Source: a virus. Taken from it: a stretch of 22,749 nucleotides of DNA. The position numbers and the translations under genes are program-made. This document shows, piece by piece, positions 1 to 22,749 of this stretch (positions within the stretch are counted from its first letter, which is position 1; the number at the start of each line of letters is the position of its first letter). Location: UHGV virus genome UHGV-0233466. The stretch is one strand, 5' to 3'. The notes under the pieces are model-generated. The model ran no database searches and had not been told where the DNA came from. It saw only the letters and a program-made list of their open reading frames with translations.

Positions 1-116
1 AAACTGGACTCCACCTGATGGTTGGTGCAATGGGAATGATCGAGATTGGCACGAAAAAATGAAGGGCTATATCTGCGATTTTTTACGTAAATGCAACGGC
101 TTCAGGGGGATGTGAT

Positions 117-968
117 ATGACCAAAATTAACTATCAGGCACTGCGTGAGGCGGCAGAACGTGCAATTCCGGCAATGGAACGCCTGTTAATGTTGCCAGTT
201 GATGATGATTTGTTAAGTGAACAGGAACTTAAGGATTACGGTGTGGATATTGATGCGCTCAACGCCTTCAAATTTCTGACCGGACCAGAAACCGTGCTGG
301 CGCTGCTGGATGAACGGGAAAGAAACCAGCAATACATCAAACGCCGCGACCAGGAGAACGAGGATATTGCGCTAACGGTAGGGAAGTTGCGTGTTGAGCT
401 GGAAGCAGCAGAGAACAACCTTATTGATAGTGAATGCCATGTTGCTGAACTGGAAGAAGCGCTACGCGATAAGCAGGCGTTACTTGAAGCATCAGAAAAG
501 CGCATAGCAGAACTGGAAGCACGGGAAATAAAACCAGCCAAAGGTGAAGTTCTTGTCGTTGTTTCTGGTTTTACTGGTTGCGGAAAAAGCGCCATCGCCG
601 GGGAAATAGAAATCGCGATGAAGGCTATTGGTGTACCGGTTCAGTGGACTAATGGCGATGCGGAAAAGCGCATGACAGGAGCTGACTGGCTGACAGCGAT
701 TGAGATGTACAAACCAACAGTGCGCATCGTGGAAGTTAATGTGCCACGCGCCCTGGCATTCGCATCAAAGGAGACGCAGGAGAACAAAACGATGAAAAAC
801 CGTAAAGCAAAATTACTTCTTTTATCGCGTTCGACGGGGTACGAGAAGCTACCAATCAGCAATCACAAACGGGCGGTGATCGGCATGTTTGGTAGGGTGG
901 TATTCGCATTTAACTATAAACCCACCGCGTCGCGGAACAGACGAGAGAAGGGGTACGCAGTGCGATGA
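117..968 (+). CDS. Ea22-like coiled-coil accessory protein (283 aa); C-terminal part carries a P-loop-like GFTGCGKS motif and an odd repeat-rich 3' end
   Basis: ATG at 117 with GGGGGA 7 nt upstream; N-terminus MTKINYQALREAAERA and the heptad-rich EL/EA region recalled as typical of the prophage Ead/Ea22-like family; uninterrupted frame to TGA 966-968. Confidence 0.45.
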   Translation: MTKINYQALREAAERAIPAMERLLMLPVDDDLLSEQELKDYGVDIDALNAFKFLTGPETVLALLDERERNQQYIKRRDQENEDIALTVGKLRVELEAAENNLIDSECHVAELEEALRDKQALLEASEKRIAELEAREIKPAKGEVLVVVSGFTGCGKSAIAGEIEIAMKAIGVPVQWTNGDAEKRMTGADWLTAIEMYKPTVRIVEVNVPRALAFASKETQENKTMKNRKAKLLLLSRSTGYEKLPISNHKRAVIGMFGRVVFAFNYKPTASRNRREKGYAVR

Positions 969-1157
969 AAAACCGTAAGGCAAAGATGCTGATAGCAAAG
1001 CCCGGGCAGCGTATCCGTATCTCAAATCGGCTTGTTATTTACTATAGATATCTGGGTTTTAGGGGGTGTTCCTCTATTCGTTTTTACGGTGTCTGGCGAA
1101 ACAGAAGCGCAGCACAAAACCGCTGGAAAAACCACTTTCGCACTAAAGGAGAGTGAT

Positions 1158-1907
1158 ATGACCACTTTCACCGACAAAGAACTGATTAAAGAAATCAAAG
1201 AGCGTATCAGCAGCCTGGACGTTCGAGACAATATTGAACGCCGGGCTTATGAAATTGCACTGGCATCGCTGGAAGCAGATCCAGTTGCTTATATTTTCAA
1301 ACATCCGGCCGGGAAATTATTCTGGGCTTTGACGGATGAAAGCAATAAAGAGCAATCGGACGTTATTCCTGTTTATGCCGCCCCTCCAGTGCCAGTAGTA
1401 CCTGAAGAAAAACCAATGCCTAACCCTCTTAAAATGTACGCGGTCGATGCTGTTGCCGCTATTGCAGAGGTGAGAGGCTGGAACGCCTGCCGCGCCGCCA
1501 TGCTTCAGGCCGAACCTGTAAGTAATAGTGATGAGTTACCGCTGGACTATCTGCAAGGACACAAAGACGGCCTGGAGTGGGCTGCACAATTGGCAGAAGC
1601 CAATCATCCGCAAACAGGTGACTGGTTGTACGACGACCCAATCGATCTTGCCAGGGCGATTCGCAAAGGTCCTGATATGCCTACTGTTCAGGCTGGCAAC
1701 TATCCGGTAACTCCGGATGGTTGGATAAGCTGTAGTGAGCGAATGCCCGCTCAAGATGATTGGATTTTAATTTATTCAAAGCACGGCGAGTATATGGCAG
1801 GACAGGTACAAGGGGAATACGTGGAGTTGAGCGACGGCACTTTATCGTGGTTAGGGAACGCCTTGTACTGGATGCCTCTACCGGAACCGCCGCAGGAGGT
1901 TAATTGA
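1158..1907 (+). CDS. DUF551-domain protein (249 aa)
   Basis: ATG at 1158 preceded by AAGGAG; Trp-rich C-terminal motif (DGWISCSERMPAQDDWILIY...LYWMPLPEPP) typical of DUF551 prophage proteins; the track ORF from 1032 is an upstream extension with no SD. Confidence 0.6.
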   Translation: MTTFTDKELIKEIKERISSLDVRDNIERRAYEIALASLEADPVAYIFKHPAGKLFWALTDESNKEQSDVIPVYAAPPVPVVPEEKPMPNPLKMYAVDAVAAIAEVRGWNACRAAMLQAEPVSNSDELPLDYLQGHKDGLEWAAQLAEANHPQTGDWLYDDPIDLARAIRKGPDMPTVQAGNYPVTPDGWISCSERMPAQDDWILIYSKHGEYMAGQVQGEYVELSDGTLSWLGNALYWMPLPEPPQEVN

Positions 1908-2191
1908 TGGTCTCCTTCGCGAAATATACGATTATTGACTGGATAGCATTCATTCAGGTTTTGCTCATCTGGTTTTATATGGCTTACAGGAGTGGACAGT
2001 GGATTGTCAGTGTAGCCTGTAGCAATGGATGGCGTTGGTGGAACCGAAAGAATAAAAAAGCGCTGGCCTTGGCTTCGTTTTACGAAGCATTCAATCTTAA
2101 CAGTCTTCAGCCTGGTTCTGTCGTTGTAGTCACCACTCAAAGCGGCATGACGATACAAATTCACAAGCCAAAGGAGGAAGGTAATGGCTAA
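1907..2191 (+). CDS. small membrane protein (94 aa), one clear hydrophobic helix, Trp-rich
   Basis: ATG at 1907 overlapping the upstream stop (TGATG) with GGAGG 7 nt upstream; hydrophobic stretch YTIIDWIAFIQVLLIWFYMAY. Confidence 0.5.
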   Translation: MVSFAKYTIIDWIAFIQVLLIWFYMAYRSGQWIVSVACSNGWRWWNRKNKKALALASFYEAFNLNSLQPGSVVVVTTQSGMTIQIHKPKEEGNG

Positions 2192-2465
2192 CCTGCAACT
2201 TGCCGTTAAAGGTGAATACTTCGATGCCATGATTCGCGGAGAGAAAACGGAAGAGTATCGCCTGTGTAATGACTACTGGAATAAGCGAATTATGTTCCGC
2301 GAGTATGACCGCCTGATTATCACAAAGGGATATCCGAAGCGCGACGACTCCAGTCGCAGAATAGACGTCCCGTATGAAGGGTATGAAATCAAGACAATCA
2401 CACATCCGCACTTCGGAGATAAACCGGTAAAGGTGTTCGCGATAAAGGTGAATATTGATGGCTAA
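2184..2465 (+). CDS. ASCH-domain-like protein (93 aa)
   Basis: ATG at 2184 preceded by AAGGAGG; N-terminal pattern (KGEYFDAMIRGEKTEEYR) resembles ASCH/PUA-like fold proteins; overlaps neighbours at both ends. Confidence 0.5.
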   Translation: MANLQLAVKGEYFDAMIRGEKTEEYRLCNDYWNKRIMFREYDRLIITKGYPKRDDSSRRIDVPYEGYEIKTITHPHFGDKPVKVFAIKVNIDG

Positions 2466-2796
2466 ATCAGCAGCAGAGCGCAAAGCCGCTCAGAGAGCCA
2501 GACAAGCTGCATCTGGTGTGCGTAAGCTGGAAATTGTGCTTGATGCTCAGGAAATTGAAATGCTGGAGCGTAACTGTGCCACGCGTCGCCCCGGGCGTGC
2601 GCCTTACGAATTTGGTGAGTATATAGCGTTACTGATCCGCCAGGATGATGCACGCGTGCACGGGCGTATAAAATCGATCAGCAGAAAACGTTGCGGTAAG
2701 TGCGGCGAGAGAGTTCCTGTGAATTCATGCCCGTGTGATGGTGACTCGCAATGCTGGGTGACTAAAGGCTGGCATGAAACGAAATTAATAGTGTGA
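2458..2796 (+). CDS. Cys-rich (probable zinc-binding) small protein, 112 aa; candidate late-gene regulator
   Basis: ATG at 2458 overlapping the upstream stop; C-terminal CGKCGERVPVNSCPCDGDSQC cluster; sits directly upstream of the promoter-like/terminator pair preceding terS. Confidence 0.5.
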   Translation: MAKSAAERKAAQRARQAASGVRKLEIVLDAQEIEMLERNCATRRPGRAPYEFGEYIALLIRQDDARVHGRIKSISRKRCGKCGERVPVNSCPCDGDSQCWVTKGWHETKLIV

Positions 2797-2813
2797 CATG
2801 TCACGAGTAGATT
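2785..2813 (+). promoter_or_regulatory. sigma70-like promoter candidate (TTAATA, 17 bp, TAGATT) with the palindrome GTGACATGTCAC inside the spacer
   Basis: Hexamers at 2785-2790 and 2808-2813 with 17-bp spacing; palindrome at 2793-2804 lies between them. Confidence 0.3.
2793..2804. repeat. 12-bp perfect palindrome GTGACATGTCAC, copy 1 of 2 (14-mer TGTGACATGTCACG shared with copy 2)
   Basis: Read directly; overlaps the stop codon of the upstream CDS and sits upstream of terS. Confidence 0.85.
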
Positions 2814-2845
2814 ATGCATGATGAATTTGATGGGGTTTGAATACT

Positions 2846-2873
2846 GCCGCCAACTATGGCGGCTTTATTTTGC
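2846..2873 (+). terminator. intrinsic terminator between the accessory genes and terS
   Basis: GCCGCC-AACTAT-GGCGGC hairpin (2846-2863) followed by TTTATTTTG. Confidence 0.55.
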
Positions 2874-2917
2874 ATGATACTATTACCACAACGGTAACTA
2901 TTACCACGGTGGTTATG

Positions 2918-3511
2918 ATGCCTGCTGAACCTAAAGCCTATAAACGCAAATCAACGCAATTTAAGCCACTAACAGCAATGCAGGAGGCTTATTGCCAGTC
3001 ATACATCAAAACGCCTGAAAACCAGACTCAGGCAGCGATTAATGCAGGATTCTCCCCAAATACAGCGGCAGTTAAAGCCAGTGTCATGATGCGCGATGAA
3101 CGCATTCAAAAACGGATTGCCGAGTTGATGGAGGAGCGCAACAAACGAATGCGCGTCAGTGCTGATTACGTTCTCATGCGCCTGGTGGAGATCGACCAGA
3201 TGGACGTGATCGACATCCTCAACGACGATGGGAGCCTTAAGCCAATCCGCGAGTGGCCGAAAATCTGGCGCACTACGCTTAGTGGCTTTGATCTGTCATC
3301 GACCATCATGAACATGAACGAGGATTCGATAGAGACAATCCTCAAAAAAATTAAATGGCCTGACAAGGTGAAGAACCTCGAACTGATTGGTAAGCACGTC
3401 GACGTCAACGCATTCAAAGAACGCCTGGATGTTAATGTGAAAGTGACAATTGCTGATCGCATAGCAGCAGCCAGGAAGCGACTCAAAGAACGTCAGGATG
3501 GTAATCAGTGA
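2918..3511 (+). CDS. terminase small subunit (Terminase_2-like), about 197 aa
   Basis: ATG 2918 (or 2915) after GGTGG; motif LTAMQEAYCQSYIKTPENQTQAAINAGFS matches the conserved N-terminal helix-turn-helix of Terminase_2 small subunits; directly precedes and overlaps terL; the track start at 2837 is TTG with no SD. Confidence 0.8.
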   Translation: MPAEPKAYKRKSTQFKPLTAMQEAYCQSYIKTPENQTQAAINAGFSPNTAAVKASVMMRDERIQKRIAELMEERNKRMRVSADYVLMRLVEIDQMDVIDILNDDGSLKPIREWPKIWRTTLSGFDLSSTIMNMNEDSIETILKKIKWPDKVKNLELIGKHVDVNAFKERLDVNVKVTIADRIAAARKRLKERQDGNQ

Positions 3512-4983
3512 CAGATACAGCGTTATCTCCTGAAGAGCAGTTGATCGAGGATATTGCAGGGTTCACTCACGATCCGCTTGGCTATGCCCTCTATGCGTTC
3601 CCATGGGGGGAAGAGGGGACTGAACTGGCACATGCCACCGGCCCACGTCAGTGGCAGGCTGATGCGTTCCGAGAGATACGTGATCACCTGCAGAATCCAG
3701 AGACGCGCTATCAGCCGCTTATGCTGGCACGCGCTTCTGGTCACGGTATTGGTAAATCCGCATTCATCTCAATGCTGATCAACTGGGGCATGTCCACTTG
3801 CGAGGATTGTAAGGTCGTGGTGACCGCCAACACCGACAACCAGCTACGAACGAAGACCTGGCCGGAAATTATCAAGTGGTCGAACCTTGCTATCACGAAA
3901 GACTGGTTTACCTGTACCGCTACCGCGATGTACAGCAATGACCTAGGGCACGACAAGCGGTGGCGGGCTGACGCAATACCCTGGTCTGAGCACAACACCG
4001 AGGCATTCGCCGGACTACACAACGAGCGCAAACGCATCATCGTGGTGTTTGATGAAGCGTCGAACATTGCGGATCTGGTGTGGGAAGTTGCCGAGGGTGC
4101 GCTTACGGACGAAGACACTGAGATTATTTGGGTGGCGTTCGGAAACCCTACACGTAACACCGGGCGTTTTCGCGAATGTTTCCGCAAATATAAACACCGC
4201 TGGAAAACTGCGCAGATTGACAGCCGGACGGTGGAAGGCACTAACAAACAGCAGTTGCAGAAATGGGTTGATGACTACGGGGAAGACAGCGACTTCGTTA
4301 AAATCCGTGTGCGTGGCATATTCCCTGATGCATCTGAATTGCAGTTTATCCCTACCGGTCTTACTGACGAGGCAATGAAACGGGTGGTAACCGCTGCGCA
4401 GGTTGCACATGCTCCGGTGATAATCGGCGTTGACCCGGCATACTCCGGCGTTGATGACGCTGTGATATACCTGCGGCAGGGGCTACACAGTAAGGTGCTG
4501 TGGACTGGCAACAAGACTACCGACGATCTGATTATGGCGAAGCGTATCGCTGACTTTGAAGACCAGTATCAGGCTGACGCGGTGTTCATCGACTTCGGTT
4601 ACGGAACCGGTTTGAAGTCAATCGGTGACGGCTGGGGTCGTACATGGCAACTTGTTCCGTTCGGTGGCGCGTCTACTGACCCGCAGATGCTCAACAAGCG
4701 TGGGGAGATGTTCAATTCATGCAAGACATGGCTGAGGCTGGGCGGCATGCTGGATGACCAGGAAACAGCAGACGACCTGTCGGCGGCAGAGTACAAAGTT
4801 CGAGTGGACGGTAAAATCGTTATCGAACCGAAGGAAGATATCAAGGAGCGGCTTGGGCGTTCACCGGGTAAAGGCGATGCGCTACTGCTGACGTTTGCGT
4901 TCCCTGTGTCTAAGCGTCTGCGAATTCCCGGGCAGCAGAACCAGCAAGGCAAAGCCATCACAGACTATGATCCTTTTGCATAA
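3508..4983 (+). CDS. terminase large subunit (491 aa)
   Basis: GTG start at 3508 overlapping the terS stop, AGGATGG upstream; Walker A-like GHGIGKS near the N-terminus, acidic nuclease-domain motifs near the C-terminus (GVDPAYSGVDD); size and position. Confidence 0.85.
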   Translation: MTDTALSPEEQLIEDIAGFTHDPLGYALYAFPWGEEGTELAHATGPRQWQADAFREIRDHLQNPETRYQPLMLARASGHGIGKSAFISMLINWGMSTCEDCKVVVTANTDNQLRTKTWPEIIKWSNLAITKDWFTCTATAMYSNDLGHDKRWRADAIPWSEHNTEAFAGLHNERKRIIVVFDEASNIADLVWEVAEGALTDEDTEIIWVAFGNPTRNTGRFRECFRKYKHRWKTAQIDSRTVEGTNKQQLQKWVDDYGEDSDFVKIRVRGIFPDASELQFIPTGLTDEAMKRVVTAAQVAHAPVIIGVDPAYSGVDDAVIYLRQGLHSKVLWTGNKTTDDLIMAKRIADFEDQYQADAVFIDFGYGTGLKSIGDGWGRTWQLVPFGGASTDPQMLNKRGEMFNSCKTWLRLGGMLDDQETADDLSAAEYKVRVDGKIVIEPKEDIKERLGRSPGKGDALLLTFAFPVSKRLRIPGQQNQQGKAITDYDPFA

Positions 4984-5006
4984 AAAAGCCCGCGAATCGG
5001 CGGGCT
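4981..5006 (-). terminator. intrinsic terminator for the leftward 140-aa gene (may act in both directions)
   Basis: 7-bp stem AGCCCGC/GCGGGCT (4987-4993 / 5000-5006) with 6-nt loop; minus-strand transcript ends in UUUUUU (complement of 4982-4987). Confidence 0.55.
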
Positions 5007-5010
5007 GATT

Positions 5011-5022
5011 GTGACATGTCAC
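5011..5022. repeat. 12-bp perfect palindrome GTGACATGTCAC, copy 2 of 2
   Basis: Read directly; immediately downstream of terL and its terminator hairpin. Confidence 0.85.
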
Positions 5023-5026
5023 GGCG

Positions 5027-5449
5027 TTAGAAGGTTATTTTATCGAATGCGGCGTTGATTGCCTTGGCGTCCTGCTCAGCACCAACCACATCAAGTAAAG
5101 ATCTTTTACTAAGCACTTCAGCCAGGCATTGTAACTTCATGTTGTATAAGTTTTCGCGCATGTAATCATCATCACTTTTTTCTTTGGCGTATACAGCGCG
5201 AGAAATATCAAACACATTGCCTTTTTCCATTTCAGTTTTCTGCGCTGAAATCCAGTCATGGCAAGTAACTCCTATTCCATGGTCATCGCTAAGCGTTAAC
5301 CCGGCAAGTCGCTCACCTGGAATTGCTTCACAAAGCATTTCATTTCCTGCAAAAACACCATAAAAAATTGAATCATCACCCTGAACAATGCGTACATATT
5401 TGCACGGCCATTCATTTAGATATTTAGCTAGCATGTCGGCTGTTTTCAT
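5027..5449 (-). CDS. hypothetical protein (140 aa), orphan leftward gene inside the rightward late region
   Basis: ATG at 5449 (minus) preceded by AAGGTGA; clean 140-codon frame; lower GC than flanking terminase and portal genes; no TM segment or recognisable motif. Confidence 0.6.
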   Translation of the reverse strand: MKTADMLAKYLNEWPCKYVRIVQGDDSIFYGVFAGNEMLCEAIPGERLAGLTLSDDHGIGVTCHDWISAQKTEMEKGNVFDISRAVYAKEKSDDDYMRENLYNMKLQCLAEVLSKRSLLDVVGAEQDAKAINAAFDKITF

Positions 5450-5460
5450 GATCTCACCTT

Positions 5461-5484
5461 AAAAAAATGCCCGGCGACCCGGGC
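5461..5484 (-). terminator. intrinsic terminator on the minus strand abutting the SD of the 140-aa gene (attenuator-like)
   Basis: GCCCGG-GUCG-CCGGGC hairpin (5469-5484) followed on the minus strand by AUUUUUUU (complement of 5461-5468). Confidence 0.55.
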
Positions 5485-5560
5485 GAACTGGAAGCAATGA
5501 GTTATGCCTTCCGTGGCTGTACTGGTTTACAGCATGAAGTCATCGCAATGGCGTCCTGCT

Positions 5561-5604
5561 GTAAAAAGGGCGGTAATAGTCCTTCAAGGGAAACTATCAC
5601 CGCC
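5561..5604 (-). terminator. intrinsic terminator on the minus strand downstream of the tRNA
   Basis: 12-bp stem (5569-5580 / 5593-5604, one G-U pair) with 12-nt loop, followed on the minus strand by CUUUUUAC. Confidence 0.45.
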
Positions 5605-5647
5605 AAGCACCTGGAACTTCTGGCATCACGGTCCTTAGGCGTGATTC

Positions 5648-5724
5648 TGGCGTGGCATGCAGGATTCGAACCTGCGACCAACCGCTTAGAAGGCGGTTGC
5701 TCTGTCCAACTGAGCTAATGCCAC
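5648..5724 (-). tRNA. tRNA-Arg (anticodon TCT, decodes AGA), 77 nt with encoded CCA
   Basis: Hand-folded cloverleaf: acceptor GTGGCAT/ATGCCAC, D-arm GCTC...GAGC, anticodon stem ACCGC/GCGGT with loop CTTCTAA, T-arm GCAGG-TTCGAAT-CCTGC, discriminator G, CCA. Confidence 0.85.
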
Positions 5725-6151
5725 AACGCTGAGAGCACTTAGCCTGTTAAGGCGCCACACTTTGTCGCGGCTCCATAAATGCTCTCATCGTTGTACCCTC
5801 GTCTCTTCCGAGGCGTCACACCGAATCGCCGGGATGGTGAATCCCCGTGCGCGGAATAAAACCGCTCGACTTGCACATTCCGGCTACCTGGTTCGTTTGC
5901 CCGAGCAAGGGAGGGTGCCCCTTAAACGTATCCAGACCGCTATCGGCGCATGTGCCATACGCCGTACTGCTCAAAATAAAAGCTCACTCCACCTGTTCAA
6001 TTTAACGACAAGCCAGTCAGGTTAATAACCGGAATGAACCATTTGCTTACCTGAAAGGTAATAATTAGTGCGTTAAATGTCAACTATCTACGATAAATAA
6101 ATCATATGTGGTTAAATTGGTAATAATTTAATTTCGTACGGAGTCATTGAT

Positions 6152-6358
6152 ATGTGCATGGGTAGCTCACCGTCAGTGCCTGCAACACCAGAAGTTCAGG
6201 CAGCACCACAGGAGCAGGATGCCGCCGTTGTTGATGCCCGCGACGAAGAAACTCGTCGCCGTCGCGCTGCTGCTGGTCGTAGTTCTACGCTGCTTACCGG
6301 TTCTCAGGGTGACACATCAACCGCTAATACCAGCGGTAAAACGCTGCTTGGTCAGTAA
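6152..6358 (+). CDS. small virion protein resembling T7 gp6.7 (68 aa)
   Basis: ATG 6152 with GGAG 8 nt upstream; N-terminal MC... and Ala/Gln/Glu/Thr-rich composition recalled as similar to T7 gp6.7; immediately upstream of the portal gene; the overlapping 6147 frame has a TTG start and no SD. Confidence 0.45.
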   Translation: MCMGSSPSVPATPEVQAAPQEQDAAVVDARDEETRRRRAAAGRSSTLLTGSQGDTSTANTSGKTLLGQ

Positions 6359-6372
6359 CCGGAGTCATTGAA

Positions 6373-8052
6373 ATGGCGGAAACAACTAAAGAGCGATTGA
6401 ACAAACAGTTCGCACAACTTGAAAGCGAGCGTCAGTCGTTCGAGCCGCACTGGCGCGAGTTGAGTGATTACATCAACCCGCGTGGTTCCCGCTTTCTGAC
6501 TTCTGAGGTTAACCGTAACGATCGACGCAATACACGCATTATTGATTCGACCGGGACTATGGCGGCGCGCACTCTTGCCAGCGGCATGATGTCAGGCATA
6601 ACAAGCCCCGCCCGTCCGTGGTTTCGCCTGGCTACGCCAGATCCTGAAATGATGGACTATGGCCCTGTTAAGTTGTGGCTTGAGGCAGTTCAGAACCGCA
6701 TGAACGATATGTTCAATAAGTCGAATCTCTACCAGTCTCTTCCGCAGTTATACGGAAGCCTCGGCACATACAGCACTGGTGCAATGGCGGTGCTGGAGGA
6801 TGACGAGGACATCATTCGCACAATGCCATTCCCGATAGGCAGTTACTACCTGGCTAACTCACCTCGTGGCAGTGTGGACACCTGTTTTCGCAAGTTCTCT
6901 ATGACTGTTCGTCAGCTTGTTCAGGAGTTCGGGCTAAATAACGTCAGCGAATCCGTAAAAAGCATGTGGGAAAGCGGCACCTACGAGAAGTGGATTGAAG
7001 TGATGCATTCGGTTTACCCGAACATTGACCGCGATACATCGAAGCTGGATAGCAAGAACAAGCCATTCAAATCGGTTTATTACGAGGTTGGTGGCGATAA
7101 CGACAAGTTGTTGCGTGAGTCCGGATTCGATGAGTTTCCAATTATGGCTCCGCGCTGGGAAGTTAACGGCGAAGATGTTTATGGATCATCATGCCCGGGT
7201 ATGCTGGCGCTTGGACCTGTTAAGGCATTGCAGCTTCTCCAGAAGCGCAAGTCGCAGTTGATTGATAAAGCCACCAATCCGCCGATGGTTGCTCCGACTT
7301 CCCTCAAGAATCAGCGCGCCTCCCTTCTTCCTGGCGACATCACGTATATCGATCAGATTACTGGTCAGGATGGTTTCAGGCCTGCTTATCTGGTTAACCC
7401 CAGTACAGCAGATTTGGTGGCAGACATTCAGGACACTCGTCAAATCATTAACAGCGCCTACTTTGTCGATCTGTTCATGATGTTGCAGAACATCAATACC
7501 CGCTCGATGCCTGTGGAAGCGGTGATCGAAATGAAAGAAGAAAAACTTCTGATGTTGGGGCCGGTTCTGGAGCGCCTGAACGACGAATGTCTTAATCCTC
7601 TCATTGACCGCTCTTTCTCGATGATGGTGCGTAAAAACATGCTGCCGCCACCGCCAGACGTGATGGAAGGTATGCCCCTGAAGGTCGAATACATTTCCGT
7701 CATGGCTCAGGCGCAGAAGTCTATCGGCCTGTCCAGTCTGGCGTCCACGGTTAACTTCATTGGTCAACTTGCGCAAGCGAAACCAGAAGCTCTCGACAAA
7801 CTCAACGTTGATCAGGCGATCGATGCATTCGCTGATATGTCCGGAGTGTCTCCAACCGTCATTGTTCCGCAGGAACAGGTTGAGCAGGCTCGCCAGCAAC
7901 GGGCACAGCAACAACAGCAGCAACAAATGATGGCGATGGGGATGGCGGCGGCACAGGGTGCCAAGACGCTAAGCGAAGCTAAAACTTCGGATCCGAGTGT
8001 TTTGTCAGCTATGGCGAATGCAGTTAGTGGTCAGGGTGGGCAATCACAATGA
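6373..8052 (+). CDS. portal protein (559 aa) with Gln-rich C-terminal tail
   Basis: Size and position between terminase and scaffold/capsid; GGAG SD; C-terminal QQRAQQQQQQQ tract. Confidence 0.7.
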   Translation: MAETTKERLNKQFAQLESERQSFEPHWRELSDYINPRGSRFLTSEVNRNDRRNTRIIDSTGTMAARTLASGMMSGITSPARPWFRLATPDPEMMDYGPVKLWLEAVQNRMNDMFNKSNLYQSLPQLYGSLGTYSTGAMAVLEDDEDIIRTMPFPIGSYYLANSPRGSVDTCFRKFSMTVRQLVQEFGLNNVSESVKSMWESGTYEKWIEVMHSVYPNIDRDTSKLDSKNKPFKSVYYEVGGDNDKLLRESGFDEFPIMAPRWEVNGEDVYGSSCPGMLALGPVKALQLLQKRKSQLIDKATNPPMVAPTSLKNQRASLLPGDITYIDQITGQDGFRPAYLVNPSTADLVADIQDTRQIINSAYFVDLFMMLQNINTRSMPVEAVIEMKEEKLLMLGPVLERLNDECLNPLIDRSFSMMVRKNMLPPPPDVMEGMPLKVEYISVMAQAQKSIGLSSLASTVNFIGQLAQAKPEALDKLNVDQAIDAFADMSGVSPTVIVPQEQVEQARQQRAQQQQQQQMMAMGMAAAQGAKTLSEAKTSDPSVLSAMANAVSGQGGQSQ

Positions 8053-8345
8053 CAGATTACGAAGACGATCAACTGAAAGAAGAAAACGCCCGTAAGCAAC
8101 GTGACATGGCACAGCGTGAAATTGATGACATTCGCTTTGTCATGAGCAGTGAACAGGGGCGTCGCGTTGTCTGGTCGGTGCTGGAGAAAGGTCGTGTGTT
8201 TTCCGCTATCTCACCGATGGACGCTATGGCAATGGCATTTAATGAGGGGCAACGCAATCTGGCGCTGGAACTGTTTCAGCGCGTTATGGCGCATTGCCCT
8301 GAACAGTATTTGAAGATGGCCAAAGAGGCCAGTGAACAGGAGTGA
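8049..8345 (+). CDS. hypothetical head-module protein (98 aa)
   Basis: ATG overlapping the portal stop (ATGA); charged helical composition. Confidence 0.5.
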   Translation: MTDYEDDQLKEENARKQRDMAQREIDDIRFVMSSEQGRRVVWSVLEKGRVFSAISPMDAMAMAFNEGQRNLALELFQRVMAHCPEQYLKMAKEASEQE

Positions 8346-8347
8346 TC

Positions 8348-9043
8348 ATGAATTTATTTGAGCGTTTGCTGTATCGCCGTCTTTGCAATGAGCAACCAGT
8401 CGATGGTGGAGCAGCTCCGGCTGCGTCAGAACCGTCAGCGCCTGCAGGTGATAACCCTGCTCCAGTTGGTGATCCATCACAACAGGAAGGTGATAAGCCA
8501 CAACCTGTTGCTGATGGCGATAAACCTGCTGATAACAAAAAGCCTGAAAACGATAAGCAGGATGAAAAAAAGGACGGCGATAAACCAGAGGGTGCGCCTG
8601 AAAAGTACGAGTTTCAGGCTGCCGAAGGCGTAGAGCTGGATACAGAAGCGTTGAAGGAATTCGAGCCGGTGGCGCGAGAACTAAACCTGACCAACGAGCA
8701 AGCGCAAAAGCTGGTTGATGCTTATCCGAAGATTCTGGCAGGTGTTCAGCAGCGCCAGGCAGAAGCCTGGCAGAAAACAACCGAGCAGTGGGCTGCGGAT
8801 GTAAAAGCTGACAAAGAAATCGGTGGCGACAAGTTGATTTCTAACCTTAGCGCCGCACAGCGTGCGCTTGACCAGTTCGGGACACCTGAGCTCAAAGAAT
8901 ATCTGAACACCACCGGGCTGGGTAATCACCCTGATCTGGTCAAAACGTTCGTGAAAATCGGAAAGGCGATGTCTGAAGATGGCATGGTCACCGGTGGTAA
9001 TGAAGGCCAGCGTAGTGCGGCCGAAGTGCTCTATGGCAAATAA
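8348..9043 (+). CDS. scaffolding-like protein (231 aa)
   Basis: ATG 8348 with AGGAG 5 nt upstream; acidic Pro/Asp/Lys-rich N-terminal region with three GDKP repeats and helical C-terminal part; between portal and capsid genes. Confidence 0.5.
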   Translation: MNLFERLLYRRLCNEQPVDGGAAPAASEPSAPAGDNPAPVGDPSQQEGDKPQPVADGDKPADNKKPENDKQDEKKDGDKPEGAPEKYEFQAAEGVELDTEALKEFEPVARELNLTNEQAQKLVDAYPKILAGVQQRQAEAWQKTTEQWAADVKADKEIGGDKLISNLSAAQRALDQFGTPELKEYLNTTGLGNHPDLVKTFVKIGKAMSEDGMVTGGNEGQRSAAEVLYGK

Positions 9044-9057
9044 GAGAGGAAATGACA

Positions 9058-10044
9058 ATGGCTGTTAAAGGCTTAACTGCGCTAACGCTGGCTGACTGGG
9101 GTAAGCGCGTCGATCCAAACGGGAAAGTCGATAAGATTATCGAGCTTCTCGGTCAAACTAACCCGATCCTTCAGGATATGCCTTTTGTCGAAGGGAACCT
9201 TCCTACCGGACACCGAACCACCATTCGTTCTGGTTTACCTTCAGCTACCTGGCGTTTGCTGAACTATGGCGTACAGCCAAGCAAATCAACCACAGTGCAG
9301 GTAACCGATTCCGTTGGCATGCTGGAAACCTATGCGGAAGTCGATAAGTCACTGGCTGATCTGAACGGCAATACCGCCGAATTCCGCCTTTCTGAAGACC
9401 GCGCATTTATTGAAGCGATGAATCAGCAGATGGCGCAGACGCTGTTTTATGGTGATTCCAGCGTTAATCCTCAGCAGTTTATGGGACTGTCCTCCCGCTA
9501 TTCCAGCCTGTCTGCGGGTAATGCTCAGAACATCATTGATGCTGGTGGCACGGGTACAGATAACACCTCAATCTGGTTAGTGGTGTGGGGCGAAAACACC
9601 GTGCATGGCATCTTCCCGAAAGGGCAGAAGGCTGGCATCCAGATGGAAGATAAAGGCCAGGTGACACTGGAAGATGCTAATGGCGGCAAGTACGAAGGCT
9701 ATCGCACCCATTACAAATGGGATAACGGACTTGCTCTGCGTGACTGGCGTTATGTTGTTCGCATTGCAAACATCGATGTCAGCAATCTTTCAGAACCATC
9801 CTCTGCCGCAAATATTGCGAAGTTGATGGTTAAAGCACTACATCGCATTCCAAACCGTGGCATGGGCCGCCCGGTGTTCTACATGAACCGCACTGTAGGC
9901 CAGGCTCTTGATCTGCAGTCTCTGGAGAAAACATCTCTGGCTATCAGCGTAAAAGAGACAGAAGGCGAGTGGTGGACTTCATTCCGTGGTGTACCAATCC
10001 GTGAAACTGATGCGCTTCTGGAAACAGAAGCCCGCGTGGTGTAA
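9058..10044 (+). CDS. major capsid protein (about 328 aa; alternative ATG at 9052)
   Basis: GAGAGGA SD at 9044-9050; size and position after the scaffold; followed by a stem-loop. Confidence 0.7.
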   Translation: MAVKGLTALTLADWGKRVDPNGKVDKIIELLGQTNPILQDMPFVEGNLPTGHRTTIRSGLPSATWRLLNYGVQPSKSTTVQVTDSVGMLETYAEVDKSLADLNGNTAEFRLSEDRAFIEAMNQQMAQTLFYGDSSVNPQQFMGLSSRYSSLSAGNAQNIIDAGGTGTDNTSIWLVVWGENTVHGIFPKGQKAGIQMEDKGQVTLEDANGGKYEGYRTHYKWDNGLALRDWRYVVRIANIDVSNLSEPSSAANIAKLMVKALHRIPNRGMGRPVFYMNRTVGQALDLQSLEKTSLAISVKETEGEWWTSFRGVPIRETDALLETEARVV

Positions 10045-10060
10045 CGCCTGTTATTAACCT

Positions 10061-10080
10061 GTGGGTCGTAACAGACCCAC
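10061..10080 (+). other. perfect 7-bp stem-loop after the capsid gene without a U-tract (possible RNA processing or stability element)
   Basis: GTGGGTC-GTAACA-GACCCAC read directly; next 3' bases are TAATGGAG. Confidence 0.4.
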
Positions 10081-10095
10081 TAATGGAGAAAGAAG

Positions 10096-10533
10096 ATGAT
10101 CACCGACAAACTGTTGATGTTCTCCGAAGCTCAGGCGGTTACGAATACCGCGGCTTCTACTGACGTAATCGATCTCGGCCCAATTGACGGAAAACGTCGT
10201 GATATCGGCGTGGGTTACCCACTTGAGTTTTGGGCGCTGGTTAACACAGCCGCCGCGGCAAGCGGTGATGCAACTGTAAACATCCAGTTGCAGACGAGTG
10301 AGAATAACAGCTCATGGACCACTATTTATGATAGTGGCGCACTGGCAAAGACCGCCCTGACAGCAGGTAAACGAGTTGTTTCTGCAAAGGTGCCTGCCGG
10401 TGTTCAGCGATATCTGCGTGTTAACTACTCCGTCGCAACTGGCCCACTAACGGCTGGCAAATTCACTGCGGGTATCAGTCTGGATGTTGATGCCAATACG
10501 CCGTACCCGATCCGCTCAAAAGTAACTGGTTAA
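10096..10533 (+). CDS. hypothetical virion protein (145 aa), possibly a capsid accessory or decoration protein
   Basis: ATG 10096 with GGAGAAAG SD; Thr/Ala/Ser/Gly-rich composition; position after the capsid gene. Confidence 0.5.
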   Translation: MITDKLLMFSEAQAVTNTAASTDVIDLGPIDGKRRDIGVGYPLEFWALVNTAAAASGDATVNIQLQTSENNSSWTTIYDSGALAKTALTAGKRVVSAKVPAGVQRYLRVNYSVATGPLTAGKFTAGISLDVDANTPYPIRSKVTG

Positions 10534-10543
10534 GGTGATATCG

Positions 10544-10879
10544 ATGTCAGGTGAGAAACCAAGATACCGCGTTCTGCGCCTCTCTCATATCCATAACACT
10601 CTGTGGCCGGAGGGGGCAGAAATCGAATACGAAGGTGAGCCTGGTAGCGCACTGGAACCTGTTAACGATGCAGCCAGACAGGCAAAAGCAAAAGTTGCAG
10701 GAAAGGTGTCAATGGCAGCAACCAGCACCAAAATCATCAACGATGTGTCAGATGATGGTGAACTGGATAAGCTCCGTGAAGAGTACGAATTGCTCTTTAA
10801 CGAGAAGCCACACCATAACGCCAACGCCGAAACGCTACGCGAGAAGATCGCAGATAAGCGTAAAGAACTGGGCGTGTAA
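10544..10879 (+). CDS. hypothetical protein (111 aa)
   Basis: ATG 10544 with AAGGTGA 6 nt upstream; followed by an intrinsic terminator. Confidence 0.5.
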   Translation: MSGEKPRYRVLRLSHIHNTLWPEGAEIEYEGEPGSALEPVNDAARQAKAKVAGKVSMAATSTKIINDVSDDGELDKLREEYELLFNEKPHHNANAETLREKIADKRKELGV

Positions 10880-10897
10880 GCCTCGCGAATCAGACAA

Positions 10898-10918
10898 GGG
10901 GCTTCGGCCCCTTTATTG
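10898..10918 (+). terminator. intrinsic terminator downstream of the head genes
   Basis: GGGGC-TTCG-GCCCC hairpin followed by TTTATTG. Confidence 0.6.
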
Positions 10919-10935
10919 CAGGAGTATAGAAACTT

Positions 10936-11541
10936 ATGGCCTCTGTAGTAGAGATCTGCAATCGTGCGCTGTCCAATATTGGCAACAGCCGCAGCATTAA
11001 CAGCCTGACGGAAGCCAGCAAGGAAGCGGGGGAATGTTCGCTGCACTTTGAGGCCTGCCGTGATGCTGTGCTTTCTGATTTTGACTGGAACTTTGCTACC
11101 AAACGCGTGGCGCTTGCAGATACGAGCAATCCACCGCCTGACTGGGAATATGCGTACCAGTACCCGTCAGATTGTCTGCGCATTACTGAAATTATGCTTC
11201 CTGGTGTACGCAATCCAACAGCAGCAATGCGCGTTCAGTACGAAGTTGGTGCAGACACCAACGGAACAGGAAAGTTGATCTACACAGACCAGCCGCAGGC
11301 ATGGCTCAAGTATGTCTCTCGCGTTTCAGATGTGAACATGTTTGATGCCATTTTTATGGAGGCGTTGGCCTGGCGTCTTGCGGCAGCTATTAACATGGCG
11401 CTGACTGGGAATGCAGACCTCGGTACGTTTGCCCTCAATATGTACAATCGCGTGATTCTTAGTGCTGGCTCGCATAGCCAGAATGAATCACAGGAACCAC
11501 TGCCACCGGTTGACGAGTTTACCATTGCGAGGTTGTCCTGA
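10936..11541 (+). CDS. tail tubular protein A-like (T7 gp11-like adaptor), 201 aa
   Basis: N-terminal pattern (ICNRALSNIGNSRSINSLTE ... DFDWNFA) recalled as similar to T7 gp11 (ILASIGEPPVSTLE ... RGWTFN); position directly upstream of the large gp12-like gene. Confidence 0.55.
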   Translation: MASVVEICNRALSNIGNSRSINSLTEASKEAGECSLHFEACRDAVLSDFDWNFATKRVALADTSNPPPDWEYAYQYPSDCLRITEIMLPGVRNPTAAMRVQYEVGADTNGTGKLIYTDQPQAWLKYVSRVSDVNMFDAIFMEALAWRLAAAINMALTGNADLGTFALNMYNRVILSAGSHSQNESQEPLPPVDEFTIARLS

Positions 11542-14012
11542 TGGCTATCAGTTGGATCCAGCCCAGCTTTGCCGGTGGTGAGATTGGACCGTCGTTGTAC
11601 GGTCGTATTGACATGGCGAAGTACCAGGTGGCATTGCGCAAGTGCGATAACTTTATCGTGCGGCAGTATGGCGGAGTTGAGAATCGACCTGGTACGCGTT
11701 TTGTCGGTGCCGCCAAATACCCAAATCGGAAATGCCGCCTGATCCCGTTCCAGTTCTCGACGGTTCAGACTTATGCTCTGGAATTCGGACACCAGTACAT
11801 GCGCGTTATCAAAGATGGTGCGTTGGTGCTGAACAGCAGCAATGTTATTTATGAAATTGCCACGCCATATACTGAAGCCGATCTGTTCCGAATTAAATTC
11901 ACGCAAAGCGCCGACGTGCTTACGTTGGTTCACCCGGCATACCCGCCGAAAGAGCTGCGCCGCTATGCGCATGACAACTGGCAACTGGTTGATGTGGTAA
12001 CGAAGAACGGGCCATTTGAAGATATCAATATTGACGAGTCAGTGACGGTTTATGCCAGCGCCAGCACCGGGACAATTACGTTAACGGCAAGCGCCTCTAT
12101 TTTTGGCGCGGAGCAGGTAGGCAAATTGTTCTATCTGGAACAGCCTGCAGTGGATTCTGTGCCGGTATGGGAAACCAGTAAGAGTACGTCGATTGGCGAT
12201 ATTCGCCGTGCAGACAGTAACTACTATCGCGCCGTTACAGCAGGCAAAACAGGCACTTTGCGCCCTTCGCATACAGAAGGCACATCATGGGATGGCTGGG
12301 GCGGATCCGGTGATGATGATACTGGCATTGAGTGGGAGTATCTGCACAGTGGTTTTGGCATTGCCCGTATCACTGCTGCAAATGGCACTACTGCAACTGC
12401 TGAGGTGATTTCCTATATCCCTTCGCAGGTCGTTGGCGAGGATAATGCCAGCTATAAATGGGCTAAATATGCCTGGAACAGTGTTAATGGTTATCCTAGC
12501 ACTGTTGTTTATTATCAACAACGTCTTTACTTCGCCGCATCGACTGCGTTCCCTCAGACTATCTGGGCCAGCCGTACCGGGGATTATAAGGATTTTGGCA
12601 AAAGCAATCCTACGCAGGATGACGACAGAATTATCTACACCTATGCCGGACGTCAGGTTAATGAGATCCGCCACCTGATTGATGTTGGTTCTCTGGTGGC
12701 GCTGACTTCCGGAGGTGAGTACGTCATCACCGGCGACCAGAACAAAGTGTTAACCCCATCATCATTTGCATTCAGCTCTCAGGGATCAAATGGCTCAAGC
12801 AACGTCCCGCCAATTGCCGTGGCGAATATTGCTCTGTTCGTCCAGGAGAAAGGCAGCGTTGTCCGTGATCTGGCCTACTCATTCGATGTTGACGGCTATC
12901 AGGGGAACGACCTGACCATCCTTGCCAATCATCTTTTTCAGAAGCACAGCATTGTTGACTGGTGCTTCTCGATAGTCCCTTACTCCAGCGCCTTCTGCAT
13001 TCGTGATGACGGTAAATTACTGGTGATGACCTATTTGCGTGATCAACAGGTTTTTGCATGGGCACCACAGTCCAGTACCGGAAAATATGAAAGCACATGC
13101 AGTATCAGCGAAGGCAATGAAGATGCGGTGTATTTCGTCATTAACCGAACCGTTAACGGGCAAACAGTGAGATACATCGAGCGACTGTCCAGCCGTTTAT
13201 TTACCAGCGATGAAGATGCTTTCTTTGTTGATTCTGGCCTTAGCTATGATGGAAGAAATACGTCTGACAGAACGATGACCATCACTGGTGGTTCTGGCGA
13301 ATGGGATTACTGCGCGGAATATACAATCAGTGTTTCTGGTGGTGCGTACTTCACCAGTAGTGATGTCGGCGCGCAACTACAGTTCCCTTATACCGGAACT
13401 GATCCTGATACTGGCGATGAGGTGTCAAAAGAATTACGTTGCGACATTATTTCTGTAACCAGCAATACCGCTGTAGTGGTTCGTGCTAACAGGAACGTCC
13501 CGCCATCCCTCAGGAATGTGGCCACCACGAACTGGCAGATGGCGCGCCGGACATTTGGCGGCTTGTCTCATCTTGAAGGCCAGACCGTAAACATCCTCTC
13601 TGATGCGAACGTGGAACCACAGAAAGTGGTTTCCGGAGGTGCCGTCACGCTGGAATCACCTGGGGCTGTTGTGCACATCGGCCTGCCAATAACTGCTGAA
13701 TTCGAAACACTGGATATCAACATTAACGGACAGGAAACGCTGCTGGACAAAAAACAGGTGATCCCGTCCGTTACTCTGGTTGTGAATGCCAGTCGCGGCA
13801 TCTGGGCGACTACGCCCGGCGGTAAATGGTACGAATATCCACAGCGTGAATTCGAGTTCTACGATGATCCTGTTGATGATGCTACCGGAAAAGTAGAAGT
13901 GAAACTGGACAGTAACTGGGGCAAAAACGGACGTGTAAAAATCCGTCAGCTTGATCCGTTGCCGCTGTCTGTTCTTGCCGTTATTCCTCGCCTTACTGTT
14001 GGGGGATTCTGA
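11541..14012 (+). CDS. tail tubular protein B-like (T7 gp12-like nozzle), 823 aa
   Basis: ATGA overlap with the gp11-like gene; size close to T7 gp12; synteny. Confidence 0.5.
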   Translation: MAISWIQPSFAGGEIGPSLYGRIDMAKYQVALRKCDNFIVRQYGGVENRPGTRFVGAAKYPNRKCRLIPFQFSTVQTYALEFGHQYMRVIKDGALVLNSSNVIYEIATPYTEADLFRIKFTQSADVLTLVHPAYPPKELRRYAHDNWQLVDVVTKNGPFEDINIDESVTVYASASTGTITLTASASIFGAEQVGKLFYLEQPAVDSVPVWETSKSTSIGDIRRADSNYYRAVTAGKTGTLRPSHTEGTSWDGWGGSGDDDTGIEWEYLHSGFGIARITAANGTTATAEVISYIPSQVVGEDNASYKWAKYAWNSVNGYPSTVVYYQQRLYFAASTAFPQTIWASRTGDYKDFGKSNPTQDDDRIIYTYAGRQVNEIRHLIDVGSLVALTSGGEYVITGDQNKVLTPSSFAFSSQGSNGSSNVPPIAVANIALFVQEKGSVVRDLAYSFDVDGYQGNDLTILANHLFQKHSIVDWCFSIVPYSSAFCIRDDGKLLVMTYLRDQQVFAWAPQSSTGKYESTCSISEGNEDAVYFVINRTVNGQTVRYIERLSSRLFTSDEDAFFVDSGLSYDGRNTSDRTMTITGGSGEWDYCAEYTISVSGGAYFTSSDVGAQLQFPYTGTDPDTGDEVSKELRCDIISVTSNTAVVVRANRNVPPSLRNVATTNWQMARRTFGGLSHLEGQTVNILSDANVEPQKVVSGGAVTLESPGAVVHIGLPITAEFETLDININGQETLLDKKQVIPSVTLVVNASRGIWATTPGGKWYEYPQREFEFYDDPVDDATGKVEVKLDSNWGKNGRVKIRQLDPLPLSVLAVIPRLTVGGF

Positions 14013-14476
14013 TGGTCGATGTTCAAATTATTCCCGCAACCGAAGAGCATCTTCAGATGATTTTGCCGGATGTTCGTCAGGCTGATATTGACGAACTGTA
14101 TGCGGTATCACTGATGACTACCGAAGATGCGCTGCGTGTTGGTCTGCGTACTGCGACTATGGCCTGGTCAGGATTTGCGAACGGAGAACTGGTAACCATG
14201 TTTGGCGTATCTCCGGCGTCAATGATCGGTGGCAATGGTACGCCCTGGCTGGTCGGAACCAGCCGTATTGAAAAATATCAGAAGACATTTCTTCGCCACT
14301 GCCGACCTGTATTGCAGCAGATGCTGGCAGTTTATCCGCGCCTGGAAAACTACGTCGACGAGCGAAACCATGTTGCCAAAGCATGGCTGCACTGGCTTGG
14401 ATTCAGGCTTGAAGAAGCCGCGCCTTATGGTGCTCTTGGTCTTAATTTCCACAGATTTCACATGGAGAGAAAATAA
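14012..14476 (+). CDS. virion-associated protein (154 aa) in the gp13 position
   Basis: TGATG overlap with the upstream gene; position between the gp12-like and gp14-like genes. Confidence 0.45.
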   Translation: MVDVQIIPATEEHLQMILPDVRQADIDELYAVSLMTTEDALRVGLRTATMAWSGFANGELVTMFGVSPASMIGGNGTPWLVGTSRIEKYQKTFLRHCRPVLQQMLAVYPRLENYVDERNHVAKAWLHWLGFRLEEAAPYGALGLNFHRFHMERK

Positions 14477-15051
14477 TGTGCGATCCGGTTATTGCTGGTG
14501 GCGCAATGCTCGCCATGAGTGGCATTCAGGCATACACCCAGTACCAACAGGGAAGGTATGCCTCGAAGGTTGCAGAAGCGAACGCAGATATAGCCACAGC
14601 TCAGGCAAATGATGCAATAAACAGGGGTAACGCTGAAGCTGAGCAACGGCGCAGAGAGACCCGACAGCGGCTTGGTACACAGGCGGCGACAATGGGGGCG
14701 ACCGGCGCCGATTTATCTACAGGTAACGCGCTGGATATATTTGGTGACACTGCTCAGTTTGGCGCTCTTGATTCGCTGACGACGGTGAATAACGCGCAAC
14801 GCGAGGCTTACGGTTATCAGGTTCAGGCTGCCAACTATAAAGCAGAAGCCAGTTCAGCCCGTAAACAGGGGAATGTGGGAGCAGCAACAACATTGCTCAC
14901 TGCGCCTCTGAAGGCATACGGTGCGTACCAGATGTTTGGTGGGACGTGGAGTCCGTTCTCTAAAGGAAGTGCATCTGGTGGTGGAACGCCAATGTTATCT
15001 AACTCAGGTTTTATGAATTCTGACTCCCGATTCAAAATAGGAGGTTACTGA
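14476..15051 (+). CDS. internal virion protein A-like (T7 gp14-like), 191 aa
   Basis: N-terminus MC... followed by an Ala/Gln-rich helical region, recalled as similar to T7 gp14; TAATG overlap. Confidence 0.5.
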   Translation: MCDPVIAGGAMLAMSGIQAYTQYQQGRYASKVAEANADIATAQANDAINRGNAEAEQRRRETRQRLGTQAATMGATGADLSTGNALDIFGDTAQFGALDSLTTVNNAQREAYGYQVQAANYKAEASSARKQGNVGAATTLLTAPLKAYGAYQMFGGTWSPFSKGSASGGGTPMLSNSGFMNSDSRFKIGGY

Positions 15052-17768
15052 TGCCTGTTGTTCCTACTACATCCGGACGCCAGGTGCAAAGTCGTGGTGT
15101 GCAAACCGGTGGTTTTCAGACCTTCGATGTTCCTCAAGCAGGTCAGGTGCTGGCGAATGTCGCAGATCAGTATGCGGTGGCATATGGTGAAGCCAGGCAG
15201 AAAGCGAATGTTGCATTGTCTCAGGATGCCATCCTTCAGCTTAATCAGCGCAGCAATGAACGTCTTTATAACCCTCAAACCGGTTTTTATGCACAACAAG
15301 GCAAAAATGCGATTGGTAAGGGGCAAGAGTACATATCTGGATTTGATCAGGATGTGGAAGAAATAGCTGCTTCATTGACTGATGAAGCAGCAAGAAATAT
15401 GTTTTTGCAACAAGCCAGAACACAGAAAATTCAGTTCAGTACTGGAGTTCTCAGACATGAGATAGGGCAGACAAATGCCTATGAAGATGAGCAATATCAG
15501 GCAACGAGAAAATTATGGATACAAAATGAAGCGGATGCCTGGAATGACCCGCAAACTGCCACTTTAGCCAGAAATTCCAGAATGGTAGCCATTGCCAGAT
15601 ATGGAGCTGCCAGGGGATGGTCACAAGAACGCATTCTGGAAGAAATAGAAAGTGATGATCGCAGTGCCACAGAAATGCGGGCGAAGAATTATGCCGCTGC
15701 TAATCCGGAAGGATGGCTAAATGGTCTGTTTCAGAAAAATGATTCTGTAGGCATGGACATGCGTGCCATACGCCTTGTTGAATCAGGTGATCGTCATTTT
15801 AATCCTGATGGTAGTATTCTTGAAGGACCGAAAACATCTTCTGGAGAGAGGGCCCAGGGGAAATACCAGTTAATGCCGGGCACAGGGAAAGAACTGGCGG
15901 CCAAGCGTGGCGTTGAATACAACCCTACGGACGAACAACAGCATGAAATGCTTGCCAGTGACTATGTAAATCAACTGTATGGTAAGTACGGCTCAGAAAT
16001 ATTGACCGGAGCAGCATATAACTGGGGGATGGGTAACGTGGATAAACTGATCGCCAAAGTCGGTGATCCACGTAAAGGTGAAATATCAGAAGAAGAATTT
16101 ATCCGAAATCTTCCATCAGAAACACAAGGGTGGCTTTCCCGATATAGAAAAAATAAAACTGGAATGGATCCGCTGACTATTTATCAAATAGATAACCTTG
16201 CTAATAGTCAGATAGAAAAGCAAAGGAAGTTAATATTAGAACAGCTTGAGCCAGCTATTAATAACACCATGGCCCAGCTATATAACGGTGAGGTTCCAGA
16301 TTATATACCGGCTCAGGAGACCATCATCAGGGGGTATGGAAAAAACGCAGATAAAATAATCAATCAACTGGATATAGCGATTGATAACGCGAGAATATTC
16401 CAGGCAATTCAGTATTTGCCTCCTTCTCAGCAGCAAGAAGAAATGCAGAAAGTGAAGCCTGAGGTTAACGATCCTCACTATGCGTTAAAACTCGATGCTT
16501 ACGGAAAATTGTCTGCATTGCTTCAGAGATCAAATGAAGCAATTCAGGCGCAACGGGATTCACGCAGATTCAATGAGGCGCTGACAATAGGTGAAAAATT
16601 AGACCCAAGCAACAAGTCAATGCAGAAAGCTGCTGATTACACAGAAATGGCGCAGAACTTTCGTATTAATGATGCCTCCACTCATGATGGGGTTGTTCGG
16701 CTTGTGGCTCAGACTGGCATAATGCCTTCGCAGGTCATCACGCAGCTTTCAGCAGTATCCCGATCCAGTAATCAGGAAGTGGTTAAAAATGCAGCGGAGC
16801 TGTTTAGTCGGTTATATGAAACAGACAATGCATCTATTGGAAATATGCCGAAGGATATGCAGGGTTTTTATCTGACTGTTAAGCAACTAACTGATTCTGG
16901 CATGTCTGCTGATGCGGCTATCGAGCAGGCGCAGAACCTGACATACAACCAGACCGATGCTCTTAAAGCTCAATTGGCATCAACGCAGAGTTCAAAAGAG
17001 TACAAAAATGATCGCAGCAAGGCGATGAATTCTGCTGTCAGCAATATGGCGCAGTGGTTCCGTTGGGATCCTTCTGCGGATGACCAGACGCCGGAAGCAG
17101 CTAGATTCCGTAATGACTATCAGACGCTGTATGACATTAACTACCGCGTTGCTGGTGGTAACGCTGACGTAGCGAAGCAAATGACCAACCAGCAGATAGC
17201 CCGCACCTGGAGTATCAGCGAGGTTAACGGAGATGCACAGTTTATGAAATATGCACCGGAGGCGCTTTATCAATATGGGCCGTCAGGCTGGCAGGCGGCG
17301 CAGTGGAAAGCTGAAAAAGAACGGCTGATGTACGGTGAGCGCAAAGAGATTATAACAACCAGTCCGACGTTGCTTGGGATCACGTCAGGTAATGCTCCTG
17401 TAGTTGAGACAAAAACCCCTGAGAGTCGTATTAATGGAGAATTATTCATAACCCCTGACGTGTTAACACCCCGTAATGGTGATTACGCCATTATGGTAAG
17501 AACTAAGGATGAAAATGGCATCGATCGGGTCCAGCCGTTTTATAACAAACATGGGCGTCCTATGCGTTGGGAACCATCACTAGCAGATTGGGAACCTTAT
17601 AAGAAAATGCAGCAGGAACGGGAGCAGTACGAGCAGGAAGAAATTATGCGTGGACAGGCTATACGAAACTTCAAAGACAAGCATCGCGCTCTGGATGAGC
17701 AGTATCAGCGCCTGCATAACGAACGTATGGACAAATTTAAAGATTACTTTTCGTGGGGATCTAAATAA
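15051..17768 (+). CDS. internal virion/ejection protein with a lytic transglycosylase (SLT-like) domain, 905 aa
   Basis: SLT-like catalytic region (VESGDRHFNPDGS ... GKYQLMPGTGKELA ... AYNWGMGNVDKL) at about 15720-16080; size and position. Confidence 0.7.
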   Translation: MPVVPTTSGRQVQSRGVQTGGFQTFDVPQAGQVLANVADQYAVAYGEARQKANVALSQDAILQLNQRSNERLYNPQTGFYAQQGKNAIGKGQEYISGFDQDVEEIAASLTDEAARNMFLQQARTQKIQFSTGVLRHEIGQTNAYEDEQYQATRKLWIQNEADAWNDPQTATLARNSRMVAIARYGAARGWSQERILEEIESDDRSATEMRAKNYAAANPEGWLNGLFQKNDSVGMDMRAIRLVESGDRHFNPDGSILEGPKTSSGERAQGKYQLMPGTGKELAAKRGVEYNPTDEQQHEMLASDYVNQLYGKYGSEILTGAAYNWGMGNVDKLIAKVGDPRKGEISEEEFIRNLPSETQGWLSRYRKNKTGMDPLTIYQIDNLANSQIEKQRKLILEQLEPAINNTMAQLYNGEVPDYIPAQETIIRGYGKNADKIINQLDIAIDNARIFQAIQYLPPSQQQEEMQKVKPEVNDPHYALKLDAYGKLSALLQRSNEAIQAQRDSRRFNEALTIGEKLDPSNKSMQKAADYTEMAQNFRINDASTHDGVVRLVAQTGIMPSQVITQLSAVSRSSNQEVVKNAAELFSRLYETDNASIGNMPKDMQGFYLTVKQLTDSGMSADAAIEQAQNLTYNQTDALKAQLASTQSSKEYKNDRSKAMNSAVSNMAQWFRWDPSADDQTPEAARFRNDYQTLYDINYRVAGGNADVAKQMTNQQIARTWSISEVNGDAQFMKYAPEALYQYGPSGWQAAQWKAEKERLMYGERKEIITTSPTLLGITSGNAPVVETKTPESRINGELFITPDVLTPRNGDYAIMVRTKDENGIDRVQPFYNKHGRPMRWEPSLADWEPYKKMQQEREQYEQEEIMRGQAIRNFKDKHRALDEQYQRLHNERMDKFKDYFSWGSK

Positions 17769-20700
17769 TGCCAGTTTATGCACAAGCTGAAGATCTTAAT
17801 AACGGACTGATCCCGTCAGGTAATGTTTTGCCGGAACAAACTGGGTTTGATGTTGCCCTTCCGGAAGGGGCTAATCCTGAGCCATTGCCACCTGAGCCTT
17901 CCGTATGGGGGGCTGCAATGCGACAGAACAATATTCTGGCTGGTTTTTTCCGCCCAGCCAGACAGTTTGAACCGGTCGAAGGTTATAACCCATATGCTGA
18001 TAAAAATGAGTTGCACGGTTATGAATACTGGGGGGCGAAATTTGCAGATTCCCGATCGCCAGAGGAAACGGCGTGGATTAAGCAGCAGATAGATGATGAA
18101 AATGAAGACAGACGTTTATTGTCTGATGCTGGCGTAGTTGGAACCCTTGCCAGTATTGCTGCGGGAATGGATCCGGTTACTGTTGCGTCAATGTTTATCC
18201 CCGGTGCTCAAGGAGGGGCACTGGCGCGTATTGGCTCACAGATTGCGATTGGTGCTGCCGGTACTGCATTAAGCGAGGTTGTACTGAATAATCAGCAAAT
18301 AACACGCTCATGGGGTGAAAGTGCCGCTCACGTTGCAGCGGGTGCGATGATGAGCGGCGTGTTTGCCAGTGCTGGTGTTGCGCTTTCGCCATCAGTCCGG
18401 GCTGCAGCCACACGTGAGGTTGCTGATGCTCTTGATAATATGAGCATTACATCAGCGACTGACAGGGCTGCCGCTTCGCTTTCCGATGGTGGTAGTGTTG
18501 GTGCTATGAAAATTGATACAGCGACTCTGGATGATTTAACCCCTGTTTCTGGTGGGGTGGTTGGAAAGGCTGCATGGAAAGCAGGGAGCTATCTTACTCC
18601 TTTGACAAGGTTAATGGAGTCTCCGTCAAAGACAGTGCGAAAAACAACGCTGGAGTTAGCCGAAAATAATTTCACCCTTAAAGGAAATGAAAGGGGGATT
18701 GAAACACCGATAGCTGTAGAAACCCGTACACGTGGATGGCAGCGTGAAGAAGCTGCAGTTGTTGTCGGAAATAAACAGGCATACGCAAAGTATAAAGCTG
18801 ATGGTGGTGACATGAGTTTTGATTCATTTCGTCAGCAGGTTGGGAATGCGATGCGAAGCGGTGATGTTCATGCTAATCCTGTTGTTCAGGAAACGGCGCA
18901 GGCGATGCGAACTGTATTAAATCGGGTGAAAGTTGAAATGCAAAAGCTTGGTTTATTGCCGCCAGATGAAGAACTGAAAGCATTAGGTCAGGCAAGCTAT
19001 TTCCCACGTATATATAAAGTTGGAAAAATAATCAGTGAACGCGATAAATTTCGACGTATTTTGGTTGACTGGTGGTCGAGAGGCAATAAAACACTGGATC
19101 CTGAGGATGCTGAAATTGCAGCGGATATCGTAATTAATAAAATTACTGGTGCTAAGGTTCCACAGGATTTTGTCAGCGTATTTTCTGTAAAAGCCGCAGG
19201 TAGTACGAAAGAAAGAACATTAAATGTGCCTGATAGTCTTATCAGGGATTATCTCGAAAGTGATGTGAATTACGTGCTGCAACGTCATATCCGTGAAGCG
19301 GCAGCAGAAATTGAGTTGACGAGAACATTTGGCAAACGAACTATGGCTGAGCGTCTGCAATTAATTGAAGACGAATATGACAGTCTGTTACGGGAAGTGC
19401 CTGAAAAAATAAAGGCGAAATATGACGAAAGTGTGGCAAATCTGAAAGCACGTTATGAGAGCAATGGTGAAGTTGTTCCTCAGGGTAAACTCGATTCATT
19501 AATGCGAAAGTACGAAAAGGAATTACGGAAAGAACAGTCCAGACTTTCAAAATCAAGAGCAAATGATCTCAGAGACATAACAGCATTACGCGATCGTCTT
19601 GTTGGTACATATGGTATGCCTGATGACCCGTCTTCGTTTTTTGTTCGTGCTGGCGCTTTTCTGCGGGATGTGAACTTCACGACCAAACTCGGTGGAATGA
19701 CAGTATCAGCTATTCCAGATCTGGCCAGAGGGGTTATGGTTAATGGTTTCCGTAACACCATGAAAGGCTATGCTTCTCAGATATCCCAATCACCGGCATT
19801 TAAGGCCAGCAAAGAAGAGATGTTGAAGATGGGGATTGGATTGGAAACTGTACTACATTCACGTTCTCGTGCAATTGGTGATCTTGTTGACAGTTCTTCC
19901 AGGACAACAGCAGTCGAAGCAGGAATGGAGCGAATTACTGATGCCTTCGGCAAGCTGACACTCATGGATCGATTTAATGACATAAACAAATCCATGAACG
20001 GAATGCTCACGTCAGACGGTATTTTGTCTGGTGCGTTTTCTGCACGTCGCATGGCAAAACTCGGTATCAACGACAATATGGCTGCGCGTATTCGCAGTGA
20101 GTTCGAGAAACATGGTGAGGTAATTGATGGATGGCACATTGGTAACTTTGATAAATGGGACGATCAGTACGTTGCCGGAGTATTCCAGTCAGCGGTTCTG
20201 AAAGACGTTAATAACACTATCATCACCCCCGGTATTGGTGACACACCTTTATGGGCGAGTACTCCAATGGGGCGAACGATATTTCAGTTTAAATCATTCA
20301 CAACGGCTTCATACAACCGTGCGCTACTTGGTGGGCTACAGGAAGGAACTGCGCAATTTTATTATGGCACTGCATTTCAGATTGCTCTTGGCTCACTGGT
20401 CTATGCGCTTAAAGAAGCATCGAAAGGGAAAAATGTTGACTGGTCACCAGAGAAGCTGGTGCTTGAGGGTATAGATAGATCCGGTATTCTTGGGCCATTG
20501 ATGGAATATAACAACATGGCTGAAAAGGCTACTGGTGGTGCTGTTGGGCTGGGGGCTTTATTTGGCACTGGCACACAGTCTAGGTATGCCAGTCGTGGAT
20601 TCGTAGGATCTCTATTCGGACCGTCATTTGGTCTTGCGGATAGCATCATTGATGTGACCGCAGGAGTGTTGAATGGTGATGCCGGTGATCGTATTGTGCA

Positions 20701-20782
20701 TAATGTCCGAACCCTGATACCAGGCAATAACCTGTTCTGGATTGCGCCACTAATAAACCAGGTGGATCCGGTGATGCGGTGA
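17768..20782 (+). CDS. internal virion/ejection protein (1004 aa)
   Basis: TAATG overlap with the upstream gene; Gly/Ala-rich hydrophobic segments and helical regions; last gene of the rightward virion block. Confidence 0.6.
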   Translation: MPVYAQAEDLNNGLIPSGNVLPEQTGFDVALPEGANPEPLPPEPSVWGAAMRQNNILAGFFRPARQFEPVEGYNPYADKNELHGYEYWGAKFADSRSPEETAWIKQQIDDENEDRRLLSDAGVVGTLASIAAGMDPVTVASMFIPGAQGGALARIGSQIAIGAAGTALSEVVLNNQQITRSWGESAAHVAAGAMMSGVFASAGVALSPSVRAAATREVADALDNMSITSATDRAAASLSDGGSVGAMKIDTATLDDLTPVSGGVVGKAAWKAGSYLTPLTRLMESPSKTVRKTTLELAENNFTLKGNERGIETPIAVETRTRGWQREEAAVVVGNKQAYAKYKADGGDMSFDSFRQQVGNAMRSGDVHANPVVQETAQAMRTVLNRVKVEMQKLGLLPPDEELKALGQASYFPRIYKVGKIISERDKFRRILVDWWSRGNKTLDPEDAEIAADIVINKITGAKVPQDFVSVFSVKAAGSTKERTLNVPDSLIRDYLESDVNYVLQRHIREAAAEIELTRTFGKRTMAERLQLIEDEYDSLLREVPEKIKAKYDESVANLKARYESNGEVVPQGKLDSLMRKYEKELRKEQSRLSKSRANDLRDITALRDRLVGTYGMPDDPSSFFVRAGAFLRDVNFTTKLGGMTVSAIPDLARGVMVNGFRNTMKGYASQISQSPAFKASKEEMLKMGIGLETVLHSRSRAIGDLVDSSSRTTAVEAGMERITDAFGKLTLMDRFNDINKSMNGMLTSDGILSGAFSARRMAKLGINDNMAARIRSEFEKHGEVIDGWHIGNFDKWDDQYVAGVFQSAVLKDVNNTIITPGIGDTPLWASTPMGRTIFQFKSFTTASYNRALLGGLQEGTAQFYYGTAFQIALGSLVYALKEASKGKNVDWSPEKLVLEGIDRSGILGPLMEYNNMAEKATGGAVGLGALFGTGTQSRYASRGFVGSLFGPSFGLADSIIDVTAGVLNGDAGDRIVHNVRTLIPGNNLFWIAPLINQVDPVMR

Positions 20783-20793
20783 GTTAAACGCCT

Positions 20794-21357
20794 TTAGCAT
20801 GATTCAGGGGAAACCCCAATATTAAATATGAGTGACTCCCCTGAATCAGCATAATAATGTAATATTATTGACTTACGTTGTTTTCTTGCTTCGTAGAATA
20901 AACGCTCTTGCGGCGATAATTTGTGAAAACTGCCGGATGCACAATATATGTTTTTTAACTTTTCGCTGGTTGCTTTTATTGTATCTTCTGAGATGTATTT
21001 TAGGTATTTATCCGTATAGATGTTGCTACTATAAGAAATTAATGTTTTGCTGTTGTTGTGATGTATTGTATTTTTATCGTTGAAGTCTGTATTTTTATTT
21101 ACTGTCATTAGGTTTTTAATGATTACATGTAATACAATAGTCTCCCCATCATCAATTCCATATTTGATGTCATAGTCAGTATATTTATTTGTTATACCGC
21201 TTCCTGATAGCGGCACTATGTACTCTGAGAAAAATGAGTTTGCCGCGTGACCATCAAGAGCAATAGCTGTTTTTTTGTGGTAAAAATAAAACAATATTGA
21301 GAGAGTCAAAATAATAGCGACGCCTAATGCAACCTTTAATATAGATATGGTTTTCAA
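20794..21357 (-). CDS. AT-rich membrane-anchored protein (about 187 aa from a TTG start with a strong SD; alternative ATG at 21384); positional analogue of a superinfection-exclusion gene
   Basis: AGGAG (complement of 21365-21369) 7 nt upstream of TTG at 21357; N-terminal hydrophobic helix ISILKVALGVAIILTLSILFYFY followed by an Asn/Tyr/Lys-rich soluble domain; GC far below the neighbouring virion genes. Confidence 0.5.
   Translation of the reverse strand: MKTISILKVALGVAIILTLSILFYFYHKKTAIALDGHAANSFFSEYIVPLSGSGITNKYTDYDIKYGIDDGETIVLHVIIKNLMTVNKNTDFNDKNTIHHNNSKTLISYSSNIYTDKYLKYISEDTIKATSEKLKNIYCASGSFHKLSPQERLFYEARKQRKSIILHYYADSGESLIFNIGVSPESC
20800..20848. repeat. 12-bp perfect inverted repeat TGATTCAGGGGA / TCCCCTGAATCA with 25-bp spacer, at the junction of the virion module and the AT-rich leftward module
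   Basis: Read directly; overlaps the 3' end of the leftward membrane-protein gene; contains an inner GGGG-AAA-CCCC hairpin. Confidence 0.8.
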
Positions 21358-21447
21358 AATATCGCTCCTTGTTGTAACATACATCAGTAATGTGGCGTTT
21401 TTCAATTGTATTAAAGACGTGTAATATGTACACGCCTTTTGTTCTTC

Positions 21448-21879
21448 CTATTCAGGTATTTCAATTCCAAAACCATCTGCATCCCATGAGTTTTCACAGA
21501 TGATGTAACCTAGTTCATTGAGCTTATTAAATGTTTTTTCAAAGATGATCTGGTAATCATTATCTGCAAGTGATTCCAGTTCAAGGTCATTAAGGTTTAT
21601 ATAAAAACTTGTATGTCCAAGTGTTATTTTCTTATTAATTTCATTAAAGGTTCTTTTGAAAATAATATTTGATATTTCATGCCGTGCATTGTTTGCAATA
21701 ATTTTTGCTTCATAAGCAGAAATTACGTCATCTTCATGAATATCTTTCAGAAAGCTGGTGTCAAGACGTTGTACTATTTCAGCGTTCATTGATCGCTTAT
21801 TGGCTTTTGCAGAAATTTCTATTTTTTCTTTTACTTCAACGGGAAGTCTGATCCTTAGTTGTGGATCTTCTCTGCTCAT
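21448..21879 (-). CDS. Mnt-type ribbon-helix-helix repressor fused to an uncharacterised C-terminal domain of about 95 aa (143 aa total)
   Basis: N-terminus MSREDPQLRIRLPVEVKEKIEISAKANKRSMNAEIVQRL closely parallels recalled P22 Mnt (MARDDPHFNFRMPMEVREKLKFRAEANGRSMNSELLQIV); ATG at 21879 with GGTGAAG upstream; the track ORF extends further to a TTG start. Confidence 0.65.
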   Translation of the reverse strand: MSREDPQLRIRLPVEVKEKIEISAKANKRSMNAEIVQRLDTSFLKDIHEDDVISAYEAKIIANNARHEISNIIFKRTFNEINKKITLGHTSFYINLNDLELESLADNDYQIIFEKTFNKLNELGYIICENSWDADGFGIEIPE

Positions 21880-21915
21880 GTTCTTCACCAAATATTGAGT
21901 TACTTGCAATGATTG

Positions 21916-21965
21916 AAGTATGCCTCACCGTGTGCTTGACATCAATGACGCACGGTGTGACAATT
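21916..21965. promoter_or_regulatory. divergent overlapping promoters and operator region of an immI-like switch
   Basis: Rightward TTGACA (21936-21941), 17 bp, GACAAT; leftward TTGATG (complement of 21942-21947), 17 bp, CATACT; the two -35 boxes are back to back in TTGACATCAA; flanking direct repeats ACCGTGTG / ACGGTGTG. Confidence 0.45.
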
Positions 21966-21999
21966 GTTTTGCCCCACGGTGGGGCTAAGGAGATATGAA

Positions 22000-22167
22000 A
22001 TGCAAAAAGCAAAAGAGATGTGTCAACGACGAGTTCGTTTTCCGGACGATGTGAAGTTAGCTATTGAAAGAAATGGCGAAAAAGAATGCCGAAAGTTCAA
22101 TACAGAGATTATCTATCAGCTGAGGAAAGTGTATGGACTCACTGGTGAGAAGAATAGCGTGGCATAA
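22000..22167 (+). CDS. Arc-like ribbon-helix-helix repressor (55 aa)
   Basis: ATG 22000 with AAGGAGA 6 nt upstream; RVRFPDDVKLAIERNGEKECRKFNTEIIYQL parallels recalled P22 Arc (NLRWPREVLDLVRKVAEENGRSVNSEIYQRV); the track start at 21964 is TTG. Confidence 0.65.
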   Translation: MQKAKEMCQRRVRFPDDVKLAIERNGEKECRKFNTEIIYQLRKVYGLTGEKNSVA

Positions 22168-22240
22168 AACAGCGAAGCCCAACGGTGGCCAGACCGTCAT
22201 GGCTTCAGTATCGTAAAACTACGTATAGGAATTAACGACA
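22165..22240 (-). ncRNA. predicted sar-like small antisense RNA covering the ant translation start
   Basis: Minus-strand promoter TTGATA (complement of 22269-22274), 17 bp, TATACT (complement of 22246-22251), giving a start near 22239; minus-strand terminator hairpin GAAGCC...GGCTTC (22174-22206) followed by GCUGUUUU; same arrangement as P22 sar. Confidence 0.4.
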
Positions 22241-22749
22241 TGACGAGTATAGCAACAGCGGTATCTACTATCAACGTGCCATTCCACGGCGTAGAACTTT
22301 ATGTTGTCAATCACAACGGCGAACCGTACACACCAATGAAGCCTATCGTTGAGGGAATGGGTATGGATTGGGCTTCACAGTTTACGAAAATGAAGCAGCG
22401 GTTTAAAACCTGCATTGTGAAAATCACAATGCAGCTTCCTGGGGATGAACAGCGCCGTGAGATTATTTGTTTGGCACTTCGCAAACTTGCTGGCTGGTTG
22501 CAAACCATCAGCCCTAACAAAGTCCGTCCTGAAATCCGCGACAAGGTAATCCAGTATCAGGAAGAGTGTGACGATGTGCTCTACGAGTACTGGACTAAAG
22601 GCCATGTGGTTAACCCACGCAAAGCTAAAAAGGCGTTGCCGGGTAAAATAACCACTGAACAGCAGGAAGCCATTAAACAACTCGTCATGAGTCGCGGTCA
22701 GTCTCTGCCAAAAGAAAAACAGGCTAAGGCGATGATCACCATGTGGTCG
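22240..22749 (+). CDS. antirepressor (Ant-like, AntA-type N-terminal domain), 5' part only; runs off the window end
   Basis: ATG 22240 with AGGA upstream; open frame of 170 codons to the window edge; motif PFHGVELYVVNHNGEPYTPMKPIVEGMGMDW recalled from phage antirepressors; position after arc. Confidence 0.65.
   Translation, partial: MTSIATAVSTINVPFHGVELYVVNHNGEPYTPMKPIVEGMGMDWASQFTKMKQRFKTCIVKITMQLPGDEQRREIICLALRKLAGWLQTISPNKVRPEIRDKVIQYQEECDDVLYEYWTKGHVVNPRKAKKALPGKITTEQQEAIKQLVMSRGQSLPKEKQAKAMITMWS

Follow-up and report, generated by a model that had tools for sequence, protein, structure and literature searches.

An epsilon15/phiV10-like (Uetakevirus) prophage, to which TL-2011b is nearest by layout, carries the same perfect 12-bp palindrome on both sides of its terminase operon, which raises the question of what reads this sequence and what it does there. 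The window, i.e., the whole stretch of 22,749 nucleotides that was analysed (UHGV virus genome UHGV-0233466), contains exact copies of GTGACATGTCAC at positions 2793-2804 (site A) and 5011-5022 (site B); direct reading thus confirmed the original prediction of identical perfect palindromes at both ends of the operon. The 14-mer TGTGACATGTCACG, which is common to both sites, spans 2792-2805 and 5010-5023. The first of these intervals had been given correctly, but the second had been placed one base off, at 5009-5022. Both palindromes had also been described as intergenic, which holds for site B in the gap between terL and an ORF of 140 amino acids, but not fully for site A, where the TGA at 2794-2796 is the stop codon of the ORF encoding a 112-aa protein. 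The locus has the following features:

2458-2796, plus strand: gene of the 112-aa protein (epsilon15 gp49 / phiV10 p55 / N15 gp46 family), candidate binder of the palindrome
2793-2804, no strand: site A, perfect palindrome GTGACATGTCAC by direct reading, 41 nt upstream of the terminator preceding terS
2837-4983, plus strand: terS (2837 or 2915 to 3511) and terL (3508-4983), assigned by PHROG and Pfam hits and the annotation of relatives; the unit between sites A and B
2846-2872, plus strand: intrinsic terminator (GCCGCC-AACTAT-GGCGGC and a T-tract) that closes the early-right unit, downstream of site A
4979-5006, minus strand: intrinsic terminator of the 140-aa gene, with a hairpin at 4987-5006 and a minus-strand T-tract; site B abuts its 5' side
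5011-5022, no strand: site B, perfect palindrome GTGACATGTCAC, between the convergent terL (plus) and 140-aa moron gene (minus)
5027-5449, minus strand: variable moron gene of 140 aa (PHROG 4846) that has its 3' end towards site B
8101-8112, no strand: one-mismatch copy GTGACATGGCAC, inside a 98-aa ORF after the portal gene

Site B is enclosed by the terL stop codon (4983) on one side and the stop codon of the minus-strand 140-aa ORF on the other, and lies 4 nt from the hairpin at 4987-5006, on the side without the T-tract. In the epsilon15 record, the hairpin equivalent to 2846-2872 is annotated as a rho-independent terminator. The slot of the 140-aa gene is filled by different alleles in relatives, and the palindrome forms the junction. 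An Rfam scan of the window returned only tRNA and sar RNA and no family at the palindromes.

Five perfect 12-bp palindromes are present in the window, compared with 6.0 expected, and one such palindrome occurred twice in 15 of 2000 first-order Markov simulations of the window. With up to one mismatch, GTGACATGTCAC has three matches versus 0.08 expected. The claim that the pair did not arise by chance was upheld by the simulations; conservation across genera speaks for it far more strongly, and the comparative evidence far outweighs the statistic obtained within the window. The position of the one-mismatch copy GTGACATGGCAC, 3' of the portal gene, is kept in phiV10, PAS61 and TL-2011b, and no such copy was found in the Salmonella, Enterobacter and Klebsiella relatives scanned; it is uncertain whether this copy belongs to the site set.

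Related phages usually carry a set of three sites per genome. Site A, upstream of terS, includes the stop codon of the 112-aa gene and is located at the same junction in epsilon15, SPN1S, Tyrion, PAS61, TL-2011b and BUCT711. Site B follows terL and is kept in epsilon15, phiV10, SPN1S, Tyrion, BUCT554 and PAS61; it is absent from TL-2011b despite the same gene order, and the hairpin there has T-tracts in both directions. Site C closes the structural operon; its predicted position is about 470 bp past the end of the window. The 12-mer shows 100% identity at all three sites in Escherichia, Salmonella, Klebsiella and Enterobacter phages, compared with 55-59% identity in the ungapped flanks. According to the original prediction, absence of the motif from relatives with the same gene order would speak against a function; site A was found at its junction in 77 of 80 related viral contigs, whereas site B is missing from TL-2011b-type phages. 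The palindromes do flank terS-terL in the window, but to describe them as brackets of the terminase operon is too narrow, as the third site ends the structural operon. Placement differs further in other phage types: the sites of ZF40 flank the immunity region, and N15 has one inside repA.

The general motif is GTGAC-N2-GTCAC with a spacer of strictly 2. When copies of GTGAC-Nk-GTCAC were counted, k = 2 was found 34 times versus 0-1 for any other k in the 12 genomes with a member of the 112-aa protein family, 125 times versus 0-2 in 1.29 Mb from 80 related loci, and 105 times versus 0-1 in 0.88 Mb from 49 N15-like loci, although many of these counts are not independent, as the genomes are related. 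The host site matS is defined as GTGAC[AG]N[TC]GTCAC, with the consensus GTGACATTGTCAC (PMC3603311, PMC8669397). Copies with the true matS spacing of 3 numbered 1, 0 and 0 in the three sets. The half-sites are invariant, and the central dinucleotide is specific to the clade: AT in epsilon15-like phages, ZF40 and the Yersinia phage, TG/CA in N15-like phages and RC/CC in Vibrio phages. Together, the strict spacing and the 100% identity indicate recognition by a protein.

The motif accompanies homologues of the 112-aa protein in virion types that are unrelated to one another, in phages whose hosts are Enterobacterales, Vibrio and Aeromonas. In ZF40 (65% identity), one site lies 2 nt past the stop codon of the homologue, and two more are present. 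For N15 gp46 (36% identity), a site is found on the stop codon in 49 of 49 loci, plus the one inside repA; N15 has three motif copies in all, none of which is near cos or the terminase genes. The Vibrio phages K308 and PhiPS02, whose homologues share about 30% identity, have three sites each, and one site in the Vibrio phages is located about 20 nt upstream of terS. A Yersinia P2-like phage with a homologue carries one site and a near-copy, and an Aeromonas phage with a homologue carries the diverged GTGACCGGACAC twice, one copy being 25 bp before the gene. Among the matches listed for the 14-mer TGTGACATGTCACA in viral contigs, 20 of 80 loci had a homologue of the 112-aa protein in the short stretch examined. 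Some contigs have two sites but no homologue in the stretch covered, and for these the phage collection yielded no usable complete relatives. As a control, 1.25 Mb of DNA from lambdoid E. coli phages that lack the protein was scanned; AT-centred copies were absent, and a single inherited site with a GT centre was seen, in 4 loci. Klebsiella ST16-OXA48phi5.3 and related contigs carry the motif once, at the cro stop codon, and a homologue of the 112-aa protein could not be detected in them. Some cases of motif without protein are to be expected by chance, since this lineage was found by the motif search itself. Counting the motif in related phages, as had been proposed, showed it to be conserved, spacer-specific and linked to the 112-aa family, with at least this one lineage as an exception. 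Literature searches returned nothing on the 12-mer, on GTGACNNGTCAC or on epsilon15 late-gene or terminator palindromes of this motif. The protein family and its palindrome most likely form an undescribed candidate regulator-and-site pair in many temperate phages.

A structural model of the 112-aa protein predicts an N-terminal basic helix, an RHH-like core, in which the beta-alpha-alpha fold of RHH proteins is present, and a C-terminal Cys4 knuckle. Searches of Pfam, NCBIfam and PDB sequences gave nothing significant. Three Vibrio homologues have a recorded PF10723 (RepB-RCR_reg) match, and our own scan reached only E = 0.034, for one member. The family comprises 233 clusters at 50% identity, and its N15 gp46-type members are labelled only 'transcriptional regulator' or 'hypothetical' in databases. 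The gene closes the early region and directly precedes the late genes in epsilon15-like, Vibrio and Aeromonas phages. Judged from sequence comparison and the model, the palindromes are most likely DNA-binding sites of this Cys-rich protein encoded just upstream. That the dyad symmetry marks the site of a dimeric regulator, as had been suggested, is the best-supported reading in view of the invariant half-sites and the strict spacer of 2; the 112-aa protein, named as a candidate at the time, turned out to be the best candidate binder, as it co-occurs with GTGAC-N2-GTCAC in very different phages and is modelled as an RHH protein. The ST16-OXA48phi5.3 lineage, with its motif but no detectable homologue, argues against this assignment.

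The sites usually lie at a junction between genes or a short way 5' of an intrinsic terminator hairpin. Among 242 unique contexts, the palindrome lies 5' of a terminator-like hairpin in 83, within 0-4 nt in 50 of these, and on the T-tract side in 15; this makes 83 of 98 oriented cases with the palindrome on the 5' side. A strict terminator occurs within 60 bp in about 31% of the site contexts, compared with 3.7% of random windows. At the N15 46/47 junction and in several contigs, a Shine-Dalgarno sequence follows the site directly, with no terminator, and variable moron genes begin right after palindromes in relatives. The word 'boundary' does not fit all sites, because some are located inside coding regions, namely in N15 repA, a cII-like gene of ZF40 and a virion gene of BUCT711. 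A role of site A as a promoter is doubtful: there is a single weak match at 2793-2822 (9/12), and matches in the region were no more frequent than in shuffled sequence (3 found versus 4.3 expected). Candidate -10 elements picked by eye in other clades were inconsistent. For site B, it was considered that the hairpin and a bound protein together replace the missing T-tract, an attractive idea given that TL-2011b lacks the palindrome and has T-tracts on both sides. When a polymerase is stalled by a bound protein 4 nt past a hairpin, however, part of the hairpin is still untranscribed, and the idea was dropped as a firm mechanism for this reason.

Sequence comparison and modelling together suggest that the palindromes are probably, though far from certainly, operators of the RHH 112-aa protein (epsilon15 gp49 / N15 gp46 family) that act at transcription-unit boundaries. 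Dimers, or a dimer of dimers, would read the 5-bp half-sites GTGAC and GTCAC at a separation of exactly 2 bp. The sites of epsilon15-like phages would mark the 3' ends of three successive rightward transcription units, with the early-right unit ending at A, terS-terL at B and the structural operon at C. As the last product of the early operon, the 112-aa protein would build up and occupy the sites, thereby setting the amount of transcription that crosses each boundary. In the simplest form, the bound protein would be an orientation-independent barrier, which reinforces terminators and shields late operons from convergent moron genes. Both the binding and its effect, a block of transcription rather than promotion of read-through, are what we infer here. 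Several observations argue against operators at boundaries: classical repressors and activators do not act at the 3' ends of genes, phages of the TL-2011b type can do without site B, and sites lie inside coding regions in N15, ZF40 and BUCT711. A bolder and rather doubtful extension is that the RHH and zinc-knuckle family reads 'matS minus one base' and stops or releases RNA polymerase at operon 3' ends and at selected positions within early operons (repA in N15-like plasmid prophages, both arms of the immunity region in ZF40-like phages), which would amount to a late switch or insulation distinct from Q, N and Ogr/Mor, common to podo-, sipho- and myoviruses and sharing its half-sites with the Ter-organising system of the host.

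The same protein and sites could also work with the opposite sign. Loaded upstream of a terminator, the protein would cause read-through as lambda Q does, or it would activate an adjacent promoter, thereby turning on terS-terL and the later operons. The location of its gene between early region and late genes fits such a switch, and neither Q nor any other late regulator is annotated in epsilon15-like phages. The order of site, terminator and late genes at A resembles QBE/PR'-tR', and the preference for the 5' side of terminators, the site close to terS in Vibrio phages, and the GTGACA at the start of the weak promoter-like match from 2793, which equals 5/6 of a -35 hexamer, point in the same direction. 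However, the canonical terminator at B serves the minus-strand moron gene and not late transcription, ZF40 and N15 have Q-like antiterminators besides the 112-aa homologue, and the sites that run straight into a Shine-Dalgarno sequence have no terminator to overcome. In addition, RHH proteins are not known as antiterminators, the promoter match is no better than shuffled sequence, and the epsilon15 record predicts separate repressor-controlled promoters for the late operons; a late-gene switch is unlikely. It is improbable that the element acts as RNA, in which case GUGACAUGUCAC would form a small stem-loop at the transcript 3' end before the terminator and affect mRNA stability or processing or bind an RNA-binding factor. 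The palindrome gives the same RNA from either strand, lies within the transcribed 3' ends of units, 0-4 nt ahead of terminator hairpins, and is predicted to fold into a stem of 4-5 bp with a tetraloop beside the terminator, whose loop (central) bases differ between clades while the stem is kept. The stem never covaries, however, its letters GUGA/UCAC being constant across the phages from Vibrio to E. coli, and conservation extends to C5 and G8, which are unable to pair; this indicates sequence-specific reading of half-sites rather than structure. The Aeromonas version even breaks the stem and keeps two 5-bp half-site-like blocks; moreover, the stem is very weak, it matches no Rfam family, and some sites lie in genes or on the non-transcribed side of T-tracts.

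Readers other than the 112-aa protein were also considered, among which the host protein MatP is the obvious lead, as the phage motif equals the matS consensus without its central base. The phages infect Enterobacterales, Vibrio and Aeromonas, which are hosts that have MatP, and in one phage lineage the motif occurs although no homologue of the 112-aa protein was detected. Nevertheless, a host or other phage protein is a very unlikely reader: spacer-3 copies number 0-1 versus 34, 125 and 105 spacer-2 copies, and a change of spacing by 1 bp normally abolishes binding of a symmetric dimer. The motif goes with the phage protein and hardly occurs in other DNA of E. coli phages, its centre varies with the clade of the phage protein and not with the host, and prophages are reported to avoid matS. 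The palindromes had further been proposed as a terminase recognition site or as recombination hotspots that delimit an exchangeable module. They flank terS-terL in the window, one precedes terS in Vibrio phages too, and variable genes start right at them. A pac site or a set of short linkers for exchange of the terminase module is nonetheless highly improbable, since the motif tracks the 112-aa family and not the terminase type. The copies are dispersed, three per genome, with the third 17 kb from the terminase genes, which is not the pattern of a headful pac site; in the cos phage N15, all three are away from cos and the terminase genes, and in ZF40 they surround the immunity region. Moron genes do start after the sites, as an exchangeable module implies, but any transcription-unit boundary would show this, 12 bp are too short for ordinary homologous exchange, and identity over this length does not prove recombination.

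Taken with the operator reading, the locus provides a concrete testable pairing of a protein family with GTGAC-N2-GTCAC, with strict spacing and a clade-specific centre. Site positions are defined for epsilon15, phiV10, SPN1S, N15 and ZF40, which are model or applied phages, and the pairing bears on late-gene timing of epsilon15-like phages and on the role of N15 gp46-type proteins. If the 112-aa protein controls read-through at operon ends, this would be a new type of phage boundary control, and a compact orthogonal protein-operator pair would be gained. That a single base separates the motif from host matS, a site that prophages are otherwise reported to avoid, poses an evolutionary question.

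The likeness to MatP/matS is close at the level of the half-sites, as GTGAC and GTCAC are identical in both, and MatP likewise binds via an RHH core preceded by a basic helix. However, the phage spacer is 2 instead of 3, true matS is near absent from these phages (0-1 copies), and the 112-aa protein has a Cys4 knuckle where MatP has a four-helix bundle and a coiled coil. Homology to MatP was rejected at the sequence level (hhalign probability 0.1%, no PDB sequence hit), and the phage pair falls outside the MatP/matS system on account of this and of the 2-bp spacer. The scale differs as well, with few sites at operon ends of a 40-kb phage compared with 23 over 800 kb of chromosome. From lambda, Q with QBE/PR'-tR' and N with nut share with the phage system a regulator gene at the end of the early region and a cis site just upstream of the early/late terminator (2846-2872 for site A). 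The 112-aa protein has no homology to the Q or N families in Pfam, NCBIfam or PDB sequences, many of its sites lack a downstream terminator, and no promoter or pause signal has been established. The RHH repressors Arc and Mnt of P22, CopG and omega of pSM19035 recognise short palindromic or 7-bp-spaced sub-sites, and TGTGACA/TGTCACA can be viewed as two inverted heptads comparable to those of omega. Their operators overlap promoters, whereas the phage sites lie at gene 3' ends, terminators and intercistronic junctions and inside genes; in contrast to these repressors, the phage protein carries an extra zinc knuckle and its family is outside Pfam. The SlmA site GTGAGTACTCAC is a 12-bp palindrome that starts with GTGA and ends with TCAC like the phage site, but the four central bases of the phage 12-mer differ from it at the conserved AG/CT positions. 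Compared with the CRP site TGTGA-N6-TCACA, the phage site has perfect TGTGA and TCACA half-sites, which are separated by a gap of 4 instead of 6.

The region covered by the window is 95-98% identical to epsilon15/phiV10-like podophages of the genus Uetakevirus, with PAS61 as the best match and a gene order in the tail part that is that of TL-2011b. Two exact copies of the palindrome GTGACATGTCAC, and no more, are present; the first (site A) lies where the early-right operon ends, and after it come terS and terL, a tRNA-bearing variable moron slot, and the portal and structural operon.

Features of the window
2793-2804: site A, exact copy of GTGACATGTCAC, upstream of terS
2883-2897, 2901-2915 and 6047-6061: TTACC-N5-GGTAA, lying shortly before terS and before the gp3-portal operon
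5011-5022: site B, exact copy of GTGACATGTCAC, after terL
5648-5724, minus strand: tRNA-Arg (anticodon TCT), in the variable slot that separates terL from the portal operon
8101-8112: copy with one mismatch, GTGACATGGCAC, within a 98-aa ORF downstream of the portal gene
22171-22238, minus strand: Rfam sar RNA, the immI-region antisense RNA of phage P22 (43.6 bits; gathering score 43)

The tRNA-Arg overlaps the 3' end of an 83-aa ORF (5467-5718, plus strand), which is annotated as a gene in some records. The sar RNA, together with the Arc-like repressor and Ant genes at the matching place of TL-2011b, places the end of the window within an arc-ant antirepressor module.

The original prediction held that two identical, intergenic palindromes bracket the terminase operon and are unlikely to be chance. 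The repeated palindrome is confirmed and is far from chance: the total of 12-bp palindromes is ordinary (5 versus 6.0 expected), and one palindrome occurring twice was seen in 15 of 2000 simulated windows. Their identity is exact, with the shared 14-mer at 2792-2805 and 5010-5023, the second interval having originally been placed one base off. Site B is indeed intergenic, with terL (3508-4983) and a 140-aa ORF on the minus strand (5027-5449) converging on it, but site A is not entirely so, its TGA being the stop codon of the ORF of the 112-aa Cys-rich protein (2458-2796). Three further perfect 12-bp palindromes occur once each: TGCACGCGTGCA (2649-2660, inside the 112-aa gene), CCTTCCGGAAGG (17857-17868) and ATTACATGTAAT (21122-21133). 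The variant GTGACATGGCAC at 8101-8112 is common to phiV10, PAS61 and TL-2011b, and a P2-like phage of Yersinia carries it too, at a distance of 33 bp from its perfect copy.

Comparison of whole genomes (epsilon15, phiV10, PAS61, SPN1S, Tyrion, BUCT711, BUCT554 and TL-2011b) revealed two to four copies of the general motif GTGAC-N2-GTCAC per genome, usually three of them exact GTGACATGTCAC. Site A coincides with the stop of the 112-aa gene, site B follows terL, and a third site (C) closes the long structural operon, directly ahead of its terminator; in TL-2011b, site C is located at 32282, after the ant gene. The terminase bracket was therefore too narrow a frame. By synteny, the window's own site C is predicted about 470 bp past the window end, which would explain why only two copies are seen. 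Presence at the same junctions in close relatives holds for site A (77 of 80 related viral contigs), but site B is missing from TL-2011b and from roughly a third of these contigs. In anchored comparisons of Escherichia, Salmonella, Enterobacter and Klebsiella phages, the 12 bases are 100% identical, whereas their 40-bp flanks are 55-59% identical. In epsilon15 (L003, 26618-26629) and SPN1S (L006, 26722-26733), a fourth, degenerate copy (GTGACATGGCAT or GTGACATGTCAT) lies over the stop codon of Rz, the last lysis gene, beside the attachment region, so that the ends of four rightward units may be marked.

The spacing of the half-sites is strict. When GTGAC-Nk-GTCAC was counted for k = 0-10, k = 2 gave 34 copies in 12 genomes (other k: 0-1), 125 in 1.29 Mb of related loci (0-2) and 105 in 0.88 Mb of N15-like loci (0-1). 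Frequency regardless of context was looked for in stretches around NinG from lambdoid E. coli phages (1.25 Mb in total), which contained no homologue of the 112-aa protein, no AT-centred motif and a single inherited GT-centred site in 4 loci. The motif is thus not general to enterobacterial phage DNA, and composition does not account for it.

A tblastn search places homologues of the 112-aa protein in 153 records from widely differing phages, and in every homologue-bearing genome or segment examined, the motif is present, if only as a variant that can still be recognised.

Homologue-bearing phages, identity of the homologue and sites
ZF40 (myovirus): 65% identity to the window protein; TGTGACATGTCACA 2 nt past the stop codon, and two copies flanking cI-cro-cII
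ZF40-like copies: 5125 and 7622 in ZF40 (L015); likewise in loci L142, L144, L163 and L166
N15, gp46: 36% identity; GTGACTGGTCAC on its own stop codon, one copy inside repA and one ending the repA operon
Yersinia P2-like phage: 40% identity; one perfect copy and one near-copy
Vibrio K308 and PhiPS02: about 30% identity; three copies each, at corresponding positions, of which one lies about 20 nt ahead of terS
Aeromonas phage 14AhydR10PP (L301): 30% identity; two identical GTGACCGGACAC, at 251 and 3032

In ZF40-like phages, the two immunity-flanking copies are about 2.1-2.5 kb apart, one per divergent early operon. The site on the gp46 stop codon is present in 49 of 49 loci of N15-like plasmid prophages, and those reaching far enough (L303-L351) have a GTGACTGGTCAC copy 4.5-6.5 kb upstream of gp46; in N15 (L016) this copy, at 33237, is inside repA, about 620 nt from its start, which hints at control of replication-gene transcription. 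In the Aeromonas phage, the most distant one examined, GTGACCGGACAC is a diverged and no longer symmetric motif, and one copy precedes the start codon of the homologue by 25 bp. The Klebsiella phage ST16-OXA48phi5.3 (L219) has a single exact copy at 7537, its TGA being the cro stop codon and its ATG the start of the next gene, and no detectable homologue in the 29-kb record. This lineage was found by a motif scan of 2.9 million viral contigs, in which some chance or orphan sites are expected; among the motif-scan matches listed, 20 of 80 loci have a homologue inside the short available stretch.

The 112-aa protein has no sequence match in Pfam, NCBIfam or PDB, and its match, PHROG 536, bears a generic label only. 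Modelling with AlphaFold on an alignment of 34 sequences gave a mean pLDDT of 83. At 50% identity the family falls into 233 clusters, a modest size, and almost all of its members are stand-alone proteins some 105-135 aa long. The basic residues R8, K9, Q12 and R13 and the cysteines C79, C82, C93 and C99 are invariant in homologues ranging from E. coli to Vibrio. The half-sites are constant while the central two bases vary by clade (AT, TG/CA, or RC/CC), as would be expected if each half-site were read by conserved residues. The comparative evidence thus supports a dyad-symmetric site for a dimeric regulator, as originally proposed, and the 112-aa protein, a predicted ribbon-helix-helix (RHH) protein encoded alongside and likewise named at the outset, as the candidate binder.

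A clean intrinsic terminator (2846-2863 plus T-tract) stands 41 nt beyond site A, and site B lies 4 nt from a hairpin (4987-5006) that has its T-tract on the minus strand. A survey of 242 unique contexts from all fetched loci, which include related sequences so that counts are not independent, placed the palindrome 5' of a terminator-like hairpin in 83 (50 at 0-4 nt; 30 at about 40 nt, as at site A) and after a T-tract in just 15. A strict terminator within 60 bp accompanies 31% of sites versus 3.7% of random windows, the sites again being non-independent. Elsewhere, the palindrome is found at intercistronic junctions (over a stop codon and directly followed by a Shine-Dalgarno sequence) or inside genes. 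TL-2011b (L010), which lacks site B, has an A-tract, hairpin and T-tract after terL (about 13740-13770), a two-way terminator; where the site B palindrome exists, the hairpin has no plus-strand T-tract. The second dyad motif, TTACC-N5-GGTAA, has 3 matches in the window versus 0.35 expected, and its equivalents are annotated as prophage-repressor operators in the epsilon15 record. Each rightward unit thus starts with a repressor operator and ends with the palindrome.

We propose that the bound 112-aa protein would govern the passage of RNA polymerase at unit boundaries, in the simplest form as an orientation-independent barrier that reinforces terminators and keeps the late operons apart from convergent moron genes. 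This package as a whole is judged somewhat probable, with most of the weight on the identity of the binder and less on the direction of the effect. The chief alternative, a late switch by the same protein and sites through antitermination or activation, would fit both where the gene lies and the succession of site, terminator and late genes at A; however, the terminator at site B serves the opposite strand, Q-like genes coexist in ZF40 and N15, and some sites have no terminator, and we regard it as rather unlikely. That the palindrome acts as an RNA stem-loop is improbable, since its stem letters never covary and C5 and G8 are conserved although unpaired.

The proposed protein-DNA pair recalls the host system MatP/matS. 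The host site is GTGAC[AG]N[TC]GTCAC, with the consensus GTGACATTGTCAC (PMC3603311, PMC8669397), and it is reportedly absent from prophages. The phage motif equals this consensus less its middle base, and the 112-aa protein is predicted to belong to the same RHH fold class as MatP. Membership in this system nevertheless fails, as the spacing is different, the motif-bearing phages lack true matS copies and the protein has no sequence similarity to MatP; that MatP itself reads the 12-mer is very improbable. The proposed regulator-operator pair is undescribed so far; its general kind is known, and its placement is unusual.

Follow-up and report, generated by a model that had tools for sequence, protein, structure and literature searches.

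A leftward gene between the terminase and portal genes of a Uetakevirus: exchangeable cargo of a conserved socket, with a possible counter-defence role

Between the terminase and portal genes of the phage genome analysed here (22,749 nt, called the window below), a single gene of 140 codons, ORF140, is read leftward. Our analysis establishes that it is a genuine gene under selection, that it occupies a socket with conserved flanks, that the contents of this socket are swapped among related phages, that the protein is built of modules, and which gene families are its neighbours. Our preferred reading, which falls a little short of probable, is that ORF140 is a counter-defence cargo cassette placed in a dedicated expression socket, and that it would be expressed in the lytic cycle rather than in the lysogen.

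The phage is a Uetakevirus, that is, a podovirus of the epsilon15/phiV10 type. Positions 4400-6500 of the window are 97% identical to Escherichia phage vB_EcoP_PAS61 over 99% of their length, and 98% identical to phiV10 over just 78% of it, in two pieces that both leave ORF140 outside. The features of this region are the following.

5027-5449, minus strand: ORF140, ATG start, 140 aa plus stop; acidic (pI 4.8), 15.7 kDa; phrog_4846
5006..4987, minus strand: T3, terminator hairpin with U6, 20 nt past the ORF140 stop codon
5010..5023, no strand: palindromic 14-mer TGTGACATGTCACG, left boundary of the cassette; second exact copy at 2792-2805, upstream of terS
5460-5453, minus strand: Shine-Dalgarno (SD) sequence AAGGTGAG, spaced by 3 nt from the ATG at 5449-5447
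5461..5484, minus strand: T2, hairpin GCCCGG-GUCG-CCGGGC (5484..5469) with AU7, the U-run ending directly at the SD
5526..5565, minus strand: imperfect leader hairpin with 18-nt arms, nearly invariant in six members of the genus
5564..5604, minus strand: T1, 14-bp hairpin with U5, just downstream of the tRNA
5648-5724, minus strand: tRNA-Arg(UCU), 73 bits with the Rfam tRNA model
6047..6061, no strand: site TTACCTGAAAGGTAA, of the form TTACC-N5-GGTAA, annotated as a repressor-binding site in the epsilon15 record
6055..6083, minus strand: candidate leftward promoter, -35 TTGACA at 6083-6078, 17-nt spacer, -10 TACCTT at 6060-6055

The initial annotation had described a leftward gene with its own SD and intrinsic terminator, lower in GC than its neighbours, close to a tRNA gene and alone in its orientation within the late block, and in all these respects it was right. 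The ORF call and a dN/dS of 0.14 to 0.26 against nine divergent alleles (dS up to about 1) show that the gene is real and that purifying selection acts on it. Its GC content is 0.409 (GC3 0.355), compared with 0.541 (0.602) for terL and 0.515 (0.580) for the portal gene, and a sliding GC profile dips to 0.43. From terS (2837) to the end of the 1004-aa gene (20782), ORF140 is the sole opposite-strand gene, all remaining minus-strand ORFs of this interval being nested within longer plus-strand genes. The tRNA-Arg gene is co-oriented with ORF140 and lies 198 nt upstream.

Elsewhere in the window, two leftward genes (20794-21405 and 21448-21909, both minus strand) follow the 1004-aa gene; the second encodes an Arc-like ribbon-helix-helix protein (PF03869, E value 1e-14) and the first is a 203-aa ORF for which Pfam gave no match. 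The early accessory genes upstream of terS (117-2796) include those for Ead/Ea22-like, DUF551 and DUF4752 proteins, and a 113-aa ORF at 2455-2796 contains four AGA codons. An 83-aa plus-strand ORF (5467-5718; p04 in phiV10, phrog_4647) runs antisense across the tRNA-Arg gene and both terminator hairpins upstream of ORF140, and phrog_4647 is almost certainly a family of spurious ORFs.

The gene is not the orphan that it had been called. It matches phrog_4846 over its full length (E value 7.7e-87, residues 1-140 on profile positions 1-140 of 140), and among 5.8 billion proteins its homologues fell into 92 clusters at 90% identity, all from Enterobacteriaceae (Escherichia, Salmonella, Citrobacter, Klebsiella and Enterobacter), all labelled 'hypothetical' and none bearing a name. 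A profile search of 1.84 billion representatives produced 32 matches, all of them to ORF140's own family or to single modules of it; with so few additional matches in an exhaustive search, the family is narrow. Of 5426 complete E. coli genomes, 134 carry it, in every case on the chromosome. Nearly all of its members reside in prophages, and wherever the context was checked they are located between terL and the portal gene. The ORF is intact and of full length in 31 such slots and in 115 E. coli genomes.

Homology searches thus placed ORF140 in a family, while searches among known domains and structures returned nothing: neither Pfam nor the PADLOC defence-protein models contained a family matching at E values up to 1, the profile of the family had no match in the PDB at E values up to 10, and no functional label came out of the Pfam, PADLOC and PHROGs scans. 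Nor did we find any long hydrophobic stretch or transmembrane segment (GRAVY -0.23), in keeping with the earlier statement that the protein has no recognisable motif or membrane-spanning segment. With just 16% acidic residues, a reading of ORF140 as a DNA mimic is unconvincing. In the literature, we found no mention of phrog_4846, of the protein accession or of the peptide, and no functional test of the family.

AlphaFold2, run with the family alignment and on monomers, predicts two modules with a disordered acidic linker between them (residues 82-89), at a pLDDT of 80 overall and 90 within the N-module. The N-module (about residues 1-78) would be an alpha/beta domain in which a helix and three strands are followed by a long ordered loop, where the conserved D55 and G57 are located, and by a closing helix, and the C-module (about residues 85-140) is predicted to form a helical hairpin over residues 92-136. 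Both modules also exist outside this arrangement. The N-module is found alone, and duplicated within a 305-aa protein; the C-module forms proteins of 61-74 aa on its own, one of which directly adjoins Acb4 in phage BUCT554, and it also occurs behind an unrelated N-terminus. Two further modules, X and Y, take part in the chains N+X, N+C+X and N+C+Y+X, the last in a 258-aa Citrobacter protein. A word-index search with the N-module returned short fragments and nothing else, and a search for the X-module in phages gave eight weak matches, to hypothetical proteins. Tad2, Acb4 and Sequestin, all of them sponge families, are described as shuffling their small modules like beads (bioRxiv 10.1101/2025.07.12.664507); the shuffling seen here resembles that pattern by analogy, ORF140 itself matching none of these families.

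The slot that houses ORF140 extends from terL to the small gp3 gene preceding the portal gene, and across the epsilon15/phiV10-like genus it nearly always contains one or more leftward genes. It is occupied by p03 in phiV10, by p50 in epsilon15, by three genes in Enterobacter phage Tyrion and by two in BUCT554; E. coli prophages carry ORF140 homologues there, and in Klebsiella prophages a PF13876 gene comes immediately after the ORF140 homologue. In an alignment of six phages from three host genera, the boundaries of the slot are sharp and conserved. At the left end comes the hairpin of the terL terminator, then the 14-mer, then the stop codon of the cargo; on the right, the start codon is followed on the plus strand by GATCTCACCTTAAAAAAATGCCCGGCGAACCGGGC, which reads on the minus strand as a GC hairpin, U7, SD and ATG. 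The SD of ORF140 is part of the conserved right flank (CAT-GATCTCACCTTAAAAAAATGCCC on the plus strand).

For a census of the slot, 147 loci anchored on terL and the portal gene were collected from a species-representative genome set, from IMG/VR and from loci retrieved earlier, and 122 slots could be extracted. Their contents, leftward wherever a gene is listed, were as follows.

Acb4-like gene alone: 38 loci
Acb4-like gene with something else: 6 loci, recounted under the partner
ORF140 family alone: 26 loci
ORF140 family and Acb4-like gene, directly adjoining, in Klebsiella prophages: 4 loci
ORF140 family with an extra C-terminal module: 1 locus
ORF140 C-module, alone or with other genes: 6 loci
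ORF140 N-module fused to a Tad2-like domain: 1 locus
Membrane/coiled-coil proteins, two kinds: 17 loci
113-aa protein with no assigned family: 5 loci
115-aa beta-rich protein: 2 loci
HNH endonuclease: 1 locus
Empty slot with a 39-nt relic, in close relatives: 4 loci

Acb4-like genes are thus the commonest cargo (44 of 122 slots) and the ORF140 family is the second most frequent (31 of 122), among at least 12 cargo types; a DUF551 protein also figures in this heterogeneous collection. In more distant relatives (from Pseudomonas, Sphingomonas, Burkholderia and others), the slot measures 277-890 nt and contains no leftward gene. Because four close relatives have an empty slot and in the distant ones the portal region comes directly after terL, ORF140 is not needed for virion assembly. 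Related phages without the gene do exist, then, and the earlier description of ORF140 as 'inserted' holds to that extent; it fits less well with the fact that, genus-wide, the slot nearly always contains some leftward gene. ORF140 is an acquired and exchangeable accessory cassette with a deviant composition.

The four empty slots (L094, L082, L085 and L128) retain an 8-codon relic ORF, MKYEFDGF*, and in epsilon15 a similar one, MKDEFDRF*, stands behind the Acb4-like gene (L003, 2150-2190). In both, the first and last residues recall those of ORF140 (MK...FDKITF*), a likeness that suggests recombination or deletion at the ends of the genes, and the relics look like scars of cassette deletion or exchange. 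The membrane-plus-coiled-coil cargo consists of two unrelated proteins, of about 272 and 361 aa. The former, in L127 (4581-5471, minus strand) and nine similar loci, is encoded by an ORF that overlaps the terL stop codon by 4 nt; loci with the latter include L031, L026 and L027. Such proteins may be exclusion or abortive-infection factors, and their PADLOC matches were disregarded as generic to coiled coils.

The identity of the other occupants is what points to a function. The phiV10 p03 product, used as a positive control, matches PF13876 with an E value of 6e-35 (120 bits), and PF13876 corresponds to Acb4, a family whose founder is the anti-CBASS cyclic-dinucleotide sponge of SPO1 (bioRxiv 10.1101/2024.12.30.630793; 10.1101/2025.07.12.664507). 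Acb4 is carried by 585 E. coli genomes. The Acb4 proteins p03 and p50 (121-123 aa) share with ORF140 the slot, the strand and the regulatory flanks, and Acb4 directly adjoins an ORF140 homologue in Klebsiella prophages. They differ from it in that Acb4 is a characterised family of cyclic-nucleotide sponges to which ORF140 has no sequence similarity, PF13876 being absent from its Pfam matches at E values up to 1.

Tad2 (PF11195, DUF2829), a family of anti-Thoeris sponges, also occurs in this slot, as a stand-alone 98-aa protein in one prophage (locus L148). In E. coli PF9285, moreover, the slot gene encodes a 168-aa chimera (WP_250205060). Its first 75 residues share 71% identity with residues 1-75 of ORF140, and they continue in frame into a Tad2-like domain (PF11195 at E value 1e-23) that matches the solved Tad2 chains 8SME, 8V3E and 9EIB at E values of 1e-11 to 1e-14. 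ORF140 itself lacks a Tad2 domain, PF11195 being absent from its Pfam matches and the family profile finding no PDB chain at E values up to 10. The fusion was encountered in one of the 5426 genomes, and no full-length match to it exists among the 5.8 billion proteins searched. It may be an accident of recombination; the chimera shows that cassettes recombine with each other, not that a fusion was designed by selection. In the P22-like phage IME10, a Tad2-like and an Acb4-like gene are neighbours in the interval that separates the lysis genes from terS, and the C-terminus of the Acb4-like protein is almost identical to that of phiV10 p03. This arrangement and the shared C-terminus show that the Uetakevirus slot exchanges genes with a typical anti-defence locus.

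By its context, the slot has the character of an anti-defence accessory locus, with variable cargo between conserved flanks, Acb4-like genes in 44 cases, and Tad2-like domains both alone and fused. That ORF140 shares its socket with Acb4 and Tad2, adjoins the first and has its N-module fused to the second points to a counter-defence protein. Among the functions that the initial annotation had listed for such a gene, anti-defence is thus the one that the context would favour. The cargo is not exclusively of this kind, however, since it comprises the roughly 17 membrane/coiled-coil loci, an HNH endonuclease and small unassigned proteins.

The third sponge family, Sequestin (PF21825), is a short alpha-helical protein often fused to Tad2 or Acb4. 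The C-module of ORF140 is like it in being a predicted helical hairpin of about 55 residues with stand-alone forms of 61-74 aa and fusions to small modules, a likeness limited to size, secondary structure and genomic habit. Neither ORF140 nor the stand-alone C-module proteins had a Pfam match at E values up to 1, in a copy of Pfam that may not contain PF21825.

The regulatory layout of the slot bears on when the cargo would be made. T2, with its A/U-run and the SD, is present in 105 of the 122 slots irrespective of the cargo, and its stem varies in a compensatory manner (GCCCGG/CCGGGC, GCCCAC/GTGGGC, GCCCGC/GCGGGC). At the other end, T3, just after the terL stop codon, terminates the leftward unit. 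The leader hairpin is kept in epsilon15, although that phage has no tRNA. A scan of positions 4900-6400 against Rfam gave the tRNA alone, with DicF-like and Trp-leader-like matches far below threshold. Among the Arg codons of the genes of the window, 45 of 391 are AGA, concentrated in the tail genes, which fits a role of the tRNA in the lytic phase. A pseudo-tRNA or disrupted tRNA-like sequence takes the place of this tRNA in Klebsiella and some E. coli relatives (L012, about 7700-8000; L017, 3428-3542), and epsilon15, Tyrion and BUCT554 have no tRNA at the corresponding place.

No sigma-70-like promoter was found between the tRNA and the start of ORF140, even at 8 of 12 matches, in a lenient consensus scan, a method blind to atypical promoters. 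The same scan gave a single good site upstream of ORF140 on the minus strand, TTGACA-17-TACCTT, whose -35 box and spacing are kept in eight of nine aligned phages from four host genera. Its -10 box falls within the TTACCTGAAAGGTAA site. The epsilon15 record annotates repressor sites of this form ahead of four genes (terS, gp3, the tailspike gene and a RuvC-like one), and three more beside the repressor gene; 'repressor' is here the depositors' label, and promoter and repressor site are both predictions. In the window, sites of the form TTACC-N5-GGTAA are located at 2883-2897, 2901-2915 and 6047-6061, at the start of the terS and gp3 operons, positions that would imply direct control of the late operons by the repressor. 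The site at 6047-6061 may also serve a rightward promoter instead of the leftward one. In relatives, such sites also precede the tailspike gene and the nin-like region. The ZX5 paper contains no detail on operators.

Two other conserved elements were observed. The two TGTGACATGTCACG copies bracket the terS-terL operon, and the motif was found in all 15 loci searched, from four host genera; CRP was rejected as its binder, the spacing of the half-sites being wrong for that protein. An invariant block of about 30 nt, CATATGTGGTTAAATTGGTAATAATTTAAT (about 6111-6140), just upstream of the gp3 ribosome-binding site in nine phages, contains 7-nt inverted arms (TTAAATT/AATTTAA) and may be a control element of the late operon.

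Taken together, we propose the following scenario for the socket. Epsilon15/phiV10-like phages keep a fixed arrangement between terL and the gp3-portal operon which, read leftward, starts with a candidate promoter overlapped by the annotated repressor site, followed by a leader with the tRNA-Arg gene, then by two terminator-like hairpins that would attenuate read-through into the cargo, and then by the fixed SD. A fixed terminator and the palindrome close it downstream, and recombination in the conserved flanks would exchange the coding cargo. The leftward unit (leader, tRNA-Arg, attenuators and cargo) would be silent in the lysogen and fire on infection or induction, yielding little cargo product in comparison with the tRNA. 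Viral immune-signal sponges are short proteins whose homo-oligomers bind a signalling nucleotide in pockets at the interfaces. ORF140 could act against immunity in one of two ways, by binding an immune signal as a small oligomer or by inhibiting an immune protein of the host. Both its time of expression and its anti-defence role we infer from this layout and from the company it keeps.

A bolder version, possible but on the unlikely side, is that ORF140 founds a new family of immune antagonists with an N-terminal fold not seen before, and that the N, C, X and Y modules are independent anti-defence units, shuffled together with Acb4 and Tad2 in a repressor-controlled, terminator-attenuated socket. 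If this were true, the other unassigned cassettes of the socket would constitute a list of further antagonists or exclusion factors.

The slot could also be merely permissive for small non-essential genes, ORF140 being a lytic accessory protein unrelated to immunity that modulates, for instance, host physiology, transcription, translation, phage packaging or tRNA use. This we regard as rather unlikely, though worth serious consideration: the HNH endonuclease, the DUF551 protein and several unassigned families make the cargo heterogeneous, the gene is co-oriented with a tRNA suited to AGA-rich tail genes, and ORF140 has no similarity to known immune antagonists. Yet the commonest identifiable cargo belongs to immune-signal sponge families, with which the modules of ORF140 are adjacent or fused, and the combination of fast cassette turnover with strong purifying selection inside the cassette would be typical of arms-race genes.

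More doubtful still is the reading of ORF140 as a gene of lysogenic conversion, expressed from the prophage and protecting the lysogen (by superinfection exclusion or defence) or otherwise benefiting the host. In lambdoid phages, morons (the concept of Hendrix and Juhala) are extra genes placed between neighbours that adjoin each other in some relatives, and they have a deviant composition and a terminator of their own. ORF140 is like them in all three respects, the phage is temperate, nearly all members of the family are found in prophages, and some slot cassettes are membrane/coiled-coil proteins of a kind often seen in exclusion systems. The 'acquired moron' of the initial annotation is to this extent well founded: the cassette is exchangeable, deviant in GC and provided with a terminator. 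What ORF140 does not share with morons is a promoter of its own, none being found in our scan; instead, a terminator hairpin abuts its SD, its flanks are conserved in the genus and common to unrelated cargo, and its likely promoter bears an annotated repressor site. The absence of a promoter, the terminator at the SD and the repressor-annotated site over the upstream promoter argue against a classical moron, and the sequence in this way argues against autonomous expression from the prophage and for expression on infection or induction. Moreover, ORF140 is acidic, soluble, devoid of a transmembrane segment and without a PADLOC match, and its identifiable slot-mates belong to counter-defence families. 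Finally, it is very improbable that ORF140 is a decaying or non-functional remnant, too little expressed because of the two terminator-like hairpins that separate it from the tRNA: cassettes do get deleted, as the 8-codon ORFs of the empty slots indicate, but the low dN/dS over such divergence, the many intact full-length copies, the conserved SD and the pLDDT values all run against this.

As counter-defence cargo, ORF140 would find itself in a familiar type of location. Known phage counter-defence proteins are few compared with bacterial defence systems, and most were found by chance or through guilt by association. Phage 'accessory regions' that were screened for counter-defence genes (bioRxiv 10.1101/2023.04.06.535777; PMC12373910) are like the slot in having variable content between core genes, small genes with fast turnover, and known counter-defence genes among the cargo. 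The main texts of both papers do not discuss epsilon15/phiV10-like phages, epsilon15 appearing only in a reference list.

The slot described here is a compact and sharply bounded hotspot in common temperate phages of E. coli, Salmonella and Klebsiella, where two validated sponge families alternate with some ten uncharacterised cassettes. ORF140, whose N-domain is modelled with confidence and has no structural relative for its predicted fold, appears a good candidate for a new anti-immunity protein. Assaying ORF140 and its slot-mates against panels of defence systems would be cheap and could yield new families of inhibitors, and the socket itself would represent an unusual design for the dosing and timing of phage accessory genes.

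Follow-up and report, generated by a model that had tools for sequence, protein, structure and literature searches.

The question raised by this locus was what occupies the gap at positions 5725 to 6151 of UHGV virus genome UHGV-0233466, between a tRNA-Arg gene and a small gene of 68 codons. The window, by which we mean the whole stretch of 22,749 nucleotides that was analyzed, is, to judge from its sequence, a phiV10/epsilon15-type phage of the genus Uetakevirus: positions 5450 to 6400 were 98% to 99% identical to the Escherichia phages phiV10 and TL-2011b, and the Salmonella phage epsilon15 was related. The gene for the large terminase (3508 to 4983, plus strand) was followed by an accessory gene on the minus strand (5027 to 5449), which encodes a protein of 140 amino acids with unassigned function (phrog_4846) and is located in a slot whose gene content differs among the Uetakeviruses. 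This gene was separated by 2 intrinsic terminators on the minus strand, T2 (5469 to 5484) and T1 (5569 to 5604, a 14-bp stem followed by CUUUUUAC), from the gene for tRNA-Arg with anticodon UCU (tct in the DNA; 5648 to 5724, minus strand), which was identified with ARAGORN and scored 73.3 bits with the Rfam tRNA model. The U-tract of T2 reached into the ribosome binding site of the 140-amino acid gene, so that expression of this gene needs read-through of T2. On the other side of the gap, the gene for the 68-amino acid protein (6152 to 6358, with the ribosome binding site GGAG at 6140 to 6143) and the portal gene (6373 to 8052) were located on the plus strand.

Three observations were made in passing on the surroundings of the gap. 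An open reading frame of 83 amino acids on the plus strand (5467 to 5718), annotated as phiV10p04 in phiV10 and assigned to phrog_4647, runs antisense over the tRNA-Arg gene and T1, and is probably a mis-annotation turned protein family. The T1 hairpin (5568 to 5615, minus strand) showed a weak match of 18.5 bits (E-value 0.31) to the DicF RNA (RF00039), for which at least 48 bits are required; a "dicF-like region" is annotated in the ban operon of phage P1. Finally, a segment on the minus strand at 22171 to 22238 barely reached the gathering score of the Rfam sar RNA (RF00262; 43.6 against 43), which suggests an antisense RNA of the P22 immI type. An anti-immunity (antirepressor-like) gene is annotated near the equivalent region of phiV10.

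The gap was not protein coding, in agreement with the earlier note, which had seen no convincing open reading frame in it. The open reading frames that could be delineated mechanically, at 5762 to 6025 (87 amino acids from a TTG start) and 5847 to 6005 on the plus strand and at 5816 to 5974 and 5739 to 5876 on the minus strand, had no match in Pfam, and their sole match in PHROG was a stretch of 21 residues with an E-value of 0.0014. Among 116 homologous copies from other phages, the lengths fell into all 3 classes modulo 3, indels did not preserve a frame, and neither an excess of variability at third codon positions nor any other codon periodicity was present. A short gene has been annotated at the homologous positions in mEp460 (gene 037) and in Ayreon, and in 84 of the 116 copies one frame on the plus strand runs through the element with no stop codon; given the lengths, the lack of periodicity and the lack of a Pfam match, we consider such a gene, like the single-stranded DNA structure discussed below, to be very improbable. 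Searches for known RNA families gave a similarly empty picture: with Rfam 15 at the gathering thresholds only the tRNA-Arg gene reached the score in or near the gap, where no other tRNA was detected, and a permissive scan of positions 5400 to 6400 up to an E-value of 10 placed nothing over 5725 to 6047. The region had not been assignable to an RNA family by eye either.

The gap consists of 2 parts with different base compositions, as described previously, with a GC content of 0.52 to 0.59 for positions 5700 to 5999 versus 0.29 to 0.42 for positions 5950 to 6149. To study the GC-rich part, 131 loci with homologous sequences were collected, from which 116 distinct copies were aligned (alignment A3), and the structure was built by hand. 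The element so delineated corresponds to a structured RNA of about 250 nucleotides on the minus strand, which extends from 5972 to 5725 and ends at the 5' end of the tRNA-Arg. Standard pairs accounted for 96.8% of 3,690 pair cells, compared to 24% to 44% when the 3' partners were slid by 1 to 3 columns, and none of 500 shuffles reached the observed pairing values. Compensatory changes were seen at 13 pairs in a total of 318 cells across the 116 copies. Moreover, about 360 cells contained G-U pairs on the minus strand that would be A-C mismatches if read on the plus strand, which identifies the minus strand as the one that folds. The z-scores of the minimum free energy, -2.3 and -2.6 for the two strands, were modest, and the case for an RNA is therefore based on the comparison of copies rather than on thermodynamics. 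Judged by this covariation, the GC-rich part of the gap is a conserved structured RNA. With the covariance model R1, the window yielded one copy only, located at 5967 to 5772 and scoring 176 bits.

In the order of the transcript, the RNA starts with helix P1, a hairpin of 7 bp (5944 to 5964; CGGCGUA/UGCGCCG) with the loop UGGCACA. Pair 10:22 in this helix was GC in 78 copies, AU in 37 and GU in 1, with no copy unpaired, and pair 8:24 was GU in 61 copies, GC in 47 and AU in 2. Helix P2 (5882 to 5941) pairs GC..UCUGG with CCAGG..GC around a hairpin of variable length; its pair 36:90 was CG in 59 copies and UA in 56, and the length of the insert differed between lineages. A block of 19 nucleotides, GGUAGCCGGAAUGUGCAAG (5870 to 5888), was invariant. 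The invariance in the main set is partly due to the search pattern, but the block was also invariant in copies derived from BLAST searches that were only about 70% identical overall, and no variant at G96 within it was found in all of IMG/VR. A small hairpin with the stem GCGG/CCGC, P3 (5851 to 5865), is seen in the sequence of the window within a linker that varies in both length and sequence.

The 2 stems that had been singled out in the earlier note, CCTCG/CGAGG and GGGAT-GGTGA-ATCCC, correspond to helices P5 and P4, and since the minus strand is the functional one they belong to a leftward transcript. Helix P4 (5831 to 5834 paired with 5842 to 5845; GGGA/UCCC with the loop UUCACCA) covaried across phages with compensatory changes in 3 of its 4 pairs, and 54 of its cells contained G-U pairs that could form on the minus strand alone. 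The CACC in its loop (5836 to 5839) forms a pseudoknot, PK2 (5819 to 5839), with GGUG at 5819 to 5822 in the conserved joiner GGCGAUUCGGUGUGAC. Pair 147:167 of PK2 was CG in 91 copies and AU in 25, with zero unpaired cells, the AU version being found in the mEp460 type, L142 and L164 among other copies. Helix P5 (5797 to 5801 paired exactly with 5809 to 5813; CCUCG/CGAGG) has the conserved loop GAAGAGA and covaried in the same manner, with compensatory changes in 4 of its 5 pairs. The tail is closed by helix P6 (5725 to 5793), in which CAACGAUGAGAGCA (5780 to 5793) pairs with UGCUCUCAGCGUU (5725 to 5737) around small internal hairpins. In most lineages P6 is a helix of 12 to 15 bp with lineage-specific sequences, and in copies that are linked to a tRNA its 3' strand ends 2 to 6 nucleotides from the start of the tRNA.

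Two further pairings were considered but not supported. A pseudoknot suggested by RNAalifold between GCACA in the P1 loop and UGUGC in the invariant block (PK1) involves 2 sides that are both nearly invariant, and 4 copies (L095, L164, L172 and L174) carried changes that were not compensated. A helix GGCG/CGCC across the joiner between P4 and P5 was rejected because of uncompensated G/A variation. Resemblances to what we take to be the ops (GGTAGC) and boxC (GGUGUG) motifs were too short to count.

The AT-rich part of the gap contains signals that point to the start of this transcript. On the minus strand, a putative sigma-70 promoter, TTGACA-17-TACCTT, has its -35 hexamer at 6078 to 6083, of which TTGAC was invariant in 6 Uetakeviruses, and, 17 nucleotides further on, its -10 hexamer at 6055 to 6060, with a predicted start of transcription near 6048. 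This promoter was missed by a scan for consensus promoters, since its weak -10 hexamer agrees with the consensus at only 3 of 6 positions. The -10 hexamer is overlapped by a palindrome, TTACCTGAAAGGTAA (6047 to 6061), of the type TTACC-N5-GGTAA, of which there were 3 in the window versus 0.35 expected and 14 in phiV10 versus 0.8 expected, including sites on both flanks of the repressor gene p40. The equivalent site is annotated as "repressor" in the record of epsilon15. Since this operator overlaps the -10 hexamer, the lysogen very probably keeps the leftward unit silent, and on these sequence features the unit is probably under repressor control. The whole segment from 6047 to 6151 was conserved in all 6 Uetakeviruses compared, epsilon15 included (alignment A4). 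The remaining sites of this type were scattered over many intergenic regions of phiV10 (L170) and were located at 2883 to 2897 and 2901 to 2915 in the window; one location coincided with the start of the open reading frame for the small terminase. The phage repressor may thus directly control many units, like C1 in phage P1.

These features speak for the leftward tRNA promoter that the earlier note had proposed among several uses of the gap. The 5' leader that separates the structured RNA from the predicted start of transcription (5973 to 6048, minus strand) is conserved only within the Uetakeviruses and contains a weak hairpin at 6013 to 6032, and we infer that the tRNA-Arg is co-transcribed with the structured RNA upstream of it. 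The suggestion of a structured small RNA was right as to structure, for which the covariation is strong, but the RNA appears to be the leader of the tRNA transcript instead of a free-standing RNA gene. A rightward late promoter for the virion genes was not reported by the consensus scan of positions 6084 to 6151, an AT-rich block on the plus strand that is kept in all Uetakeviruses compared and ends in the ribosome binding site of the 68-amino acid gene; such a promoter may still reside in 6084 to 6139. Nothing was found that would support a packaging or recognition site. The gap, for which a lack of conservation and covariation would have meant a lack of function, displays both and is thereby functional. 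A leftward promoter under the control of an operator and a widespread structured leader RNA, apparently undescribed, seem to account for the whole of it.

The distribution of the element is wide. In BLAST searches with positions 5725 to 6000, about 165 to 240 nucleotides matched, at 70% to 83% identity, DNA of unrelated phages that bears no annotation. The carriers included the lambda-like phages cdtI, mEp460, Ayreon, 2H10, 12 Stx2c phages and Stx2a_1447/WGPS2, the P1-like phages P1, P7, D6, SJ46 and RCS47, other Uetakeviruses, and phages of Klebsiella and Enterobacter. In total, the element was identified in 93 phage records, in 1,840 of 5,426 complete Escherichia coli genomes and on 591 plasmids, most of which were non-mobilizable replicons of about 90 to 100 kb like P1. 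When each species was represented by one genome, 23 true copies were detected, all from Enterobacteriaceae and Erwiniaceae except for one on a short contig binned as Bacillota. A match in a "Stenotrophomonas phage" was not accepted as evidence of spread beyond the Enterobacteriaceae, since it was about 78% identical, as are enterobacterial copies, and is apparently a host mislabel.

A few copies deviated from the general pattern. In a high-GC gammaproteobacterial metagenome-assembled contig (L158), a weak match over the full length of the model (2727 to 2872, minus strand; E-value 0.04), with the block of 18 nucleotides and the joiner CGAUCCGGCGUGAC, may represent a distant relative. A lambda-like contig from IMG/VR (L028) contained 2 copies, at 3974 to 4155 and 4781 to 4960, about 800 nucleotides apart, the downstream one of which carried changes inside the otherwise invariant block. 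In epsilon15 (L002, 1627 to 1793), only helix P1 and the 5' half of P2 remain; the other parts of the element have been deleted together with the tRNA and T1, and T2 and the gene that follows it have been retained. Sites for RNase III, IHF and the repressor are annotated in the gap of the epsilon15 record, the RNase III site as a prediction.

The element recurs in 3 unrelated phage groups, in each of which it is always co-oriented with the downstream genes and the neighboring tRNAs; all neighboring tRNAs, at every locus, were on the strand identified as the RNA strand. In the Uetakeviruses (31 distinct copies), the element is followed, in some cases by a tRNA and then, by 1 or 2 terminators and a variable accessory gene in units that read away from the portal gene; under strict matching, terminators were present between the element and the next gene in nearly all of the 31 copies. 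In the lambda-like phages (51 distinct copies), the repressor gene with its own terminator comes first, then operator-like repeats with a pL-like promoter and, about 40 nucleotides further on, the element, and downstream there are several hundred untranslated nucleotides with terminator hairpins, as read in 3 leaders, before the early-left genes. The strict scan had missed the hairpins with long loops in these phages, and a relaxed scan based on energies scored an antisense control equally high. In the P1-like phages (12 distinct copies), trnI and ban flank the element within the ban operon, which is controlled by C1, and in phage P1 no clear intrinsic terminator separates the element from ban. 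In all 3 settings the element precedes genes in a transcript from a promoter that bears an operator, which is annotated for Pban of phage P1 and predicted in the other two.

The neighboring tRNAs differed between these groups. A tRNA-Arg(UCU) followed in about 35 loci, starting about 55 to 120 nucleotides past helix P5, whereas in about 19 loci a tRNA-Ile(CAU) ended 14 nucleotides before the element, as in the P1-like phages, and many lambda-like copies had no adjoining tRNA. Remnants of a tRNA T-arm and acceptor stem (GCTGGTTCAATTCCAG... on the RNA strand) were observed just 3' of the element in SPN9TCW and 2 Stx-type lambda-like phages (L003, about 1800 to 1890; L007 and L008, about 2440 to 2500), in regions that look like decaying tRNA arrays. 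In phage P1 (L004), an unannotated open reading frame of 14 codons, MPIISDIQHAWVEC, at about 2395 to 2441 on the minus strand ends in UAAUG and overlaps the start codon of ban; it could encode a coupling leader peptide. The proximity of ban, a helicase gene, also brings to mind a priming or initiation signal in single-stranded DNA, which when folded would tolerate G-T pairs just as RNA tolerates G-U pairs. Yet the orientation of the element tracks transcription and the tRNAs in all contexts, and this explanation seems to us hardly credible.

The sole published work to touch the element treated it as DNA. Song et al. (2020) mapped by RACE a small RNA of 193 nucleotides, sRNA-17, in a prophage of the mEp460 type in E. 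coli K1 RS218, and tested the binding of ArcA to a fragment called the sRNA-17 promoter (PMC7719688). When placed on mEp460 through the published primers, sRNA-17 covered 2311 to 2504 of L005 (minus strand), directly downstream of the element and ending at the first terminator, while the promoter fragment mapped exactly onto the element (2504 to 2753). This coincidence is what would be expected if the element were not an RNA but promoter or ArcA-binding DNA for the small RNA downstream. That interpretation, of duplex DNA bound by a protein, does not explain the compensatory changes and the G-U pairs confined to one strand. In the window, moreover, RNase P makes the 5' end of the RNA that follows, a tRNA, and transcription must therefore start upstream of the element. 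We consider it extremely unlikely. The amplicon used for qRT-PCR in the same study, which extends from the 5' end of the element into sRNA-17, agrees with an uninterrupted transcript across the element and is informative on neither strand nor promoter. Furthermore, the RACE 5' end of sRNA-17 falls inside the 3' strand of P6, which hints at endonucleolytic processing rather than at a promoter.

sRNA-17 occupies the slot that the tRNA-Arg and T1 hold in the window, in which the sRNA-17 sequence is absent. The slot after the element is in this sense a place for interchangeable small-RNA cargo, a tRNA in the window and sRNA-17 in the mEp460 type. This arrangement, the 5' end of sRNA-17 within P6 and the RNase III site predicted in epsilon15 would all suit an element that serves only the processing or stability of the small RNA behind it, with no effect on the polymerase. 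Such a role is difficult to reconcile with phage P1, where the element comes after the tRNA and before a protein gene, and with the other lambda-like lineages, where the downstream sequences differ. The conservation of the 19-nucleotide block and the joiners also exceeds the usual needs of a processing site. On balance we judge a pure processing leader to be improbable, and it ranks behind a second reading in which processing releases the element itself.

Noncoding RNAs with 3' ends made by tRNA processing are known both in eukaryotes, as in MALAT1-mascRNA, and in bacteria, where RNAs are derived from tRNA spacers, as in 3'ETS-leuZ. As in these cases, the structured RNA in the window directly adjoins a tRNA, and RNase P cleavage would therefore set its 3' end inside a helix. 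The element could then be a stable, processed RNA acting in trans, with a host protein or a defense system among the conceivable targets and the flanking tRNAs as processing signals: it would be released by RNase P at the 5' end of tRNA-Arg, or by 3' processing of tRNA-Ile in phage P1, and P6 would protect its 3' end. The short distances to the tRNAs on either side, 2 to 6 nucleotides from the P6 3' strand and 14 nucleotides past tRNA-Ile, fit this explanation, as do the movement of the element as a module among unrelated phages and positions, in the manner of tRNA genes and morons, and a two-domain pseudoknotted fold with conserved loops that would suit the binding of a protein. Against it, many lambda-like copies, unlike the 2 known examples, have no tRNA alongside, a terminator of its own is absent except in a few P1-like copies (L044, L073 and L104), the copy in phage P1 has no promoter of its own, and the element is always embedded in the sense orientation at the head of an operon. 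Moreover, only 4 reads were reported for the adjacent sRNA-17 in lysogens (PMC7719688). A released RNA of this kind is in our estimate unlikely, and is still the main rival to the explanation that we favor.

That explanation, which we put forward tentatively and by analogy as somewhat short of an even chance, is that the element is a cis-acting antitermination leader. The operator-overlapped promoter (-35 at 6083 to 6078, -10 at 6060 to 6055, operator at 6047 to 6061) would start a leftward transcript near 6048 with a leader of about 75 nucleotides, followed by the conserved RNA of about 250 nucleotides (5972 to 5725) with P1, P2, P4, P5, P6 and PK2. Its last helix would end at the 5' end of tRNA-Arg(UCU), with the 2 intrinsic terminators and the accessory gene still to come. 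The folded nascent RNA would act in cis on the elongating polymerase and turn it resistant to terminators and to Rho, so that it would pass T1 and T2 and reach the accessory gene. RNase P, cleaving at the tRNA, would afterwards release the leader, the 3' end of which would lie inside P6. Because the action would have to extend across the tRNA and over distances that vary between phages, the regulator must act processively, which fits an RNA bound to the polymerase and not a classical riboswitch.

Several observations argue for antitermination: the U-tract of T2 abuts the ribosome binding site of the next gene in the window, terminators usually follow the element, and its slot in the lambda-like phages is the slot of nutL and putL. 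Others argue against it. The first terminator past the element is where sRNA-17 ends, and it hence works at least part of the time (PMC7719688). There is no clear terminator before ban in phage P1, and epsilon15 keeps T2 and the gene after having lost most of the element. Finally, a second copy in the rightward early operon was sought and not found, each phage examined having a single copy, and homology of the element to put is not supported.

The comparison with put is instructive nonetheless. The put RNA, which is about 70 nucleotides long with 2 stems, binds the zinc-binding domain of the beta-prime subunit of RNA polymerase and suppresses pausing and termination (PMC9378689). The putL sites of HK022, HK639 and several P22-like phages are located in the same slot as the element in the lambda-like phages, just past the early-left promoter controlled by the repressor and before the terminators and the early-left genes, and no N gene was found in either case. 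In mEp460, Stx2a_1447 and 1720a-02, the interval from the repressor gene to the first of the early-left genes had no N-like open reading frame, and none is annotated in mEp460. The layout of the window is analogous, with an operator-overlapped promoter followed by the element, the tRNA, T1, T2 and the gene, and HK639, too, has only one annotated put-like copy, in the left operon.

The element differs from put in its size of about 190 to 250 nucleotides, its 5 helices and pseudoknot, and its presence outside the lambda-like phages and beside tRNAs. Neither nhmmer nor the covariance model R1 gave a match at putL and putR of HK022 and HK639, and local alignments of the element with put were not significant when compared to shuffled sequences (p-values of 0.02 to 0.9). 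A split motif of 15 nucleotides, ACGGCG-N5-14-CAUGCGYCG, occurred once per locus and only in the element and in stem I of putL (HK022 and HK639), but it had been defined after both sequences were seen. The put family is characterized by 2 irregular stem-loops with conserved sequences (GAACGGCGCG..CAUGCGUCGG; GGCGGG..CGGCAAU), and with a different architecture and no supported homology the element was not classified as a member. The relation to put is thus one of position and, if our reading is right, of function, by analogy only.

A comparison with the nut sites of lambda, which are likewise located at the head of the early-left operon, led to a similar result. The 3' strand of P6 carries a stretch, GUGCUCU(U/C), that resembles what we take to be the boxA consensus. 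It differs from lambda nut in that this stretch is base-paired in P6 and a hairpin of the boxB type is missing, and a nut site of the lambda type with boxA, boxB and N was rejected, as no N-like open reading frame was found in the carriers examined or in the window.

Phage P1, the Shiga-toxin phages and phiV10 have been heavily studied, and the element, at 190 to 250 nucleotides, is among the most conserved noncoding sequences that they have in common, yet no RNA was annotated at its position in the matching records inspected. Full-text searches for its conserved sequence blocks, the scope of which did not include King et al. (2011) on put-like RNAs, returned no paper. The RNA is absent from Rfam 15 and appears to be undescribed. 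Whether it acts on the polymerase or is released, several of the "hypothetical proteins" that have been annotated across it, mEp460_037 among them, probably do not correspond to genes. If it is a released stable RNA, it would be a new phage RNA with ends set by tRNA processing. As an antitermination leader, by contrast, it would account for early-left expression in those lambda-like prophages that have neither N nor put in the usual place, a group that includes the Stx2c and some Stx2a phages, and would provide a new interaction with RNA polymerase for structural study. It might then, although we regard this larger claim with more reserve, be the third class of RNA, besides put and the EAR element of Bacillus, to reprogram RNA polymerase for processive antitermination, with a structure distinct from theirs, far more widespread than put and disseminated as a cassette with a cargo of tRNAs or small RNAs.

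Follow-up and report, generated by a model that had tools for sequence, protein, structure and literature searches.

Two AT-rich genes lie side by side on the minus strand of an Escherichia coli prophage, and the question that this locus raises is whether they form one functional module or are unrelated genes that share a neighbourhood. The DNA analysed (hereafter the window) is a stretch of 22,749 nucleotides from the virus genome UHGV-0233466, and the two genes, a long mnt and the gene for a 187-aa protein, occupy positions 20794-21879 (Table 1). Both were supported as open reading frames. Their GC contents are 0.322 (mnt) and 0.326 (187-aa gene), against 0.483 for the whole window, 0.464 for the adjoining 1004-aa gene and 0.46-0.48 for the flanks, and the first-pass annotation of two AT-rich leftward genes was therefore borne out. 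The interpretation favoured here is that the interval probably contains two independent things, one of them a Mnt repressor, which are adjacent in this prophage lineage only.

The window was found to be part of an E. coli prophage that is 99% identical to phage TL-2011b. For the genes upstream of the 1004-aa gene, the RefSeq annotation names an SLT-domain protein and a core protein of the T7 gp14 family, and relatives of the 1004-aa protein itself are annotated as 'internal virion protein'. The order of ejection genes, leftward membrane gene, leftward mnt and rightward arc and ant is common to P22, and the earlier placement of the two genes in the slot that holds sieA and mnt in P22-like phages was correct as regards the slot. 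The phage, however, is not P22-like; the prophage is of the TL-2011b type, with T7-type internal core proteins. An affinity of the TL-2011b virion core genes to epsilon15 was also considered and was dropped, there being no epsilon15 or phiV10 match.

Table 1. Coordinates of the genes, domains and control elements discussed, in window positions.
Feature	Positions	Strand	Basis and remarks
Last large internal core/ejection protein gene, 1004 aa	17768..20782	+	ORF; convergent with the 187-aa gene
Gene for 187-aa exported or anchored protein (predicted)	20794..21357	-	TTG start 21357; SD AAGGAG 21365-21370
Exported globular domain (predicted), residues 31-187	20797..21267	-	PA3611/AspS-like alpha/beta fold
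N-terminal hydrophobic segment, about residues 4-26, signal anchor or signal peptide	21280..21348	-	AF2 helix 2-27; hydropathy scan
Intergenic hairpin (21418-21434) with short T run; promoter-like TTGAAA-18-TATGTT (21405-21376)	21376..21434	-	Consensus matches only, 9/12
Long Mnt-type repressor gene, 143 aa + stop	21448..21879	-	ATG 21879; stop 21448-21450
Extra C-terminal alpha/beta domain, residues 87-143 (57 residues)	21451..21621	-	Absent from P22 Mnt
Long helix, residues 55-86, counterpart of the P22 Mnt C-terminal tetramerisation helix	21622..21717	-	AF2; BLASTP reaching the last P22 Mnt residue
Ribbon-helix-helix (RHH) DNA-binding domain, residues 1-46	21742..21879	-	Pfam; PDB match; AF2 helices 14-26 and 31-44
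Putative Pmnt, TTGATG (21945-21940), 17-nt spacer, CATACT (21922-21917)	21917..21945	-	Read by eye
Operator O_L (predicted), GCCTCACCGTGTGCT	21922..21936	.	Inside the spacer of putative Pmnt, abutting Pant -35
Pant-like promoter, TTGACA-17-GACAAT, upstream of arc and ant	21936..21964	+	Consensus 10/12, with TG
Operator O_M (predicted), GACGCACGGTGTGAC	21947..21961	.	Between Pant -35 and -10, position of P22 Oarc
Operator O_R (predicted), perfect palindrome GCCCCACGGTGGGGC	21971..21985	.	Just 3' of Pant -10
Arc-like repressor gene, 55 aa	22000..22167	+	ORF; phrog_228, Arc-like repressor
sar antisense RNA between arc and ant	22171..22238	-	Rfam RF00262, full length, 43.6 bits, E 5e-7
Antirepressor gene, P22_AR_N domain	22240..22749	+	Pfam P22_AR_N E 5.6e-45; RefSeq annotation; extends past window end

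The relationship between the 143-aa protein and P22 Mnt was studied using profile searches, sequence alignment and an AF2 model. The protein, whose RefSeq counterpart is WP_000085730 ('Arc family DNA-binding protein'), matched Pfam Arc (PF03869) at 54.5 bits, with a cut-off of 20.4 bits, and a PDB sequence search returned 1mnt as the best match (E 3.5e-7). In BLASTP, residues 1-86 paired with the complete P22 Mnt (residues 1-83; 32% identity, E 3e-14). In TL-2011b itself, mnt carries an apparent +1 G frameshift. The match to phrog_1388 spanned residues 1-143 end to end, and Q7, R9 and R11 of the RHH strand were invariant columns in the sequence alignment. P22-type Mnt ends in a coiled coil at about 83 aa, whereas residues 87-143 of the longer protein follow as a further conserved domain, as judged from the alignment and AF2. 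These residues had no match in Pfam or the PDB, and their predicted fold resembled nothing searched. In alignment and model, the long Mnt is a whole P22 Mnt, with RHH domain and tetramerisation helix, plus a 57-residue alpha/beta domain. The Mnt-type RHH N terminus and the roughly 60 extra residues without a database name, both noted from the sequence at the outset, were confirmed by the Pfam Arc, 1mnt and P22 Mnt matches. PADLOC returned nothing for the long Mnt, NCBIfam nothing relevant, and literature searches on the long Mnt found nothing specific.

The control region between mnt and the Arc-like gene, of 120 bp, contains three 15-mer predicted operators with a CACGGTG core; these are the only such sites in the window, for which 0.4 sites were expected. 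The sites are spaced 24-25 bp apart, and in most other cassettes O_L is a perfect palindrome, CCCCAC(C/G)GTGGGG. The Pant-like promoter was kept in 17 of 17 cassettes. The opposing Pmnt was inferred only, because it fell below the threshold of the promoter scan; its -35 element overlaps that of Pant by 2 bp, and its -10 element reads CATAAT in most cassettes. The sar match lies just above the RF00262 gathering score of 43, and a promoter (22274-22246) and a terminator (22195-22176) were predicted for it on the minus strand.

The reading that best fits these data is that the long mnt encodes the maintenance repressor (Mnt) of immI, a second-immunity cassette of the P22 type. The gene would be transcribed leftward from a promoter that is back to back with Pant and overlaps it. 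In the lysogen, the RHH domain would bind the CACGGTG-core operators, chiefly the palindrome just 3' of Pant -10, and this binding would silence both the Arc-like repressor and the antirepressor, with sar RNA adding antisense control. Note, however, that the Arc-like protein and the long Mnt have identical predicted base-contacting residues (Q, R/K, R), and therefore no operator can be assigned to either protein.

The spread of this arrangement was explored through relatives of the long Mnt, which occur at full length across the Enterobacterales. The same control region and operators, together with the Arc-like gene, were present in 17 loci from 14 genera, and an antirepressor gene came next in every cassette locus examined. 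The antirepressor heads are interchangeable, being Bro-N, KilA-N or P22_AR_N. The hosts include Yersinia pestis, Salmonella, Enterobacter, Klebsiella, Proteus, Xenorhabdus and others, in siphovirus as well as podovirus prophages, and cassettes were located within lambda-like and HK97-like tail clusters. Downstream of the long Mnt, the usual neighbour is a virion gene in convergent orientation; sometimes it is other co-directional cargo, such as the gtrA/gtrB-like genes of locus L022. By homology and gene context, the long Mnt is the standard repressor of a widespread, portable Mnt/Arc/Ant cassette, and the first impression of an unusual fusion protein did not hold. In databases, these proteins carry just the label 'Arc family DNA-binding protein'.

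For the extra domain, our preferred guess is additional self-association, by which the repressor may act cooperatively at its three operators. It could be that the domain instead binds a signal or a partner, such as Ant, Arc or a host factor that releases repression, and that the cassette is a regulated induction switch. This seems unlikely, as no ligand-binding fold was recognised in the domain and three evenly spaced operators are more simply explained by cooperative binding; in addition, a specific contact between Mnt and Ant sits poorly with Ant heads that are interchangeable. The extra domain and the operator layout provide a concrete system in which to ask how antirepressor modules stay silent and move between phages.

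The first-pass annotation had coupled the two genes into one module, a candidate for superinfection exclusion or another phage-defence function. On a reading of this kind, the Mnt-like protein would be a DNA-binding switch whose extra domain is a sensor, it would control, or work with, the membrane protein, and together they would make up a new exclusion or defence system. The genes are indeed adjacent, co-oriented and similarly AT-rich, in complete E. coli genomes one never occurred without the other (36 of 36), which taken alone would suit a unit, and the 93-nt gap between them carries only weak terminator and promoter signals, leaving co-transcription possible. Their co-occurrence, however, was restricted to the near-clonal E. 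coli/TL-2011b prophage, with nucleotide identities of 97-99.9%. The 187-aa family was found in none of the 23 fetched non-E. coli loci that have the long-Mnt C-terminal domain, and Mnt in none of the seven loci that have the 187-aa family. The coupled-module reading fails because the two families occur apart elsewhere, each without the other in all loci fetched outside the near-clonal prophage. Mnt is consistently partnered with the Arc/Ant operon, the 187-aa protein has the last core gene as its conserved partner, and no operator-like site is present upstream of the 187-aa gene. A search with PADLOC gave only a 15-bit ThsB/TIR-like match for the 187-aa protein, and a known defence system on this basis was rejected, since the predicted fold gives it no backing. 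An RHH-antitoxin/toxin pair was likewise unsupported, co-occurrence being confined to this prophage. The module reading is thus largely refuted by gene distribution, and we regard it as very improbable. Neither the long form of Mnt with its cassette nor the exported protein changes a major concept, and the coupling that gave the locus its striking look was not upheld.

The 187-aa protein was then considered in its own right. The mechanically called open reading frame gives 203 aa from TTG 21405, and a Shine-Dalgarno sequence, AAGGAG, is located 7 nt upstream of the internal TTG 21357. The latter is most likely the real start, giving 187 aa, and it agrees with the ends of RefSeq WP_023352470, with phrog_8033 (residues 17-203 of the long frame) and with the relative P0121. 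The protein has one hydrophobic segment only, at its N terminus, and Asn, Tyr and Lys abound in its body; the annotation of an N-terminally anchored envelope protein of this composition was supported, the single segment by hydropathy and AF2. His-Lys-Lys directly follows the hydrophobic segment, and therefore the positive-inside rule is indecisive; the topology rests on relatives with classic signal-like N termini (for example P0127 and P0131) and on a cysteine pair, Cys139 and Cys187, which is invariant in the family alignment. The product would be exported or else tethered to the inner membrane, its body lying in the periplasm, and it is probably disulfide-bonded.

AF2 gave a confident globular fold for the protein, not a coiled coil, with PA3611 (PDB 3npd) and AspS/GspS-beta (PDB 4ftf) as the closest structures. 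The model has a five-stranded sheet flanked by helices, the arrangement by which the AspS/PA3611 fold is recognised, and its elements follow a like order: alpha1 comes first, then three beta strands, helices, a further two strands and a short C-terminal helix. In AspS, a conserved disulfide links alpha2 to the C-terminal helix and the protein binds the S-domain of the secretin (PMC3542185). In the predicted model, Cys139, where helix 124-138 ends, and the C-terminal Cys187 are at places equivalent to the AspS/PA3611 disulfide. The fold is a peptide-binding one in pilotins. Both AspS and PA3611 are periplasmic (PMC3542185). The differences are that identity to the 187-aa protein is 8-15% only, with no Pfam match, that the phage protein has a membrane anchor or signal rather than a lipid anchor, and that it carries a disordered Asn-rich insert (residues 88-102).

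No match to the protein was found in Pfam, NCBIfam or PDB sequences, nor in the viral structure library BFVD at E < 0.001, and no homologue was found in any other sequenced phage; literature searches yielded nothing specific. A profile match to iota-carbonic anhydrase repeats (E 9e-5 overall, 2.8-9 per domain) was treated as chance because it is at odds with the predicted secondary structure.

In six of six contexts with enough flank, the gene of this family is convergent with the gene for the last core protein (of 937-1133 aa) and follows it at a distance of 10-35 nt. Among relatives, the 187-aa protein is 28-32% identical, compared with 33-51% for the neighbouring core protein, and is thus diverging faster. 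In related E. coli prophages, genes for other small envelope proteins occupy the same slot. The 187-aa gene is best seen as an accessory gene, carried in a slot of variable content past the last core/ejection gene. Expression in the lysogen is most likely, driven by a weak promoter of its own or by transcription that continues from mnt; the intergenic signals are analogous to those of the P22 record, where a terminator is annotated after mnt and sieA has a separate promoter.

It could be argued that the frame is a decaying or functionless AT-rich insert, since the family comprises only 17 representative clusters among 1.84 billion proteins and several relatives are truncated or frameshifted (P0127-P0130 and P0139). 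Against decay, the gene was intact in all 36 E. coli prophages (97-99.9% identity) and the family retains 16 invariant columns at about 30% identity. A lysis accessory such as an i-spanin would share the type-II-like topology. The spanins of TL-2011b, however, are of the Bcep176 family, common to epsilon15 and phiV10 (PMC6139136), and an i-spanin was rejected because spanins of this type are encoded elsewhere in the phage and the 187-aa protein is globular, its confident AF2 fold being free of coiled coil. Taken as one reading, decay or a lysis accessory is highly improbable.

A host-directed role was also weighed, in which the protein would be a lysogenic-conversion factor; for instance, it might bind a secretin or some other envelope machine (T2SS, pili) in the manner of a pilotin and so alter what the lysogen secretes or its surface properties. 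The closest folds, PA3611 and the T2SS pilotin AspS, a secretin S-domain binder (PMC3542185), point in this direction, as do the predicted export and the conserved cysteine pair of the family, and gtr-type O-antigen modification genes are among the cargo downstream of the long Mnt (L022). Unlike true pilotins, however, the protein has no lipobox, with no cysteine among its N-terminal 30 residues; it has no Pfam pilotin match, its identity to the structural matches is very low, and no secretin gene is present in the locus. Across 28-43% identity, the gene strictly keeps its place beside phage core/ejection genes, which suggests a phage-related role, and a host-directed one is distinctly unlikely.

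The phage-related function that we put forward, tentatively and as less than an even prospect, is superinfection exclusion. When related phages attempt to enter, the 187-aa protein would interfere with their periplasmic conduit for DNA ejection, as a functional analogue and not a homologue of SieA. We know of no prophage-encoded blocker of T7-type ejection conduits, and a fast-evolving exported protein with a pilotin-like fold, encoded directly after ejection genes, is a candidate for exclusion aimed at them. A fuller version of this idea is quite unlikely as a whole: the family would be a new exclusion class, in which a periplasmic pilotin-like domain, tethered to the inner membrane, takes hold of a terminal segment of the ejection conduit that incoming podoviruses build from T7-type core (gp15/gp16-like) proteins, and, separately, the long-Mnt domain would make immI a switch that works cooperatively through three operators, possibly responds to a signal and has spread among Enterobacterales prophages that are not related.

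P22 SieA blocks ejection and interacts genetically with ejection proteins (PMC10883804), and its slot between the last ejection gene and mnt, leftward orientation, small envelope product and possibly its own promoter are shared by the 187-aa gene. Genes of the SieA family typically lie between the last ejection gene and either the tailspike or the immI region, and the 187-aa gene lies there too. Homology was nevertheless rejected: BLASTP gave E 0.15 over a hydrophobic stretch only, and the protein belongs to a different PHROG, 8033. SieA proteins of types A-C have three or four transmembrane helices and a cytoplasmic FxRYPxEAxxFNK motif (PMC10883804), whereas the 187-aa protein has one N-terminal segment followed by an exported globular domain of ~ 155 residues, and the motif is absent from its sequence. 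The phage also has T7-type core proteins and not P22 gp7/gp20/gp16. The concern that this might be a plain SieA homologue can accordingly be set aside on the E value, the single segment and the missing motif.

For the long Mnt, a partial parallel is provided by the PA0718-type proteins of Pseudomonas Pf prophages, which likewise have an RHH/Mnt N terminus followed by added domains (PMC7549136). A Pf phage protein aligned with residues 1-125 of the long Mnt at 40% identity. The PA0718-type extension is annotated as DUF5447, which was matched by none of the 26 long-Mnt C-terminal sequences scanned, and the genomic role differs, no Arc/Ant partner being described for the PA0718-type proteins, whereas the long Mnt faces Arc/Ant.

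The closest known system is P22 immI. The two share gene order and orientation, overlapping divergent promoters, sar at the level of the Rfam family, a P22_AR_N antirepressor and a Mnt that is homologous along the entire P22 protein. Both also have an operator within the Pant spacer and a palindromic operator just 3' of Pant -10, and O_R resembles the Mnt operator of P22 (Omnt, aggTCCACGGTGGAcct) both in its CCACGGTGG core and in where it lies (compare GCCCCACGGTGGGGC in O_R with TCCACGGTGGA in P22). The present cassette differs in the extra domain of its Mnt and in having three related operators, while P22 has one Omnt and one unrelated Oarc. In P22, the base-contacting residues known from the Arc and Mnt structures are Q, N and R for Arc and H, N and R for Mnt; here, the Arc-like protein and Mnt have the same predicted recognition residues. 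Finally, the cassette described here is portable: besides this podovirus, lambda-like and HK97-like prophages have it within their tail clusters, and it is a longer, three-operator form of the textbook P22 immI circuit that is far commoner than P22's own version.

The stretch at 20794-21879 is occupied by two leftward ORFs, as the first-pass annotation had claimed, and GC content was 0.32-0.33 in both genes against 0.48 over the entire window. For the downstream ORF a reading of 203 aa is possible, while the start preceded by a Shine-Dalgarno sequence gives 187 aa, consistent with RefSeq, phrog_8033 and the closest relative. The right end of the window matched the Escherichia phage TL-2011b at 99.3%. 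Of 5426 complete E. coli genomes, 36 also had prophages matching it, at 97-99.9%. Assignment to the P22-like phages was rejected, the virion core genes being of the T7 gp14/SLT/large-core type and related to those of Klebsiella, E. coli and Vibrio podoviruses. Beyond the right end of the window, before the tailspike, lie genes for a YafO-family toxin and a small membrane-anchored protein and a second Bro-N gene.

The two genes do not form a unit. The proposed new type of defence, in which a fused repressor would be coupled to a membrane effector, is not supported, and elsewhere the pairing was not found: the 187-aa family was absent from all 23 other long-Mnt loci within 3-5 kb of flank, no Mnt was found near the 187-aa relatives in the loci examined, and in all six relatives with enough flank the gene lay 10-35 nt past the last large core gene, in convergent orientation. 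Downstream of the long Mnt there is usually a convergent virion gene and occasionally other co-directional cargo, and lysogen-expressed cargo may tend to gather behind the long-Mnt gene. In Citrobacter sp. OP27 (L022), co-directional gtrA/gtrB-like genes were observed about 210-1500 nt past the Mnt stop, encoding a small multi-span protein and then a glycosyltransferase-like protein starting MKISLVVPVFNEE.

Judged by sequence, the 143-aa product of the upstream gene is an Mnt. It passed the Pfam Arc model (54.5 bits), and its top match among solved structures was P22 Mnt, which aligned along all its 83 residues (32% identity, E 3e-14); the Mnt-like RHH N-terminus recognised by the first-pass annotation was thereby borne out. 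An AlphaFold2 model (49-sequence alignment, pLDDT 81) predicted the RHH at residues 1-46, a long helix at 55-86 that corresponds to the tetramerisation helix of Mnt, and a small strand-helix-strand-strand domain at 87-143. In the alignment, the strand residues Q7, R9 and R11 were invariant, and the Arc-like protein has the same pattern in Q9, R/K11 and R13; going by the solved structures of Arc and Mnt, we take these to be the base-contacting residues. In TL-2011b, codon 9 of mnt contains one G more than in the window and the E. coli prophages, which shifts the frame, and the annotated CDS there is truncated to 113 aa; the additional base would be a sequencing error or else a genuine mnt defect of the induced phage.

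The setting of the long Mnt is a complete P22-type immI region (table). Three related 15-mers that share a CAC(C/G)GTG core, spaced 25 and 24 bp apart, lie in a control region of 120 bp, and a scan of the window found no further copies. The rightmost operator, GCCCCACGGTGGGGC, is a perfect palindrome directly past the Pant -10 and matches the P22 Mnt operator in both its CCACGGTGG core and its position; the middle operator lies in the Pant spacer, the site of Oarc in P22. The leftmost lies within the spacer of a leftward promoter inferred by eye (TTGATG-17-CATACT), the -35 of which shares 2 bp with that of Pant and the -10 of which is CATAAT in most relatives. One operator core in three copies fits the residue pattern common to the long Mnt and the Arc-like protein. 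Self-association through the extra domain of the long Mnt would allow cooperative occupancy of the three operators, and this added self-association is the favoured role; the main alternative is that the domain binds a partner or signal. Between arc and ant sits the sar match, and its full length, together with its own promoter and terminator, indicates that a non-P22 phage also has this antisense level of P22 immI control. An antirepressor of P22_AR_N type follows.

Features of the two-gene stretch, the immI region and comparison loci (L numbers; unprefixed positions are in the window)
Feature	Position	Strand	Detail
143-aa gene	ATG 21879, stop 21448-21450	-	ORF reading
187-aa gene	TTG 21357	-	AAGGAG Shine-Dalgarno 7 nt upstream of TTG
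Three-operator region, conserved	21922-21985; L009, L012, L015, L020-L033		upstream of Mnt gene
Pant promoter, strong	right of long Mnt	+	TTGACA-17-GACAAT
Arc-like gene, 55 aa	22000-22167	+	after Pant
sar antisense RNA	22171-22238	-	Rfam RF00262, full-length, 43.6 bits, E 5e-7
sar promoter	22274-22246	-	
sar terminator	22195-22176	-	
Extra G in TL-2011b mnt	L001 (NC_019445) about 9150-9160 = window about 21853		
Prophage genes past window right end	L001 10815-11514; L002 8813-9358		
Slot genes	L018 5105-5632; L019 5102-5398; L005 5352-5879	-; +; -	

In a widespread cassette, the long form of Mnt is the norm. A protein search returned 262 relatives, and among the 120 listed nearly all were 142-152 aa, the exceptions being a few fragments and longer calls; near-identical E. 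coli copies aside, those listed were 58-69% identical across nearly the full length. Their hosts were Yersinia (including Y. pestis), Salmonella, Enterobacter, Klebsiella, Citrobacter, Proteus, Morganella, Xenorhabdus and others. The control region was near base-for-base constant in 17 loci from 14 genera (ATTATGCCCCACGGTGGGG-TTGACA-nCAATGACGCACGGTGTGACA-...-GCCTCACGGTGGGGCA), the same Arc-like gene followed in all 17, and an antirepressor came next in every locus examined, with a Bro-N, KilA-N or P22_AR_N head. Cassettes also lay within tail or virion gene clusters, in lambda-like prophages of Y. pestis and in HK97-like prophages of Enterobacter and Salmonella, and the cassette is thus portable. 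On the Y. pestis chromosome (L009-L011) it sits between tail K-like (JAB/NlpC) and tail I-like genes, and some strains carry IS200-type Y1 transposase genes nearby. Three Xenorhabdus loci (L024, L031, L032) have a second middle operator and -10 in place of the right operator, a duplication that suggests tandem promoters.

Behind the last core gene, the slot is hypervariable in content: prophages of E. coli closely related to this one have different small genes there, and related free phages have others again, without immI. The slot holds an unrelated N-anchored 175-aa protein in E. coli MS8345 and a 98-aa protein in UTME-9; in Providencia prophages, an extra 175-aa signal-peptide protein adjoins the 187-aa homologue.

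The 187-aa protein gave no match in Pfam, NCBIfam, PADLOC or PDB sequences, nor in the viral structure library. When 1.84 billion representatives were searched exhaustively with HMMER, its family amounted to 17 clusters, to which a profile search added a few Providencia and Proteus members. Divergence is faster in this family (28-32% identity) than in the core protein encoded next to it (33-51%). The N-terminal membrane segment claimed earlier is present as a single hydrophobic segment. Sixteen columns were invariant, including cysteines C139 and C187, with a C-terminal motif YYD..G..L.F..GVSPESC, and the N-termini of relatives are plainly signal-like, so the natural reading of these sequences is of an exported, disulfide-bonded domain. 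Positions 29-102 of the family profile gave a weak, repeated match to three tandem iota-carbonic anhydrase domains (7c5x; overall E 9e-5, each domain 2.8 or worse), which disagrees with the secondary-structure prediction and is probably due to chance.

Identity with SieA was rejected, and with it the plain homology that the first-pass annotation had considered: BLASTP aligned the hydrophobic stretch only, the P22 SieA motif (PMC10883804) is absent, and the protein, unlike SieA, has one N-terminal hydrophobic segment. What remains is a rare, probably exported protein with a predicted pilotin-like fold in the slot of P22 sieA. The best guess, a tentative one, is that it excludes incoming phage at the ejection step; its main rival is a host-directed role in the envelope.

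What also remains is a widespread long-Mnt version of the P22 immI circuit that had gone unremarked. By consensus matches only, the gap between the two genes in the window contains a weak promoter-like site and a hairpin that has a short T run, and these recall P22, where a terminator is annotated after mnt and sieA has a separate promoter.

Follow-up and report, generated by a model that had tools for sequence, protein, structure and literature searches.

A long-form Mnt-type repressor with a conserved C-terminal extension and three putative operators in a P22-type immI module

Mnt and Arc are the textbook models of DNA recognition by ribbon-helix-helix (RHH) proteins and of the second immunity region of phage P22. 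The P22 Mnt repressor, an 83-residue protein made of Pfam domains Arc (PF03869) and Repressor_Mnt (PF11423), with structures 1MNT and 1QEY, reportedly depends on its C-terminal tetramerisation domain to bind its operator strongly (Waldburger and Sauer 1995). Among other RHH regulators, NikR and MetJ are controlled by ligands, and the C-terminal domain of NikR sets both the oligomeric state of the protein and the spacing of its DNA sites.

The window discussed here, i.e. the whole stretch of 22,749 nucleotides analysed from UHGV virus genome UHGV-0233466, is 99.2% identical to Escherichia phage TL-2011b. It holds a complete P22-type immI module, comprising Pant, an Arc-like gene, the sar RNA and ant. 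Opposite Pant lies a gene coding for an RHH protein considerably longer than Mnt. Its C-terminal part had been singled out, in a prediction made from the DNA letters, as a region unlike the tail of P22 Mnt that could act as a sensor or effector. Synteny and operators strongly support the view that this region makes up the last two-thirds of a maintenance repressor of the ant operon, of Mnt type but in a long form. The C-terminal domain of this long form has neither a model nor a described role in annotated families, and our literature search found no study of a long-form Mnt-type repressor.

An intact gene for a 143-residue repressor

The open reading frame proposed by the program starts with a TTG codon at 21909 and codes for 153 residues (21448-21909, minus strand). 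Every homologue, among 120, begins with MSREDPQ, so that the real start is the ATG at 21879 and the protein is 143 residues long, ending at a stop codon in 21448-21450. Residues 45-143 are the peptide quoted in the original prediction, the first of them, K45, lying one codon outside the range 21448-21744 that went with it (codon D46 begins at 21744). Pfam recognizes solely Arc (PF03869) in the 143-residue protein, at residues 2-46 (E 1.1e-14), and has no match at E<=1 for the remaining 97 residues; no NCBIfam model matches the C-terminal part, and PADLOC has no match for the repressor or for that part of it. PHROG 1388 (phrog_1388), labelled 'unknown function', covers the whole protein, residues 1-143 falling on profile positions 1-143 (E 5.1e-72). 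This is the repressor's own family, which NCBI names 'Arc family DNA-binding protein', of 142-152 residues, in Enterobacterales prophages.

A search of 5.8 billion proteins retrieved 262 clusters of homologues, nearly all 142-152 residues long, 58-69% identical and collinear from end to end, in Citrobacter, Enterobacter, Yersinia, Proteus, Hafnia, Serratia and other host genera. The long form was found in 505 IMG/VR stretches, with single sequence clusters counting hundreds of contigs from Enterobacter and Yersinia pestis, and its cassette is carried by podo-, sipho- and myo-type as well as filamentous prophages. Retention at full length in 262 clusters indicates a region under selection, not a chance open reading frame; with the intact 143-residue protein of the window, it bears out the reality of the long C-terminal region. 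The original prediction had also considered that a frameshift or sequencing error might have fused two genes. This we hold to be next to impossible and have discarded, for the full-length architecture is kept throughout these clusters, in Enterobacterales and beyond. To be sure, an indel does exist in this gene, in the related TL-2011b and not in the window, where the gene is intact and collinear with its homologues. DNA alignment with the window shows one extra G near codon 9 of the TL-2011b copy (GGG versus GG), and the resulting frameshift explains why that copy, gp40, is annotated as a 113-residue hypothetical protein starting from an internal methionine. As the indel breaks the gene while the window copy is intact, it was dismissed too as the source of the long reading frame. 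The extra G is either a sequencing error in the reference or a true inactivating mutation; the identical intact 143-residue protein is encoded by 14 IMG/VR contigs.

The N-terminal RHH domain has PQLRIRLP as its beta-strand, with Q7, R9 and R11 in what would be the DNA-facing positions. Sequence matches in the PDB (pArc, AmrZ, Mnt 1mnt with E 1.8e-7, and Arc) fall on this part, and the whole-family profile, compared with all PDB chains, gave no match outside it. A recent entry, chain G of PDB 9pio, a 79-residue 'Arc family DNA-binding protein', also matches the RHH part (E 1.9e-5). In an AlphaFold2 model of the monomer (58-sequence alignment, mean pLDDT 79.7), the RHH domain is followed by a linker devoid of regular secondary structure (pLDDT 64 for residues 41-50), by the long helix and then by a strand (91-95), a helix (106-123) and a beta-hairpin. 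Modelled alone, also as a monomer, residues 46-143 reach a pLDDT of 84.4 and a pTM of 0.69, with the order alpha1, beta1, short helix, alpha2, beta2, beta3. Residues 87-143 are strongly acidic (pI 4.05). They are predicted to pack against the C-terminal half of helix 55-86, and together helix and module would adopt a winged-helix-like topology, weakly resembling that of cullin WHB, JetB and MAGE. A BFVD structure search gave no match at E<=0.001 (best E 1.9e-3); the matches are uncharacterised phage proteins of about 90 residues in which the fold stands alone (TM 0.65-0.7). Two small PHROG families of unknown function, phrog_31943 and phrog_5321, match the repressor weakly.

What selection has kept in this region is mainly structural. 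In an alignment extending to relatives of just 24% identity, the C-terminal positions that are conserved throughout are limited to A55, A58, I81, G88, L120, G124 and Y125, small, glycine or hydrophobic residues suited to packing and turns, and the same alignment displays no conserved polar cluster or ligand-type site in the C-terminal region. An acidic amphipathic segment, D-L-E-L-E...DDD-F, is conserved as well, being loosely kept even in distant relatives. Searching 1.84 billion representative proteins with an HMM of residues 46-143 yielded 46 clusters, nearly all of them proteins of about 140 residues with an Arc-type RHH domain in front. The exceptions are short, probably truncated calls and one repetitive protein of 1364 residues, with repeated matches to the helix only. 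Fusion of the domain to other DNA-binding folds, which the original prediction had suggested looking for, was absent from these 1.84 billion representatives.

What, then, does the long form share with Mnt? Using a P22 Mnt sequence that matches the P22 genome exactly, BLASTP aligns residues 1-86 of the repressor with Mnt 1-83 at 32% identity, the Arc-type RHH domain included, and profile-profile comparison of the two families (hhalign) aligns 1-83 against 1-80 with a probability of 98%, a score that stems from the RHH domain. Both methods put the long C-terminal helices in the same register (repressor/Mnt: A58/A56, A62/A60, F74/F72, F78/L75), the four Mnt residues being invariant or nearly so in Mnt. 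The C-terminal profile alone falls into this register against the Mnt profile at a non-significant level (E 0.06, probability 0.9%). Helix 55-86 is probably a diverged counterpart of the Mnt tetramerisation helix. By contrast, PF11423, found in all true Mnt homologues (120 among the matches listed), has no match at E<=1 in the long-form repressor, which is 60 residues longer than P22 Mnt and has an added acidic beta-alpha-beta-beta module of about 57 residues (87-143) to which nothing in the 83-residue Mnt corresponds. The tail said to be unlike that of Mnt is unlike it in this module and in the undetected PF11423, and probably not in its helix; the opposite reading, that the region is just a diverged Mnt tetramerisation domain, probably suits the helix (in register, with E=0.06 when taken alone) and does not cover residues 87-143.

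Table 1. Coordinates of the features under discussion (positions are those of the window unless another sequence is named)
Feature	Position	Strand	Basis and remarks
Long-form Mnt-type repressor CDS	21448..21879	-	143 aa + stop; ORF, homologue N-termini, PHROG 1388
Arc/Mnt ribbon-helix-helix DNA-binding domain	residues 1-44, 21748..21879	-	Pfam, PDB sequence matches, hhalign
Acidic linker	residues 45-54, 21718..21747	-	low model confidence
Long helix	residues 55-86, 21622..21717	-	AlphaFold2 helix 55-86; alignment to Mnt residues 53-80
Acidic beta-alpha-beta-beta module	residues 87-143, 21451..21621	-	no counterpart in P22 Mnt
Indel site relative to TL-2011b	21853-21855 (codon 9-10); NC_019445.1 / JQ011317.1 around 30848-30911
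Pmnt (inferred)	21917..21945	-	-35 TTGATG 21945..21940, 17-nt spacer, -10 CATACT 21922..21917
O1 (putative operator)	21922..21935	.	GCCTCACCGTGTGC; abuts Pant -35, inside spacer of inferred Pmnt
Pant-like promoter	21936..21964	+	TTGACA, 17 nt, TG-n-GACAAT; scan 10/12 with TG; layout as P22 Pant
O2 (putative operator)	21947..21961	.	GACGCACGGTGTGAC; imperfect palindrome, CACGGTG core, overlaps Pant -10
O3 (putative operator)	21971..21985	.	GCCCCACGGTGGGGC; 15-bp perfect palindrome just downstream of Pant -10
Arc-like 55-aa RHH gene	22000..22167	+	ORF, Arc-type PHROGs
sar antisense RNA	22171..22238	-	Rfam RF00262, 43.6 bits (gathering score 43), E 1.6e-7
sar promoter	22274..22246	-	promoter scan
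sar terminator	22195..22176	-	terminator scan
ant, 5' part	22240..22749	+	TL-2011b 'anti-repressor Ant'; runs off window
Homologue in L011 (Pseudomonas phage PfAC03)	2400-2923		annotated start GTG, 164 aa, upstream of conserved MSREDPQ
Homologue in L172	630-1217		metagenomic contig, 31% identity, divergent from excisionase-like gene, three palindromic sites

The immI setting and its putative operators

As in P22, the gene is divergent from an arc-sar-ant unit within an immI module. The Pant-like promoter is predicted to drive arc-ant. On the repressor side, the candidate promoter Pmnt scores 8/12, which is below the threshold of the promoter scan, and it was read from the sequence and from a conserved ATTATG beside O1; on the repressor strand this motif is CATAAT, the -10 of Pmnt in most relatives, and it stands there 17 nt from TTG(A/C)(T/A)G. 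The sar RNA ends 2 nt upstream of the ant ATG and covers the ribosome-binding region, again as in P22. In TL-2011b this RNA is unannotated. The Arc-like protein has CQRRVRFP as its beta-strand, hence the pattern Q-x-R-x-R that it has in common with the long repressor.

The repressor gene sits between genes for virion internal proteins and the Pant/Arc-like/sar/ant block, with a GC content of about 30% against about 46% in the flanks, its downstream neighbour being equally AT-rich. Inside Enterobacter and Yersinia pestis prophages, the repressor/Arc-like/ant cassette is lodged in tail-gene clusters. The divergent Arc-like gene is present in 79 of 80 related IMG/VR loci, where antirepressors belong to three different, unrelated types; a relative with 32% identity has the same arrangement next to P22_AR_N, and the genes downstream of the repressor vary from locus to locus. 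In the window, the downstream gene (20794-21357, or 21405, minus strand; 187-203 residues, approximately 30% GC) has an N-terminal hydrophobic stretch and occupies the position of sieA and ORF59 in P22. It matches phrog_8033, of unknown function (E 1e-127), shows a faint TIR-like PADLOC match (ThsB, E 0.005) and is not conserved beside the repressor in other phages; it is a candidate superinfection-exclusion or defence moron.

P22 has a single mnt operator, AGGTCCACGGTGGACCT, immediately after the Pant -10. O3 lies at the equivalent place and has the same central nine bases, CCACGGTGG. The long-form loci differ from those of the P22 type in having three operators, not one, of which O1 would lie inside the repressor's own promoter. 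Three strict CAC[CG]GTG sites, spaced by 25 and 24-27 bp, were counted in 44 of 51 distinct long-form upstream regions, most of the other seven showing a change at the central base only. Among 39 distinct upstream regions of P22-type Mnt loci, 37 keep arc-ant, and all 37 have a single site. The sequence of O2 is invariant in nearly all of the 51 regions; most long-form loci have one and the same 14-15-bp palindrome at O1 and O3, so the same protein is expected at both. In the window, O1 is a degenerate copy of the family palindrome, GCCCCAC-S-GTGGGG, and its place in the spacer of the candidate Pmnt would imply autorepression of the gene, which would set it apart from P22 mnt. A fourth operator-like copy, at 22177-22188, was dropped, being located in the stem of the sar terminator.

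Which protein the array belongs to is best seen where Arc is missing. Relatives with 31-40% identity that face an excisionase gene, and have no Arc partner, possess three-site arrays as well. As a case in point, ORF7 of the Pf inovirus PfAC03 (40% identity) has the two-domain architecture of the long repressor and, like the L172 homologue (31%), is accompanied by three palindromic sites, GGACCAC-S-GTG(G/A)TCC, around a TTGACA promoter; the difference is that it faces an excisionase gene, not arc-ant, and does so in a filamentous phage. Where a relative reads K-A-R instead of Q-R-R in the beta-strand, its three sites are of the form TTCA-N3-TGA. Persistence of the arrays without Arc, and the change of the sites along with the beta-strand, tie the array to the long repressor rather than Arc. 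In some Pf phages an Arc-family gene takes the place of the repressor gene pf4r, which its insertion deletes (PMC7549136); from this and from its position, the Arc-family protein of PfAC03 is probably the main immunity repressor there.

Possible roles of the C-terminal extension

We propose that the C-terminal extension equips the repressor for oligomerisation and for cooperative action at its three operators, a proposal that we regard as evenly balanced between right and wrong. It combines a helix in the position of that of Mnt, a conservation that is structural only and the presence of three operators. N-terminal RHH dimers would read palindromes of 13-15 bp with a CAC-S-GTG core. Beyond a flexible linker (45-54), helix 55-86 would join these dimers into tetramers, as in Mnt, and the 87-143 module would add contacts between repressors sitting at neighbouring operators, 24-29 bp apart. 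With O1 in the spacer of the repressor's own promoter, O2 over the -10 of Pant and O3 at its start, Pant would be repressed tightly and cooperatively, and the repressor would limit its own synthesis through O1 by negative autoregulation. NikR, where RHH dimers are joined by a C-terminal alpha/beta domain, is alike in this general logic only: the long repressor has no sequence or fold match to it, NikR_C/ACT being a beta-alpha-beta-beta-alpha-beta fold with metal ligands where the long form has one beta-alpha-beta-beta unit, and no set of His or Cys residues is conserved in the C-terminal region of the family alignment.

The assembly model has its own difficulties. It is weakened by the fact that the association between three operators and the long form is one evolutionary contrast, essentially between two lineages. 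A spacing of 24-29 bp, variable and non-integral in helical turns, argues against a rigid assembly, and the structure models are all of the monomer. The Arc-like partner, with its identical Q-x-R-x-R strand, could occupy some of the sites, especially the invariant O2. In a more sober interpretation, which we find distinctly unlikely, residues 45-143 are just a bulkier tetramerisation domain, one tetramer being bound to O3, with O1 and O2 functioning as Arc-like sites or as elements of the promoters. The helix does align with that of Mnt, O3 is equivalent to Omnt, O2 is found where P22 has its Arc operator, between -35 and -10, and the strand pattern is common to both proteins; yet the three-site arrays of PfAC03 and L172 exist in spite of the lack of an Arc-like gene, and the identity of O1 and O3 in most loci calls for one protein at both.

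It is just as conceivable that another protein docks on the conserved D-L-E-L-E...DDD-F segment, a possibility that brings us back to the original idea of a sensor or effector. Such a domain is not supported as it stands, with conserved C-terminal positions that are small, glycine or hydrophobic and a domain never fused to other DNA-binding folds among the 1.84 billion representatives. In a form that we consider possible if doubtful, the 87-143 module would bind a small molecule, or a protein from phage or host, releasing the repressor from Pant and making ant inducible. The strong acidity of the module, its amphipathic segment maintained in distant relatives, its weak topological likeness to winged-helix modules engaged in protein-protein interactions (cullin WHB, JetB, MAGE), the occurrence of similar folds as stand-alone uncharacterised phage proteins of about 90 residues, and the general precedent of ligand control in NikR and MetJ are all compatible with this. 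Against it, the members of the family have no polar or ligand-type residue in common, nothing matches sensor, ACT or NikR_C families, and no conserved third gene that might code for the partner was found: downstream neighbours vary and ant comes in three unrelated types. Narrower still, and unlikely in our opinion, is the suggestion that the module is a docking surface for an inactivating factor of phage or host origin, making the long form a signal-responsive Mnt, with the stand-alone versions of about 90 residues in lytic phages possibly acting as decoys. Finally, an antitoxin-like organization, with the RHH domain as repressor and the C-terminal domain neutralising an adjacent toxin such as the product of the AT-rich downstream gene of 187 residues, appears highly improbable. 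That gene is not conserved with the family, its place being taken by DUF6246 in the opposite orientation or by other genes; it is set apart from the repressor gene by a hairpin and by separate promoter-like sites; the conserved partner, arc-ant or xis, is on the other side; and PADLOC does not match the repressor.

If the extra domain of the assembly model does organize cooperative binding to three operators, a well-known genetic switch exists in a different design, which would explain the silence of ant and, in Pf phages, of the excisionase gene. Were docking to prevail, the expression of ant, and with it prophage induction or escape from superinfection immunity, would be conditional rather than locked off. 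An immediate gain is a better annotation of the large group of proteins now named 'Arc family' or 'hypothetical', together with a corrected reference gene for TL-2011b.

The operators of individual loci show some further variation. In both families, the central base of the palindrome switches freely between C and G, and is sometimes A or T, in otherwise identical operators, which fits a position that the protein would not read. Two types of half-site are in circulation, GCCCCAC and GTCACAC. In L058 and L073, O3 is made of O2-type half-sites (GTCACAC-C-GTGTGAC) or is a hybrid (GCCCCAC-G-GTGTGAC). These types might distinguish binding by the Arc-like protein from binding by the long repressor; in arc-containing loci, the two proteins may also share sites. 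A last case is that of L048 (IMGVR_UViG_2808606796_000003), where a single hybrid operator, GCCTCACGGTGGGGC, precedes the repressor gene and the Pant/O2 segment is missing. The promoter seems to have been lost when O1 recombined with O3, in which case arc-ant should be silent.

Follow-up and report, generated by a model that had tools for sequence, protein, structure and literature searches.

Does the antirepressor gene ant at the end of a 22,749-nt stretch of viral DNA (the window, meaning the whole sequence analysed here) carry an antisense RNA across its start, as the ant gene of phage P22 does? Four papers (PMC7968456, PMC2629481, PMC3134472, PMC13397905), which attribute the function to Liao 1987, Wu 1987, and Schaefer and McClure 1997, describe P22 sar as an antisense RNA of 68-69 nt. 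By base-pairing with the arc-ant transcript at the ribosome-binding site of ant, it keeps Ant from being synthesised; Ant, if made, inactivates the prophage repressor. Sequence comparison suggests, with a probability that we put at close to nine in ten, that a functional homologue of sar is encoded here, in a P22-type immI module (mnt-like, arc-like and ant) of a TL-2011b-like prophage.

Layout of the arc-ant region

The elements of the module are listed here by their position in the window:

21879..21448, minus strand, divergent from arc: mnt-like gene with an N-terminal Arc/Mnt ribbon-helix-helix domain (Pfam Arc, E 1.1e-14)
21936..21964, plus strand: Pant-like promoter, TTGACA-17-GACAAT, convergent with the Psar-like promoter and conserved in relatives
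22000..22167, plus strand: arc-like small ribbon-helix-helix gene, 55 aa (BLASTP to P22 Arc)
22239..22166, minus strand: predicted antisense RNA of the sar type, about 70-74 nt long; its 5' G lies at 22239, 7 nt after the -10
22239..22210, minus strand: stem-loop I, a 5-bp outer stem (GUCGU/ACGAU) with a large loop
22231..22227, minus strand: anti-Shine-Dalgarno UUCCU in loop I, read from the sequence as the complement of the ant Shine-Dalgarno AGGAA
22206..22174, minus strand: stem-loop II, the intrinsic-terminator hairpin GAAGCCAUGACGGU-CUGGCC-ACCGUUGGGCUUC (GAAGCC...GGCUUC; -16.3 kcal/mol)
22200: private base, T on the plus strand and thus A at RNA position 40 (relatives: G, giving C in the RNA)
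22173..22166, minus strand: terminator tail GCUGUUUU, whose U tract overlaps the arc stop codon (22165-22167)
22254..22246, minus strand: Psar-like extended -10, TGcTATACT, in ant codons 3-5 (Ser-Ile-Ala, the Ile codon being ATA)
22274..22269, minus strand: Psar-like -35 hexamer, TTGATA, 5/6 to consensus, in ant codons 10-12
22240..22749, plus strand, running off the window end: 5' part of ant (antirepressor; Pfam P22_AR_N, E 5.6e-45)

The ant product is 44% identical to P22 Ant (E 9e-39), and the Mnt-like protein is 32% identical to P22 Mnt (E 3e-14). The Arc-like protein shares 33% identity with P22 Arc over 40 aa (pairwise BLASTP, E 4e-5); its Pfam Arc match, at 12.8 bits, falls under the cut-off, and RefSeq TL-2011b names the product of this gene 'Arc-like repressor'.

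The original prediction placed a near-consensus sigma-70 promoter (TTGATA-17-TATACT) on the minus strand within the first ant codons, pointing leftward, and an intrinsic terminator for the same strand in the arc-ant spacer, to yield a transcript of roughly 70 nt. A consensus scan of the minus strand recovered the promoter at 22274..22246, with a 17-nt spacer between the -35 and -10 hexamers and 10 of 12 consensus matches. The TG at 22254..22253 makes it a promoter of the extended -10 type and, with the ant ATG at 22240, it covers ant codons 3-12. The terminator was likewise found in the spacer, its hairpin spanning 22206..22174 and its tail reaching 22166, and a start at 22239 would then give an RNA of 70-74 nt, in agreement with the predicted length.

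The minimum-energy fold of this RNA consists of a 5' hairpin followed by the terminator hairpin and a U tail, and the ant Shine-Dalgarno, AGGAA, sits 9 nt ahead of the ATG. As a whole, the RNA folds not much better than shuffled sequence (z -1.89), and the U tract of the terminator is short (4 U). There is no T run after the hairpin on the plus strand, and a terminator role for the hairpin on that strand was rejected for this reason.

By score alone, neither motif stands out: promoter-like sites in 21000-22749 were not above chance (4 found vs 5.2 expected), and terminator-like sites in the same interval were similarly unremarkable (2 found vs 1.2 expected). The case therefore stands on geometry, homology and covariation. 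The Psar-like promoter and the terminator form the sole promoter-terminator pair on one strand within ~100-120 nt, and a match of 10/12 together with the TG was reached by two sites only in 20 kb, the Psar-like promoter and the convergent Pant-like promoter at 21936..21964. Across 2750-22749, sigma-70-like promoter matches are depleted (12 vs 26.4 expected from shuffles), and the two convergent promoters are the two best such matches in that interval. A search of the literature on Pant-Psar interplay returned nothing usable.

The promoter lies within coding sequence, and its variation among relatives could be followed codon by codon. Among 34 unique close relatives, a small sample of related and mosaic sequences, synonymous variation is absent at ant codons 3-5 (Ser AGT, Ile ATA, Ala GCA) under the -10 and its TG, and likewise at the Ile codon ATC under the -35, but it is present in the ant codons under the promoter spacer and at the base just outside the -35. 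This pattern indicates that the sar promoter hexamers are under a constraint of their own. In an alignment of the unique close variants plus P22, the TTGATA -35 was present in 31 of the 32 close variants. In distant genera the -35 is variable and often weak, as it is in P22; TGnTAnACT occurs 4-8 nt from the predicted start in most of these loci, though the N-terminus of Ant changes there, and the extended -10 in the first codons of ant is retained from Escherichia to Xenorhabdus.

Several other features surround the module. Between 21921 and 21985, around the Pant-like promoter, a 12-nt motif (TGCCyCACsGTG) occurs in three copies spaced 24-25 bp apart; two of the three are a perfect palindrome, CCCCACGGTGGGG, in relatives, and the third forms a hairpin just ahead of the arc Shine-Dalgarno. 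From the repeats we conjecture that these copies serve the Arc-like and Mnt-like repressors as operators. No Pmnt-like site was found at the scan threshold. The C-terminal ~60-90 aa of the 143-aa Mnt-like protein are without a Pfam match, as is the 203-aa product of an AT-rich ORF (20794-21405, minus strand), which has a hydrophobic segment at its N-terminus. This ORF adjoins mnt, in the position held by sieA/orf59a in P22, and may be a moron gene of the superinfection-exclusion type.

Kinship with P22 sar and conservation of the fold

The Rfam family for sar (RF00262) matches the minus strand at 22238..22171 over the entire model (positions 1-68/68) with a score of 43.6 bits (E 5.3e-6), only 0.6 bits above the family's gathering score of 43 bits. 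In the P22 record, sar is annotated at 15090..15021, Psar at 15097-15125, the end of arc at 15022 and the start of ant at 15091. With the window promoter at 22246-22274 and ant at 22240, both promoters therefore lie at +6 to +34 from the ATG. The original prediction held that the P22 sar arrangement is reproduced here, and the RF00262 match, promoter offset, 5' end, overlap of terminator and arc stop, fold, covariation and gene context all bear this out. The alignment with P22 sar that it proposed gave 51 identical positions in 79 aligned columns; in both, the RNA starts at -1. The block ATGannAGTATAGCAA aligns exactly between the window and P22, and the block ATGnnnAGTATAGCAA aligns base for base. 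A blastn search in distant mode with a 181-nt region gave no match to P22, because the two RNAs share only these 51 of 79 columns.

Like P22 sar, the predicted RNA is antisense, about 70 nt long and folded into two hairpins, with an anti-Shine-Dalgarno in loop I. Its 5' end lies directly ahead of the ant ATG, its 3' terminator overlaps the arc stop codon, inside which the terminator of P22 sar also ends, and its promoter, at +6 to +34 of ant, contains TGcTATACT. As in the P22 immI region, it is flanked by Arc-like, Ant and divergent Mnt-like genes. The two RNAs differ in several details. Stem I has 5 bp and -3.0 kcal/mol in the window as compared with 6 bp and -6.1 kcal/mol in P22 sar, and the terminator of the window (-16.3 vs -21.9 kcal/mol in P22) differs by a bulged stem, a larger loop and a mismatch of its own, whereas the -35 of the window (TTGATA) is closer to consensus than that of P22 (GTGTTA). 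The arc-ant spacer measures 72 nt as compared with 68 nt in P22, the Arc-like protein is very diverged from P22 Arc (33% identity), and the Mnt-like protein has 143 aa where that of P22 has 83 aa. The host phages differ too, the window belonging to a TL-2011b-like (Uetakevirus-type) podovirus of E. coli and P22 to the Lederbergvirus type.

We collected loci of Ant relatives, 80 from IMG/VR and 72 from one-genome-per-species contigs. The 27 unique RNA variants obtained from 82 loci, each folded alone, gave the same two-hairpin architecture, and all 27 carry a pyrimidine-rich anti-Shine-Dalgarno in loop I. The fold is held across at least 6 different stem I sequences and at least 7 different stem II sequences. 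A plain MAFFT alignment misaligned stem I between allele types, and we therefore built a covariance model (R1) from 25 of the 27 variants and re-aligned the RNAs to it; R1 matches the window at 22239..22164 (minus strand) with 64.2 bits.

In the resulting alignment of 51 sequences (A5), which was fitted to a covariance model that favours pairing, 90.5% of cells are paired, as compared with 33-48% when the partners are slid. Since such fitting biases the counts towards structure, the independent folding of each variant served as a control. Both sides have changed in 15 of the 21 pairs, and the observed covariation score was reached by none of 500 shuffles. In helix 1 (stem-loop I), 6 of the 7 model pairs changed on both sides; in helices 2 and 3 (stem-loop II), which are 98% and 85% paired, 9 of 14 did so. 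G-U pairs are frequent in the minus-strand stems and correspond to A-C mismatches on the plus strand, which argues that the selected structure is that of the antisense RNA.

Matches to R1 on the minus strand directly upstream of ant were found in Yersinia, Erwinia, Lonsdalea, Klebsiella, Citrobacter and Pectobacterium, and further matches with the same orientation and position in Proteus, Providencia, Xenorhabdus, Photorhabdus, Hafnia and others. RF00262 scores are 45 bits for the nearest relatives of the window and 60-86 bits for P22-like variants. The window type lies at the edge of the Rfam family. Divergent sar-like RNAs with the same position and fold occur in seven of the collected loci (L009, L016 and L031, at about 1127-1202 on the minus strand, and L030, L050, L056 and L074); these score 29-31 bits with RF00262 or have no match at E below 0.1. 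As they lie below 43 bits, the current Rfam threshold misses part of the sar family. With its good covariation, wide taxonomic spread and sub-threshold variants, the comparative set could improve the Rfam seed.

In six Xenorhabdus loci (L104, L122, L130, L106, L138, L105) a second sar-like match lies ~1 kb upstream of the ant-linked copy. The second copy of L104 (51-125, minus strand) is found directly before an ORF on the plus strand (156-794) that encodes an antirepressor of a different family, with KilA-N and ANT (KilAC) domains.

Proposed action and competing explanations

On the reading that we prefer, the extended -10 sigma-70 promoter in ant codons 3-12 would fire leftward from about 22239, one base before the ATG, and the transcript would stop at the intrinsic terminator in the arc-ant spacer, leaving an RNA of some 70-74 nt. 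The 5' hairpin of this RNA would expose the anti-Shine-Dalgarno in its loop, with the terminator hairpin behind it. Since the RNA is complementary to the ant leader throughout, it could pair with the arc-ant mRNA and bury the Shine-Dalgarno up to position -1, so that ant translation would be blocked and synthesis of the antirepressor limited. For production of the RNA, termination at the predicted site and repression of ant, we reason by analogy with the work on P22, whereas the motifs, geometry, homology, conserved fold, covariation and gene context were observed in this study.

The RNA is an unannotated member of the long-known sar family, and since the sar mechanism has been textbook material since 1987, biologically there is nothing unexpected in it. 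Temperate phages and mobile elements have further cis-antisense RNAs that block a ribosome-binding site, among them lambda OOP and IS10 RNA-OUT; OOP is directed at the 3' end of cII and works via RNase III. Both are likened to sar as short, constitutively terminated RNAs that are made within or beside the target gene and pair with a translation initiation region (PMC3134472, PMC7968456; general knowledge), but they are unrelated to it in sequence, structure and target.

Two other explanations have to be weighed. One accepts the sar homology and holds that the window copy is weakened, because the C-to-A change in the terminator stem lowers termination or RNA stability; sar would then be less stable, or read-through would produce a longer antisense RNA to arc, extending into the mnt-like gene. 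The base in question is unique to the window: G stands at 22200 in E. coli AR_0085 and in each of the 31 other unique variants, and the window sequence with T has no exact match in IMG/VR. The T puts an A opposite a G in the terminator stem and breaks a conserved C-G pair, a position that was never counted unpaired in A5 (CG 39, UG 6, UA 4, gap 1). It weakens the predicted hairpin from -19.1 to -16.3 kcal/mol (a loss of ~2.8) and lowers the RF00262 score from 45.2 bits with the relatives' base to 43.6 bits, and the tail behind the hairpin has only 4 U. With the pair broken, termination or RNA stability may indeed be lower than in relatives. Nevertheless, the hairpin still has 6 + 6 bp of stem and -16 kcal/mol, respectable values for a terminator; P22 sar is functional with a tail of only 3 U; a single mismatch is unlikely to abolish function; and the T could be a sequencing error. 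We therefore consider a weakened copy unlikely, and the base itself may be neutral, mildly weakening or an error of sequencing.

The other explanation assigns the hairpin mainly to the plus strand or to the DNA, as a structure or processing site in the arc-ant mRNA or as a mosaic recombination boundary, with the promoter-like sequence arising as a by-product of the conserved Ant N-terminus (Ser-Ile-Ala ... Thr-Ile-Asn). The plus strand does fold (-18.9 kcal/mol, z -2.51), the Ant N-terminal motif is conserved, at least six unrelated genes are found upstream of the same sar-ant block, with the break in homology at the terminator, and a 'boundary sequence' is annotated under the match in the CUS-3 record. 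However, GU occupies pair 1-45 in 29 sequences, and UG or GU occurs in 26 sequences at each of two helix 2 pairs; the plus-strand hairpin lacks a following T run; synonymous positions are invariant under the hexamers, that of the Ile codon ATA among them; and the extended -10 is retained where the protein differs (e.g., MLSIP, MSTLA). Since P22 sar is, moreover, an experimentally characterised RNA, a plus-strand or DNA role as the main function appears very improbable.

The Uetakevirus-like host, the Xenorhabdus copy before a KilA-N/ANT gene and the low-scoring variants that fold identically suggest a broader reading, which we put forward tentatively and at somewhat less than even odds: antirepressor genes may take sar-type control with them, as a portable cassette, across Enterobacterales and phage types, and its range may be considerably broader than RF00262 recognises; separately, the T at 22200 may be a natural terminator-stem variant with an altered sar dosage and therefore an altered threshold of Ant expression.

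The T at 22200 also creates a small ORF on the plus strand (ATG at 22199, MASVS*), which was taken as chance and has no convincing Shine-Dalgarno. Over the last 3850 nt, no other position separates the window from E. coli AR_0085. The idea that the whole window is AR_0085 plus one substitution was rejected, as the rest differs at 247 positions over 20.5 kb.

Prophage context, mosaicism and annotation

The prophage in which the element lies is an E. coli prophage of the TL-2011b type. TL-2011b, which has been placed with the epsilon15-like genus Uetakevirus (PMC9782041), is 93% identical to the window across the sar region, and the structural genes of the window fit that placement (portal, capsid, a T7 gp14-like core protein and a transglycosylase). 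The immI module of the window is located after the large internal-protein genes, a position comparable to that of the 'ant moron' in P22-like phages (PMC2629481). Across TL-2011b and E. coli prophages such as AR_0085, the arc-sar-ant region is 93-99.8% identical to that of the window. The RNA of the TL-2011b/AR_0085 type is the same as the window RNA bar one or two bases, has C at position 40 where the window has A, and scores 45 bits with RF00262.

That ORF-based annotation would miss such an RNA, as the original prediction anticipated, holds for TL-2011b and for the closest E. coli records, which show nothing but protein-coding genes at this place. The sar region has a match in about 196 of 5426 complete E. 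coli genomes, and with the RNA unannotated, a predicted regulator of antirepressor synthesis is thus routinely missed. This bears on antirepressor synthesis, and hence on prophage immunity and induction.

The annotation of ant itself varies. The RefSeq record of AR_0085 starts ant at a GTG (window 22276; L155 3377), 12 codons downstream of the conserved ATG and its Shine-Dalgarno, and with this start the sar promoter would fall outside ant. The ATG at 22240 is supported as the start by RefSeq TL-2011b and by homology to P22.

A mosaic junction is visible at 22166-22175 and at the equivalent positions in L003-L082, where homology stops at the 3' limit of the sar terminator. The same sar-ant block follows at least six unrelated genes there, whose products include members of several ribbon-helix-helix families, a Cys-rich protein of 67 aa and a membrane protein, and many of the E. 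coli matches begin at window position 22166 or 22174. It is under the sar match that the CUS-3 record annotates its 'boundary sequence'.

Elsewhere in the prophage, between the portal-side and terminase genes, the window carries a tRNA gene (5651-5724, minus strand; 73 bits) with the anticodon loop CUUCUAA, and the AR_0085 record annotates a tRNA-Arg in the same part of the prophage.
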